Translations under genes and position numbers: made by a program
DNA from: Caecitellus pseudoparvulus
Lineage: Eukaryota; Protista; Bigyra: Bicosoecida
NCBI GenBank assembly: GCA_965644315.1
Contig: CBFFRQ010000044.1
Span: 124,001-188,000, forward strand
Direction of reading: 5' to 3'
DNA length: 64,000 nt
The notes under the pieces: generated by a model
What the model saw: the letters and a program-made list of their open reading frames with translations, nothing else
What the model was told of the DNA's origin: nothing
The model's database searches: none
Shown: piece after piece, positions 1 through 64,000 of the stretch
Layout: each line of letters opens with the position of its first letter
How positions within the stretch are numbered: the stretch's first letter is position 1

Positions 1-3000
1 GTCGCCCACGAGCCTGCAAGGCATGATGTCATCCCGCCCGGCGTCAGAGCCAGTGCTGCCAATGCACCACTCGTACTGCAGGATGCCCGACTCTTCATCA
101 GCTGCTGGTGTCCATGAGGCTTGGAACACTGCACCAGGACTGCCCAAGATGCAGTCCGCGTCAACGTTGCCGCCGTCACGCACTTCCACTTCGTCGCTCC
201 AGGTGGGCACCGTGCCGTCCAGCAACACAGGCTGCCCCAGCACGAGCTGCTGCGAGCCCGCACCGTTGGCCACCTGGGCAACAGGGAAGAGGCGGTCGGC
301 ATGTCCCCATGGCATAGGCGGTACGGCGAGTGTGAGCGCGTTGGGGCTGGGGGCCAAGACAAGCGTTGCGGGGGCGCTCAGAGGGTGGGATGTGGCACTG
401 GGTGTGCAGGAGCACAGGCCACCCTGCAAGGCGAGCACGGCGCCTGAGTCAACTGCTGCGCTTGACACTTGAGATACAGTGGACAGTGCACAGGACTCAT
501 CCACGGGACCAGCTTCAATGCGCAGCAGGTCGGAGCTCAGCTGTGCTGGACCTGAGCCGTTCCACTGGCCAGGCACAACGAGCACGGACAGGGCGGCGCT
601 GGCCAGTCCTGATTGGGCATCTCCCAGGCCCTCCATCCTCAGCACCAGCCCGGCCTGCACAGACTCCACAGTCGTGAAGGACGCAGGCTCCAGGCCAGGC
701 ACGGTCTGCACGGCGCAGGCGGCCGCGGCGGCCTCCGCCTGTGAGGATCCGGGACCTGGCAGCAGTGCGTGGCCGCCTCGTGGCGTGAAGATGCGTGGCG
801 TCAAGGCAGGCGGTGTCACATCCAACACACCCAGAGGGGCGATGACTGCTGTGGACAGGCCTGCGAAATTCGTGGCGACAGCTGTGAGCCACAGCGTGTC
901 GCCGCCCTCCAGTGCGCTGGAGTTCAGGGTCACTTGGGCCAGGCGGCCGCTCTCCACCTGGTCAAGGTCGGTCCACGAGGCGCTGGATCGCACGGCGTCC
1001 CAGCTGCCCACTTTCCGCATGTGCGGCATGGCTTGAGACCCCAGAGCCGTGGCACCCACTGTGAGGGTGAGGGAGCTGAGGCCGGCACCAGAATCGGCCC
1101 AGTCGTCCAGGGACAGCTCCACGTGGCTCATGGGCACGATGAATGGCAGGTCGCTGCCAGCCTGCGCCACCGCCTCTGCAAGCTGGCCAGCTGTGATATG
1201 GGCTGCACTTCCAGCAGGCAGAGCCGAGACCTGCAGCGTTCGGGGTGCACAGGCGCTGGCGGTGAGCGCAGGCATGCGGAAGGTGCGGGTCCACGGCAGA
1301 GCTTGCTGCAGCGCGGCAGCTGGCACGGAGGCGGCGGTGGTGGTGCCACATGCTTGCACATCTGGGAGCAAGGTCAGTGTGCCAGACAGTGGGTTTGAGC
1401 GCACGAGGCGGACAGTGGGGGAGGACAGCTGCAGGAGCCCGCCACCCGCCTTGCTCACCACGACTTGCACCCGGAAGCCTTGTGCAGTTGCCAAGGTGGC
1501 ATCCAATGGCACACTCTGCAGCAGTCCTTCCGAGGCGGAAGCCACCTGTAGCAGTTCATGCGATGCCACGGACCCTTGAGCCACCACTTCTTCTCCCGCA
1601 GGTGACACAGCGAGCAGCGTCCACGCCATGCCTTGCAGCGGCACAGACACAGCCGAAACAAGTGGCAGGCGGAAGGCAATATCCCGTGAGCCACACTGCA
1701 CCCAGCGCTGCACTGGAGGCGCCCAGGTAGCACTGACAACCGGCACTGGGACGGACGGCACGCCAGGCTGTGGGGATTGGTCACGTACACGTGCATCATT
1801 GCCGTCCACGACGAGCAGGGGCGACGGGTACACTGACTGCTGCCCGGCGCCGTTCGCTGCTCGCATGAGCAACACAGTCACACGTCCGGCCAAGGCTGAG
1901 GCAGGCAGCGTCAAGAAGGTGGCATCCGCGCTGAGCTGCACAAAGTCGGCCTCGCCAGCAGCGTGCCACTGCGGGGAGGAGAAGCTTCCACCGGTGCACG
2001 AGCCATCCGAAAACGGACCGTGGATGAGCGCAACTTCGTGCACGGCGATGCCGCTGATGTCGTCAATGGGCACTGGCAGGCGCAAGGACAAGCCTGTGCT
2101 TGAATCCCCAACCACGAGGTGACTCTGCAGCTGTGATCCACATGACGCGTTCGAGTCTTTGCTGGCCAGGTCAGGCGACAGCGCAGCAGCCACAACGTGG
2201 TCCATCCCACCCACTGCAGCCTCCGCAAGTGCCACAGCCTCGGCAGCCAAACCCGCATGCAGCGAAGCCGTGCCGAACCAGGCACCATCCAGCATCGCCA
2301 CGGCGCCGGACCACGCTGGCGGAGACCACGGCGCATCCATGAACACAGGCATGGAAGCGCCCACAGCACGGCGGCCATCCTCAGTCTGCGCCTGCACGCT
2401 CACCACCACAACCATGCCGTGTTGCAGCTCAAGGCCTGCAAACGCAGCGGTGCCACGAGTCACGTACACGCCTGGACTGAGGTTGGAGGTGTTCCAAGTT
2501 GCTGCGTCCAGGGCAATGCCTTCACCAAGTGCCTCTGACGTGGCACCTGCGATGTGGCCCAACGTGGCGAATGCTGACTGCAGGGGCGAGCTGGAGGTGA
2601 CAGTCCAAGTGAATCGCACGTGCGTCACATCAGCGCTGAAGCGCATGCTCTGCTGTGCAGCATCCACAGCCTCCACGACAACCACAGCTTCCTCCGCTGC
2701 CACCTGCACGACGCCGCTGCGGCCTTCTGACACACTTCCAGCCGTATTGGCGCTGTGGACCACAACTTCGTATCTTGTGCCTGGCGCAAGCGGTTTGCTG
2801 AGGCATAGCTCGTCGCCTGAACAGGCCAAGCTCCACTGGGCACTCGTGGCAGAGCCCACACTGCGCAGCGGCGCCAGCCACTGCGACGCCTGCACGTCCC
2901 ACAAGCCTACAGAGTGGCTCAGAGCAGTGGACGCTGTCACCGCCTCGGCGTCAAACACAAGCCAGCAGCCCCACACTGTCTGAGTGCCAGCGTTCCAGGC

Positions 3001-6000
3001 TTCGCTGGGCAAGCCAGCCACACCACCTAGTCGAGCGGCACATTGCGCTCCCGTGCGAACAGCAATGTGGGCCGGCCCAGCACCTGCCACGACGAAGCCG
3101 CTTGATGCCGTGTCTGACACCAGCCCCGCACTGCTCACCAGTCGCAGCAAGCCGTACACCCACCCAGACGTGCCGCTGGGCAGTGGCGCCGAGCAATTCC
3201 CTGCACTGGCGCCCACCTCCACGTTCGCGTCAGATAGGGGCACAATATCAGCTGCGCCAGGCGTGCTGCCCCAGCCACACTGCACTTGCACGATGTCGCT
3301 CTCGGCGTCTCGTGCACGCAGCCAAGCCATGGTCGCGGTGCCGCCAGCCACGAGCTGCGCATCTGCCGTGGCAGACACACGCTGTGCAAGTGCACCTGGC
3401 GCCAGCCCCGCCACATCCCACACCGCCTGCACCTTGGGTGGAGTGGCGTCAACAGCAGGAGCAATCACGGCAATGCTGGACACGCGACCAGCGGAGTTGC
3501 CCAGTGCAACTCCAGAGTAGCCACGCTGGCCGTGCCGCAGTGCTCCAAGCCCAGGCACAAGGAGGGGAATGCTGCTCATGTCCGCGCCAGGGGCCAAGAC
3601 CACCGCGGAGCCGTCTGCCCGCAGCACCTGCTGCCCGCCAAGGCTGGAGCCCATGGCATGCAGCATGGTCGCAAGGGCCGCTTGGCTGTCGGAAGCAGCT
3701 GCCACGTTCAGTGCCAGGGCTGGACTGACGCCTCGCCCAGGCACAGAGCAGGGCAAACAGAGACTGAGGGAGTCCCCTGTGCTGGCTTTGAAGGTGCCTG
3801 CTGGACAAGGCGTGCAGCTACCGCTGTGGCTGAAGGTGCCTGGAGCACACGTCCCAGGGGCAGAGGGCGGAGGCGGCACGCTTGGGCCAGCACTGCAAGC
3901 ACCAACACAAGGCTCGCAAGCGCCCGTCACGGCGTTCAGCTCGTACCCTGCCCCGCATACGCACATGCCACCACCTGCGGTGAAGTCGGGGACGAACACG
4001 GCATGCTCCTGAACACATCCGCACGTTGTGCGGTCAGAGCTGACAGGGACGATGCCGAGCAGCGCGCTCTGCAGGCGGATGTCATGAGCCACGTCAGGCG
4101 CGCTGTTGTCACAGACGATGCCGTCAGACGACACCTCCGTCACGAAGCCAGCCGCGTTTGTGGCCCACACTGTGGCGAACACAACCTGGCCTGGCTGCAA
4201 GGCCAGCTTGCGAGCTTGTGCGAAGGTGCGGCGCCCGACCGAGCTGCGAGGCACAATGCCACACTGCCCAGGGGCGTCCCCCGCACACCACTCGTACTTG
4301 CTCACGCCTGCTGCGTCGAAGAAGTCACCCCATGACGCCTGCACAAGGGAGCAGTCAGGTGTGAACGCATCGTCCACTCCTGGATGTGGTGAGTCCCACA
4401 CCGTGCCGCCTGTGGGTCCGCTCGTGATGACGGCGGCGCCGTTCGAGTGCACCGTGGTGCTCAGCCCCGCAGCGTTCACAGCCGTCACAGAGCACGTGTA
4501 GCGCTGCTGATTGAGCAATTCACTGCCTGGGGGGAAGGTAAAGGTGTGTGTGGTGGGGCTGGAGACTGGGACCAGCGCTGGCCCGGCGACAGTTGCCCCC
4601 TCGCTGGAGCCCAGCTTCAGTGCGATGGAGTAGTGCGCGATGGGGGACACGTCATCCCGGAAGCCGCTCCAGGAGCAGGCATATGCAGTATTGGTGCTGG
4701 TGAATGTCAAGTCACTGCTCTCACCGTCCCAGACACTGCCTGGGAGAGGCGGCGTGACGTCAGGGATGATGACCCTGGACACCGTCGTGCTGGCGTGTCC
4801 AGCTGCGTTCAGCCCCACAAGGGAGAGGTGGTACTCCTGCCCTTGCACCAGCTCCAAGTCTGAGAAGGTCACGTTGCGCGAGTGTTTCTGGTCTTCGAAC
4901 ACCCGCACTTGCTGGCCATACGGCCGTGTTCCAAGCGCAGCCGTGTAGGTTGTCAGGGCAGCATCCGATTCAGCATCTTCAAAGGCGCCCCACGTCGCGG
5001 CCACGGTGTTCAGTGACGCCACGTACAAGACTTCAGGCAACCCTGCAGCGGCCAAGTTGATGGCGTGGGAGATGGAAACGTTGGAGGGGGCAGATGCCGT
5101 CACGTCAGGCGTGAAGTGCGCGTAGTGCACACGAGTGGCTGTGCCAGCAAGAGCAACCACTGTCACAGTGTACTGTGTCCCAGGCGTGAGGGTCAGGCCG
5201 TACACACTGGCATGTGTGGCTGTGCCCACATCAGTCAGCGTCTTCACATCTCCAACCCCAGCAGCAGTGCCCAGGGCCCACTGGAAGGTGAAGTGCGGCA
5301 CAGCTGTGCCGTTCTCAGTGTCCCCGGTAGTGGTCCAGGTCTCCCCAGGTGGCGCCAGGGTGTTGGACAGCACGCCCCACTCAACTTCGAAGTGCTTGTC
5401 TGAGCTGGTGTAGGTGGCCAACACAGGGGAAGGCTCTGGCTCCACGAGCACGCCTCGCCCGTCCACTTGCACTGCGCCGGTGCTGTCAACGACCACGCCT
5501 GCCGCACGAGCAACAGAGCTCAGCCCCGCACGGTTCGTCATGCGCACCCTAACGTAGAACTTCTCCCCGTTCACGAGTGCAGCGGGGACAGTGCAGGAGG
5601 TCGCGAGGCCGACGCTGCTGAATGGCGACACATCGCAAGTGTCCGCACTGGTCCCAACACAGCAGGCAAAGGAATCCAGCCCTGACTCCTCATCCACCCA
5701 CGCGCTGAAGGCCGGCGCCGCCGTCCACTGCCAGCTGGCGCTGACGTTGTCCTTGTGGCTTTGGTACGGCGCATCCACGAACGTAGTGAGGGTGTTCCAC
5801 ACTGGGCCTGCCACTGGCGGGCTTGTATCCACCATCACACCATCAGACTCTAGCAGGGCAGATGGGTTCCCGACGTTGTTCACGGCCCGAATCTGCAGGC
5901 AGTAGCGAAGGCCACTAGTGAGGTCCAGGCCAGTCGCATGCAAGGTGGTCACTGTCGCCCCTGGCACATCGGTCCAGTCCCGCACATCCCGGCTGTCCAC

Positions 6001-9000
6001 GTCGCCGTTGTCGCACCAACGCACCGCATACTGGTACTTGGCAACCGCCCCGACGTCTTCCACAAAGGCATCCCAGCTCCCGCGCATTTCGCTTGCTGAG
6101 GCCGTGAAGGCGGCCTCACCCGTCACGCCAGGCACGGCGTCTCGAACAGCCCCACTTGGAGCAGGCTCCGGAGCAGTGCCGTCAAACACCACGCCATCTG
6201 AGGCGACATCCACAAACAGACCATTGGAGGCCACGGCACGGACCACGACGTAGTACGTCGTGCCATGGGCCGGCACGATGGCAGCGGGGTTCGTCTTGGC
6301 AGTCGTGTTGGAGCTCACGTACGTCAGCGGCAGCACATCCAGCGGATGGGCCGACAGATCTGGACCTGGTCCAGGTGCTGAGCTGGAGATGCCCCACAGG
6401 TACGACACAATGGATGCCTGGCCTGCGTCGAAGCTGCCCCAGACAGCCTCCAGAACAGGCTGAGCATGCCCGTCTTGGTCAGCTTCCAGGTCGCGTGTGG
6501 CGTCCACGTCGTTCACATACGCAGCAGCAGCTGATGGGCGGCTGGTCTCGATGTCAAGCGGCACGGGCTCAGACAGGCCCGCGTTTCCTGCCCGGTCCAG
6601 GCACCTGGCACGCATGTGCACCTTGGTGGCATCGGGGAGTGGCGAGGCGAAGGTCACCGTGAACGTTTGGCGCAGCACCAGCAGGCCATGCAGGCTGAAC
6701 CTGCTCACTTCCGACTGTGCCACAGTGAAGGACGAGTGAGCAGTGGGGGACTCCTCAGTCCCAGCGGCCACTCGGCAGGCAGAGAAGCCCGCATCCGTGT
6801 CAGCGAAGGTGATGGCGACTCGCATTGACGCTGAACTCGCAACGGACTGCACAGCGTGCTGGGTGGCGTTGAAGATGTCCGGCTTGCCCAGCAAGGCGGG
6901 AATGCCATAGCCAGCCCATGCCGACCCCGGCGCTGCCAGAACAGAGAGGGACACATCCGGCAAGGCTGGGTCCACAAGGATGCCATCAGACAGCCCAGTC
7001 GTTTTCAGCCCAGCCGCATTCGTGGCTGTCACAGAAGCGTACACATACGTGCCAGTGCGGACCGCGATGGGCACCGTGAACGTGTGTTCCCGCGCCAGGC
7101 CCACGCTGATGGTGGCTGCGATGTTGTCCACTGGCCGCCCCAGCACCGAGCCAAGCCCAACTTCGTACTTCACCAGCGGAGACACGTCTTCTGTGAACTC
7201 TGGCCAGTGCACAGTGAAGGTGGTCGTGCTGGAGGTGAAGTCCAGGTCGTTCGTGGAGCCGTCTCCTCCGATGTCAGCGGGTGTCAGCGAGCCAGCTTGT
7301 GGCCCATCGCGAGGTTTCTGCAGCGTGGGCGGCGTGGCGTCGAAGATGACGCCGTCCGAGCTCGAGACACGGAACAACCCCGCTTTGTTTGTGGCCTTCA
7401 TGTGCACGAAGTACTGCTGGCCGTGGGTCATGGTGTCCTGCGGCAGGCTGTGCACGCCAAACGGCTCCACGTCCCGCCACTGCCCCAGCGGCATGCCTGT
7501 GTCCAGAGGATTGCACGTGCCGGCGTCTGGCGTGGCGACTGTGCGGCAGAACTGGTACGCAAGGAGGCCGCCTTCGGTGCTTTCGGCGTCCTGGAAGCCG
7601 TTCCACTGCCAGGACGGTACGCTCACGCCGGTGTAGTCGATGTCTGCTGTGTCGTCCTGGATGTTGAACTGGTACGTAGCGATGTCCACCTCGCGCACAC
7701 CGCCTCGTGGGCTCGCGGTGGGGGCGTCAGGAAGCAGTGCAGGGGGCGTCACATCCACAGTGAAGGGCTGGGAGCACACCGCTGCTGCGTTGCCTTCCAC
7801 GGTGCGTGTGTCCAGCACCCACTTGTACTGCACGCCCTGCGTCAGTGCCAGGGACCGAGGCATCTGCATGATGAGCGGGTTGGGCTGGCCCAGTCGCTCA
7901 AAGCCCAGCGTTGGGGCCCGCTTGGCAACTTCAGTGCGTGCCCTCTGCACGACTAGTGGCGCCAGCTCCGTCACCCACACACTGCGTGGGTTTGCTCGAG
8001 CTGGCAGCGTGTCTTCCAGCGCAGCACTGGCTGCCCTGACGGCGTGGACACAGGAGTACGTCGGCATGCGCACACCTGCCGCGGCGAGGCTGGTGTCCAG
8101 AGCCCACGTCACGCTGACGTAGTGTCCTGGAGGGCATTGCTGGGGCGGGCGAGTGCACACAGCCCGTCGAGGTGTGGAACAGTCCATGGCAGTCAGGCGA
8201 GGCGCAGCTGTGGCGCTGGACTGCATCGCGGCACAGTCCAGATCGAGCACCGCGTTTGGGTCTGTCATCCATGGCCAGCGTGAAGCTGCTTGGGCGGCAG
8301 TGCCGAGCTGGTGCGGGCTGAACTTGCTCACCCAAGTGCCCCGCTCCACGCGATCTGACAGCCCTGTCCAGCAAGGTGAGATGTCAGTTGGGCACAGCGC
8401 CGCGAGAGCGTGCAGCACAGCCTGAGACGGCACGGGGAGCGCGACGCCTCCGCCAAGCGCACACTGCACGTCGGCGACGTCTCCTTCGGTCGTAGCAGCG
8501 CTGGTGAAGGCACAGGCCGTCTCACCTGCGCTGAGAGTGACCAAGATGTGCCCAGCTGGACACCCGAACACAGGGGCCTCGCACATGGCTGGGAAGCTTG
8601 CGCTCACAGACGACTGGAAGTCCACAACGCCATCGGCTGCGTGCAGCGTCATGCCTGCTGTGCTGGCTGAGTTGGCTGCGTTGGAGGCAGCAGTGGCGTC
8701 TCGCCACCGCACCAGCCAAGCTCCAGCCGGGGTATCCAGCGGAGCAAGGGGACCGATCGGGAACTGATGCACAGCATGTCCGCCCGAGTCAGCCAGCCAC
8801 GAAGAAGACCCTGCAGGTTCAGACACCTGCCGTTGCAGCCCCAGCCAGCACTGCGCCCCTGCCTCTCCACATGCACGGGATGCGGCTGCCGTCTCTAGAG
8901 TGCTCAGTCCAATACCAGCGAACGGCAGTCCGCCCACGCTCTCACACCCTGCACGGGCACCAGACAGGCTGACAGGTGAGGCAGTTGTCCCCAGGCACTT

Positions 9001-12000
9001 GGGCATGCCGTCTGCTCCAGGCATGAGGTGGAAGCCAGGGGGGCAGTTGCGCACGCCAGTTTCACACAGGAACGGCAGCGCGTTCCCAACTGGCTGCACT
9101 TGGACGCCGACGTTCAGACTCGCCGTGTCAAAGCCCTCCACACCTGAGGCCAGGCCGAAGGAAGTCCCTGGTGCGGCACTGGTCAAGTCAGCAGCATTTT
9201 GGAGCGGCAGCATGCTTGCCGTGTCGCCAGGGCTCAGCGGCGTCAGCTGGCTGGCGCTCCATGTGCTCGGCGCCTGCACACTCATGCCAAGCCAGCACGC
9301 CATGTCAGCGGCGAAGCAGCGCGAACTAACCGTCTCCCGCTTGACGTCATCGTGCAGCGCTGTGCTGGCCAACCAGCCCCCCTCTGCGGCACACGAAGCT
9401 TGAGCCGCTGCCCAAGACGCTGGACTGCTCAAGTACTTGACGCAGGAAGGAAACGTGCCATTCGCGCCGAGGACCAACTCATACCCGCTTGGGCACTGCA
9501 GCATAGTGCCAGTGGCATCTCCGTCAGTGTAGAAGCCGCTGCAGCTGGCAATGTCTGATGCGGTGGAGATACGCTGCAGGCCCAGTCGAGCCGTCAAGCT
9601 GTCACAGCGCACATCGAAGTCTGCAATTTTCACCGCCATGCCAGCATGCACTGTTGACGCGCCTCGCAGCTGAGTGGACAGCGCAGAGTACGTCTTCTGT
9701 GGGTCATGGGTCGTGTACAGGGAGGACACTGCGCCGAAGGCTACATAGGGGAACTGCAGCGGCTGTGCAGCCGAGTAACCTGGACATGTCGCACGGGTCC
9801 CGTCACAAGTGGGGGCCAGGCGGCACTCGGACACGCGCCCTTGGTTGCAGTGGTGGTCATCCTCGGGCTGATACCGCACCTCGTCACAGCCGCCGTCCCC
9901 ATTGCAAGTGTACGAAACGTGGCAGTCCTGGGCGTCACACGTGTACGGTGTGCCCATGCAAATGCCAGACACACACTGATCATCGTAGCTGCAGGCATCC
10001 GTGTCATCGCATGCCAGGTCGTTTGGGCGGTTGCTCCAGCCAGCTGGGTCCTGAATCACGTCGCAGTACTGGCACTCAGGCTGGGCGGGGTTCACTTCCC
10101 CATGCGCGTACAGCGTGCCGCCAATGTCGCAAGCACACGTCTTCCCTCCACCTGGCAGCGACTTCACGCCTCCTGTGTAGCCTGGCGCCAAGTTGCAGCC
10201 TCCCAGGCCGTCACACACCTCGCAGTCTTGCGCTGGGTCGTCCGTCCACTCCTCCATGAGGCAGGTCTTGTACAGTTGGCCCTGGCACAGTCCGTTGGAA
10301 GTGCAGTTATCCCGGAAGGTGCAGGCGAGATCGTCATTGCAGGCGGTGCCGACGCCCTTCTGGCTCCACATCATGAAGGCGCCAGGGCCTGCGGGGTCGC
10401 ACCAGTAGCACGAGGAGTGCACGTCTTCAGGAAACTCCCGCGGCTTATCAGACAGGTACGGGTAGCACTGGCGCTCGCCGTAGAAGTCCAGGATGGAGCA
10501 GCTGTCCTCCTCCACACACCGAGTGCAGCGGAAGCTGACGTCCACTGCGCCTGCGATGCCAGGGGCGCCAGCGTACGTGTCAGGCTGGGGCGTGGATACA
10601 GTCTGCCCCATTTGTTCCAGCACAGGCGTTGGGTGTCCGTCCTCGGTCAGCATCCAGTCTGTCAGGTAGAAGCCCGCGCCACCTCCTCCGCCTGTCATTG
10701 CCGTGGAGGTGCGGGCAGCGCCAGTGCCGCCACCATAGAAGCCGTCCCCACCACTGGGGACGTAGGAGGCGCATGTGGCGCCATTGCAATCTGTGCCATT
10801 ATGCGCCCCGCCTGCAATGCGGTCGCCATCCTCGCCTTGGCCCAGGTTGCCTGTCGTGGGAGTGGCGGCAACTCCGCCAATGCCTGGCCCGCCGCCCCAA
10901 GCACCCTCGCCGCCCGTCACAGCTGTGGCACCTGAGCCAATGGAAGGCGCAGTGCCGCCGAGAATGCCGCCTCCTGATCCACCTGCAGAGCACTCTGCAG
11001 TGCCGTATGCGCCACCTCCACCTCCACCGACGACTGCAATCTCATCCCTGCGCGTGGGATCCCACAGCGCCGTGCGGCCGCCTCCAGCTCGATTGATGCG
11101 ACTTGCGCCTCCAGGAGCAATGGGGAAGCCAATCGTGTGGCCCTTGGTGCCATTGGCTGAGAAATACGAGTTCCCCAGCGGGTTCGGTGACACGCCATAC
11201 GCTAGGTTGACACCGCTCAGCGTCGTGGAGCTGGCGAACAGTGCTCCAGGCTTGCCGACTTCAAACGCGAGCTTGGTTGCTGGAAGGATCTCCAGGCGCC
11301 CGTAGAAGAAGCCACCTGGTCCACCCAGGCAGGTGCCAGGCGATGTTGGGGAGGGCAGTCCCACATCCAGCGCTCCAGGTGAGCCACCAGCTCCGTACAG
11401 CCGCACATCTGCCGCCAGGGCGCCAACAGGCGTTGTGACTGTGTGTACGCCTGGCTGGGCGATGCGATAGCGGGCCCCAAAAGGGCACCGGGGCGCTTGT
11501 TGGGAGATGGTTTGGATCATGACATGCCCCCGCAGCAGCTTGGCTCGACCGCCTGTGGCGCTGCGGTGCACTTCGGTTGGGAAGGCGGGAATGTCTTCCC
11601 ACCCGCCCAGCAGCTGTGCGAATTGGACTTGGGCGTCCGAGGCGAAGCTCGTGCCGCCTCCGCCACCTCCCACGACGCTGGCCAGACCTTCCGCGCGGAA
11701 GCCCCCTTCTCCACCGGCTGATCCAGCTCCTCCGCCCATGTGCCCGCCGCCGCCCTGCCCGCCGCTGGTGCGCACCCGGAACTCCGTGCAACCTGGCACA
11801 CCAGCTCGATTCCGCCCACCGCCCACTCCCCATGGGCACTTGTCCGCTGTGCGCTGATCAGTGCCACGATAAATCCCGCCCGCACCAAAGCCAGCGTCTT
11901 GCAGGGAACCTGCGAGGTTCGACGTGGCCAGCGTGCCTCCCTGTCCTCCGTACGCCACCAAGAAGTGCGACCCCGACTTGGACTGTAGGCCTGCCTCCCC

Positions 12001-15000
12001 GTCGCCTCCATCGTGGGCACCACCTGCTCCTCCTTTGCCTGTGCCACCGCCTCCGCCTCCACCTGCCACGAGCAGCTCAGAAGTGTACGAAACAGCTACG
12101 TCAGAGCGATGTCTACGGCCATCCAGGACACCAGAGCGCTGTCCGCCCAAGCCAGATCCCTGCAGGTTGGTGTACGTGAACGCGCTGGACGTCTCCACCG
12201 CGAGAACAGCCTCGTTGGCGTGGTTCCATCCCATGCGGTGCCCACCCACTTCCACGACGAACTCATCCCCGCCTTTAACAGCAATGTAGCCAGAAGCATA
12301 TGCGCCTGCTCCACCGGGCTGGGTGTGGATGAGGTGTGATCCACCTCCAGCACCTCGCGCCTTGATGAGGAGAAAGTGCACACCAGCCGGCACAGTGAAG
12401 ATGCAAGTGCTGGAAGGGGCGTGGAAGTTGTGCAGGGTGGGGTTGGTGCCGACTGTTTGTGCCGTTTGCAGGTCACAGGGTGGGATGTACTCGCAGATGA
12501 ATGCCCGCCCAGTGTTCGCGTTGGGCGTGGTGCGCAGAAACAGCCCAGCTGCATCCATGTATGCGTACCGCCCGCCACCAAAGTCGGCCAGCGGCACGCC
12601 AGTGGTGGAGTCTACAGCCCACAAGCTGCCTTCGCCATACCGCCCTCCATCGCTTGCAAGGGCGCCCGTGTTCGCCCACAGTCCAGCTGCATCTGCCCCG
12701 TCCTCCCACTCGAACTCCCCACTTCGCAGGTTAGCACGCACTCCCACCCATGCGCCGCTTCCGATGCCGCTGACACCAAAGACATGATGTGCCAGGGTGA
12801 GCTCCACTGGGTCGTGGGCACTCCACAGCTGGGCACGGGGATGCACAGCCTTGCAAGCAGAGCGGGAAGAAGTCAGGGAAGATGGCCCTGTCACAAGCTG
12901 CAGGCACGTACCCGTGATGGGGGAGCGATACCAGCTTGACGGGCAGGTGCCCAGCATCTCGCAAGCGGTGAAAGCCGGCGTGCTGCACGAAAGTCTTGAC
13001 AGGGAGTTGGAAGTGTGGCCTGATGTCCCGATGCAGCCGTCCCCGCCGCCGGAGATGTCCCCCAAGCCGAGGGAGTTGGAGTTGGACACACCAACAGAGA
13101 ATGCTGCCACGGCGCCTGCTCCATCTCGCCAGTGCAACGTGCCACTACTGATGTATCCACCCGTCCACACAGGGCCACCCAGCCCTAAAACGTGATCCAC
13201 GTGCGCGTTCCACCACCTGCTCTCCAGATCGCTCCATACACGAGCAGGGGCTGCTTGGCGTGTGCTGCCAGCCGGCACAGCAGCTGCACAAGCGGCACCG
13301 ATGTCTGCATGGTTGGCGACCGTGGTTGTGATCACCTTGATGCACTGCCCTGTGATGGGGCTGACCGTGTCGCCGTCTGGGCAGTGCGGCGGTGGAGCGA
13401 CACATGCGAAGCCGCCATCTGCGAAGAGCCCCTTCTCAGTGCAGTCCACCGAGTACAGTTTGCCGTTCTGGTACTTTGCACAGCTGCCAATGCCGAGGTC
13501 CGGGTGCGATGGCGCCCACAGCACAGCTGGTACAGGCGTCCCGGCATCATCCAGCCACTCCCACCGAGTGCTCTGCACGTTGTACGCAGCCCCCACAGCG
13601 ACACCTTGCCCAGCGCGAGGCGCCCCTGGCTTGAAGTCTTGCAGCACCACATGCTCCAGCCACGGCCAGCCCACTGTGCCGCCCTTCCAGTCGGCTGTGG
13701 GGTGAGCCAGCTCCCCACCATCGCCCTGGCACTGGGAACGCAGGGATGCCCAGGAGTCCAGGGACCTTGCGGGGGGCAGGACATCCAGGTGAATCCAGCA
13801 CGTCAGCGTCGTGCCGTGTGGAGCCCAGCGAGCAGGACAGCCGATGGGGCGATAGGCACAGGCTGTCGCGGTGCCAGGGGTGCTGCAGTAGGCAGAAAGC
13901 AGGTCGGATGAAGGTGTCGTGCGGAGGCAAGAGTGGCCTGAAAGCGGCCCATACGTCCACTTGCCGCTCCCTGCATCTAGCATGTCGTCGACATCGCCAG
14001 TTGCAGAGCCAGAGACCCACACCTGCTTGTTGCCCTGGGTCACGTCCACCTCAGCGTTGAGCCAGAAGTGCCACTGGTTGTAGGGAGCCGGCATGCGGGG
14101 CTGCAGGAACTGCGTCTTGAACCATTGCAGATCAGCGTACGAGTTGGGCGCGAAAAGGGTAGCACCGGGGTAGTGCTGGGCGCACTCCCGTGCCGACTCG
14201 TCCTTGGACTTGAACTCGATCTTGTGTCCTATGTGAAAGCATGCACCAGAGTAGGGGGACTGGGCCTTGAAGCCTGGCGGGCAGTGCGCCGCACCGTGGG
14301 CGTCCTGGGCCGGCTGGGTGAAGGGCCGGGGAGTGACGGTCGGTGTGGGCGTGCGAGAAGGGGACGGGGTGCGAGAAGGAGATGGCGTGCGAGAAGGAGA
14401 AGGTGTGCGAGAGGGAGATGGCGTGCGAGATGGTGTTGGTGTTCGTGATGCTGCGCAATTGGCGACGAGGGGTTAAGCAGATGTCAAGCCTGGTGCGAGA
14501 TTTTGCTGTCTTACGGGTCCTCGACGGGGCTGGGAGTGGCTTCATGCAGAGCCCGCGGTGCAAGTTCCCGCAGCCGTGGTTTGTTAGCCGATTCCCCCCC
14601 GATAGACCCCCGTGGACAGATCGTGCATAAACAATGCACTGAGATCCAATGTAGAAATGGTGGTTGAAATACGAGGCAGAGCTACATTCCATCCAATAGC
14701 TTCTCCATAGACAGCCGCGCATTGTCATTGGCATCTCAGAATAGCTCGGGACTTGCCTGCACAAGTACCAATGTAAATCGTGTCAGCCCTCGCATTCAAA
14801 CACAATCGCGGAATGAAGCACACGTACCAACCATGCGGTAGTGCTCCAGACCAATTGAAGGTGAATCCAGTCCAATAGCTTGACTGACGTGGGATTCGAG
14901 ATATAGTGTCCCACATATCTGTGACAGGTTGAAATGTTTGCGCTTGTTTGAAAGCTGGGGTGACATTCAAGGCTTGCAAGGTCTGCGCACCAGTTTCACT

Positions 15001-15303
15001 CTCCCAGATTGCTAGCCTAGCACCATAGTCTTGACATAAAGCAGCTGCCCCAGCCCAAGTTGCGATGGACGTCAGCCGAAAGCACAGGTGCTTCCCGTAG
15101 GTTGCCAACCACACCTTCTCGAAGCCAGACTCGCAGTTCGTTGAAGCGTGGCACGAGGCGAGCGTCAGAGCCAGCACAGAAAGCGCAAGCAGCTCAGTCA
15201 CAGGCTTATTGCGAGGAAGAGCCCTTCGTCTTTGGGATGGGTGGGTGGAGGTGCCTGATAACCTCGAGAAGGTGTGGCGTTTCATCTCTCTCCCAGCAAT
15301 CAT
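1..15303 (-). CDS. Giant secreted/surface multidomain protein (>5,000 aa, 3' end beyond window): signal peptide, about 8 C-type lectin-like domains, PSRTPS linker, two Gly-rich (ALK/LTK-type) domains, Cys-rich repeats, many FN3-like repeats
   Basis: Exons 15303-14828, 14756-14515 and 14450-<1, joined by GT..AG introns 14757-14827 and 14451-14514. The frame at 14448 matches the frame at position 3 (…DEESGILQYEWCIGSTG…), and no stop-terminated ORF in this frame is listed. Hydrophobic leader LLALSVLALTLASCHA. CTLD-like motifs (C..GF…LCF…W..A…C…GARLA; WVG…FEWEDG), GGGGG-rich blocks at ~12400-10670, CNDDLACT/CDDTDACS repeats at ~10340-9850, CTPCPAGTF at ~3800. The start codon (15303 or 15285) is uncertain. 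Confidence 0.85.
14336..14450 (-). repeat. 18-bp coding tandem repeat encoding a (PSRTPS)n mucin-like linker
   Basis: Units like GTGCGAGAAGGAGATGGC repeat on the + strand and read PSRTPTPSRTPSPSRTPSPSRT… on the - strand. Confidence 0.9.
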
Positions 15304-16412
15304 GTTTCAGGGCTGTTGGTGCACTCCTGGGACAAGAAAGAGAGCTCAGCCACCGCAGCAATGATCAACAAGCCGCGAACTATTCGTCTTCAGACACAAT
15401 TTGCTTGAGTGCCAGTTGAGACCGAGTTCTCATGTGCTGCGTTTACTTGGTTGCTTCTTGTGTGTGTGAATGCTGGAAACAGCGAGCAGCACCAGCAGAT
15501 TGTGTTCTGTGGCCAGCAGACGACAGCACATGAAGATTATTGACCTTTCACACTGTCTAGGGCTGCGATAGGCCGTGGAGTATTGAGCGCGTCCAGCTTA
15601 TGTGGACTTCTGCAATTGAGCACGGTGACAAGGAGCAGGGGCGGAGACCAGCAAGAAAGATCGTCCCCAGGAAGCACCGAGGCAACGAAACATACGAAGA
15701 GAGTATAAAACGCACACTTCAACAAGGATGGCACTTCTTGTGAACATAGTCGGCCTCCGCATGCCATGAGCTCTTATTCCGCAGCAGCAGCGTTTCGCAC
15801 ATGAAACTCTCCTTCCATTGCCATCCATCCCGTCGAGACAGCCAACGAATGATCAAAACTCTCTTGATCTGCTTTTGCACATATGGTGTGAGAGTGGTTG
15901 GAGCCTGCTCTCCACCATCCTTTCCCCAATTCTTCGCACTGCTTGCGAGCAATCGAAAACAAAAAAGTAGGCACAAAGCTTGCTCGCTGGCCTTCCAGCA
16001 CATTTGATCGAGCAGCTCGCTCTTTGTTGGCACAGTGATGTTTGCTGCCTCGTCATACTTCCATTTCTCTTCCGTAGCCACATCCGCAAGCAAACACATG
16101 CAGAGCTTTCACTTGTGATGGTTCAAAGGCCAATTTACACATTTTGTGTTCTCATACGTCGTCCTGTTGTCTCCGTCGCCTTGCCTTGATATGTCCCGAA
16201 GCGTTGCTTCCGATTTGGGGACAGCAACTCATTCATTGCTAGTGTCCAAAGGAAGGCGTCCTCTGACGTCATGTCATACATTTGCTCGATTGTCCGAAGC
16301 CGCGTGGCCGTTGCACCTTATCCTGTGAAGCAAGGAAAGAAATTAAGAGCTCTTGAGGCGTGGAACTATTGTGTAAGATCACATAACTATTTTCCGTTGT
16401 GCCATCCAGCAC

Positions 16413-16485
16413 GGTCGGTTAGCTCAGTCGGTAGAGCGTTCGTCTAATAAGCGATTGGTCCGGGGATCGAGACCCCGATTGACCA
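16413..16485 (+). tRNA. tRNA-Ile (anticodon AAT)
   Basis: 73-nt cloverleaf: acceptor GGTCGGT/ATTGACC+A, D arm GCTC-AGTCGGTA-GAGC, anticodon loop CT-AAT-AA, T arm CGGGG-ATCGAGA-CCCCG. Confidence 0.95.
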
Positions 16486-16488
16486 CTG

Positions 16489-16494
16489 TTTTTT
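16489..16494 (+). terminator. RNA polymerase III terminator (T6) of tRNA-Ile
   Basis: TTTTTT starts 3 nt after the tRNA discriminator base. Confidence 0.85.
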
Positions 16495-16522
16495 GTCCAT
16501 GCCGTCACCTGACAGCGCTCCG

Positions 16523-16766
16523 CTAGGAGAGATTTGACGCGTCCTTTTTCACCAGAGTTCAAAGGTCATATTAGTATATTTGAGAGTGGCATCTGTGCTC
16601 CTAGTGAGAATGCATCTCCAGGTCTGTACTAGTGAGAGGTGGTGGCGGAGCCTCGCACTAGTGAATTTCCGCGTGCTGGGAGCGCTACTAGTGCGCGCGG
16701 CTGCTCTGGGCACTACTAGCGCTCCCGCAGCAGCACTTCCTCCTAGTAGCAGATCCTTTGCTAGTG
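16523..16766. repeat. Left subterminal motif array (consensus ACTAGTG)
   Basis: Eight CTAG cores at 16523, 16601, 16629, 16658, 16688, 16716, 16743 and 16761, mostly CTAGTG. Confidence 0.8.
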
Positions 16767-16880
16767 AATTAGGGCCAGCCTGCCGTGACCCACATGCATT
16801 CGAAAACACCTGTAAAGCCGTTCAATGACCACAAGCACTTCAAATTGAATGCTACGGCACGAAAAATAAGCCAAAGGGCA

Positions 16881-18920
16881 TCAGCGCAACGCGGACACGA
16901 GGCGACGAGTAAGCGCGACCAGCTCCGTGTGCACATGGTGCTTCATGCGGAGGGACGTCCACACCATGGCCAACATGCAGCACGCACGCTTCTTGTCGGC
17001 GAGTGTGAGGCTGCCCAGGTCCCCACAATCAACCACCCATTGCTTGTTCTTGATGTTCAAGCAGTCGACAGCGACTTTGTACACAGCCTCCATCCACCCC
17101 AAGACAACCCGGGCCCCTGTGGCGACAACTTCCGGGCCGCGAAGGGCCTCTTCCAATCGATCGAGGCTGGGGCCGTACCGGGTGCAGGCGGCACCCGATC
17201 CTCCGATGGGTGGACACTCGAAGACAGCCTTGATGGTCTCGTCTCTCATAATGCGAGAGCGGTAAACGTCCACCTCCAGCAAGCATGCACGCTGCCTAGA
17301 GCGGTCGGATGTCCTTCGGTTGCCCCTGACCTGCGGCACGAAGATCTATGGTGGAGAAGCAGCAACTGGGCACAGCTTCGCCCCAGCCGGTCCACAGGCA
17401 TATCCATACACACCTTGGGCACCCAGCTGTGGCGGTACTCGGGATCTTCGGATGATACCTCGAACAGGGTCATGCTGTGGTCAGACCGACCAATCGCCCC
17501 TCCAGTGCACTTCTCATGAACAGGATCGTACTTCCTCTTCATATCTTGCCACGGCCCAAAACTTCCCAGGCACTCCGCACTGCACAGAGCTCGAGGAGTG
17601 CGCCATCCTGTTCTGTGCAGACATGGCAGACACCTCCTGTCCACTCACCTCGTGATCTTCGCGCGGCACTTGTTGCTGGCATTTTTCAGTGCCTTTATGA
17701 GACCTGCATAGTTCGCATGCTTGCTGGCCGACACCATGTCCTCCAAAGCACAAAGCACGCCACCCTGTTCGGCCATCTCCTCTTGCAGGGAGGCCTTGTT
17801 CGCTGCTGCTCGCACACTTTCGAGGCACTTAATCTGCCACGGTGAAGAGAAGTTTGTGTCATGCTGAACTGGGTTCGAGTCATGTGCTTCTGGCTGTTCC
17901 CCATCTTCCTCCAAGTCTTCAACCACCTGGAGGGGAGGAACCTGCTCGGAGGTGATTGTGTTGATGGCTGCCTGCAGGGTGTCGACCAAGACTTTAGCGT
18001 CAGCGAAGATGAAGTCCGGGTTTTCAAAAATGAGGCCGACTACGATGCGGCGGGCTTCTGCCCTGAACTTTCGGGGCCATGGAACTGGATCTGCGTCCGT
18101 CTCCTTCTCCAGGACAGCAGCAAGGTGGTCACCGGCATGCGTTGCATGCTTCTTGGAGGTCTTCCTTACCTGCGCCTTCACCGCTGGAGACACGGCATCC
18201 TCCAGATGGGACATCCTCGCCTGCCCCATACCAGCTGCGCGGTGGAGGTAGGACCTGTCGGTTGCAGAGCACACAAACATGTTGCGCATCGCCTTGACAA
18301 TCGCTCGTTGGAGAGGAGTGCCAGAAGACACGGCCATCTCCTGCAGCGAAACAAGTTCCTCTGCAACATCGAGTGGCTTGGGTGCCTTGACAGGCCTGCA
18401 GTCGGCCATAGCATCTGCCACGAGGGCTTCTGGGTTGGCGTTGGCGTTGGCGTTGGCGTTAGCGTTCTGCAACGCAACTTGTCGGTCGCTGTGGCATCAG
18501 CTGCCGCTTTGCAGGCACGTACGCGCAGCTGTAGCGGCGACACTTCCACCAGCAGCTGCACCAAAGAGCTCTTTGTTGTATAAAGATGTGAACGTGGCCG
18601 TCTCAGCTGCAGACGATCTCAGGAGAAAGGGGGTGAAGGCGTAAGCGTCACACACGCAGCGGGAAGCTGCCCGCACCATCGTCACCCTGCAGGACCAAAG
18701 GCATCTCGACGACGGCGGCAGCAAGGCTGTCGGCTCTGGAAGACGAACGTACCACACTACGTGGACGCTTCCGAGTCATCACAGCGCTGGCGGCCTTGCT
18801 GCAGTTGAGCAGGTGGGCAGCTTCACAGAGTTCAGCGCCTGCACCAGTGAACTCAGCCCTTGCCACTGGACTTCCTTCCTCCTCGCTGTCGACGTCCCCC
18901 ATGGAGAATGTGAGTGACAT
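16881..18920 (-). CDS. Spliced hypothetical protein, second gene of the Plavaka/CMC-like element (divergent from the transposase)
   Basis: The ORF segments 17645-18472, 17246-17644 and 16881-17339 join in frame through GT-AG introns: AG|gtgagt…tgcag|T from 17648, and AAG|gtgtgt…cgcag|GTC at 17331-17413. The 5' exons (MSLTFSMGDVDSEEE…RKRPR) are plausible, but their splicing is unresolved. No recognisable domain. Confidence 0.6.
18434..18466 (-). repeat. (GCCAAC)n hexamer microsatellite encoding NANANANANAN
   Basis: GTTGGCGTTGGCGTTGGCGTTGGCGTTAGCGTT on the + strand. Confidence 0.9.
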
Positions 18921-19150
18921 ATTGAACGTTCGGGGTGGGTTTGCAGCAATGGGGGCAGGTTCAAGGGCGAAGTGGACGCAACGATTGGATGTGGAGAAAG
19001 CCACCGAATGCAGGAGCGAGAAGTGGGGGCCAGCCGCCCGCACTGCCCGAAGCTCGTACACGGCCGTGAGCAACGATGATGTAGGAGGGCTAACGTGGGC
19101 TTCTTAATTTTCAGTCATTCTGCACCGGGCATCGGTGTTTAGGCGAGAAT

Positions 19151-19204
19151 TCACTGCCAACGCAATCCGATCACCACGCCAACGCAAACTCACCACGCCA
19201 ACGC
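19151..19204 (+). promoter_or_regulatory. Triple direct repeat TCAC(CAC/T)GCCAACGC in the divergent promoter region just upstream of the transposase
   Basis: TCACTGCCAACGC (19151), TCACCACGCCAACGC (19171) and TCACCACGCCAACGC (19190), ending 24 bp before the ATG at 19229. The regulatory role is inferred. Confidence 0.45.
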
Positions 19205-19228
19205 GTTGCACGGCACGTTAAGCTCAGA

Positions 19229-22200
19229 ATGAGCTTCCGCTGCAAGATCTGCGGCCAGGAGTGTGGCAACGAACGGTCTCTTGGTGGTCATACCACCCAA
19301 TGTCGCCGCAGACGATTGAGGGCTTTCTACGAAGAACGTGCCGAACGCCTAAGTGAGATTCAGGCCGCGGAGGATGCCAGGGCACGCACCACCCACCCTG
19401 CACGTAAACGGCGCCAACAAGCCGCGTCAAGGCCTCAGCACCACCCGGGTAGCAAGCGAGTGGCAACTGGGCACCCTGAAGAGGGAGGCTCACCTGTTTC
19501 TGTTGCGATCCAGGCTGGAGGACAGCCTCATTCTGCCTTCCATCACGCTCAAGCTGCGCAACCAGCACCTCCTCAGCCTGCTGGAGACCCTGAAGCAGCA
19601 GAACATGCCCCTCCACATCGATCCGGTATGGTCGCCAGAGCCATTGCCCATGCCGACCGTCTGTCAGCGCGGCAGGAGGACGGCGATGAAGCCATCGGAG
19701 GAGGGGGCATGGGCCGGACCATACTTAAGTGCCTGCTTCGGTTCAACGTCAGCAAGAGTGCACTGAACCTCATCATTCAGGAACACAACGATGCCATGAA
19801 GGCCTACCAGATGCTCGTTTGCAAGGAGCTTGGCATCGCTCCGCGGTGCCCCAAAGTTCCAGACGTCGACAAGTTGTTGGACATGGCCGCCGCAAGCACC
19901 CCCTCCCCGATCTCCATCACAGTACCCCTTCCGACGGGACTCTCAGGAGGACAAGTCAAGGTTCCCTCCATGCCGCTGTGGGACGTGCTTACACGCACGG
20001 CTGCCGAGGTACCACTGGAGGACTTCGCCCCTCACCGAGGCGGTGGCGTCGCCAGTCCAGAGTGGTTCCCATCAACACTAAAGCTGCCAGCACACGATGA
20101 TGCTGCCAGCAAGGTAAGAGATAAATTTCTAGTCGCGGACATGCTGGCGGCAGCGCACTGGAGCCGCATGAAGGATGCCTTACCGCTGCCGTGTGGTGGG
20201 GAGATCTCGCTCCCTGCGCCCCTCCAGGTCGGCCACGGCAGCCTTAAAGAGCCGATCAGCGTGGAGAAACAGTTTCGCCCGATCGAGCCCGGGGCGGCGG
20301 GACAGACGTGGAGCCATCCATCCAATGGCGTCTTCCTGCGCAATGCGGCTGAACACGCCAAGGCGCGCGGGTCACTGTCCATGCCGCTGGTCATTTTTAT
20401 GGACGAAGTGCACCCTGATGGGGCTGGGAAGCATGCATTGTACCCCATGATGCTCTGGCCGCTTGCAGGGGATGCTGCATCCATGCGCAAGGCGCACAGG
20501 GCAACATTGCTCGCCATGCCCCCGAGCCCAAAGAGACTTTCCAGGGATGCCAAGGTGATGCGAGAGGCGGGCCTGACTTCGGCTGCGGCCACAGCACAAG
20601 CAGCACAGTCCATGGTATTGAGCCTCGTCCTCCAACCCTTGCTCGCGATCCAGAAGATGGGCGGCATTCCCAAGGAGGTGACTCCAGAGCAGTCCCTTGT
20701 GCTCAAGTCGGCGGGGTACAAGGTATTCAAAGTGGCCACGCATAGACGCCCAAGCCAGGTGATGGAGTACGTGCAGATGATTCCTTGCATCATCCAGTTA
20801 TCAGCTGATATGGTGGAAGCGTGGGATCAGTTTGACTTGCTCCATCGGCGGTGCGTGCAGTGTCGCTGTGTCCCCAGTCCACAGCTATCCTCGCTCGCGG
20901 CTCTCCGGAACTGCCAGCTCAGGGTACAGGGAGAGGGAGCCGGCAGCGATGAGGCAGCCGCGGCCACTGGACATCGCAGAGGGGCACTCAGCGCGTGGGA
21001 AGTGGCTGAGAAGGTACTCGGAACCCATTTGTGCTTCTTGAGGCCTCCTGACCCCATCCATGCGGCCGACACGGGGGCTGTAGCGGCTCGGTGTGAGAGG
21101 TTTGTCATGGCTGCGATGACTGTCGGTCCAGGACTTGCTGCGAGGGAAGCACTCCTTAAGAGCCGATGGGAGGCCGTTAAAGGACTTACAATAAATGGGA
21201 CCCGACTGTATGGGGGAAGAGCGCTGCCATGGCGGCAGAATGCTGGGGGTATGATGCGGTCGGCCGAGCGCGTTAGCAGGGCGCAGTGGTTGCCACTCAT
21301 CATCGGACACAACCAAGACGTCATAGCTGATCCCCAGTTGCACACAATGGTGCAAGTGCTGTGCCACTGTACACTAATAGTGCAGGCATACATGTATGTG
21401 CGGGACACACTGGATGAAGCGGCCCTGCTTGGCATGCAGGTTTGGCTAGCTCGGATGGTTGGCACGCAGGAGCTGATCGCTGAGCTTGTGCGAGAGGCAG
21501 CCTCCAAGACCGAAGGGATTGGCATTTCAGGCGACATCAGCACACACTATCCCAAGGCCCACGAGATACAGCACCTTCCTGCAGCTGTGGCAGGCTTCGG
21601 GGTGGTTGCGGCACTGGACACTGACAACGGGGAGGGCCGGCATCCCGCTCTCATCCGCCTGTGGAAGCTGTGCAACTCTGCGTTTGGGGCAGCTAATATG
21701 CCGAAGTTATTGAAGTACGCATCCATCCGCCGAGACATGCTGGCAAGCGAGGCAGGGGTGACGAGTGCCTCATCACAGGTAGCTGAGGAGGAGCTCGCTT
21801 GTCTGCTGCAAGGCAACCCGCTGCCGGAGATGCCGTACCTGTCCCCTGTAACACAGGCTGGCGAGGTTCTCCGAACACGAAGCGCTGTCTGGCAACTGCT
21901 CGACAGGGAAGACAGTGGACTGGCCAGCACAATCCGCAAAGCCTTGGAGCCCTGCGTTGCCGAAATGTCTTCGTCTGGGGTCTTGCCTCCAACGGCTGTG
22001 AATACCATGCTGCAGAGCGTCTCCAGCACAGTAGGTGCTGGAGATAGGATGGTAGGACAGGTACGGCTGTGCAGCACCGTCTTGATGCGCTTCCCTGGCG
22101 GAAACACCAACACTTTGCGCTTCCCTGGATACGTCGTTGTGCGTGAGGAGCAGCAACAAGGAGCAGCCGCGCCAGCCATTGGGAGTGGGTTGTTCCGTGC

Positions 22201-22495
22201 TGTCGCTGCTCTTGTTGGTGATGCACCCAAGCACCAAGAGGAAGATGCCTCGATTGAGGAGGTGGTGTTGTTGGGGACATTCTTGCACCCAGATGAGGCC
22301 CACGCATGCATAGCTGGATGGAAGTACGTGAACCCGCTGGATGTCGCCCCGCCAGCCAACGCAGTGGGTGGCAGTGTTCTCATCGCTCCAGCAGTGGTTC
22401 ACCCCACAGTAGTGGAGGGGCACACTTACACAGAGGAGCCAGATGGTGACCCGGTTCTCTTCTGGCTGCCGTCCATCACAGCGCGGCAGCACTAA
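19229..22495 (+). CDS. Plavaka-type (CMC-related) DDE transposase with N-terminal C2HC zinc finger, 1088 aa
   Basis: N-terminal CKIC…GHTTQC. The conserved Plavaka/CMC blocks occur in order: PLVIFMDE…G.HALYPMML…R…LL, LSADMVE…CVQC, PDPIHAADTG and YPKAHEIQHLP…FG…DTDNGEGRH. The ORF is uninterrupted. Confidence 0.85.
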   Translation: MSFRCKICGQECGNERSLGGHTTQCRRRRLRAFYEERAERLSEIQAAEDARARTTHPARKRRQQAASRPQHHPGSKRVATGHPEEGGSPVSVAIQAGGQPHSAFHHAQAAQPAPPQPAGDPEAAEHAPPHRSGMVARAIAHADRLSARQEDGDEAIGGGGMGRTILKCLLRFNVSKSALNLIIQEHNDAMKAYQMLVCKELGIAPRCPKVPDVDKLLDMAAASTPSPISITVPLPTGLSGGQVKVPSMPLWDVLTRTAAEVPLEDFAPHRGGGVASPEWFPSTLKLPAHDDAASKVRDKFLVADMLAAAHWSRMKDALPLPCGGEISLPAPLQVGHGSLKEPISVEKQFRPIEPGAAGQTWSHPSNGVFLRNAAEHAKARGSLSMPLVIFMDEVHPDGAGKHALYPMMLWPLAGDAASMRKAHRATLLAMPPSPKRLSRDAKVMREAGLTSAAATAQAAQSMVLSLVLQPLLAIQKMGGIPKEVTPEQSLVLKSAGYKVFKVATHRRPSQVMEYVQMIPCIIQLSADMVEAWDQFDLLHRRCVQCRCVPSPQLSSLAALRNCQLRVQGEGAGSDEAAAATGHRRGALSAWEVAEKVLGTHLCFLRPPDPIHAADTGAVAARCERFVMAAMTVGPGLAAREALLKSRWEAVKGLTINGTRLYGGRALPWRQNAGGMMRSAERVSRAQWLPLIIGHNQDVIADPQLHTMVQVLCHCTLIVQAYMYVRDTLDEAALLGMQVWLARMVGTQELIAELVREAASKTEGIGISGDISTHYPKAHEIQHLPAAVAGFGVVAALDTDNGEGRHPALIRLWKLCNSAFGAANMPKLLKYASIRRDMLASEAGVTSASSQVAEEELACLLQGNPLPEMPYLSPVTQAGEVLRTRSAVWQLLDREDSGLASTIRKALEPCVAEMSSSGVLPPTAVNTMLQSVSSTVGAGDRMVGQVRLCSTVLMRFPGGNTNTLRFPGYVVVREEQQQGAAAPAIGSGLFRAVAALVGDAPKHQEEDASIEEVVLLGTFLHPDEAHACIAGWKYVNPLDVAPPANAVGGSVLIAPAVVHPTVVEGHTYTEEPDGDPVLFWLPSITARQH

Positions 22496-23273
22496 GCTTG
22501 TGAGAGCTCTGCGCCACACGCTGGCTGACACGAGGAGTACCATGCTGCGGCACGGATGGACCACCTTTCATCAGGCCTCCCTCACATGTCATCCATGCCA
22601 ATGCACCGAGCCTGTCTTGTGGCAGCGTACGTGGCGAAGCTGCGTGCGCCAGGGCCCTGTCCCATTGAGTGGTTAGGAGGGGTTCGTTTTTGAGCTTGTC
22701 AGGAGGGCATGTTGGCGATAGTTGTATGTGATAATGTACTGAGTATAAAATAACGAATGCATACATTATTTTTGTCAGAGTGTGCTTGAAAGGTTGGGTC
22801 TGTGATGCAAACTGGATGCGGAATTTGCTTGCCCACGTTTGTAAAAGGAGGCTGCTGTCTTATGTTCCAGTCTACTTGCGCGTATTCGTACACTTTCGTG
22901 ATCCAATGCAAATTTTTATGAAGTGTGGGCCGAATTTCGAGGAATCGGGCCGTTTTGGTGATCACCCTCTTTCGATTCGGGTGAGTTGTCTGTCGATTAC
23001 GAACAGAGGGCCTGCGTCGTCATCGAGGTGCTCACAAACCCGCATTCGACACCGGCGCAACCAGCACTCCAGCCCCCATGTGTCTTTCACAGTGTCGAAC
23101 TACCGATCAAACGATCAGCGTCCCAGGGTTGCAATTCACAATTTTCACCTCGAAGGCTTGCACTTCCCGCAAGGCGAGTTTCGCGGAAATCGAAATGAGT
23201 CTTGGTTGAGACAGGCCGAACAAGGCACTGTGAGAAAAGACTCCCCGTATTGTCTTGCACAGATCATACAACC

Positions 23274-25007
23274 ATGTCTGGCATGCAATTCCTGGTTTCC
23301 TTTTTACTGTTGCGCCGGCGGCAGCATGTCCGTAGGTTGCAAGCGCTCCAAGCACTTATTGCCACAGAAGCAGCACTGTTGCTGGCAGTGGTAGCAATGG
23401 CCGATGAAGATGGACACGAGCAGGCCGTGCCACTACCGTGCTTCGATGAAGACTGTGCTCTGGAGGAGGGCGTGAGGGCCAGCGCACGTGGCCGCACCAA
23501 TCCTCTTGCAGGTTTGGCATCCGGTGTGAGGACGTGGGTGGCACGGCAACATGGAGTGCCTCTCGAAGAGCACGAGGTTTGCACAACCCCACATACGGTG
23601 TTGCAGTATACTATGAAGCAGTTGTGCTCTGTTGGTGTGAACACTATTTTAGCTCTATCGGTGTGGTTCATGAAATCTTCTGCACCAAAACTCTGGTACA
23701 GGTGGGTCATGCATTCGATCCTACCCGTGGAAGTAGAGGCCCACGCTGTGGAGCTTGCAGGTGATGAACCTGCAGAGGAACCAGACTCACAAGAGCACAG
23801 GACCTGGCAGAGACAGCTTCGGCGCCACAGGGAAGACTGTCTGCACGAGCACTGCAGTCGCCTTGGGGCATGCGAGCGTCCCATGGTGCAGCAACAGCCA
23901 TCAGTGGCAGACTGGTGGGGTGCTGTGGACTCATCATTCTGCGGCCAAGGATGCACTTTCAGTTGGCTGGAGGCTTGTTGCCTTGGAGTGCATTATATGT
24001 GCAAGGGTTTCAACATGAGAGCTGGACAAGAAGCGTTCACTGGGGCATCGAAGTCCACATGCAGTCGAATCCTAAAGGTTTTCTTGCGGTCTATCTCATC
24101 CAGCATGTTTGAACAGCAGGTGTACATGCCAGCACCAGATTCTGGGGAGTGGATGGAGAGTGTACGATTGAACTTTGCCCTGTCAGGCATGCAGCTGCCG
24201 TGCGTAGCAGGCAGCGTGGATGATACACATGTGCGTGCTTACATCAGTGAAGATAGTGGAAAGGGCGTATACATAAACAAGGATGGCGTGGCTTCGGTTA
24301 GTGCCCAGTGCATGGTAAGTGGCCACGGACTCTTCTGGCAAGCAGACATTGGGTATGCTGGTGCCGAAAGCGATCGGGGGAAGCTCATAAGGTCTCCCAT
24401 GTTTGCGGCAATGGTCGGGAACCCAAGCTTACGTCCTTGTCCACTCCCATATACATTGGCAGCAGACTCGGGATTTCGTCCGGGGTACACATTCTTACTT
24501 CTTCCGTTCGACCAGCGGGACACTGATGTGGTGCAGCCGAATCATTTGGTGACAATTTTCCACGATGCACTTTTGCACATTCGAGTTAAGGTAGAATGTG
24601 CATTTGGAGAGCTCAAGAACAGGTTCCGCATCTTGAACAACACTGCGAATGGAAACCTTGGGCCAGCAGCAGTTGCACTGCGTCTACGTGTAGCTGTAGC
24701 ACTGCATAACTTTGTACTGCGAGCTCTGCCATTGCGGGCATCTGTGTGGCATGCCCTTGATGTGACAGCGCCGGGGACTGTCTGGGGTGACCTGCTGGAA
24801 GAAGCAACGGCAAAGGTGGTAGAGGACTTGCTTGAGGCGCAGCCCCCTTCATGGAGTATGCCGAGTGCCATGGGATGGAAGACGCAAGTGCTGGAGCTGG
24901 CGCTTGGCCAGCTTCCACCCACACCATCTTCAAGTATGCTGGGGTTCAGTATCGCTCCATCATGGTGGGCACTGCCCAGTGGTGCCGCGAGAGAGTTGAA
25001 GAGCTAG
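23274..25007 (+). CDS. Harbinger transposase (DDE_Tnp_4 / HARBI1-like nuclease); true C-terminus may extend to 25102 via an intron
   Basis: Motifs: GASKSTCSRI (HTH), CVAGSVDDTH, YINKDG…SAQCMV, GAESDR, LAADSGF…LLPF, RVKVECAFGELKNRFRIL and LHNF. First ATG at 23274. Confidence 0.9.
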   Translation: MSGMQFLVSFLLLRRRQHVRRLQALQALIATEAALLLAVVAMADEDGHEQAVPLPCFDEDCALEEGVRASARGRTNPLAGLASGVRTWVARQHGVPLEEHEVCTTPHTVLQYTMKQLCSVGVNTILALSVWFMKSSAPKLWYRWVMHSILPVEVEAHAVELAGDEPAEEPDSQEHRTWQRQLRRHREDCLHEHCSRLGACERPMVQQQPSVADWWGAVDSSFCGQGCTFSWLEACCLGVHYMCKGFNMRAGQEAFTGASKSTCSRILKVFLRSISSSMFEQQVYMPAPDSGEWMESVRLNFALSGMQLPCVAGSVDDTHVRAYISEDSGKGVYINKDGVASVSAQCMVSGHGLFWQADIGYAGAESDRGKLIRSPMFAAMVGNPSLRPCPLPYTLAADSGFRPGYTFLLLPFDQRDTDVVQPNHLVTIFHDALLHIRVKVECAFGELKNRFRILNNTANGNLGPAAVALRLRVAVALHNFVLRALPLRASVWHALDVTAPGTVWGDLLEEATAKVVEDLLEAQPPSWSMPSAMGWKTQVLELALGQLPPTPSSSMLGFSIAPSWWALPSGAARELKS

Positions 25008-25122
25008 CCCTTCTGCACCTGCAAGCACCTGAACAGCCTGGGGCTGCCGGCGAAGGTGATGAAGGGAGTGACTGGGAAGGTGACTCTGTTGGCAGTCAAT
25101 AATGCAGTGTGTTGTCTCATGT

Positions 25123-27343
25123 TCATGACTGCATGGGTTGCCCAGCAACACTACGCTTCTTCAGGGCTGTAACCATTTGAAGTCGGGCGCGTGCGACCTT
25201 CAGCTCCTTGTCTGCGTCTGACAGCGGGTGCGGTGGCATGCCACGCAAGGTTGGAGGCACACTTCCGCTGTGCAGCTGCTCCAAAACAGTCTGAACCTGC
25301 TCTTGCATGCTAAGGTCACCGTCAATGATGCTTAGGTCCAACCACCCCTGCACTCTTGTAATTACACCTGATATCGCTGCATCTACCGCACGCTCACTAT
25401 GTGCGGCAGCAGCACCTGGTGCAGGCACCGAAAGCGAAGGTGCGGGCTGCTGCACTTGCAAGGACTGCTGGAAAAACTGAAGAAGTGAGGCGTCCTGTTG
25501 TGCTTGTCGTTCCCGTGCTGCCTCTTCAGCAACCTGTCGTTTCTCCAGCGAATCTGCCAAACGGGCAACGATGTCACGCATGCCTGCGGCTGGTGGTGAC
25601 GTGCCAGACCCCAGGCGACCTCCATCCAGGGCTCCAGTTGCTTTTGCAACAGCAGCAACACGGCTTCCCGTGCTCGTTCCACTCCCCGCACCTGATAGGT
25701 ACTCTCCGCCCTGTCGCGGACTTTCAGTGGGCAACGCAGCGGGCCTGCCACTCGCCAACAGCGAGGCTACTGTGTGTGATCCTTCAGATCTAGCCTCTGC
25801 AAATATCCCGTTGGTGATGTTGCGAGGCACTGAAGACATCGTTGCCTTTGGCCTGGCTTTGCCTTGGCACACGCTTGCATAATTCATCAGCTCGCCCGGA
25901 AGCAGTCCACCGTTCAGGGGTGGATAGCGCAAGTCATCAGTTGGTCCCACAGGCAACCACATTTCCTTGTTCGTTACGCTACACCGCAGGCGCTGGAAGC
26001 GCAAGCGCGCAGCGGCGCTTGCGTTTCGTGCCCTGCTCCACCCCACCTTCGTGATGTCCCAACGTGTGTACTTCTTTCCATTTAAATCAAGAGAGGGAGC
26101 ACCAGGGTGGCTAGGGGCTGTGGGTTCGCTTGCCCCCCCGCTTCCCGTCCTTCTGCCCTCAGACCCGTTGATGATGTCAACCTGTTTCTTCAACGTTTCG
26201 AGGCTGGCCCAAGTACCTGAAGCTGGAACCAGAGCCTCACGAAGGAGGCTTGAAACCAGGACCAAGCCTGACCACGACAGGAAGGCTTCTTGGGAATCAC
26301 TACCTGGTGTTGAAACCAACACCATGTACTTTGAGTCGTCTCGCTCCGGCCATGGCCTTCCTAGCATGTTCGTGTCATGCTCCTCGAAGGCAGTGAGCAG
26401 CAACGGCAAGAATTTGTGAGCTAGGCTCTTGCCCACAATGCCACTTCGCATCTTGTTGCTCCCTTGTGTGGCAAAAGTCCGGAACAGGCTTCTGTCAGAG
26501 CCTTCCGGGCATGGCTCACCCGACGAGACAACACGACCCCCAAGAGATGAGTAGTCAATGGTACCCTCACGAACACCCAGACGAACGATAGCTCCAGACA
26601 TTCTCCATGCACTTGCTTTGTTTCCAAAGGCAGCCCAGGTCGACGACGGCATCAAGGTGGCGAACTCCTTCTTGTCAGGGTGCGTCTGCACCCCATTCTT
26701 GGACGGTGTTTGCAACAGAGCTCGATCAGTAGAGGCCCACGGAATTGGGCTCGCTGAGTCGAGACGCATCAACGCACGGGCAGGGGAAGTGGCAGCTGGT
26801 GTCGCGCCGACGGCACCAGCAGCACTCCGTGGTGGGGAAGGGCTGCCAGCTGTCCAGGACACACCACCACTCTCCAAGTCAGGACTTGAACTGTCACTCT
26901 TGCCCTCATCACCACTCATGTCAACGACCTCGTCTGCGGGCAGAGTCAGGAAGGCGTGTTTGCGAGAAGCGTTTCGGAGTTTCACACAGCGGAAATGAAA
27001 ACGAACCGAAAGCTTCCAGTTGTTCCTTAGCGTTTGTCTTCATCCTCCTGGCAATGCTTGCTGTAAGGGCAGCAATCCGGACTGGTCTGGTAGGCGTTGC
27101 GATGGCGGGTGATTCTTGCGCAGCGAGTTCGCTTCCTGGAGGCGTTGCAGGCAGCTCAAACACCCGTCCTGCTGCCCCGAGCCTCGCGCCCGTCCGCAGT
27201 CGGGAAGTCGGTGCGTTACCTTGAAGGAACTGTCGGACCAGTGCATGTGTGTCCGCTTGCGAGCCTTCAACTGCGGTTCTTTTGCCACTCGTCGGCGCAT
27301 CTGCCTGAACGCGTGCATTCCGGGGGCGCTTGCGGCCAGACAT
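25123..27343 (-). CDS. Harbinger ORF2, putative DNA-binding partner (~715 aa, 2 exons)
   Basis: Exons 27343-27007 and 26933-25123 join in frame across intron 26934-27006 (G|gttcgt…cccgcag|AC). N-terminal NLS-like MSGRKRPR and C-terminal coiled coil LADSLEKRQVAEEAARERQ. It lies within the TIRs, convergent with the transposase. A canonical Myb/SANT domain is not obvious. Confidence 0.75.
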
Positions 27344-27977
27344 GGCAGCAAATCATTCCAAGAGTATGCTCACAACTTACTGTGAATAGTTTAAAAGTAG
27401 AGTTTGATATCCATATCTGCACTGCTCGCCATGGTACACAAACCACTGCCAGCAAGTGGCAAATTCCGCATGCTAATAGGCTCGATAAACAACGCTCTGT
27501 TGCACACGACAGAGCGGCCGTTCAAGTCTAACATCCTCTGTTAGTGTCAAGGTGACAAAACATGCTGCCTGCAGCACTTTTCCGTGAACTTCAAAAAATG
27601 CATTCTCGTTTCACAGATTTTCTCGATTCAGAGGCCTCCGCTGGCCTCAATGAGACACGGCCCAGGCATGTGCATCATGCCGAAGCCGTCCAACACCACT
27701 ACCACAAGCCCAACACTGAACACCAGGGCCAGCCACACCTGCAGAGTAGCTATGACAGGTATATCGGGAGCCGGGGATGCGGTAGGAGTCCCACCTGGCC
27801 CCCCTTTGGGCAGGCGTTGTGAAGGCGTTGGCCAGCTGTGTGAAACGCAATGTCAGTCGACACAGGGCTCCCCCCTAGGCCACCGACACCATCACGGCCC
27901 AAAGAAGAAGCGTACATGGCTTGAAAGTATGAGGAAGAGGGCACACAGAGTTGACGTCCGCGCCAGCTTCATGCTCG

Positions 27978-28359
27978 CTAGTGCGTGTGTGTTCCCATAG
28001 CAGCAGCGTCAGACTGTCTCCTGCACTAGTACAGCCCTCGCACTAGTACAGCTGGCCCTGCACCAGCTCCCAACCGCGCTCACACTAGCAACGCTTCGCA
28101 AAGGTCTAGCGCACTAGCGCACAACCTACAACTAGAGAAATGTGTGGTGAAGGGGATTGACAAATCCCCGGCACACTAGCAATTTCAACCCAAGTGATGC
28201 ACGCCAAGCACTTCACTAGCACAGACTTGGCACTAGCACAGCCGACCCGTGTGAAAACACGCACTGGCACCCACACTAGTCAATCATTTTCTCAAGTTCA
28301 GCGCACTAGTGTGGGTTTCCTCACTACGCCAGAGAGGGTTCGAAGGCGTAAATTACTAG
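27978..28359. repeat. Right subterminal motif array (consensus CACTAGY)
   Basis: Thirteen CTAG cores at 27978, 28026, 28043, 28085, 28106, 28114, 28132, 28176, 28216, 28233, 28276, 28306 and 28356, mostly CACTAG, i.e. inverted relative to the left array. Confidence 0.85.
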
Positions 28360-28592
28360 TGGGCCGACTTCCAGTGACGGTGTCCCTTCTTCTTGCCACA
28401 CTTGAGAGCAATAAATCGAAGAAGCCACACCAGTTCCGACCAGAGGCAAGGAAGAATGTGAATCTGCCGACCCAATTTGCTGCTTAGTGTGCTTCTTTTC
28501 TTGTTTCCGTGGTGCGGTGTCAGGCAACGCCCGTCCAGGTACAGCTGAGCGGTTTGCCGCGACTTGAATCAGGCCTGGCTAGCAGGTGAAGG

Positions 28593-31500
28593 ATGTCAGA
28601 AGGCAGGGACTCCAGAAGGGTTGCAGCGCTTGGTGCCGCGAGGCCCGAGACCCTGCCTTTCATTCACCTGCACTGGGGGGTGAGTTTGCTGTGGCGCATG
28701 TCTTTTCGCTTGAGATCCTGCATTGCTCTGCTTGTATCCTCAGGAGACTTGCTCTGTTGATGTACGGGTTCCAGAACCCGAGTACATCCAAGAAGCCACC
28801 ATTTCCTGCACTGTTCCTCATGTAGCCGTGGTTTCGGCAGTGCATAGCAGCACAACAGCAGCTGGGAGCGTTTCGGTAACGTTTCGTTGTGCGGCTCGTC
28901 CAAACAGTGACGCTGCGCTCGCAGACGAAGTCCTGGGGGGTTACCTTGAGATAGTGCACCCAAGATTTTCGACCGTTTTGATCCCGATGGCGGTTTCTTC
29001 ACGTTTGCCAGGCCCTTGCACGGCTGATGTTTCGGCCCGGGCATTGGCTGCGTTGCGTGCCAGGGATGCAGCCTTGACGGCAATTTGCAGTGACCGAAGC
29101 AGCGGGGAACGGTTACGCGAGCTGCAGCATTTGGAGGAAAGGCTCGCTAGCTTGACTTCTTTAACTGAGAAGCCCTCCCGGGATGGGGCGTCTGATCGCT
29201 TGCCCGAGCTTGGCGAAGGACATGCTACAACGGCTGTAGCCTTGTCCGTGCTGAGCCGAAAAGGAGCGCTTGAAGCGCAGGGCCTCGATGCAGAGGTGGT
29301 TCGGGTGTCAAAAGATGCTTGGGAGAGTTTGGCACGGCAGTATCACGGGCTTTCAGTCGCGTTGGCGGAGCATTTGAAGCGTGCATTCTGTGAACTCAGG
29401 CAGCAGCATTCCGTGGCAGGGGTGGAGTATGAAGTATCCTTCTCTGACGCCGAATCCTTTCAAGTTCCCGAGCTACTGATACCACAGCCCCTTGATGAGG
29501 CATCCACGGCTTCCCTGCACCGCTCGCTTCACCGGCTTCAGGCTGAGCATAGGGAGCAAGTCGCGGAGCTGTGGGCACTGCTCGAAGCTGCTGATCAGGA
29601 GAAGCGTGAATCTCATTGCTTGGCTTGTCAATCTGCAGGCCACAGACAAAGGAAACTGGAGTCTACATTACGAACAAAGGATGACCAGCTTGCAGCTTTG
29701 TCAGTTGAGGTCGAGAGGCTGCGTGAGGACTTGCAACGGTCCGCCTCCAAGACGGCAGCCACTACTCTGGGAGCGCAGGATACTTCGTCACCAGCCAGCT
29801 CCAGTAGCACTTCGACCGAGGAGAGTGTTCAAGTCGACCCTCCTCAGGAGGCATCGTTGGAGCTGAGTTGGCTGCGGCGATGCTTGAAGCATGAGGTGGG
29901 GGAGCGTCGACGAGCTGTCCATGCCGCGGCGGAGTGCTCTCAGGAGCTTAAAGGCCTTGTCGAGCAGTGGGAAGCGCAGCGTGCGGCGCTGCAGGCGGAA
30001 CTTGACGCGAAAGGTAGGGTGTGTCACGAGCTTGAGTCAGATTTAGCCAAGGCGCAAGCATCCCTGGAGGTCATGACCGGCACCATCAAAGCGCTGCAGG
30101 CGGACCAGGAAGGTGACTCGGCTGCAGTACAAGATGAGTGCGTGCGACTGGCTGCCAGCACGATTGCGGCGATTCACGCACAGGAATCAGCCAACGCCCG
30201 CTGCGAGCGCGAAGCAGAGGAGTACAAAAGGCAGCTTCACAGGCTGTGCACGGCACATCAGGCTCAGCTTGCGAGCTCAGCCACGCCTCATGATGCAGAC
30301 GTCCAGAGCCAGTGGCTCAGCGAAGTCTCCAAGTCACTTCAAGCAATTGGTGAGGTTAGGTCAGTAGAAATGCGGCTGCGACACTGCCAGCATGCCTGCT
30401 CAGAGCTACAGCAGCAGAACACTGAGCTGCAAGCCCTGATCGAGGCCCAGACAGAAAGCCACGCCAAGCAGCTGGAGCAGCTGACCATGGATTCACGAGC
30501 CCTCATCATTGAAGCATGCAAGGGATGCAGTGAACCGACCCCCCCCAGAGGTTATCGAGGGCGTGCTGATGCCGCTTCTTTGCAGCGTCCTCGCTCATGC
30601 TCCGTGCACGTCGGCCTCCCATACCTCTCCAGGAGCAATCGTCGCATTGCGGCACATGAAGGCGTGAAGCAGCTGCAAGCTGAGGTGGCTGCGTCAGCCA
30701 AGGCTCAGCAGGTCCTGGGCTTGCACCTGCAGGCTAGTCTGAAGGCCCAGGCAACCGTCTGGAGGCAGATCCTTGTGTCCCTTCGTTCGGCACAACCAAT
30801 TGGCAGCGCCGAAAGGCACGAGGCATCCAAACTCGACCAAAGCTGGCAGCTTCTACTCGAATTATGCCGCAGCCTGCAGCACGCGGTTGTCTCACAGCAG
30901 GCTCAACGGGGAGTGCAGCACCACACCACACGAAAGCCGTCACTTGGAACTGATACTTTGGCTTCCGGTGGTTCCCTTTCACCACCTTCCCTGGAGGAAA
31001 GCCGGCCAAGTCTCATGGCTTCCGTACCGAATGTCGTTGCTTCCTTGGTTAAGGAAGGCCTGTGCTCTGCTGTTCAAGATGTGCAGCAGTCGCACGGCAT
31101 TGAGGCAAGCGACCCTAAAGAGGTGGCCGAGGCAGTTGGCGAGCACTTTGCCGTTGGGCTCGCCCGTGAGCTGGCTGTCTCACAGGTGCTTGTACACCAA
31201 CTCAAGAGCAAGATTCTTGCACAGGAACAACTGCGGGGCATGGCTGCCACTGCCCACGCAGGGCAATCTACGCTTGATTCTCTGTACCGCTTTGAGTGTT
31301 GGGGCTCCGCCGCCCAGCGCCTGACTGAGATATCGTCTGCTCTGCTGAGTCCCACGCTGAACGAAACCACTCCCCGCCTTGTCGAAGAAGTCCTGGACGA
31401 ACTCGCTGGGACAGTCAGCCAGATGAAACAGTGTGGGATACTGCAGACGCGCTGTGGCGAGCAGTGCTCAGTGGTCGCACATCATGTGAAGACTGCTCTC

Positions 31501-34500
31501 ACGGAATCACAGCAACTAAACTCCGAATTATCGAGCGCTCATGCATCGAGCAGTGGTACCGAAAGCGAGGCGCGTGGTCTCCCGCTCCAGGGCATTCCAT
31601 CTTCGACGCCGACCCCGCGCCGTTCGTCCAGAACGCCAGCAAACGTTGTGGAGTCTGCCAGAGCGCGGTTGTCTGCCCTTTGCCTCCAGGCCCCGAAGCA
31701 ACTGCGGAGCGCCCTCCTTGATGTACTCAAGGCGTTGAGTGTGGAGGGCCAGACCGCAGACACCGCGATCCAGACAGAGGAGCTGCTTCCTCAAGTGCCA
31801 GTCGAGCCTGCAGCAGCAGTGTCCACAGGCACACAGGCAAGCATGCCAAAGGCACAGAGTGAGAGTATTGGTGTACAAGCCGTGTCACAATCTTCGTCTG
31901 TGGCTGTTCAGTGTGTCGCTTTGGAGTCCGTGCCAACACCAGCCGTTAATGGTGCCGATTCTTCAGCTACCGATGGCCGTGACCTGCCTCAGTTGTGGCT
32001 GCGGGTCGACCGCCTCTCCACAGGCTTACAGCAATTGGTGCGAGTCCTGTTGGAAGAGAGAGAACAAGCTATGGAGTCTGACACACTCGACAGCCTGGCG
32101 TCGGCAGGCCCTGCTAGCCACGAGCTGCTTGCACAAGCCTCACCCTCCCCGCTGCACCAAGGCAGAGCGACCGATTCAAGCACTACATCATTGACTCCAG
32201 ATTCGAGCCCGGCCCCAACAGAGCCGCGCAGCCCTCAAGCACCTGGGGGCCAGGTGCAGCCAAGTGCTTCATCCTGCGGCAGTGCAGCAAGCGAGACGGC
32301 ATGCCACAATGGCAAGTGTTCCTGTCAGAGCGTGGAGCAACAACTTGCTGAACTCCACCTTGCTGTGCGGGAACTGACAGGCGCTATGGGAAGGCGCGGA
32401 GGCTCTACGCATGAAGTGCGCTTTCCACCTGGGGAGGAATCCGGGGCAGCTATTGGGAGCACCTCTAGGTGCTCTTCGGGCATTGACGATGCTCCTCCAC
32501 ACCCGACATCCGTGGTGACGGCCTCCCAATCAGCTGGCATGCACCGTGGATTGCCAAGCACACCTGAGCAATCCCACGCCACAGAAAAAAGCCCAGAACA
32601 TGTAGTTGACGAGCACCACGCCTCTCTGCCACTTCTGGCTCAGATGCCAGCTGATGTGTGCAGCAGCGGAGTGGAAAGCACCTGCGGGCAAAGCCAAGTC
32701 CCGAGACTCCCAAGTACGGAAGTTGGTATTCAGACAAACCAATCTTGGATAGGCCCCCCTCCATGCACAGTGTGTGCCAGCCGCGTTTCTGCAGCCGATG
32801 CAGCCAGCCTCCAAGAAGAGCTCGGGCGCCTTCAGGCCAAGCTTCATCAAGCCGCTTGCCGAAGCCAGGTTGCCCAGCACGCGGCAGAGCAAGCTGAGAG
32901 CAAGCTTGAGCACTGGAGAAACGTTGCAGAGACATCCAGCGCAGAAGTATCTCGACTTTCTGAAGAGCTTGGTACCTTATCACGGGCACATGCGGAAGGA
33001 AAGAGCGCGCTTGAGCGAAGCCAAGTCGCTGCAGAGGTGTCACAAGCTATGCACCAGCTGCACTTGAACCGGTTGCTCCAGCACACTGTGGCACTTCTCA
33101 GCAGCAAGACTGGAGGTGCTTCTCGGAAGGCTCTGCAGCGTGCACTGCGTGTCGTTGGTACAGCTCCTGAAGTGCGAGAGCGTGTGTTTGTTCGGCAGAT
33201 CAGTCGTGGTCGCAGCCGTCACAAGGACACGCCTTACGCCCAGCGGGCTCGCCCCCGCAGTGTATCTCCATCTATATGGCGACAGAGGCGTGATAGGTAT
33301 GCAGAGGCGCGTGCGAGATCAGCGAGCCCAGCAGCTCAGAGGGTCGGGGGAGGGTTCAAATATGCCAGTCGCAGCTCAAGGCAAACAGCTCCCGTGGACC
33401 GTGCCAACGCAGCTGCACACCAACGTGATGGAAACCTTGAGCCGCGTGCAGTTTCAGGGCGTCCGCGGCGCTTGCTTCCACAGCGCACAGGGACATTGAC
33501 CCCCATTCTTCACCTCAAGTGTGAGGCGCTCCCGCTTGATGCTGCGAAGGTGGTCGCTGGAGTTCTGGCAACGCTTGCGAGGCAGGACGTAGCAATGGCA
33601 CAGCTGCTGCGGACAGGAGGGCAAGTGCCACCACCGGTCCCCGCGGATACTCCTGCCCACGCAGCCCTGTCATACCTTCGGCAGTTCATGTTGCCCCATC
33701 CTGACGCGGGAGCGGTGGCAGCAATGCTGGAACAATTGGGCACTGGGAGTGGCATTGGTGAGCAAACCCCACGAGCAAGCAAACCAACATCACCTGTTGA
33801 TGGTGAGGTGGTCGTAAGGGAGGGGCATCTTGAGTCTGGCGCTGCAACAGAGGCAAATGGGAACAGTGGCCACGAAGATCGCCAACTGGTGCATACTCTG
33901 GCAAGCCATTTGAAGAAGCTCGCAGCCTCAACGCCAGCTGAGCCTCAAGGTCACGATGTTCAAACGCAAGCACCTCAAGCGGAAAGCCCGAGGTTGCCTT
34001 TACCACAGCAAGACTCCACGTCTCAGCCCCTGTGTGCTCCTGCACTGGCCACCTCTGCAACCCCTCCCACTGTTGCTGCAGCTGCTGCTGGCACAAGCAC
34101 TCAGGAATCTGCAGCTTCCGCCAGAGAATCATTGAAGCAGACCGATGAAGACGCGCGCGATTCCGCGACTCCCACGCCTTCCGATGTGAAGAAGCCGCCG
34201 AGCAAAGTGAAGAGGCTGAAGTCAGCCCTCGCCAGACGTACCAGCCAACTGCAACTTTTGCTGGATCAAGTAAGTGGTGTCGGCGAGGCACTCCGGAGTT
34301 TCCACGCTGCCACGGCCCAAGCACAGGGGGGCAAGTCCCAGAGCAGCATGCCGAACTCCGAAGAAGCCGGGCGTGCCCTTGAGCAGGAAGATCATGCAGC
34401 GCACGTTGGAGGGCAGCAAGGATTGGCTCGCAGGTCTACTGGCATGGCGCCTAGCCAAGCTCGGCTTGGAGGCTGGCACACCCTACTTCGAGAGGCGGCG

Positions 34501-35781
34501 GCGGCCCTCAAGGTGGCTGCGCGGGACGCACAGAACCGAGCCAAGGAGCAAGCACACAAACAAAGACGAAAGATGAGTGCTCGACGCACGGGCATGGCAG
34601 CAGGTGTTCGAGCAAGTGAGGCAAGCAGCCAGAAGGTTTCCGCATTGCAAGAAGAGCTGGCGGCATCGCAAGCAAGTGCAGCGTCCCTGCTGACCCAGCT
34701 TGACTCGGCTCGCCGCCTCGCCAAGACTCGCAAGACAGCTCTGGATGCACTGAAGAGCAGCATGCAGTCTACAGGTGCATCAGCAGAGGCTCCTCAAGCA
34801 CCTCAAATGGCCATACGAAGCGATTCCCAAGGAAGTGTTCCTGCGAAACCTCGGGAATCTGGAATGCGTCGCACCCCTGCATCCGCAGCAGGACCAAGCC
34901 TCTTCGACCGATTGAGCACTCCCCGCTGCAGGTCTTCTGCATTGACCCCAGCGAGCGGCTCAAAGGGGCCAAGGACAAGCTCAGGCGGAAAGACCGGCGC
35001 CAAGGCGACGAGGGCACAGGAATCCCCTTCTGCAGAGACGCTGAGGGAGCTGGAGAGCACAGTGTCGAGCTTGTCAGCGGCAGAGTCAAGCCTTTCTCGC
35101 CGGGTGGAAGAGCTGAGCGCATCCCTTCACAGTGTTCAGGCAGAAGCGGACATGGCAGCCGGGCTGGTCTCAGATTTAGCTGCGTCGCTATTTGACAAGC
35201 TCTGCGAACAGGTGAAAGCAAATTCTGACGTCGCTCAGAAGCTTTCGAAGGGGGGGGACATGGCCAAGACCTGGGCTGGGTACACTTCCCGCGCAGCAGA
35301 ACTTCAGGGCGCTCTGCAGCAGCATTTGGTACAGCGGAAGCCAGCAACTTTGCGCCCCCAGTCTGTATCGCACTTGGTCGCTGCAGTGTTGTCGGACACA
35401 GCACAGGTGAGCCACGCCGCAGGAATGGCCCAGCATCACGAACAGTCCAGCGCTGCATCCATCGCAGCGGCTGCACTTGCAGATGTCGGTTTAAAACACG
35501 GTCTGAGTCAGTGCCACTCTGCCTTGTGGTCACCAGCAGCTCCGAGCCCCCCTGCATTTCAAGCTGCCCCGCTGCCCCATGCGACCGAGCTGGCGCCCCC
35601 AAGGGCTGATGGCAGCGACCTGCGAGGCCTGGGTGGTCCAGGGCTCCCTGGGGCCTCTCTTGCAGAGCTCGTCGCAGGCATCGGCCTCAGCAGCTCAAGT
35701 GAAGACAGCGGACAAAGGTTCTCCCAGCTGGCTTCTGCCGCACAGGGGCCTGCAAGCGTCGCTACGATGGAAACCGTATAA
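28593..35781 (+). CDS. Large coiled-coil / low-complexity protein (~2,370 aa), possibly cytoskeletal or centrosomal
   Basis: ATG at 28593. Phase-0 intron 28680-28743 (gtgagt…cctcag) joins into the 2352-aa ORF. Long heptad-rich E/Q/L/A segments alternate with S/P-rich disordered regions. Confidence 0.8.
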
Positions 35782-35870
35782 GATCAGGAGAGCCTGCATT
35801 GTGGGCATCGGACGGAACACAGGCCGACGGCCGGAAATGCAGAGTGCAACACACGTACTTGCCGCGAACA

Positions 35871-38421
35871 CTATGATCGCGCCCAGGCGTCAATGTTCAC
35901 GCTCACCCGCCCTGAGTCTGACGTGATGACGAGCTCACCTTGGTACGGACAGTCGTTTTGCGAAGCACAGTTCGCTGTGGCCTCCTCCACGATCTTTAGA
36001 CCGTTTGACGAAGTGAACTCACAGGGTGTGCTTGAGTCGAAGCCTGCGCCTCCACAAGACAGGTCCCCACCAGTCACGATGGAAATGATGCCCGCGAAGC
36101 GGGAGAGAGACACGGATATGTCTCCCGAAGACGTCTCCACCTGTACGACACCTCGCTGGGCCATAGCAAGCCTGGACAATGTCACTCGGCCGCTTACTGT
36201 CGCGACCTTGACAGCTTCCCGGCCAGTTACGTTGGTCATCACAACGCTGCCTTCATCACCCCGCACACTGAAGACATCAGCTGTGCTCCGTCGGATATCG
36301 ATGAGGCCCTTGGTTCCAAGAATGTACATGGTGCCGCCGCCATTAGTGTTTGTGACAACGCTGCCGACCACCTCAGTCAAACTCTGCACGGCAGACAGTT
36401 TTACATCACAGTCCCGGAAGGCAGAGCTGGAAACAATGATGGCGCCCTTCTGCGTGCTGAGGTCCACGCCGTAGTCCGGCTCCCCCAGCAGAGCAGGGTC
36501 ACATGCGCCGTCCACATCCTCCAATGAAATGTCTCCCAGAGTCGTGGAGACCTGCAGGCCCTCGGCACCCACAAGGAGCCCTGCCAGGTCAGTCGGGCCG
36601 TCGCTGGAGGCGGAAACGAGGCGCCTCAAACGGGGTCGGTCAGCCTCAGGCACGCTGCGCACGTCAGCTTGAACGCTGGCCAGGCCCGAGGAAGACACAA
36701 GTGTCACAGATGGTGAGCGCTCCGACTCTGCGAAGGAATTCCCTCCGTAGCGAGCTGCTGGGGGCAGGGCTACGTCCACATTGGCAAACTGACAGCTCAC
36801 ATCGAAGCCAAGGACTTGAGTTGGAGATTTGGGGTCCGCATCAATTCCTTCAGCGCCCAGCGTAGTGTCCGTCTCGAGGGCTGGAAAGGACGTGTCTGCG
36901 TACTGCTTCCGAAAGGCCCCCTTCTCGTATGTGAAGGTGGCGTTGGGGGCAGTGGACGATGAGGCCACGGAGACGGACACCACACCCCGCGTAAACGACG
37001 AGTCGACGAACACATCCATGCCGTCATCTGACGTCAGCGTCCGGCTCGCCTTGTACTCGCCGATGCTGGCGCAGGAAGTGGAAAAGTACAGAGACAGCAC
37101 TGCCATGGTGAGGATGAGGCTGACGCACACCGCAGTGCAGCAGCAAGTGCACATGATCACGCGCCGACTCTGCTTGCTTCCATGCGTCCACCGCTGCTTC
37201 CACAGCATCTGCACGGCTCCGGGCTTTTCAGTCAAGCCCTCTTCCATCTCATCACGGCCTTCGATGTCCGCCTCGATCTTCAGCGCAACGCGCAGGCGGC
37301 GGGCAGACTCCCACTGTGCAGTCAACACCAGGCCCACAACGAGGGCCATGAAGCCCAGTGCGAGCAAGTTGCTTGCAATAAACTTCTCGAATTGCTCCTT
37401 GTCGTACTTGCCTGCAAACGTGGACGGCAGCACTCGCCTGACGCTGTCCCAGTTGTCGCTGACATAGCCCTGGACGGTGTCAGCCTGCACGAGTGAGACG
37501 ACACCAAAGACCAGGAACAGGGCGGACAGGAGGGCAGTGCTGATCATGTACAACTTGATGATGCCTCGGCTATGGATGGAGGTGCCTGCCAAACCGATGA
37601 GCGTGAGCACCAGCACCAGGACGCCCATGATGAAAATGCCGAAGGCAGCGAACGGGGCATCCACAGAGGCCGCCGTGTCTGCAACGTACACCCCTGCTGC
37701 AATAAGTCCGATGCCGAGTGGCATCTGAGCGATGGATGTCGCTTGCAGGAGGATGGTGAACGCTTTCACCGGCGTCACGAGGGACACGATGTTGCCCATG
37801 ACGGACAAGGACATGAGGAACAGGACGAAAGACACACCACCGGAAACCTTCAAGGCCATGTCCAGCTTGTTCACGGTGTCCTCCAGGTCCGCCTGCTCCC
37901 GCTCTTTCGCAGTCATTTCAGCCAGCGCCTGGTCCCAGTTGTCCCTCACGTGCTGAGTCGCTGAGTCGGCGAAGATGAAGCAGAAGCCGCCCAGAATGAG
38001 CAGGGCTTGGGCACAGAAAACCAGCCCCGTGTAGTACTGCAGGGTGGGTGCACGGCTGGGAGTCAGGGGAGCAAAGGCACGCGTGGGCAGCTGGAGAACT
38101 CACCACCAGCAACACCTTGGTCGCACCCTTGACCGAGCCGACGCAGCCCACGAAGGTAAGAAAGAACATGACGACTCCAACTCCCGAGAGGGTCCAGACA
38201 AGGAATTGGGCCGTCGGTCCGAAGGCAAATTGCTCTGCCCAAATGGCGAACGCCACCAAGCCTGCCGCAGGCAGGACAGCGCAGAGGTTGAATGTGCGAA
38301 TGCAACGCCTTGCCGCCGCCTCCTCCGCGAGCAGAGAAGTCTCATGCTCCACTTCAGGATCAAATGTCTCCCACGCATCCTCATCTCCATCATAGTCGTC
38401 ATGGTGTGCCTTGGAGGCCAT
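35871..38421 (-). CDS. Polytopic membrane protein (~827 aa): two tandem tetraspanin-like 4-TM units, a ninth TM, and a C-terminal DUF4097/adhesin-like beta-repeat ectodomain
   Basis: Exons 38421-38104 and 38036-35871 with phase-0 intron 38037-38103. Two similar blocks: FLTFVGCVGS…YY…VRDNWD and VLTLIGLAGT…LY…VSDNWD. C-terminal repeats such as VSTTLGDISL, LSTQKGAIIV, VATVSGRVTL, VETSSGDISV and ITSDSGRVSV. Confidence 0.75.
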
Positions 38422-38976
38422 ACTTGCTGTGGCGTTTCGTGGTCACGCGGCCAGGCAAAAACAGCGGCACGCGCGAAGCCCAAGCAGGTGCTTCAAGACA
38501 GTCAAGTGGGTGAAAAACCCGACAAGTCAACGAGGATCTCGCTCGCCCTTCCTTATGAGGCCCCCGGAGGGGGTCCAGGAGCGGCGGGTGAAGTGTAACG
38601 CTGCCAGGCGGATTTTGCTTCTCCGACTGGTGGTGGTGCACGCCTGGCTCCAAGCAGATGCCCAAGGCCCGCCACACAAGTGCGGATGGCAGGAGCTGCG
38701 AGGTGTGCAAACGCAGTCGATGCTTGATTTTGAGATTGCGCGTGGTGGCGCTGGCCACGTAGCCCTACCAATCTTGTGCTTTTGCAGTGTTATAGAGTCC
38801 GACCACGCCTGTGTCAAAACCAAACGCCTCCTTGAAAAGAGGGAGGTTCACATTGCCTTCCTTGCCAGGAAAAAGGTGCTTCATTCGCCCAGCACACGCC
38901 GCGTCGAGTTGGTGTGCTCTCCTTTCGCTGTGGTGTCAGGCATCGTTGGGCTGTGCGGCTTTTGGACGTGAACCAG

Positions 38977-40977
38977 ATGCGTCATGCCGTGCTGGCTTGT
39001 GTCGTGCTGGGGTTGACGATGGCGGGTGGCGCATGCAGGAACCTCACCCTGCCGCTGTTTGCCAGGGGGGCCTTCCTCACTCTCCCGTTCGAGTGGGGCT
39101 CGCCGCCCCCCCAAGGTCAGCGGCAGCTGGTGCTGGACACTGGCTCCAGCGACATTGCCTTGACTGGCACGAAGGCCGAAGTCCAAGCTGCAGTGGGTAA
39201 CATCACAGTGGAAAACACCCGTGCTGGAGTTTCCCATGGGCTGATTGTGGATGACACCATCCTGCAGTGGCGCAGCACATTTCGGGTCGACGGCGAGGAC
39301 CTGCCTTCGTACCTCATTCTGGGCGCGCGGGCGTCATGGCCTGGGGGATACGTGGCAGCACAGGGGGGTTACGCGCCGCCTTCCCCACAACTAAACGCTA
39401 CGCTTGCTCCAGTGCTTGTGGCGCCTGACTTCGACGTGGAGGGATCGGCGCCGTACTTCAGCGGGTGGAGACATACAGAAGGCGTGGTGGGTGTCTTGCC
39501 ATCTTTCAGACACCTGGGCTCGAAGTCGTCACTGGCCGCACTCCAAGGCTTTGCCGGCCAGGGTGGAAACGCAACTACGCTTCGGTACTTGTCGCTGCAC
39601 CTCGGAAGGCACTGCGTTGACGCCTTCGGCGCAGGCGTTTCCGCTTGCAGAGGAGCGGCCCCAAACAGCTCCGCCCTTGGCACTCCCCCGACGGGGTCGT
39701 TGCCTGCTGGCAGCTCGGGCCAAGTGGGCTGGTTCACCATATCCTCTACCATGTACGGAGCACTCGCACCCCTGCTGGCAGACGGCTCTAGCGCCCCCTT
39801 GCACTGGCTGGACACACCTGCAGAATCGCCCACAGGCCTGTACGCCGCAGAGCTGCACGAGCCCGCCATGTGTGGCGTGCGACTGCTTGGCGGCATCACA
39901 TCCAGCACAATGGCCCTAGTGGACACTGGCGCAGCTTGCTTGACGTTGCCAGCGGAGGCCTTTGACACCATGCGCACGTGGGCTGGCGATGTGCTGCAGT
40001 GCCCCACGTCGACACAGGGAGCTCCGGCGTGGACCATGTCCAGCGGCAGCACCGCCCGCATGTGCAAACTAGCCCCTGGCGCAGATGCAGCCGCCCTGCC
40101 AACGATTTCCTTTGCAGTTTCAGCAGCACCAGGCGCCGCCGAGCTGCATCTGCCGCTTGCGTCCCTGGTGCTGTCGCCTGCTGACATGAACGAGACCCAG
40201 GCTGGCGGGGACCGCTGGCTGTGTGTCCGCAGGCAGTACAGTGCCGCCCTGCTGAAGCGGACAGACTCAGGCGGGACAGCATCCTTTGTTTTCGGTGCCA
40301 TGGTCCTGCGCGCCTTCAGCATGGTGCTGGATGCGCGCACGCTCCGTGTGGCTGTGCAGCAGCAGCCGTCCTCCTTGAACACGTCCACGTGGGAGGCAAG
40401 GCCAGTGGCCTTCGAAGATGGGGTGCAGCAGACTTCCACCCTGCTGCCAAGGACGTGCAGGTGGCCTGTCAGGTGCGTGGGGGAGGCTGTCTGGGACGCC
40501 TCGTCCAATACGTGTGTCGCCCCAGCCGCATGTGGCGCTGCTTACGCCACCCTGCGATGGGACTCCGCGCGGCAGCAGTGCACGACATGGACCCAGCCAG
40601 TGGTGGTAGTCATCCTCTTTATTCTCGTTTTGCTGTCTGCAGAAGCAGCCATCGCACGCGTGCTTGCTGCTGTGCACGAGTTGACGGCGCGCTTGGCGGA
40701 CGGCCATGGCGGCAGCGGCGCTTTCGTGGACCGCATGGACGCCGTGTTCCAGGCCCATTCCCCTCTCAGTCTGCGAGCCGCACTGGCCATGCTGCGTCTG
40801 GCATCTCCATCAACGACCCGGGCCAGCGTGCCGAGCAGCGCACGTGTGGGGGATGCGGCGGCTGAGGGTGCGGTGGAGGAGGATGCAGCACCTGGCAGTG
40901 CTGCAGCGTTCGGGGAAATGCCGCTGCTCCTACGCATGCGTGGGGCACACAGCAGGCGTGCAGCTGGTCGCAGCTGA
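38977..40977 (+). CDS. Pepsin-like (A1) aspartyl protease with signal peptide and C-terminal TM helix
   Basis: Signal MRHAVLACVVLGLTMAGG. Two catalytic motifs, LVLDTGSSD and ALVDTGAACLTLP. FVFGAMVLR…VLD psi-loop. TM VVVVILFILVLLSA. Confidence 0.85.
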   Translation: MRHAVLACVVLGLTMAGGACRNLTLPLFARGAFLTLPFEWGSPPPQGQRQLVLDTGSSDIALTGTKAEVQAAVGNITVENTRAGVSHGLIVDDTILQWRSTFRVDGEDLPSYLILGARASWPGGYVAAQGGYAPPSPQLNATLAPVLVAPDFDVEGSAPYFSGWRHTEGVVGVLPSFRHLGSKSSLAALQGFAGQGGNATTLRYLSLHLGRHCVDAFGAGVSACRGAAPNSSALGTPPTGSLPAGSSGQVGWFTISSTMYGALAPLLADGSSAPLHWLDTPAESPTGLYAAELHEPAMCGVRLLGGITSSTMALVDTGAACLTLPAEAFDTMRTWAGDVLQCPTSTQGAPAWTMSSGSTARMCKLAPGADAAALPTISFAVSAAPGAAELHLPLASLVLSPADMNETQAGGDRWLCVRRQYSAALLKRTDSGGTASFVFGAMVLRAFSMVLDARTLRVAVQQQPSSLNTSTWEARPVAFEDGVQQTSTLLPRTCRWPVRCVGEAVWDASSNTCVAPAACGAAYATLRWDSARQQCTTWTQPVVVVILFILVLLSAEAAIARVLAAVHELTARLADGHGGSGAFVDRMDAVFQAHSPLSLRAALAMLRLASPSTTRASVPSSARVGDAAAEGAVEEDAAPGSAAAFGEMPLLLRMRGAHSRRAAGRS

Positions 40978-41020
40978 CGGTGTGTGTGTGTCTTGCATTG
41001 TTCGATCACTTGCGGCTTCG

Positions 41021-42778
41021 TCACACGCGCACGAACGTCGTGCCATCTACAATGGCCGTGGCCACAGCGCCTGCAACAGCCCACTCTGCAGTGGCTGGGA
41101 CGACGCCCGGCAGCTCATGCTCCGCCACAATGACAGTAGGGCCGTCCAGGTGCATCCCCTGCAGCGCGTGCAGCCCTGAGCCGTCCACACTGGCGCGCCC
41201 TGACACTTCCACCGTGGCTGTCGCTGCGACCACGGCACCAGCAGCGGTGGCCCACTTGCGGCCCTGCTCCGCCAGGTACGCCCTGGCGGTATCCGGGCTA
41301 TCACTGGCAGAGCCGGGGGCGTTCTTCACCGGCGCGAATTCATCCTCGCGCACCACCTCCAGGCCCGCCACAACGTCCGCCGCCTCGAACACGTCGAAGA
41401 TGAACGTCTCCAACTTGATGCCGGTGTTGCCCGTCAGCTCCCCCTTGGGCACCATCTCGCCTGTCTCTGGATGAGCAAAGGGAATCTTCTTGTTTGCCAG
41501 GTGGTACACCTTGGGCAGCGTGGCGGGGGAAGCCTTGGAGGCCAGGAAGGCCATGGTGTAGAAGTGGATGCACAGGTTGCCGGCGGAGAAGCGCAGGGAG
41601 CCATCAGCGTTGGTCTCCTCCTTGGTGGCGTCGGGCATGTCGCTGTACTCCACGACAGCAAACTTGCCTCCCCGCTTGCACAGCACGCCGACCTTCTCCG
41701 CGGCACTGCTCTTGCGGCAGACCTTGGCGCCGACCTCCGCACCTGCGGAAATGCAGTACCCCACGAACACCGGATCCCCCACGCGCACCAGCGCATTGTC
41801 CACGGCAAACACATGCAGGTACTTCACGCCTTTGTCCTGCAGCGCCGCGAAGGTGCCTGACTCGTGCAGGGCGCGGTAAATGCCGCCGTTCCCGTCCGGC
41901 GCTCGCGCGACGGTGCAGCGGTCTTCCAGCATGATCTTGCCGTCCGTGGTGAGGCAGGGCAGGGTGCCCTGCTCGAAAAAGTGCACGTTCTCCTTCCCCA
42001 CGCCGTAGTACTCTGCCGCTTCAAAGGCTGCCAGCGTGTCGTGGTGCGTCATGGGGGAAGTCATCACCACCCATGGCAGGGACACAGAGTCTGCCGCCAC
42101 ACCCTGGGCAGCAGCCACGCTGGCGCGCAGGCCCATGATGCGGTCCGCCTGCATGTGGAACAGCGTCTTGCCGGCAGGCAGACCCAGGTTGTACTCGCCC
42201 TTGGGCTTGTTGAAGCCCAGGCGGGTACCTTGGCCACCGGCCAGCGTCAACACGGCAACTTCCCCAGCTGCGACCGCAGCCATGCCCGTCTCACGCCAGG
42301 CGGCGAGGTCTGCTGCCGGAGCATCGAAGGTGCTTGCAATTTTATCCACTGGATCGTACGTTGCCTCCCCCAGGGTCTCTGCGTAGGGTGGGAGGGGGGA
42401 GGCGTAACGGGTGGCCAGGCGGAGCGGTACGGCCCAGCCATGCGTGCACGCACTACTGTGGGCCTCCATCGTTGCATCGAACAGCTCGTTCACCAACTCC
42501 ACGTTGATGGCAGCTAGCTGCTCAGCCAAAGCTGCCTTCCCTGCGTCGTCCACTTTCTGCGTGGCTTGGGGAGGCACTGTGGCGGGGTGGTCCCTGCGGA
42601 ATTTGGCGGCCTTCACTCACCCCTTCGTCCACGAACTTGAACACTTGACCCTGTCCTGCTCCTTCGAACTTGGCCCGCAGGGTCTCAAGATCTGCGAGGA
42701 TGGAGTGCGCCTCGTGTTGGTGTGGGAGTGTCGGAGAAGCAGGCCTGGGAGCCTTCGCGCACCTGTGGAGGCAGCCAT
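41021..42778 (-). CDS. UAP1: UDP-N-acetylglucosamine pyrophosphorylase
   Basis: Motifs LAGGQGTRLG…PKG, FEQGTLPC, APDGNGG, VDNAL, VVEYS and KLETFIFDVF…REDEFAPVKNA. Introns 42692-42762, 42557-42620 and 42379-42453. Confidence 0.93.
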
Positions 42779-43221
42779 TGCGAAGCTCGGGCACTTGGTT
42801 GCGAGGGCAGGCTTGCGTTGCTGGATGCGAGAGTCCTCCAAGGCACATGAGTCGTAAATATGGAGCGTCATGAGTATTGGGATGCATGGGTATGTGCACT
42901 GGTGTGGTTTGCCAAGCTCTCCAGCGCTTGTTGCTGCACTGAATCTACATCAGTCCAGGCGCAGTACCTGCCAAGGAGTCCAAACAGCACCACCGAACGC
43001 GGGCCTGAGCTCAGCAGTTGGCACAATCCACACGACAGCGGTCCCCTGTGCATTTAGCCCAGTGCCCAAGAACGCAGTCCACACTTCTCCTGCAGTGGCA
43101 AGTGCTTCGGCCAAGCTCAGCAGCAGCGCTGCAGCGCAACGGTAGTTGGCCAACCCACGCTCAGAGCCATACCTCGTGCCAAGTGCACAGGGCAGAAGGC
43201 ACGTGCAGGCCAGCCACATTC

Positions 43222-45177
43222 ATGGCGTACCATCCATCGTATGGCAGCAGTGCAGGGGGCTATGCCGCCCGGCACCGGGCCACAGACCCAGCTGCAGCGC
43301 GCGGAGGTGGTGGCGTTTCACACACGACTTCTGCCGGCGTGCGCTCCGGGTACACAGGCTCCTCCTCGGGGAGCAGGCAGCACTCGGGAACGGGGAGCAG
43401 GTATGATATCTACTCTCACCCTGTTGCTGCCCCGCGTGAACTGGTGTCTGGGTACCCTTCCAGGACGCCAGCTCCCAGCTGGTCAAGTGGTGTTGTCACG
43501 GCGGCGGCCGCCTCTGCACCATACTCCACCACTGTCCCCGCACCGGGCGGACGGTGGGGCGGCGGCGGGGTCCTTCCAGGCATGACTTCAGGTGAATCAT
43601 GGGCTGATAGCCCCCCTCCAGCGGGCCGCCACTCGTACTCGACTTCACATGCGTTGCCCAGCCGCGAGCACCTGACACGCCACGAGTCAAGCGCAACGCG
43701 GTATGCTCGCCAGCCGGCCTCCAGCTCCACCCTGCCAGCTTCGCGCATCCCCATCTTGGACAGGCACTCCTCTTCCCAACGAAGCATGCCTGAGCCAGTG
43801 GCTGGCGCTGCCCGCACCATTCGGCGAGCTCGTGAGCAAGCCGAGGCCGCCTTCGCATCAGCCAAGGCGAGGGGTGCACCTGAGGAGGAGACCCAGCCCG
43901 CTGCGAAGGCCGGGCAGCAGCCTTATACACACACCTTGGACAAGTTGGGGTACGGCAGGAGCACCCTCCCAGGCAGTGCAGAGGGGGGGGCCCGGTCAGC
44001 GCCAGGCAGGGGGGTCAGCAGAGAGGCCGCCACAAGCCAGCCCGTCGTGTCCCGCCACCCCCGTGGACTGGTGGGCCTGTCCAACCTCGGCAACACCTGC
44101 TTCCTGAACTCCACGCTGCAGTGCCTCAGCAACATCCCGCCCTTGACGCAGTACTTCCTCGCCAAGCGCGAGCGCAGCGACGTGAACGCTCGCAGCCCCA
44201 CCAAGGGCCGCATGGCAGCGGCTTACGGCAGCCTCATCCGACGCATGTGGGGCGGCGGCAGCGGCGTGGAGGCGCCCACTGACGTCAAGGCCATCATCGC
44301 GCGCGTTGCCAAGCGCTTCCTTGGGTACTCCCAGCACGACGCACAGGAGTTTCTGCGGTTCCTCCTGGACGCCATGCACGACGACGTGAACCGGGTGGGG
44401 AAGCCGCCCCCCTACCAGGAGCTGGATGACGACGCCTCCGCCAGTGACCAGGCCGTCTCAGACACCTGGTGGGGGTACAACTGTGCGCGCAACGACAGCA
44501 TCCTGCACGACCTCTTCGCGGGGCAGTTCAAGTCCGTCGTCACCTGCCGCGTGTGCGACCGCGTGAGCAGGGCGTGGGACCCCTTCTGGGACCTGCCCCT
44601 GCCCATCCCCCGCAGTGCCCAGGCCCGCTCAAGCCGCATGTACGGCGGCATGAGCGGCCTGGCCAGCGGCGGAGGGGGCGCTGCCTGCCCCCTGTCCAAG
44701 TGCTTCAAGGGCTTCGTGCGGCAGGACAGCCTGGACGGTGACTACTACTGCGCCCGCTGCGGCAAGCACACGGACAGCGTGAAGGAGATGCGCATCCAGC
44801 GGTGCCCGGCTGTGCTGGTCATCCACCTCAAGCGCTTCGCCTTCAGCCTGTACCGGCGGTCCAAGATCACCACCAGCGTGGACTTCCCCGTCACGGGCCT
44901 GGATGTGACAGAGTACTGCTCGGCGTCCTGCCCCGATGTGCCAGAGGGCGGCTCGGCGCCACTGTACGACTTGGTGGGGGTGGTGAACCACATGGGCAGC
45001 ATGGGAGGCGGGCACTACACAGCTGACGCGCTGAATGTGGACACTGGCAAGTGGTACAACTTCAATGACTCGCGAGTCAGCCCCACCTCTGCCTCCCGCC
45101 TCTCTGGCTCGGCGGCGTACCTGTTGTTCTACCTGCGGCGCGGGGCGTCGGCCGGGCAGCCAGCCAGCACAGGCTGA
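43222..45177 (+). CDS. Ubiquitin-specific protease (peptidase C19, USP2/USP21-like) with disordered N-terminus
   Basis: Cys box GLSNLGNTCFLNSTLQCL, QHDAQEFL, CRVC…CARC zinc ribbon, LVIHLKRF, His box NHMGSMGGGHYTA…WYNFNDS and AYLLFY. Confidence 0.92.
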   Translation: MAYHPSYGSSAGGYAARHRATDPAAARGGGGVSHTTSAGVRSGYTGSSSGSRQHSGTGSRYDIYSHPVAAPRELVSGYPSRTPAPSWSSGVVTAAAASAPYSTTVPAPGGRWGGGGVLPGMTSGESWADSPPPAGRHSYSTSHALPSREHLTRHESSATRYARQPASSSTLPASRIPILDRHSSSQRSMPEPVAGAARTIRRAREQAEAAFASAKARGAPEEETQPAAKAGQQPYTHTLDKLGYGRSTLPGSAEGGARSAPGRGVSREAATSQPVVSRHPRGLVGLSNLGNTCFLNSTLQCLSNIPPLTQYFLAKRERSDVNARSPTKGRMAAAYGSLIRRMWGGGSGVEAPTDVKAIIARVAKRFLGYSQHDAQEFLRFLLDAMHDDVNRVGKPPPYQELDDDASASDQAVSDTWWGYNCARNDSILHDLFAGQFKSVVTCRVCDRVSRAWDPFWDLPLPIPRSAQARSSRMYGGMSGLASGGGGAACPLSKCFKGFVRQDSLDGDYYCARCGKHTDSVKEMRIQRCPAVLVIHLKRFAFSLYRRSKITTSVDFPVTGLDVTEYCSASCPDVPEGGSAPLYDLVGVVNHMGSMGGGHYTADALNVDTGKWYNFNDSRVSPTSASRLSGSAAYLLFYLRRGASAGQPASTG

Positions 45178-45446
45178 CGACTGGGCAATGCTATGTAGTG
45201 TGCAGTCACCGCCTTGCTTCCGTGCCCATAACTATCGGGTCTGCTATGCCTCGGAATTCACTCTTGCGCCTCGCTTGTGCTGTGCCGGGCGCTGGCAGTG
45301 TGCCCACCCCCGCACTTTTCAAGTGGCCTGGATCGCAGCCGTCCAGAACCCCAACACAGGCACGCGCTGCAGTACCTGGCTTGTCCCTCTGCTGCATGCT
45401 TGAGCGGGTGTGGGCCCACCGAGCGCTGCGAGTCGGCCGGCGAGGC

Positions 45447-46195
45447 ATGGCCGCGGAGAGCGAACAGGCTGCCCAAGGCAGCCGGCTGCAGGTGCCGCTG
45501 CCACCGAAAGGCATCAAGGCGGTGATTTGGGACTGGGACAAGACTGTCCTGCGCATCCACAGCTGGGCGCAGCGGGTGCGCGCGGAGGATGTGCGGGCAG
45601 GGCACCATGAGGGGGATTTCATGGACCGGGAGTTCTTTGAGGCGCTGGTGAAGGCGCTGGTGGAGCGGGAGGTGAAGGTGCTGGTGGCCTCCTTCGGCTC
45701 CTACGAGGTCATTCAGGCGTACACGGACCGCCTGTTCGGGCACGGCTCCAACCCCTTCAACCGGGACACCATCTCCACGCCCAGCACGCTGGGCACGTTC
45801 AGGGGGGAGGACGGCCAGGAGCACGCACACAAGGACGGCACCAGCGTCAGGGGGCAGAAGCTGCCCCAGCTGAAGAAGCTCTGCGACGCCCACGCGCTGA
45901 AGAAGCACGAGGTGATGTTCTTTGACGGTTCGTGAAAGTGCAAGAGGCAACGCAGGCGAAACGCCGCCCACGCCGCCACCCCCCCCCGCGCGCAGATGAC
46001 ATCAAGAACATCGTCGGCGAATATGGCGCCCTCTCAGACGACTATGTGAACTCCTTCTACTGCCCAGAGGCGTTCACGCGCAGTGTGTGGGAGACGGCTC
46101 TGCGGCGCATGGAGGAGGGCGACCCGACCTACATGACCCAGTGGAAGGCGGCCCAGCAAGGCAGCAGCCCTGCTGGGCACCATGCATCCCAATAA
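45447..46195 (+). CDS. HAD-superfamily hydrolase/phosphatase
   Basis: Motif I VIWDWDKT, motif II VAS, and motif IV FFDDD..NI restored by intron 45928-45995. Confidence 0.8.
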
Positions 46196-46441
46196 ACCCA
46201 CCCACGGCCAGGGTGTGGCCGCTGCTGTGTCGGGCAGAGGGGGGGCGCGCAATGCATTCGCCACTGCCTGTGCTTGGGGTGCCTCTGCCGCCCTGCCCCT
46301 GCACCAGCCGCCACAAGCTGCCTCCCGCCCTGGAAGGCACGCTTTGCCACCATGGCGCTGCTGGGACTGGGCGTGGCGCGCTGTGTCCAGCTGGGGGGCG
46401 GTCTGTGCGAGCGGGTAGCAGCAGCGGCAGGAGAGGCCAAG

Positions 46442-46894
46442 TCACCGGCCCTCCCCCGCGTCACCGCCCCCGGCAGCAGCTGCCGCCTGCTCCTCCTCAA
46501 TCGCATCCAGCCAGCTCGTGTACACGTCCACTGGCTCTGTCAAGACTGCAGGGGGGGTGGGAGCGTCGCATGCGCGTCTGCCACGTTCGGGCGCCATCGC
46601 AGCCGGTGCCAAGGCAACGCACATGTGGTTCGGGTCTGGTGCGACGAGTCACACACTCGACATGTGATGGTCCCCATTTCAGTGTTCTTGTCCCTGGGTA
46701 GCGCGCGTCAGCGGGGGCGTGGGTGCAGGCACATGCACCACGCCCGTATGCGGAAATCGAGGCGCTGCCGCTGGGACGCACAGCTTCACCTCGCAGGTGT
46801 CGGCATGGCAGCAAAGCGGGCACTTGAAGGTTTTGGGCACCGTTAGCTTCCGCGAGGTGGCCACCTTCTTAGCAGACTTGCCCCTCCTTCCCAT
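46442..46894 (-). CDS. ELF1: Transcription elongation factor 1 homolog (Elf1/ELOF1)
   Basis: Three exons give MGRRGKS…FKCPLCCH…CEVKLDK…GTITCRVC…FLTEPVDVYTSWLDAIEE, the Elf1 zinc-ribbon signature. Both introns are gtgcgt…cag. Confidence 0.92.
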
Positions 46895-47161
46895 AGCTGA
46901 AAGCTGGCAATGAGCTGCTGTGCTGTGTCACGTTTCGGGGGCAGCTGAGGGTGGCTGCCGTGGTACTTCGGGGACACATGAACAAAACTCAAAACCAACC
47001 GCTCCTGTCTTCAGCTTCTTTGATGAATGTGCCCGACTCCTGCATCTGTGCTCGACGGTGCCCAACGCTGCCTTGTGTAGCCTGCGGAATTTGCCCTGGG
47101 CGCGGTGCACCACGCCCTGCTCGCTGCTGCCTAGTTCTCCTGCTCTCTCCGACCTGCCGCC

Positions 47162-49752
47162 ATGGCTGAGGAAATGACCTTCACCCCGGGGCGCATCGAC
47201 CGCACGATGGCGTACGACGACGCCGTGTTTGTGTCCCCAGCCAACTTCGAGGCGCTGACTGGGAGAGGTGGCGACGCTGTGTCCACACAGCGTGGCAAGC
47301 TCATGACCCTGCGCAACCAGAGTGTCTCTGGCACCCCTGCCGTGCACTTTTTTGTCAAGTGCGTGCCTGCGGGGTCATGCTCTGGCGCCGCGTGTTGTGG
47401 GGCGCCTCTTGCTGCCCGCCCCGTCCTTGCAACGTGGCGTGCAGCGCAGGGAAATGAGCGGATCACGCCCCCCCCCCTGCACCCCCTCCGCAGACCAAGC
47501 TCGAAAGTGTCTGGCAACGCAGTGCTCATGGGCTCCACCCACCGCACACTGGGGCAGTTTTCCCTCACGGACAGCGTCAGCATCCACCCCTTCAGCAGCG
47601 GAGACAGCGTGCCGCCCATGAAGTGCGTTTCGTGCCACACAGCACTGCCGCCCCCCCCGCTGCGCTGCACACCAAGCAACCACGCTCACCACACAGGGCT
47701 GCAGAGTGGCAAGTGGACCTCATCACACCCTCAGACACACCCGTGGTCATCAGCGCCAAGGGCTTGAAGGAACACCTTGTGGCAGCCTTCTCAGGCCACG
47801 TGTTCAGCCCCCGGCAACTGCTGGCTCTGCGCCTACCGGAAGAGGTGGCAGAGGGCGGCGGCGTCGGCTTGAAGCTGCACCTGCGCTCGTTCGTGCCGTA
47901 CAGCAAGGCTGATTTGGTGGGGCATGCGGCAGCCGAGGGCGGTCCAGGTGGGGCTGAGGCAGAGGCGGTGGTGGCGCCTGGCGCCTTCGCAACCCTGTCA
48001 GCACACACCGACATCACCTTCCTAAAGACCAAGGGCAGTGCCGTGCAGTTCAAAGGCGTGGTGGGGCACAGCAAGCCCGTGTTTGACAAGGGCTTCGACT
48101 TTGCTAGCATGGACATCGGCGGGCTGGATGCCGAGTTCGCGACCATTTTCCGCAAGGCGTTTGTGTCCCGCATGCTGCCGCCGTCCCTGGTGGCGGACAT
48201 GGGACTGCCCCACGTGAAGGGCATCTTGCTGTTCGGGCCCCCTGGCTGCGGCAAGACGCTCATCGCGCGCGAGTTGGCCAAGGCACTGAAGGCCAAGCCG
48301 CCGAAGATCGTGAACGGGCCGGAGATCCTGGACAAGTACGTGGGCGCGGCGGAGGAGCGCATCCGCGACCTGTTCAAAGACGCTGAGGAGGAACAGGCAG
48401 AAAAGGGCGACGCCAGCGACCTGCACATCATCATCTTCGACGAGATCGACTCCATCTGCCGCAAGCGTGGCACCATCACCAACGGCACGGGCGTGCACGA
48501 CAGCATCGTGAACCAGCTGCTGTCCAAGATCGACGGCGTGAACAGCCTGAACAACATCCTGCTCATCGGCATGACCAACCGCAAGGACATGCTGGACCCC
48601 GCCCTCATGCGGCCAGGGCGCTTCGAAGTGCACATGGAGATTTCCCTGCCTGACGCGGCGGGCCGCGTGCAGATCCTGAACATCCACACCAAGCAGCTGG
48701 CCTCCAAGGGCTTCCTGGCAGACGACTTCGACGTCAAGGGCCTCTCCACCATCACGGAGAACTTCACGGGTGCCGAGCTGGCGCGTGTCGTGCGTGACGC
48801 CCGTTCCTACGCCTTGTCAGAGGTGTTCGACGCCGACAAGGGCACGCTGGACTACCAGCGCCTGCGGGTGACGCAGGAGCACTTCGAGCGCGCCATCAGC
48901 ACCGCCGAACCCGCTTTCGGCAAGAAGGACGACGAGCTGGTGGTGTACACCCCCCATGGCATCATCCACTACTCAGAGGAATTCGAGCGGGTGACGCACG
49001 CACTGCAGCGCTCCATGCGCCAGGTGGCGGCACCCTCCTCCCGCACAGCCCTTCTCAGCGTGTGCTTGACGGGGCCAGCAGGCTCCGGCAAGAGTGCCCT
49101 GACGGCACACCTGGCCCAGCTCAGCAGCTTCGCGTACGTGAAGCGCCTGGGCGCCGACACACTTGTGGGGCAGGATGGCCACGGCAAGGTTGCTGCCCTG
49201 ACGGAGACGTTCTCTGACGCGTACAAGTCGCCGCTGAGCTTCATCATCCTGGACGACATCGAACGCATGATCGAGTGGGTGGACATCGGCCCCCACTTCA
49301 ACAACCCTGTCTTGCAAACCCTCATGGTGCTGCTGAAACGCCCGCCGCCCAAGCTGGGCCACAAACTGGTGGTGGTTTGCACCACCACCGCCGGCGTGCT
49401 GTCCCGCCTGGGCATGGAAGGCTCCTTCTCCCTGGCCTTCGACATGCCTGCCCCCGAGAGCCAGGCCGAGTTCAAGGCCATTCTCTCCGCCTTCAACATG
49501 CCGCCCGCCGACCAGGACCGGGCAGCGGGCCTGCTGCACAGCAAGGGCGACACCCTGTCCCTGAAGAAGCTCCTCCTGGTGCTGGACATCGCCTCACAGT
49601 ACGCTGCCGAGGACGGGGAAGGCAAGGGAGGCGAAGGGGAGGGGACTCCAGTGGCTGCCGCTGGCGCAGGGGCGGGCGATGGCGCCACGTCGCCGCCCGT
49701 GTCCATCGAAGCGTTCGAGAGCGCGCTGCTGGAGGTGGTGGGGTTCCTGTAG
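47162..49752 (+). CDS. NSF: Vesicle-fusing ATPase NSF/Sec18
   Basis: IGGLDAEF..IFRKAF.SR, GPPGCGKTLIAR, VNGPEILDKYVG, IIFDEIDSIC…VHDSIVNQLLSKIDGV, RPGRFE, second AAA GPAGSGKS and DDIER. Introns 47359-47493 and 47623-47696. Confidence 0.95.
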
Positions 49753-49843
49753 ACAGCCACGTCGACTAGGCACATGCAATGCATTTCTGTGATGAGCGTT
49801 CCTGTGCCGGGGGGGCTTGTGCGTGCGTGTCAGTACACCCCGC

Positions 49844-51441
49844 TTACCGCATGTCAGTGAGCATGGCCATGGGGTCCTCCAGGTACGCCTTCCATTGGTT
49901 TGAGAAGCGGGCCATGTTGGCACCATCCACCACGCGGTGGTCTGCTGCCCAGGACACGTTCATGATGTGGGCGGGCACCACCTCATCGGAATCCCCTGCG
50001 AACCGCGGCACGCGCTGCGTCTTGCCCAGGGCGGCGATGGCAACGGAAGGCAGGTTGATGATGGGGGAGGCGTAGGTGCCACCAATGGCCCCGATGTTGC
50101 TGAGGGTGAACGTGCCGCCCTTGAGGTCTTCAGGGCTGACCTTGCCGGCTTGGGCGGCGTCGATGAGGCGGTTCAGCTCCGCGGCCACCTCGAAAATGCT
50201 CAGGTTCTGCACGCCCTTGATGTTGGGCACGATGAGGCCGCGCGGCGAGTCAATGGCCACGCCAATGTTGTGGGCGCCCTTGATGGTCACCTCAGTCTCG
50301 TCGCTGTTCACTGCCGCGTTCAGGTCGGGGTACTGCTTCAAAGCCAGGGACACCGCCTTGATGATGAAGGGCATGAAGCTGAGCTTGGTTCCACGTGCCT
50401 CTGCCGCCGGTTTCAGGGACGCACGCAGGGCCATGAGTGCGTCCATCTGCACTTCATCGGCGTAGCCGAAGTGAGGCACCGCCCACGCCGTGTTCATGGT
50501 CTTCACCATGGTGCGTTGCAGTCCCTTGATGGGGCGCGTTTCGTCGGCAGGAATGCCAGCGCCGACGGCAGGTGCCGCTGCAGGGGCACCTGCAGGAGCC
50601 CCTGCGCTGGTGTCCAAGGCGGCCACATCCCCTGCCAAGAATGCCATGACGTCAGACTTCAGCACCCGCCCGTCCTTCCCGGTGGCTGGCACGGTGGCGA
50701 GGTCCACGCCGTTCTCACGAGCGATGCGACGGACAGCTGGTGTGGCAAGCACCTTGCCATCTGCGCCCAGCTTGGGCGTGCTACCAGGCGCAGCAGGCTC
50801 TGCGCCAGCTGCTGGCGTGGTGGCGGCGGCGGGGGAAGGTGCGGCGGCCTCGGCGCCGTCACTGGCGGGAGCGCCTGCCACCTCAGCCTCGCCCTCCACC
50901 TCAATGTCCAGCAAGGCGCTGCCAGTGGGGGCCATGTCACCCTCGGCGTAATGAATGGCACGGATGATGCCGTCGTAGCGCGAGGAAATCTCCACAGTGG
51001 CCTGTGGGCGCGAGCACGCGGCAGTGTTCGGAGGCTGGCTGCGCAGGCTCAGGTGCACTGCACCACGCACCTTGTCTGATTCCACCTGCAGCAGATTGTC
51101 GAACTGTTCCACCTTGTCCCCTACCTTCACAAACCACTCCCTCACCTCCACTTCTGCGATGCCCTCCCCGATGTCTGGCAGGTTGAATGGGATGACTGCG
51201 TGGCTGGCCGAGCTGCTGTGCACGGCTCGGACCTGCACGCTGGTGGTCTGCGTCAGGCGCGTGGCGGGGGCACAGTGCGCCGGTGCGGGGCAGAAGCAGA
51301 TTGCCGAGCAAGGGGGACACTCACAGGCTGCACGCTACACGCCACTCGCAGGGCAGTGCCTGACGCCGCCCCTCGTGTGGCCACGCGAAGCATGGTGCGC
51401 AGGGCAGGCTGGGCCAGCCGTGTCACTGCAGCCGCTGCCAT
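49844..51441 (-). CDS. DBT: Branched-chain alpha-keto acid dehydrogenase E2 (dihydrolipoamide branched-chain transacylase), mitochondrial
   Basis: Transit-like N-terminus, [11 protein letters not shown]…QFD, lipoyl motif SDK|ATVEISSRY after removing intron 51002-51070, [16 protein letters not shown], catalytic ADHRVVDG. First intron 51248-51324. Confidence 0.92.
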
Positions 51442-51900
51442 GGCAAATTGGTTCTGGGAGTCTGCCGAACAGGGGTAGTCGCCGATGGTTCTAGGCCACT
51501 GCATCTGCCGCAACGTACATGGAGAGTTTTGCCGGGTCACGTCAGGTGCTGGGAGTGCTTGCATCCCACGCTCAGTGCCCGCAGTTTTACCACCTTGCAA
51601 GGTGGGCCATGCTTCAAATCCAAGCGGACCAGAATCACGGCCACCATTTTTCTTGAGCCATCAAGGACTGCCTTGTGCTGTTTTGGCGGTGCCACTTGGC
51701 GGGGCTGCTGGCTTCTTCTTGCCGAAGTGCTCCGCCGGTCTCGGGCCAAGTTCCGCTCCAAGCCACGGCCGCTCCTGCGGGCTCCTCAGAGAGGGGTAGA
51801 GCAAGCTTTGGGCGGAGAAGAACGGCTCCTTTTAAGTAAACGTACAGAAGTTTGACCGGGTTGGAACCATTCGTTGAATAGGCGCTCTGTGAGCTTCAGA

Positions 51901-54900
51901 ATGGGGCACCGATCGGCACCCTTCTTGCGCCCTACTAGGTCGCGTGGCACTCCGTCTTTCAGCTTGCCAGCACTGAATGGCGCCACGGAGGCCGCTGAAG
52001 GCGTGCCAGGAGGCATCGCACACTTGGGCGACACAGAGGTGACCGTATCAGTCTGCCACAAGCCTTATGGAGCGGGTGCGCGCTGCGAGCAACGCCGCGA
52101 TCAAGGAGGCGGTGCAGAGGCGAGTGGTGTGGGTTCCCCGGCATGTGAAGCTCTGTCGCCAATAGTTCAGGCAAGCCAGGAACGCACACTTCGTTCATCT
52201 CGACGAGGCTCGCGCCTGCCGCCTCTGGCGCACTGGCTGTGGCTGTTGGCAGCTTGTGCCGTGGCGCGGTGCGGCGACGGAGCCAACCCGCTAGCACGGC
52301 GAGGCCTGCTCGTCGCTGACCTTGTGACGCAGAACCACAGCACACTGCCACTGCCATCTCATCTTCCTGTGCTGTGGACACAGCATGCTTCCATGGGGGC
52401 TGGGGGCGGCCTGAATGTGGACAGCTGCACCGCCAACTCCAGCCAACTGCTTGGCGCTGCGCTGGCCGTCCTGCCAGACTTTGACGATGATGGCTTGCTT
52501 GACTTGGCGGTTGGGGTGCCGTTCCATGGCCCGCCTGACGGACGAGGATCTGTCTTCTTGTACCGCATGCATTGGTCGGGCGATCGCCCGGCATTTTCGC
52601 ACTGCTCCTTCTTCACGGCCCCGAGCCCTGTGGACAACCAGCAGGTGGGAGCTTCACTGGCTCACCTGGGGGACCTCGCAGGGAACGGAACCACTGCCTT
52701 GGCTGCGGGTGCCCCTGGTACCTTGGCATCTGCAGTGTACGTGCTGTTCCTGGGGCCGGCTGGCAGTGTGCTGGGGCACACTTTGATCACTCCGGACGAC
52801 CTCACGCCTCCGTTCCAAGCGACGCAAGTGGGCAACTTCGGCTCGGCACTGGCGGCGGCAGGGGACTACAGTGGGGATGGCACCATGGACATGCTTGTGG
52901 GAGCCGCAGGGACGGGATCCACCAGCGGGGACATCTTGCGAGTGGGGCTCGGCATGGTGCCCCTGCGACCAAACGGCACGGTACACTTGGAGTCTGGACA
53001 GGTGTGCTTCTTCCCCGGCATCTCACAGCCCCTTCCTACCAGCTTGGGCTCCGTACCATCGAGCAGTTTCGGAGGCTCCGCACTTGAGGTTCTGCGCACC
53101 CACGCGAGTGGTCAGGTGGACTTCGTGCTCGGCTTCAGGGGTGACGAGGACCGCCCATTCGCCTACATGTCCCTGTTGTGTTCTCCCACGAACACGCTGC
53201 AGGTACTGGCTGCTACCCCGTTGAACAGCACTCGTAGTGGAGACCTTGTATTTACCCCATACGCACCAGCGTTTTTTGGCAACAGCCTTGCTTGCGCGGG
53301 GGACTACGACAGGGATGGCATTCCCGACCTCCTGCTCGGCGGGCAGAAGTATCATGCCCAAGACTACGGCATGCTCATGGCACTGGGCAGCGGGGGTGAC
53401 AAAGTGCCGTTGAATGCGTCCGCCGAGTCCCAGTACGTGGTGGCCCCAGCCGCAGCTGGCGTCGGTGTGGGCATTGGCTCAGGTGCGACGGCGAAAGAGT
53501 TTGGCGCCGCAGCTGTGGTGGTGCCCATGCTGCTGCCTGCCTTGTTCGGGAACGCTTCTCTTGGCCGCCGCATGGGACTGGAAGGGGTGGACAAGGCTGC
53601 CATGTGGATTGTGTCCTCAGTCAGGTCTGTTGCTGGCATCACCTTCATAGGCACAGGCCTGCCAGCGAGGGTGCAGCACTGCCCCTCCATGCAGACAGTG
53701 CCCAGCATCTTGCCCTGTGAAGATGACCCGGGTTGCGTGGTTCATGGTGACCCTCAAGTGATGATGGGGGTGAATGCGCACCCTCAAGATTTCATGTCCA
53801 GCGTCGCAGTGTTGGGGGACTTGAACGGTGACGGGGTCACTGATGTCGCGTTCGGCTCCCCAGGCCGCACTGGACCCCAGCAGAGCTCCAGCAGCGGAGC
53901 CGTCAGTGTTGTGCTTGTGAACGAGCCGGGTGTTGCTGAGAGTGTCGTGGTGTACAGCAACAGCTCTGTGCTGCCGACGCTGGGTATCCCTCCCGGCTTC
54001 CACCCAGCGTTGGAGGGTGCAGAGTTTGGGTTCACCCTTGCCCCAATTGACTTCAACGGCGATGAACACGCTGATTTGGCTGTTGGGTGCTTTTTGCGTG
54101 AGCAAGCGGACGCTTTTGCTGCCTTCATCCTGCAGCTCAGTGACGGAGGGCAGCCGCTGAGTGGGAGCTCATTTAGCATCGCACACGATCCTGGATTGAA
54201 CCGTGTCACAGTCACCAAGCGAGGCGCCCTGGCTTCCGCCGGCCACCTCTCAAACGGCAGGTTTGGAGAGAGTAGGACAGTGCAGGACCTTGTGCTTGGA
54301 GCTCCTGGCTTGGAAGATGGCCCGGTTGTGATCCTTGCGCTTGGGGAGGCGGGTCCAACCCAGGCGCTGGACTCCAACGTGACCATCCCAGTTGCTGAGT
54401 TCTACACCGGCCCCCTTGACCTCAGTGGATCGGTGCTTGGCACGTCAGTGGCAGTCGAGTTGCTCGATTCCAGTCTGGTCGGTCCGACGCACCGGGTCTT
54501 TGTGGGCGCCCCCGAGTTGCAAGACGACATTGGCAATGTAATGGGCGGTGTATTCTACGTCGATTTGGCGGAGAGCAGTGAAGTGCCGCTTCTGTTCATC
54601 TTCCATGGATCGGGAGCTATCTTTCCAACGGACGGTTTTGGGACCCGTTTTGGCAACAGCTTGGCCAGTGCTGGCGACATCAATGGAGATGGCGTCGGCG
54701 ACTTGCTCGTCGGTTCCCCCACATGGCAGCCTCCGTCCCCGCCTTACGCGCCTGTGGCAACGGGGAGGGTGTCTCTTTTGCTCCTCCATGGCTTGTCAGA
54801 GCCGGTAGAGCACGTGCCGGTGGAACCAAGCACAGGTCGAGGTGGGTTCTTTCGAGAGCTGCAGTTGGACGCAGGCAAGTTTGGGGCGGGGGTTGCAGTT

Positions 54901-57900
54901 GGGCACACGTCCGTCAGCGACCCGGCCCTGTCGCTTTTTGTCGTTTCTTCAAGCACAAACATCACCGACGAATTGGTGGTGCAGGCTGGGGCTCTGTGGC
55001 AACTAGGCATGAAAGCCGAAGGCAGTTTGAACTCTGCAGCTGCCTTCGCAACTTTGCCTCGCCAGATCCCGGCCTTCCAGGTCACGGGCGGCGCCCCATC
55101 CTTCTTCATGAGCGCCCCAGAAACTCCGAACGACGAGCCGTTTCCCGGCGCTGACCAGCATTTCGGGAGCGCTGTGGCTCATATAGGCGTGCATGACTCG
55201 ATGGACTTTGTCGCTGTCAGCACGGCAACGCTTCGTGTGGACGGCACCGCTGCGGGGGACGTTTTCCTGCTCACCGTCGATGAGGGTGGCAGCATCAACT
55301 CCTCAATGCTGTTGCTACCCCTGCCCCCTGGATCTGTGATCAAGACTCAAGACTGGTTTGGCTTCTCCCTTGCCCGCATTGGGCAGCTTGACGGTGTAGC
55401 GCTGGACGAACTTGCCGTGGGTGCTCCTGCACCCCCTGGCTCAGGGCGTCCTGGGGCTGTGCATGTGCTGTTTCTGCACGAAGCAGGTGTGCTGCGATCA
55501 ACGCACATCTCTGCGAGCAAGTTCCTCGGGACTGATGCGATTGAGTCCTCAGCTGGTTGGTCTGTGTCTGCTGCGGGTGATGTGGATGGGGATGCACTTG
55601 GTGATCTCTGGGTTGGTGCCCCCGACATCGATGGACTCACACCTGGATTGCATCAAAGTGGAGGTGCTGTTTTGCTGCGTCTTTCTCACAAGGGCACATT
55701 GAAAGACGGCTCTGTGCCCTTTGTGCTGCAAGGCGGCTCAGATCCACACTTTGCTCCGACTTCTGGGGAGCGCGCAGGCGTGGCCCTGGCAACGACCCTG
55801 CGTCCTGAAGCTCATGATCTGCACTGCACTCTTGCGATGGGTTCCGAAGGTGCTCTCGAACAGGGCGGCGTTTGGCTCCTGAACGTGCACAAGAACGCAA
55901 CTGTGGTGTCTGCAGAGTTCCTCAGCGCCCCCCCTGGTTCCCCCCTCCCCGCTCCAGGGGCATTCTTCGGCGCCGCCCTTGCATGGGCAGGGGATGTGGC
56001 AGGTTCCACTGTCCCGGATTTACTGGTGGGCGCGCCAGGCCAGCAGTCCATGTTTGGTCACCAGGCAGCGGGAGCAGTGTGGCTGCTGCTCGACGCAAGT
56101 CCAGGCTCAGTAGGGCAAGCTGCGAGCATTTCTGATGGTACGAGGGGGTTGATTGGTCAAGGAGGAGGGAGCGTAGTTTCTCCCTATTCCGCCTTTGGTT
56201 CATCTGTCGCAGTCATGGTGCAAAACAGCTCTCTGACCCTGCTCGTCGGCGCCCCTGGGCACGACGACCGAGGGTACAACTCTGGTGGTCTGCTGCTGCT
56301 GAAGTTGGACACAGAAGTCACTGAAAGGCTGGACTCGCTGGCGTTATCCCCCTTTCCAGTCCGCCGCATGCTGATCAATGCGAGCCACGACGTTGCGGCA
56401 CTGGACTCCCCGTTTCCACCTACAGTGCCAGCGGCTGCTTTTTCAGTGGGAGCTCACGACTACCAACTTGGCATGGGGCTGAGTGCTCTGTCCCTGGTCG
56501 GAGACGGGAGTGCGTTCGGACTCATCTTGTCCAGCTCCGTGGACAACAGCACAGGGTCTCTGCCAGGCGCCGTGTACTTGGTGAGAATGGCTCTTGGCCC
56601 AAACATGCAGGCTTCGATTGAAAGCACTGTGCGTGTGGGCATCACAATACTTGGCTTGGGGGGTATATACAGTGCCTCAGCCGAGTTTGGGGCTGCTGTT
56701 GCAAGCATTGGAGACATCTCAGGCGACGGATCGGGCGACCTTGTAGTTGGCGTCCCAGGGCACGCAGGGTCCAGGGGTGGAGCTGTGATTCTCAAGGTCT
56801 CACCTGCAGCGGTCCAAGTTGAGCCCTATGGTCATGTGGTGCACGGGAGCTTCGCAGCATTGAACCAAATTTTCGTGCCTGGTGCGCGAGTTGGTGCGGC
56901 GGTCGCAGGGCTGTGTGACCTCGCTGCTATTCGGCGCTCTGCGCTGCTCCTCGGCTCTCCTGGCAGCTCGTCCCAGTCTGCCACCATCCTCGTATTTGAC
57001 GTAGGCCTGTCATTGGTCGCATCTGCTACTGTCACTGCTCCCACCCCAGGCGCCGGCTTCGGTTCCAGCGTGGCACTTATCCAGGCACCCACAACACTCG
57101 GGCCAACACTGTTCGCTGTGGGAGCTCCACTCAGCAACTTCTCGGCTGCTGCAGCAGGGCTTGTTCATCTATACTCCGTCTACCCATCCGATTTGAACCA
57201 CGAGGAGCCAACTTACCTGGAGACGATTTTCCCATTCGGCCAGCTGACAGGGACACAGAGGATGGCTTTCACCAACTTTCAGTTTGGACGCTCACTCGCC
57301 ACTGTCGGTGACTTTGACGGAGACGGCATCGGAGACATGCTCATTGGAACAGCAGGCCCTGCAACATGCGCGGTTATCGCTCTGTCCCCGAACCCGGCGT
57401 CCGCCACCCCCCTCGCCAACGCTTCCGTGCGAATCCGCGACACTTTTCAAGGCGCTTTTCCAGGGGCCCGCAGCGTCTCCTCCATGCTTGGTGCCTCAGT
57501 TGGCGTACTTCCCGTGCCTGGGGGGTCGAGCTCACTCCTTGCGATCGGGGACCCAGCAGTTGGTGAGCCAGGTAAAGTGTGGCTTCTGGAGAGCACCGTT
57601 CCTGTGTTGCAGACCTGCCCTGAGCCGCGCCCACCCCCCCTTGTCAATGGCGTGCTCCCGATTTCTAATGGCTCAACAAACCTCAACCTTGGTCTTGACG
57701 GAGCCTTTGGTGCAAGCATCACGTTTTTGGCTGATTCTGGAGGGCCCTTCACGCCAGACTTTGCAACGGGCCTCATCGTTGTGGGCGCTCAATGTGAGGT
57801 CGGCGTGGGTGGATCGCGCACCTCGTCTGGCTGCGCCTCGGTGCAGGCAAGCAGCTTCGGCGGCGTGTACTTGCTTTCGGAAGACCACACAGTAGTGTGC

Positions 57901-60900
57901 CGCTTCACTGCGCTTGAGCGCTGTGGAGGAGTCCACGGAATTTGGCTGACCGCTAGCACACTTTTCAAGAGTGACCCGCTGCTGGAGTTGGGGGCGGCAA
58001 TGGCCGCCATCCCAGACTTCTCTGGGAATGGCATCGGTGACCTCGCCATCGGGGCGCCTGCAGCAGATTTTCAAACATTCGGAGCATGTGGGGCAGTGTT
58101 TGTCATCGACGTTTCCACGACAAGCTCGAATGGGTTGATTGCGCCACAAGTGCAGCTGCACACAACGTATCCAGTGTCTGCTTTCGAACTCGGATTTGGG
58201 ACACTCGCGGAATACGATCGATTTGGGAGCTCCATCACAGCGCTGTGCCCTCACGATGACATCTTCACACAGCCGAGCATGCTGGTCGGCTCCCCAAGGG
58301 CAGAGGCTGCGTCGAAGACAGCATCGTGCAATGCTGGGGAGCTCTCTTGGGTGCTTCGAAGTCCGCGGCAGCTTGGTGGTGGCCGCGTGATTAAGCTGGA
58401 CCTGGCGTCCACGGCAGGAGTGGCTTGCGGCTCAGAGATGGGAACGTCCCTGGAGTTCATTGGTCTGGAAAACACTGCAACTGGGGTTGCTTGGCGCGTG
58501 GCAGTCGGCGCGCCGGGCAGCGGTCTGCCTGAAGAATCGATCTACTTGTTTGACCTGAACCTTCCTGAAGCAGCCCCAACCCCCTCAGTCGTGGGCTGGC
58601 ATCAAATCAAGGCATCCTCGTTGCCCGGGTATGCTCAGCCCTCCCCGCTCCACTTCGGCAGTGCCCTTGCAAGGGCCGGCGATGTTAACTTGGATGGTCA
58701 CCTGGACCTGTGGGTGGGGGTTCCTGGGCGGGAGGGGCTTCCCGGACTGGACACTGGAGGGGTTATTTTGCTACATGGGCCCTTGAACACGAGTGACGTG
58801 GCCACCACAGCTCTGGAACCCGGTTTGTCAGGGCTTCGGACACAAGCACAGCCTTCGTTTGGCTTTGGTGAATCCCTTCACCAAATCTCTGTCGGGTCAG
58901 GCGTCAACAGCAGCACCAGTCTGCTGATTGGAGCACCGCAGGCAAGAGTGCAAGGGCAGCCAAATTACGTTGGCGCCGTGGGCCGGATGTTCCTCCGCGT
59001 CGGAGCCCCCCTGCGACCAAACGCGTGCGACCCTCCGCACGTGACCCGTGCCACCTTTCTTTCTTCTGTCAGAGACTTGGACTTCAACTCTTCAATGGTA
59101 GACCTGGCACAAGTGGGAGCTGCCTCTGCGTTTCTAGGTCGCTGGGGACAGCTGGGCGGTCACATACTCGCGACAAGCATGCCATTGCTGCGCTCAGAAG
59201 CAGAGAACAAGGAAGTGGGGGGCATCGCTTTATTGCACCTGCATAGCACCGAGAACGTCTCAACCTCACAGTTCATCAGTGCACCACACTTGCTTCCATT
59301 AATGACCGATTCTAGTGATGCGTGGGAAGATGACCTCCACTTCGGTGCAGCACTTGCCACGTTCCACAGCAACCTTGGCACCGGGCTGCTTGTGGGTGCC
59401 AGTCAGTACAAGGGGCGGTGTGGTCTTGTGTTTTCCTTGATCTTCACCGATGCTTCACCGACCCTGGTCGAGGTGGCCGGCGTTCAGGTCGCGGGTCCCG
59501 GGGTGCTTTTCCCGTCAGACGTTCCTGTCTGCTCGATCCTTGAAATGGGAACCTCTCTGGCCAGCATGCCAGGTCTGAACAATGACCAGAATACTTCCTT
59601 TGCCACCGGTCTGCCTGTATGGAACATGCAAGGTGCAGTGGGCTTGGCAAAGGTTGGTCAAGATGGACGCCTCTTTGGCGGGGCACTCCTTTCGCAGAGC
59701 ACACTATCTGCGCGCTTCCCCCAGGAGCTGTCGACTGGAGCGCAGTTCGGAACTTCTTTGGCTGTGGTGCGCTCGAATGTGCTGGGCACTAGCGGCACTT
59801 CTCAAGCCTTGCTTGCGTGTGGAGTCCCTGGTGCGCCAGTGAACAACTACGCCTCCCGAGGTGCCATCATCATTCTCCTCGTATCTTCCGAAGGATTGGT
59901 GCTTGGTGCCCCGATGGTGCGCCTGGAACCATCGGAGCTGTTCCTTAGCGACATGCAGCAGCATAACCTCAAGCTTGGACGGCACATGGCAGCAGCTGGG
60001 GACATTGATGGAGACGGCATGGGAGATCTGCTCGTGTCTCTGCCCGAAAAAGGCAAGGCATGGATAAAGTTTGGAGCTTTTAGCAGTGCCAATGTGACTG
60101 TTCAGTCCCATTCCTGGCTTCCTTTAGGGCCAGGCGTCAGTGGGTGGTTGTCGCTTGAGGAAGATGAGCCGACGCTGCTTGATCCTGGGATTCTTCTGCC
60201 GCCATCCTTTGCTCCAGGTGCACCTCTCTCAATGTTCCTTGGCGAGCGCTTTTCCAGTCGTGCATGTGGCGGCAGTGCCTCAGCATGTGGGGGCTTGTGG
60301 GCGGTGAACACGAGCCTGCGAGCGCTAGGCCCTTCACAGCCGCTGCCCTGGCAACCCTCAGCATGCAAAGTCATTGGTGGAGACTCTGGCTTCTTACGTC
60401 TGCACCTCCACGTCGGAAATCTGTTCGGATCTGCTGTCACGCATATCCCAGCTCGCGGCAGTTCTGCAGGGATTGGGATCCTCGCAGTCGGCGCTCCTGC
60501 CTTCACCGCACAAGGCCAGTCAACGTTGAACACCGCAGGGGCAGTCTTTCTCTTGCGCTTACGGCAGGATGCGTCGTACAGCCAAGTCTTGCGGCTCTCT
60601 GAAGGCATGGGGCAGTATGGGTTGGAACGAAGCCTGCGAACAGGCGGTCGGTTGGGCTCTGCCCTCGCTTGGGTTGACAGCATGCAGTGTCTGGCTATTG
60701 GATCTGCCGCAGCAGGCATCCCCGGGAAACTTGTTCTCGCCTTTTTGGACACTCACACCTTGTCGCTGTTAAACACCAAGGAATTCGATGCCCCAGAGCG
60801 CTTGCTTGACTCAACTGGCGGCGGCAACCACCCTCTCTTTTCAGCAAGCATCGCCGATGCAACAGCCTCTGGCTCTGGCCCTTTCAGCTACATTGCAGTT

Positions 60901-63900
60901 GGGGCTCCGAGATATGGCGATCCTTCTATGCCTTCTGGCACGTTTGTCCTGCTTGAGGCACATCCGCCGGTTGGCGTGCGCCGGGAAACTCCAGTGAGTC
61001 TTTCCACCCCCTTTTCTCCTGGATCCAGGGCAGCTGCCGCCCTGGCCACTGTGGAACACGACAGTGCAACGCGCCAGCTGACACTCGCTGTCGGTGCACC
61101 AGGCGGTGGCGTTGTCCCAGGCAAAGTCTGGATGGTGAAGTTGGCTTTTAACGGCTCAGCATGGGATGAAGTGAGGCCCAGGGTATCACTCCTCAGCACT
61201 CAACTGCAAGTCCCGAAGGCCGTGTTCAGCTCAGCCCATCTTCTCGGGTCGTCGTTGGCCACTGTGCCTGACTTGGACGGCAATGGCCACACGGAGCTCC
61301 TAGTGGGAGCTCCCGGGTACCCAGTATTTGGAAATGGCCAGTCTGCGCAAGGCGCCGCTTTCCTGTTGTACTTGTCAGACGAAGGTGTGCAAGCGGTGCA
61401 CAGCGTCCATCAAGGTCTTGGCGCTGCGAGCTGCATACATCCCGATGTTGCGGGCTCGATGGGTGCAAGTATGGCGTTCACACCTGACGTTGACGGGGAT
61501 GGCATGCCAGAGCTGGTGTTCGGGCTGCCGACAGCAGGTTCCCTTCCCGACTTCGGGGCGGGAGTGGTGGGCATTCTTACATCCTCCGCCCGGCCTGTGC
61601 CTTACATCGAAGGTGCAGCTCATGCTCTCAATGCTTCCAGCTTTCACGATGCTGGGTTGTCTTCAATGCTTATGGGGAGTGCTTTTGGCAGCAGTGCGGC
61701 AGAGTGGCAGGGCGGACATGGCGGATCGTCAGTCCTGCTCGTTGGCGCGCCGCTGGCAACAGTGAGCGGCAGCGTTGAAGCTGGCGCGGTGCTCGCTTTC
61801 CAGTTTGATTCCCAGCGAGACACAGTATTTAATGTCAAAGTGCTCTCAGTCATGGATGCAGTTCTATCTCAACACCTTGCTGCGGGGTTCAGGTTCGGAG
61901 CTGCGATGGCAACGGTGGATTTGGACGGCGATGGGTACGACGAGCTGCTCGCCTCGTTCGTCAGCGGAACTGGTGATGGAGATGTCCTAGCCCTCAGCAT
62001 TACGCCTACCTGCGCTGTGGTTGGTGCTACGGCACTCGCAGGGTCCAACCCTGGCTTTGCAGCACAACTTGACGGCTTCCCTTCTCGCACCGGCGCGTTT
62101 GGATCATCCATCGCAGTTTCTCATGGTGCAAGAAATGATGGAAAGGTGCTGCTTCTGATTGGAGAACAGCTGAGGGACTTTTCAGAGACGATACCAGATG
62201 TTGGGGCTGTGTGGTTTCTTACGGTGACAAGCTCGCTCAACGTATCCTCCTTCTCCATTCTCGACAGCACCCAGCTTGGAAAGTTCGGGGTGAATGTTCT
62301 TGCTGCTGGCCACATGCACATTGGCTCGAGTTTAGCTATTCTGCCTCATGACCGAAGTGTGCCATTCCCTGGCTTGTTTTTATACCCTCGCGTGATGGTC
62401 GGGGCTGCAGGCCGGCCTGGCGACGCGGGGACCATCTTGAGCATGCGTGTGGACGACCACGCCGAAGTGGAGACAATTTCTGCTCTGAAGGCTACTTATC
62501 AAAGTCCCTTTGGGATGAACTCGGGTCAAGCGCTTGCGTCTGTGGGAGATGTAGACGGCAATGGCTTTTCCGACTTCTTGTGGGGGTTCCCCGGCGATGG
62601 CGGGTCTGCCGAGGACACGGGCAGCTTTGTGGGCTTCACGCTAGACATCACAAGGAACGCCTACGACTATTTCCGATTCTTGTTGGTGCCCCCGTACGAT
62701 CAGATCAACTTGGATCAAGGGGATGGCTTCGGGGCCGCCCTGATTGCTTTCCCACATAGTGGTGGAGGTGTGCAGCGACTTCGCTTCGGGGTCGGTGCGC
62801 CGTCGAAGGGCGCTTCTGGGCACCTATTCATCATGCAGACTGACTATGCACACGCGCCAGTGACTCAATCATCCCTGGGCATTGAGACTGTTGAGCACAT
62901 AAGCCAAGGTGAGACAATGGTTCTTGGTGGGGTGATGTTCGGCAGCGAGCTCGCAGCTGGGCTTGTCGCTGGCCTGTGGAACGAAGATTCGATACCAGAC
63001 GTTGTGATGCTGCAAGCTTTGACAAAGAGCTTCGCTTTCATGTTTTCAACTGCAAATGGTGGCCTTTGCTGCTCCCGGAACGTATCGTTGGCGTCGCTGC
63101 CCTTCTTCGCCAGTGTTACGTTTGAGTTGCTGCAAGGCGCTGCCCGCCTTTGCGACCTTGATGCTGATGGAATGGATGAACTGCTATTCACCGCTAACAT
63201 CCATGGAACACTGGGTGCAGAGGGCCGCGTGTTCATGCTGAGGCTCATGCACCCTCAGGAGCTGTCCGTATCGTCCATCTCGGCAGGCACACCGCTGGAG
63301 TCCTATTTGGACTTCTTGGTTGCAGGGAGTCGCTTCGCAGTAGCACTCTCCCCCTCGTTCAGTGCGAGCGGTGTTGGTCCTCACCGAGACGTTCTCGCAT
63401 TGAGCTTGGAAGGCGATTTCTCTCCCTATGCACTGCAGGTCATTCACTTTCAGCAGAATGGTTCGCTGAACGAAACTCAAAGTTTTCACTTCATCCCTGG
63501 GATAAGCCTGCTTGACTTGGCCAGCAACCCAGTCGTCCCGACGGGCTCTTTGGCGTTACTTTTGTCTGCAACTGGCACAACCACCTTTGCAGTGGGCTGC
63601 TCCAGCAGTGCCGGGCGTGATGTGGTGGTCCTCTTGAGGATTTCAGGAGTTGTCCCGCAGCAGCCTGCCGTCTTGGTCCCTGTTGAGACGATTGAGCCCT
63701 CAGCGAGGATGTTCACGTTCTCACCGCAGATTGGCATTGATGACGAGTGGGGCTCCGCTTTGGGTTCTGGTGACGTGGACGGGGACGGCTTGCCAGAGCT
63801 GCTGATCAGTGCACCTGCCAGAAACGCAACTGGATCCGCGTGGGCGTTGTCATTCTTCTCATACTCCACAGGAGTTGTCCGTGATGTTCTGTCACTCGAA

Positions 63901-64000
63901 GGCTGGGCTCCCCCGATTGCATCTTCACCAGCCGCACACCTGGCCACGAAGCATAGCTGCTACGGCGCGAGTGTAGCTGTTCTTCGCAGGCCTTGGACAG
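51901..64000 (+). CDS. Giant FG-GAP (integrin-alpha-like beta-propeller) repeat protein, >4,000 aa, 3' end beyond window
   Basis: Frame 1 is open from ATG 51901 to the window end. Hydrophobic leader LAHWLWLLAACAVA at ~52225-52266. Many FG…D.DGDG..DL.VGAP repeats: DFDDDGLLDLAVGVP (~52468), GDLNGDGVTDVAFGSPG (~53815), GDINGDGVGDLLVGSP (~54673), GDVDGDALGDLWVGAP (~55576), GDVDGDGLPELLISAP (~63769). The true start is uncertain. Confidence 0.88.
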   Translation, partial: MGHRSAPFLRPTRSRGTPSFSLPALNGATEAAEGVPGGIAHLGDTEVTVSVCHKPYGAGARCEQRRDQGGGAEASGVGSPACEALSPIVQASQERTLRSSRRGSRLPPLAHWLWLLAACAVARCGDGANPLARRGLLVADLVTQNHSTLPLPSHLPVLWTQHASMGAGGGLNVDSCTANSSQLLGAALAVLPDFDDDGLLDLAVGVPFHGPPDGRGSVFLYRMHWSGDRPAFSHCSFFTAPSPVDNQQVGASLAHLGDLAGNGTTALAAGAPGTLASAVYVLFLGPAGSVLGHTLITPDDLTPPFQATQVGNFGSALAAAGDYSGDGTMDMLVGAAGTGSTSGDILRVGLGMVPLRPNGTVHLESGQVCFFPGISQPLPTSLGSVPSSSFGGSALEVLRTHASGQVDFVLGFRGDEDRPFAYMSLLCSPTNTLQVLAATPLNSTRSGDLVFTPYAPAFFGNSLACAGDYDRDGIPDLLLGGQKYHAQDYGMLMALGSGGDKVPLNASAESQYVVAPAAAGVGVGIGSGATAKEFGAAAVVVPMLLPALFGNASLGRRMGLEGVDKAAMWIVSSVRSVAGITFIGTGLPARVQHCPSMQTVPSILPCEDDPGCVVHGDPQVMMGVNAHPQDFMSSVAVLGDLNGDGVTDVAFGSPGRTGPQQSSSSGAVSVVLVNEPGVAESVVVYSNSSVLPTLGIPPGFHPALEGAEFGFTLAPIDFNGDEHADLAVGCFLREQADAFAAFILQLSDGGQPLSGSSFSIAHDPGLNRVTVTKRGALASAGHLSNGRFGESRTVQDLVLGAPGLEDGPVVILALGEAGPTQALDSNVTIPVAEFYTGPLDLSGSVLGTSVAVELLDSSLVGPTHRVFVGAPELQDDIGNVMGGVFYVDLAESSEVPLLFIFHGSGAIFPTDGFGTRFGNSLASAGDINGDGVGDLLVGSPTWQPPSPPYAPVATGRVSLLLLHGLSEPVEHVPVEPSTGRGGFFRELQLDAGKFGAGVAVGHTSVSDPALSLFVVSSSTNITDELVVQAGALWQLGMKAEGSLNSAAAFATLPRQIPAFQVTGGAPSFFMSAPETPNDEPFPGADQHFGSAVAHIGVHDSMDFVAVSTATLRVDGTAAGDVFLLTVDEGGSINSSMLLLPLPPGSVIKTQDWFGFSLARIGQLDGVALDELAVGAPAPPGSGRPGAVHVLFLHEAGVLRSTHISASKFLGTDAIESSAGWSVSAAGDVDGDALGDLWVGAPDIDGLTPGLHQSGGAVLLRLSHKGTLKDGSVPFVLQGGSDPHFAPTSGERAGVALATTLRPEAHDLHCTLAMGSEGALEQGGVWLLNVHKNATVVSAEFLSAPPGSPLPAPGAFFGAALAWAGDVAGSTVPDLLVGAPGQQSMFGHQAAGAVWLLLDASPGSVGQAASISDGTRGLIGQGGGSVVSPYSAFGSSVAVMVQNSSLTLLVGAPGHDDRGYNSGGLLLLKLDTEVTERLDSLALSPFPVRRMLINASHDVAALDSPFPPTVPAAAFSVGAHDYQLGMGLSALSLVGDGSAFGLILSSSVDNSTGSLPGAVYLVRMALGPNMQASIESTVRVGITILGLGGIYSASAEFGAAVASIGDISGDGSGDLVVGVPGHAGSRGGAVILKVSPAAVQVEPYGHVVHGSFAALNQIFVPGARVGAAVAGLCDLAAIRRSALLLGSPGSSSQSATILVFDVGLSLVASATVTAPTPGAGFGSSVALIQAPTTLGPTLFAVGAPLSNFSAAAAGLVHLYSVYPSDLNHEEPTYLETIFPFGQLTGTQRMAFTNFQFGRSLATVGDFDGDGIGDMLIGTAGPATCAVIALSPNPASATPLANASVRIRDTFQGAFPGARSVSSMLGASVGVLPVPGGSSSLLAIGDPAVGEPGKVWLLESTVPVLQTCPEPRPPPLVNGVLPISNGSTNLNLGLDGAFGASITFLADSGGPFTPDFATGLIVVGAQCEVGVGGSRTSSGCASVQASSFGGVYLLSEDHTVVCRFTALERCGGVHGIWLTASTLFKSDPLLELGAAMAAIPDFSGNGIGDLAIGAPAADFQTFGACGAVFVIDVSTTSSNGLIAPQVQLHTTYPVSAFELGFGTLAEYDRFGSSITALCPHDDIFTQPSMLVGSPRAEAASKTASCNAGELSWVLRSPRQLGGGRVIKLDLASTAGVACGSEMGTSLEFIGLENTATGVAWRVAVGAPGSGLPEESIYLFDLNLPEAAPTPSVVGWHQIKASSLPGYAQPSPLHFGSALARAGDVNLDGHLDLWVGVPGREGLPGLDTGGVILLHGPLNTSDVATTALEPGLSGLRTQAQPSFGFGESLHQISVGSGVNSSTSLLIGAPQARVQGQPNYVGAVGRMFLRVGAPLRPNACDPPHVTRATFLSSVRDLDFNSSMVDLAQVGAASAFLGRWGQLGGHILATSMPLLRSEAENKEVGGIALLHLHSTENVSTSQFISAPHLLPLMTDSSDAWEDDLHFGAALATFHSNLGTGLLVGASQYKGRCGLVFSLIFTDASPTLVEVAGVQVAGPGVLFPSDVPVCSILEMGTSLASMPGLNNDQNTSFATGLPVWNMQGAVGLAKVGQDGRLFGGALLSQSTLSARFPQELSTGAQFGTSLAVVRSNVLGTSGTSQALLACGVPGAPVNNYASRGAIIILLVSSEGLVLGAPMVRLEPSELFLSDMQQHNLKLGRHMAAAGDIDGDGMGDLLVSLPEKGKAWIKFGAFSSANVTVQSHSWLPLGPGVSGWLSLEEDEPTLLDPGILLPPSFAPGAPLSMFLGERFSSRACGGSASACGGLWAVNTSLRALGPSQPLPWQPSACKVIGGDSGFLRLHLHVGNLFGSAVTHIPARGSSAGIGILAVGAPAFTAQGQSTLNTAGAVFLLRLRQDASYSQVLRLSEGMGQYGLERSLRTGGRLGSALAWVDSMQCLAIGSAAAGIPGKLVLAFLDTHTLSLLNTKEFDAPERLLDSTGGGNHPLFSASIADATASGSGPFSYIAVGAPRYGDPSMPSGTFVLLEAHPPVGVRRETPVSLSTPFSPGSRAAAALATVEHDSATRQLTLAVGAPGGGVVPGKVWMVKLAFNGSAWDEVRPRVSLLSTQLQVPKAVFSSAHLLGSSLATVPDLDGNGHTELLVGAPGYPVFGNGQSAQGAAFLLYLSDEGVQAVHSVHQGLGAASCIHPDVAGSMGASMAFTPDVDGDGMPELVFGLPTAGSLPDFGAGVVGILTSSARPVPYIEGAAHALNASSFHDAGLSSMLMGSAFGSSAAEWQGGHGGSSVLLVGAPLATVSGSVEAGAVLAFQFDSQRDTVFNVKVLSVMDAVLSQHLAAGFRFGAAMATVDLDGDGYDELLASFVSGTGDGDVLALSITPTCAVVGATALAGSNPGFAAQLDGFPSRTGAFGSSIAVSHGARNDGKVLLLIGEQLRDFSETIPDVGAVWFLTVTSSLNVSSFSILDSTQLGKFGVNVLAAGHMHIGSSLAILPHDRSVPFPGLFLYPRVMVGAAGRPGDAGTILSMRVDDHAEVETISALKATYQSPFGMNSGQALASVGDVDGNGFSDFLWGFPGDGGSAEDTGSFVGFTLDITRNAYDYFRFLLVPPYDQINLDQGDGFGAALIAFPHSGGGVQRLRFGVGAPSKGASGHLFIMQTDYAHAPVTQSSLGIETVEHISQGETMVLGGVMFGSELAAGLVAGLWNEDSIPDVVMLQALTKSFAFMFSTANGGLCCSRNVSLASLPFFASVTFELLQGAARLCDLDADGMDELLFTANIHGTLGAEGRVFMLRLMHPQELSVSSISAGTPLESYLDFLVAGSRFAVALSPSFSASGVGPHRDVLALSLEGDFSPYALQVIHFQQNGSLNETQSFHFIPGISLLDLASNPVVPTGSLALLLSATGTTTFAVGCSSSAGRDVVVLLRISGVVPQQPAVLVPVETIEPSARMFTFSPQIGIDDEWGSALGSGDVDGDGLPELLISAPARNATGSAWALSFFSYSTGVVRDVLSLEGWAPPIASSPAAHLATKHSCYGASVAVLRRPWT

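Follow-up and report, generated by a model that had tools for sequence, protein, structure and literature searches.

The CACTA/Mirage/Chapaev/Transib (CMCT) clade has target site duplications (TSDs) of 2-5 bp, and its termini are CA..TG in most cases (PMC12730594). Plavaka elements have been described in fungi, and also in red and green algae (PMC12730594; 10.1101/2025.02.11.637652; 10.1101/2025.02.07.637104). PlavakaA has the termini TGT..ACA and a TSD of 2 bp, and PlavakaB has the termini CATCA..TGATG and a TSD of 2-3 bp (Kojima 2025, PMC12730594). In fungi, the accessory genes of Plavaka include TET/JBP, and in red algae, PAG1-3; their functions vary (PMC12730594; 10.1101/2025.02.11.637652). 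The initial annotation of the locus described here regarded Plavaka as known mainly as a protein domain. This view is outdated, as complete elements with termini and duplications have been published (PMC12730594; bioRxiv 10.1101/2025.02.11.637652; 10.1101/2025.02.07.637104).

A complete DNA transposon of the cut-and-paste type, from a very divergent Plavaka/CACTA/RAG1-like branch, lies in the window, which is the whole stretch of 64,000 nucleotides analyzed here. This element extends a known kind of transposon and is not a new kind. As a whole, positions 16502-28380 are best explained as two nested cut-and-paste DNA transposons, an outer Plavaka-related element with two genes and an inner Harbinger, and the probability of this reading is estimated at about 0.9.

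Ends and Target Site Duplications of the Outer Element

The left terminal inverted repeat (TIR) at 16502-16526 (plus strand) begins with CCGTCAC, and the right TIR at 28356-28380 (minus strand) ends with GTGACGG. The terminal 25 bp match each other at 17 of 25 positions in inverted orientation. In 20 other copies or fragments from the same genome, similarity begins or stops exactly at 16502 or 28380, respectively. The element is flanked by the dinucleotide TG at 16500-16501 on the left and at 28381-28382 on the right. Six complete copies have both flanks readable; identical 2-bp flanks were found in five of them (TG, CG, TG, CG, and AT), and the sixth has mutated tips. By our own calculation, with 1/16 per copy, the chance of at least five matching dinucleotides among six copies is ~5 × 10−6. 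Genome-wide, homology thus ends at CCGTCAC/GTGACGG with 2-bp TSDs that vary among copies, in full agreement with the termini and the TG duplication proposed in the initial annotation.

The same annotation took 16502-28380 for one complete two-gene transposon. The ends and both genes stand, but the 11.9 kb is a composite, in which 22653-27662 is a separate Harbinger, listed by that annotation as a finding of its own. The outer element consists of 16502-22652 and 27663-28380, ~6.87 kb in total, and carries two divergently oriented genes. Its insertion site is in intergenic DNA, 15 bp past a tRNA-Ile gene, where TG was duplicated. The transposase would recognize the CCGTCAC tips, and the inverted subterminal CACTAG arrays would be recognized either by the transposase or by the protein from gene 2. 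The element would then be excised by the transposase and reinserted at a 2-bp staggered cut.

Related copies in the genome include subfamily A, to which the window copy belongs, its internally deleted 3.4-kb derivatives, and the sister subfamily B.

Subterminal Arrays and the Second Gene

The window contains 26 CACTAG sites, of which 18 are inside 16601-16766 (mostly minus strand) and 27978-28361 (mostly plus strand). There are no CACTAG sites across the 11 kb separating the two arrays. In the left array (16601-16766, minus strand), CTAGTG, the reverse complement of CACTAG, is repeated with a spacing of ~28-30 bp, and these positions are kept in subfamily B despite the DNA being only ~70% identical there. 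The right array (27978-28361, plus strand) contains 10 plus-strand and three inverted sites, and nine sites keep their position within 1-2 bp in subfamily B. The inverted subterminal motif arrays recognized initially are therefore CACTAG arrays present at both ends, with positions conserved between the subfamilies.

Gene 2 (16881-18920, minus strand) is composed of five exons, with an open frame of 574 codons in A as well as in B. Exon 1 (18677-18920) starts with the ATG at 18920, which the two subfamilies have in common, together with the motif upstream of it. Exon 1 is followed by exon 2 (18523-18606) and by exon 3 (17649-18429; 781 nt), the frame of which is open in A and B. The introns on either side of exon 4 (17414-17579), at 17580-17648 and 17331-17413, are of the GT-AG type and conserved between the subfamilies. 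Exon 5 (16881-17330) contains 149 codons and the stop at 16881-16883, and shows 63% amino acid identity to subfamily B. All these exons are on the minus strand. The positions of the four GT-AG introns are the same in both subfamilies. Non-triplet indels are seen inside introns 2 and 3, and the differences in exon length between A and B are all multiples of 3. The two gene-2 proteins are 53.8% identical, with dN/dS of 0.42. The conserved introns, the open frame, and the dN/dS value indicate that gene 2 is a real gene under purifying selection, and the divergent spliced orphan gene of the initial annotation is supported in this form. A premature TAG in exon 3 is common to all 3.4-kb derivatives. 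The spacer between the two divergent genes (18921-19228; 308 bp) shows low identity between A and B with indels, and is presumed, from the geometry only, to be a bidirectional promoter.

Relatives of gene 2 were searched for in several ways. Pfam scans of the exons one by one revealed no domain, and for exons 3 and 5, look-alikes from the ESM-Atlas had chance-level scores or gave no usable hit. Local tblastn beside other Plavaka-like families of the genome found no relative of gene 2, and BLASTP of gene 2 against the 574-aa upstream ORF of an 8.2-kb family was not significant. Outside the A and B elements, no relative of gene 2 was detectable. Gene 2 might encode a helper analogous to TnpA of En/Spm; because no relative is detectable outside the A and B elements, this helper role is a conjecture.

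The main alternative is that gene 2 is cargo, such as an anti-silencing factor or a gene captured from the host, which does not bind the element ends. This is a serious possibility, to which we give somewhat less than even odds. It would fit the lack of any DNA-binding or other domain found in gene 2, the faster evolution of gene 2 compared with the transposase (54% versus 83% amino acid identity between A and B), and the functional variety of Plavaka accessory genes (TET/JBP; PAG1-3) (PMC12730594; 10.1101/2025.02.11.637652). The 3.4-kb derivatives are also multi-copy despite their common broken gene 2, but a protein acting in trans would also lead one to expect a broken gene 2 in non-autonomous elements. 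Moreover, gene 2 is intact in both autonomous subfamilies, with conserved introns and the dN/dS value given above, and it is absent from the rest of the genome, as expected of an element-specific function.

Transposase and Family Placement

The transposase gene (gene 1) is an intact 1088-aa ORF at 19229-22495 on the plus strand. It encodes an N-terminal C2HC finger at aa 5-25 (nt 19241-19303, plus strand) with the spacing C5-x2-C8-x12-H21-x3-C25; both the open frame and the zinc finger had been correctly described. The DDE core extends over ~aa 355-839 (nt 20291-21745), and D392, D527, and E802 are the predicted catalytic DDE triad. These three residues are invariant in 17 sequences including Plavaka proteins, as are C547, D608, H611, PK (775-776), H778, D797, and H805. 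Both subfamilies have C542-x2-C545, and C545 and C547 are invariant in eight local paralogs. H778-x3-H782 is also present in A and B, with the second His not kept in all local paralogs.

The Plavaka model PF18759, which the initial annotation had named for recognizing this ORF, gives no match to it even at E ≤ 10. When the 1088-aa ORF was compared with Pfam at cut-offs of E ≤ 0.01 and E ≤ 10, no Plavaka, EnSpm, or other transposase match was detected, and the sole match in Pfam was at chance level (E 0.1). A word-index homolog search with the core (aa 340-860) found no homolog. Three distant paralogs match PF18759 only below threshold, with 16-17.5 bits against the gathering score of 26.3 bits. 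A profile built from nine paralogs was compared with 1.84 billion proteins and gave 22 hits. Eight external profile hits pass the PF18759 gathering score (46-103 bits), and every external hit with any Pfam family is Plavaka, none being of the EnSpm type. Across the library, the Plavaka hits have modest E-values (1.5 × 10−9 to 5 × 10−4). In hhalign, the comparison with six Plavaka proteins gave a probability of 99.4% (E 3.7 × 10−21) over 452 columns, which cover all three catalytic motifs; the identity to genuine Plavaka proteins is 15-19%.

The AF2 model of the transposase (pLDDT 72.9, pTM 0.74) predicts a RAG1/Transib-like DDE fold for the core. The Foldseek top hits are all RAG1, Transib, or BbRAGL. 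With VIA-align, the predicted fold of aa 340-850 showed similarity to RAG1 (Z 14.8; 356 aligned, rmsd 4.7 Å), HzTransib (Z 13.9), and BbRAGL (Z 13.3), and the same transposase model scored 6.3 against Hermes and 13.2 against the P element transposase. The assignment to the Plavaka/CMC kind, made initially from motifs, is now backed by family-profile and profile-profile homology, the invariant DDE triad, and this predicted fold. From these comparisons, the transposase appears to belong to the CMCT group, on a very divergent branch related to Plavaka.

The termini CCGTCAC..GTGACGG, present in subfamilies A and B, are of neither the PlavakaA nor the PlavakaB type. The tips are CC..GG rather than CA..TG, with CAC/GTG at positions 5-7 from each tip, and the TSD is 2 bp. 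The genome contains several families of this type, which are mutually only 22-29% identical and have CCGTC tips in common; in a third local family, the left tip begins with CCGTC(A/G)TG. On the contig of the closest protein match outside both this genome and its near relatives (29% identity), neither CACTAG arrays nor an obvious CCGTCAC/GTGACGG pair was found. The termini, the 2-bp TSD, and the lack of an EnSpm-type domain in Pfam set the element apart from En/Spm (CACTA) proper.

These features leave some room for the view that the transposase is a separate CMCT lineage, to which Plavaka is merely the closest, with a sister or outgroup ranking like that of ESTA or Lanisha. We consider this rather unlikely. 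The failure of PF18759 on the ORF, the low identity to genuine Plavaka proteins, the modest library-wide E-values, termini unlike those published for PlavakaA and PlavakaB (PMC12730594), and the several mutually distant local families with CCGTC tips would all suit a separate lineage. Against it, all Pfam-annotated external hits are Plavaka and none is of the EnSpm type, the 99.4% hhalign match extends over the whole core, and the 2-bp TSD is the same as in PlavakaA.

Insertion Site

A host tRNA-Ile(AAT) gene, identified with ARAGORN at 16413-16486 (plus strand), lies outside the element and ends 15 bp before the left tip. The left tip is just past the T-run of this gene, as it would be if the element targeted tRNA genes and inserted just past Pol III terminators. 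Such targeting is very improbable: among 21 other copies or fragments, none has a tRNA gene in its ~100-bp flanks (0/21), and targeting was rejected as a trait of the family. The adjacency to the tRNA gene looks like a coincidence.

Copies, Subfamilies, and Mobility

Subfamily B is 6.85 kb long and is represented by at least 12 near-identical copies in the genome. Seven B copies were aligned and, leaving aside 1-6 gap positions, show 99.96-100% identity; the transposase frame is intact in three B copies. There are seven of the 3.4-kb internally deleted A-type derivatives, which are mutually 95-99.8% identical. The window copy is the sole autonomous member of subfamily A. The abundance of near-identical B copies argues for recent mobility of the family, the sign of which comes from this sister subfamily, and the initial proposal of a full-length, possibly active family is upheld in this sense. 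The window copy itself shows no such sign of recent movement, as its nearest relatives are derivatives diverged by 8-13% with a broken gene 2; it may still be able to move.

The empty allele of the window copy would read ...TTTTTTGTCCA-TG-TCCCTTCTTC... The pattern TTTTTTGTCCATGTCCCTTCTTC had no exact match in metagenome contigs and was not found in the assembly itself at ≤2 mismatches; neither blank is evidence of fixation.

Between A and B, the transposases are 83% identical at the amino acid level, with dN/dS of 0.29 overall and 0.16 in the core. The transposase core is far more alike (dS 0.16-0.27) than gene 2, the 5' part of the transposase (dS 0.74-0.91), or the ends (~70% identity). Taken jointly, the data permit a tentative picture, which we regard as possible but doubtful. 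The element would work with two components within a RAG1-like lineage, and the fast-evolving orphan protein from gene 2 would be a sequence-specific binder of the inverted CACTAG arrays and an independently evolved functional analogue of En/Spm TnpA, encoded by its own divergent gene. The subfamilies would swap modules by recombination, and the clade would be an undescribed protist branch of CMCT with CC..GG tips.

The locus could also be read as a domesticated, fixed, single-copy host gene derived from a transposase, with the terminal similarity and the TG repeat arising by chance. There is one autonomous copy in the exact subfamily and the ORF is under purifying selection, but this reading is refuted by the many copies of the family, which share their boundaries exactly, have 2-bp duplications that vary, and include near-identical sister copies as well as derivatives with deletions; its probability is close to nil. 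Boundaries and TSDs recur, the family is multi-copy, and the ORF is homologous to Plavaka/CMC transposases; on all three points, the observations agree with the transposon proposed initially.

Nested Harbinger

The interior of the composite is occupied by a PIF/Harbinger element of 5,010 bp at 22653-27662 (plus strand), which is not part of the Plavaka-like element. It has imperfect inverted ends, the left end being GGCCCTGTCCCATTGAG; by our own reading, its TIRs match at 15 of 17 positions. It is flanked by CAG at 22650-22652 and 27663-27665. One ORF at 23202-25007 (plus strand) encodes a DDE_Tnp_4 transposase (PF13359, E 8.1 × 10−13, 48.7 bits; cut-off 24.8 bits). The second ORF, at 25123-26985 on the minus strand, encodes 620 aa, for which there was no Pfam hit at E ≤ 5 and no Myb/SANT domain was detected. 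At least 15 copies of this Harbinger with 100% identity are found elsewhere in the genome, and the uninterrupted site with a single CAG is seen in subfamily B. This Harbinger is young and highly active, and came later than the outer element, 157 bp past the transposase stop codon, with duplication of CAG; the insertion spared both outer genes and both ends.

The notion that the whole 11.9 kb is one multi-gene element, with the Harbinger-type transposase and the neighboring ORF as cargo or a second module, draws on the location of these ORFs inside the CCGTCAC/GTGACGG boundaries without disruption of either outer gene, but it is refuted by the Harbinger's own inverted ends and CAG duplication, by its identical copies in unrelated places, and by the empty site in subfamily B, and can be given virtually no weight.

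Significance and Comparison with Known Systems

The locus provides a complete parts list, in cis and in trans, for a very divergent lineage that is related to Plavaka, was recently mobile, and is found outside fungi and algae. The list includes the tips, the length of the TSD, the subterminal arrays with their conserved positions, the intact transposase, and the conserved gene that accompanies it. Since the Pfam model is blind to elements of this type, protist genomes probably contain more of them than are annotated; a family profile built from paralogs finds them. The core is predicted to fold like RAG1/Transib, and a family that is young and has intact copies could thus be an experimental system for this clade; such a system could show whether end recognition needs the second protein. 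The catalogue of transposon kinds is unchanged by this element.

The inner element resembles PIF/Harbinger in its DDE_Tnp_4 transposase, 3-bp TSD, short TIRs, and second ORF in the opposite orientation. The canonical TSD of PIF/Harbinger is TWA, whereas the TSD here is CAG.

The outer element is comparable to RAG1, Transib, and ProtoRAG (BbRAGL) in the predicted core fold of aa 340-850. It differs from them in sequence, with ~10% identity, in the TSD of 2 bp versus 5 bp, and in having no RAG2-like partner and no RSS-like heptamer/nonamer.

With Plavaka, it shares the 2-bp TSD (PlavakaA), a transposase of ~1000-1100 aa, an accessory gene, and short imperfect TIRs. Unlike Plavaka, its ORF escapes the Pfam model and is ~15-19% identical, its termini are CCGTCAC..GTGACGG, its accessory gene is neither TET/JBP nor PAG1-3 but an orphan, and its host is a non-fungal, non-algal-looking protist. 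A 2-oxoacid dehydrogenase E2 encoded in the window matches a Logan protein at 100%, and its named relatives, with identities of ~53% or less, are scattered among oomycetes, Naegleria, nematodes, and chytrids, which points to a eukaryotic host.

In comparison with En/Spm (CACTA) of plants, the element lacks CACTA tips and has a TSD of 2 bp, not 3 bp. The second protein of En/Spm is produced through alternative splicing of one transcript, whereas here it comes from a separate, divergently transcribed gene. Both have short TIRs and a small TSD, carry a short subterminal motif in inverted arrays, and encode two proteins, and by analogy, both may follow the same logic of a transposase combined with a binder of subterminal repeats.

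Element Ends and Target Site Duplications

The assembly (30.6 Mb, 215 contigs, GC-rich), in which the window is C44:124001-188000, was queried with the two ends separately and with the entire region of the Plavaka-like transposon; 21 loci were fetched and their junctions were read. In every other copy, 16502 and 28380 are the points where the similarity begins and ends. On the left, the sequence is ...gtcca TG followed by CCGTCACCTGACAGCG..., and on the right ...CCAGTGACGG followed by TG tcccttc. Both ends, and the inverted match at 17 of the terminal 25 bp, agree with the initial annotation. The 2-bp TG duplication reported there was also recognized. Among the copies with both flanks readable, the flanking dinucleotides are TG/TG for the window copy and the locus L005, CG/CG for L001 and L010, and AT/AT for L011; none match for L004, whose tips are mutated (CCGCCGCC / GTGGCGG). 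Many different flanks are seen among single-ended copies, and thus the dinucleotide is part of the target, not of the element. The empty-allele pattern matched neither metagenome contigs nor the window's own assembly, blanks that carry little weight.

L004 (C94:119666-123257) is a 3.4-kb derivative, and its tips differ from the usual CCGTCACC and GTGACGG by transitions. L008 (C18:1078857-1081065), a 2-kb copy, derives from a third subtype; despite a left tip lacking its first five bases (CCGTC), it has AT on both flanks. It retains the transposase C-terminus as a stop-riddled remnant.

A Nested Harbinger Transposon

The boundaries of the element proposed initially hold, but the span is composite. 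The interval 22649-27665 recurs with 100% identity in at least 15 further locations of the assembly, and an ORF within it carries the DDE_Tnp_4 (PIF/Harbinger) domain of Pfam (E 8e-13). This insertion has its own ends, GGCCCTGTCCCATTGAG... and ...CTCAATGAGACACGGCC, with CAG on each side. Subfamily B, the sister type of the window copy's subfamily A, has an uninterrupted site with a single CAG, which is a true empty site of the insertion. The nested Harbinger is therefore 5,010 bp long (22653-27662), starting 157 bp downstream of the outer transposase stop codon. Without it, the outer element measures ~6.87 kb, which matches the size of subfamily B. For a second Harbinger ORF (620 aa, 25123-26985, minus strand), Pfam gave no match to Myb/SANT or any other family. 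Copies are found elsewhere, such as C13:124391-129407, many contigs break at Harbinger, and several begin inside it. Judging from the identical copies and the contig breaks, it has probably been active more recently than any other element seen in this analysis.

Transposase Homology and Predicted Fold

The ORF at 19229-22495 is open for 1088 aa and begins with a C2HC finger, C5-x2-C8-x12-H21-x3-C25, as initially described; paralogs show weak C2H2-type Pfam matches at this position. No transposase family in Pfam matches the ORF, and no homolog was found by word-index search. The genome encodes many distant paralogs (22-29% identity, open frames of ~940-1240 aa), three of which match PF18759 below threshold. 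A profile of nine paralog transposase cores was searched against 1.84 billion representative proteins, yielding 22 hits, some of them near-copies from related assemblies. Eight external hits pass the Pfam Plavaka model with 46-103 bits, including one from the basidiomycete Sporobolomyces johnsonii, while none of the 22 carries an EnSpm-type family. Profile-profile comparison with six Plavaka proteins gave 99.4% probability (E 3.7e-21, 452 columns). Among the aligned blocks are FMDEVHP (the first D), SADMVEAW (the second D), the Cys motif, PPDPIHA, and YPKAHEIQH...DTDNGEGRH (the E). D392, P406, D527, C547, D608, H611, P775, K776, H778, G791, D797, E802, and H805 are invariant in a 17-sequence alignment including Plavaka. 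The assignment to Plavaka/CMC transposases is thus supported by profile homology, although PF18759 itself fails on the ORF. Between subfamilies A and B, dN/dS is 0.29 for the whole transposase and 0.16 for its core.

The public proteins P0001/P0023 and P0002 (ENA and Logan assemblies) include transposases 98-99% identical to a local 1155-aa Plavaka-like family (L026/L037) and ~53% identical to another local family (L022/L023). These matches indicate that related strains or species carry the same superfamily.

The AF2 model of residues 340-850 (pLDDT 72.9, pTM 0.74) was compared with known structures by VIA-align. The matches are RAG1 core (Z 14.8, 356 aligned residues, rmsd 4.7 Å), HzTransib (Z 13.9, 325 residues, 5.0 Å), BbRAGL (Z 13.3, 336 residues, 4.3 Å), P element transposase (Z 13.2, 282 residues, 4.4 Å), and Hermes (Z 6.3, 246 residues, 6.8 Å). 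Plavaka has been grouped with EnSpm, Mirage, Chapaev, and Transib/RAG1 in the "CMCT" clade (PMC12730594), and the matches of the predicted structure fit this grouping.

The Second Gene

Upstream of the transposase, A and B are collinear over 2.7 kb, with ~68% identity and almost no indels. The mismatches are three-periodic, and the best scores are of minus-strand frames. The divergent, spliced orphan gene noticed initially was resolved here, from the A/B alignment, into a five-exon model (16881-18920, minus strand), with 574 codons open in both subfamilies. The ATG at 18920, the stop at 16881-16883, and the positions of four GT-AG introns are conserved between A and B: 18676-18607 (70 nt), 18522-18430 (93 nt), 17648-17580 (69 nt), and 17413-17331 (83 nt). 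Every exon length difference is a multiple of three, indels of other lengths lie inside introns 2 and 3, and conservation is visibly weaker in introns 3 and 4 than in the adjoining exons. The predicted proteins are 53.8% identical (dS 0.83, dN/dS 0.42). Searched exon by exon, the gene has no Pfam family and no informative neighbour in Atlas. Genome-wide, its exons are found in A elements, B elements, and one 2-kb derivative, and nowhere else.

Subterminal Arrays

The window contains 26 CACTAG sites. Eighteen of them form the inverted subterminal arrays seen initially, at 16601-16766, where most are in minus orientation, and at 27978-28361, where most are in plus orientation, with no site in the ~11 kb between. 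The CACTAG/CTAGTG positions are kept between A and B, with the surrounding DNA only ~70% identical. In the left array, CTAGTG is spaced at ~28-30 bp; in the right array, the distances of nine CACTAG sites from the tip are constant within 1-2 bp between the subfamilies. Conserved in this way, the arrays look as protein-binding sites would, and from the architecture the second gene may encode a TnpA-like binder of these repeats.

The left tip of a third local family of 8.2 kb begins CCGTC(A/G)TGAGATTTTC; the CCGTC tip is thus shared beyond A and B. Its copy L034 (C43:241000-250999) spans ~520-8761 of that locus, with the right tip ...GAAAATCTCTTGACTG. This family encodes a 1124-1173-aa Plavaka-like transposase and, upstream in divergent orientation, a 574-aa minus-strand ORF (L034 2335-4059) without detectable similarity to the window's second gene. 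The one copy with both flanks shows no clean 2-bp duplication, with the ends as read here.

Family Layers and Recent Mobility

The family consists of three layers: subfamily A, 3.4-kb derivatives, and subfamily B. The window copy is the sole autonomous member of A. Seven 3.4-kb derivatives, mutually 95-99.8% identical, retain 2.55 kb of the left part (~92% identity) and 0.63 kb of the right (~87%). All have a premature TAG in exon 3 of the second gene and are therefore without both functions. Subfamily B (6.85 kb) has at least 12 copies; the seven aligned are 99.96-100% identical, a few single-base indels aside, and three B copies have a full-length open transposase frame. That B copies so nearly identical occupy different sites speaks for transposition of the family in the very recent past. 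Nothing comparable was seen for the window copy itself.

L011, L014, L015, and other B copies (C69, C15, C63, C19, C36, C51, C200) match the intact copies base for base except for a few single-base indels, which in many copies break the transposase and exon 3 of the second gene. Either a frameshifted version of B has spread, or the indels are consensus errors in the assembly.

A and B (L010) have diverged in a mosaic manner along the element. Across the transposase's first 230 codons, dS is 0.74-0.91, and in the second gene it is 0.83, but it is only 0.27 in the catalytic core and 0.16 in the transposase C-terminal part. Identity at the right end is again low, at ~69%. This pattern suggests that recombination or gene conversion may have occurred between the subfamilies.

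Genomic Surroundings

A tRNA-Ile(AAT) gene ends 15 bp before the left tip. Since tRNA genes are missing from the ~100-bp flanks of all 21 other copies or fragments, the adjacency was read as a coincidence, not a family trait. Neighbouring host genes include UDPGP, UCH, AAA ATPase, and 2-oxoacid dehydrogenase E2; the E2 has named relatives in scattered eukaryotic groups, none of them above ~53% identity. The host is a eukaryote with spliceosomal introns. An uninterrupted 2352-aa ORF (28723-35781, plus strand) starts ~340 bp right of the element and has no Pfam family at E ≤ 0.01.

Comparison with Known Plavaka Elements

The observation in the initial annotation was confirmed and its interpretation supported, with three corrections: the nested insertion, the failure of PF18759, and the cis-architecture of Plavaka, which is already described. 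Complete fungal elements are already published, PlavakaA with 2-bp TSDs and TGT..ACA termini, and PlavakaB with 2-3-bp TSDs and CATCA..TGATG termini (PMC12730594). For red algae, giant Plavaka elements that carry accessory genes have been described (10.1101/2025.02.11.637652), and potentially active EnSpm-Plavaka elements are reported from Auxenochlorella (10.1101/2025.02.07.637104). The window element is a new, divergent form of a known kind of transposon. Like Plavaka elements, it has a 2-bp TSD and carries an accessory gene, and its transposase core is homologous to theirs. Four features set it apart from the described elements: the termini, a sequence too divergent for the Pfam model to detect, an orphan gene as partner, and the host.
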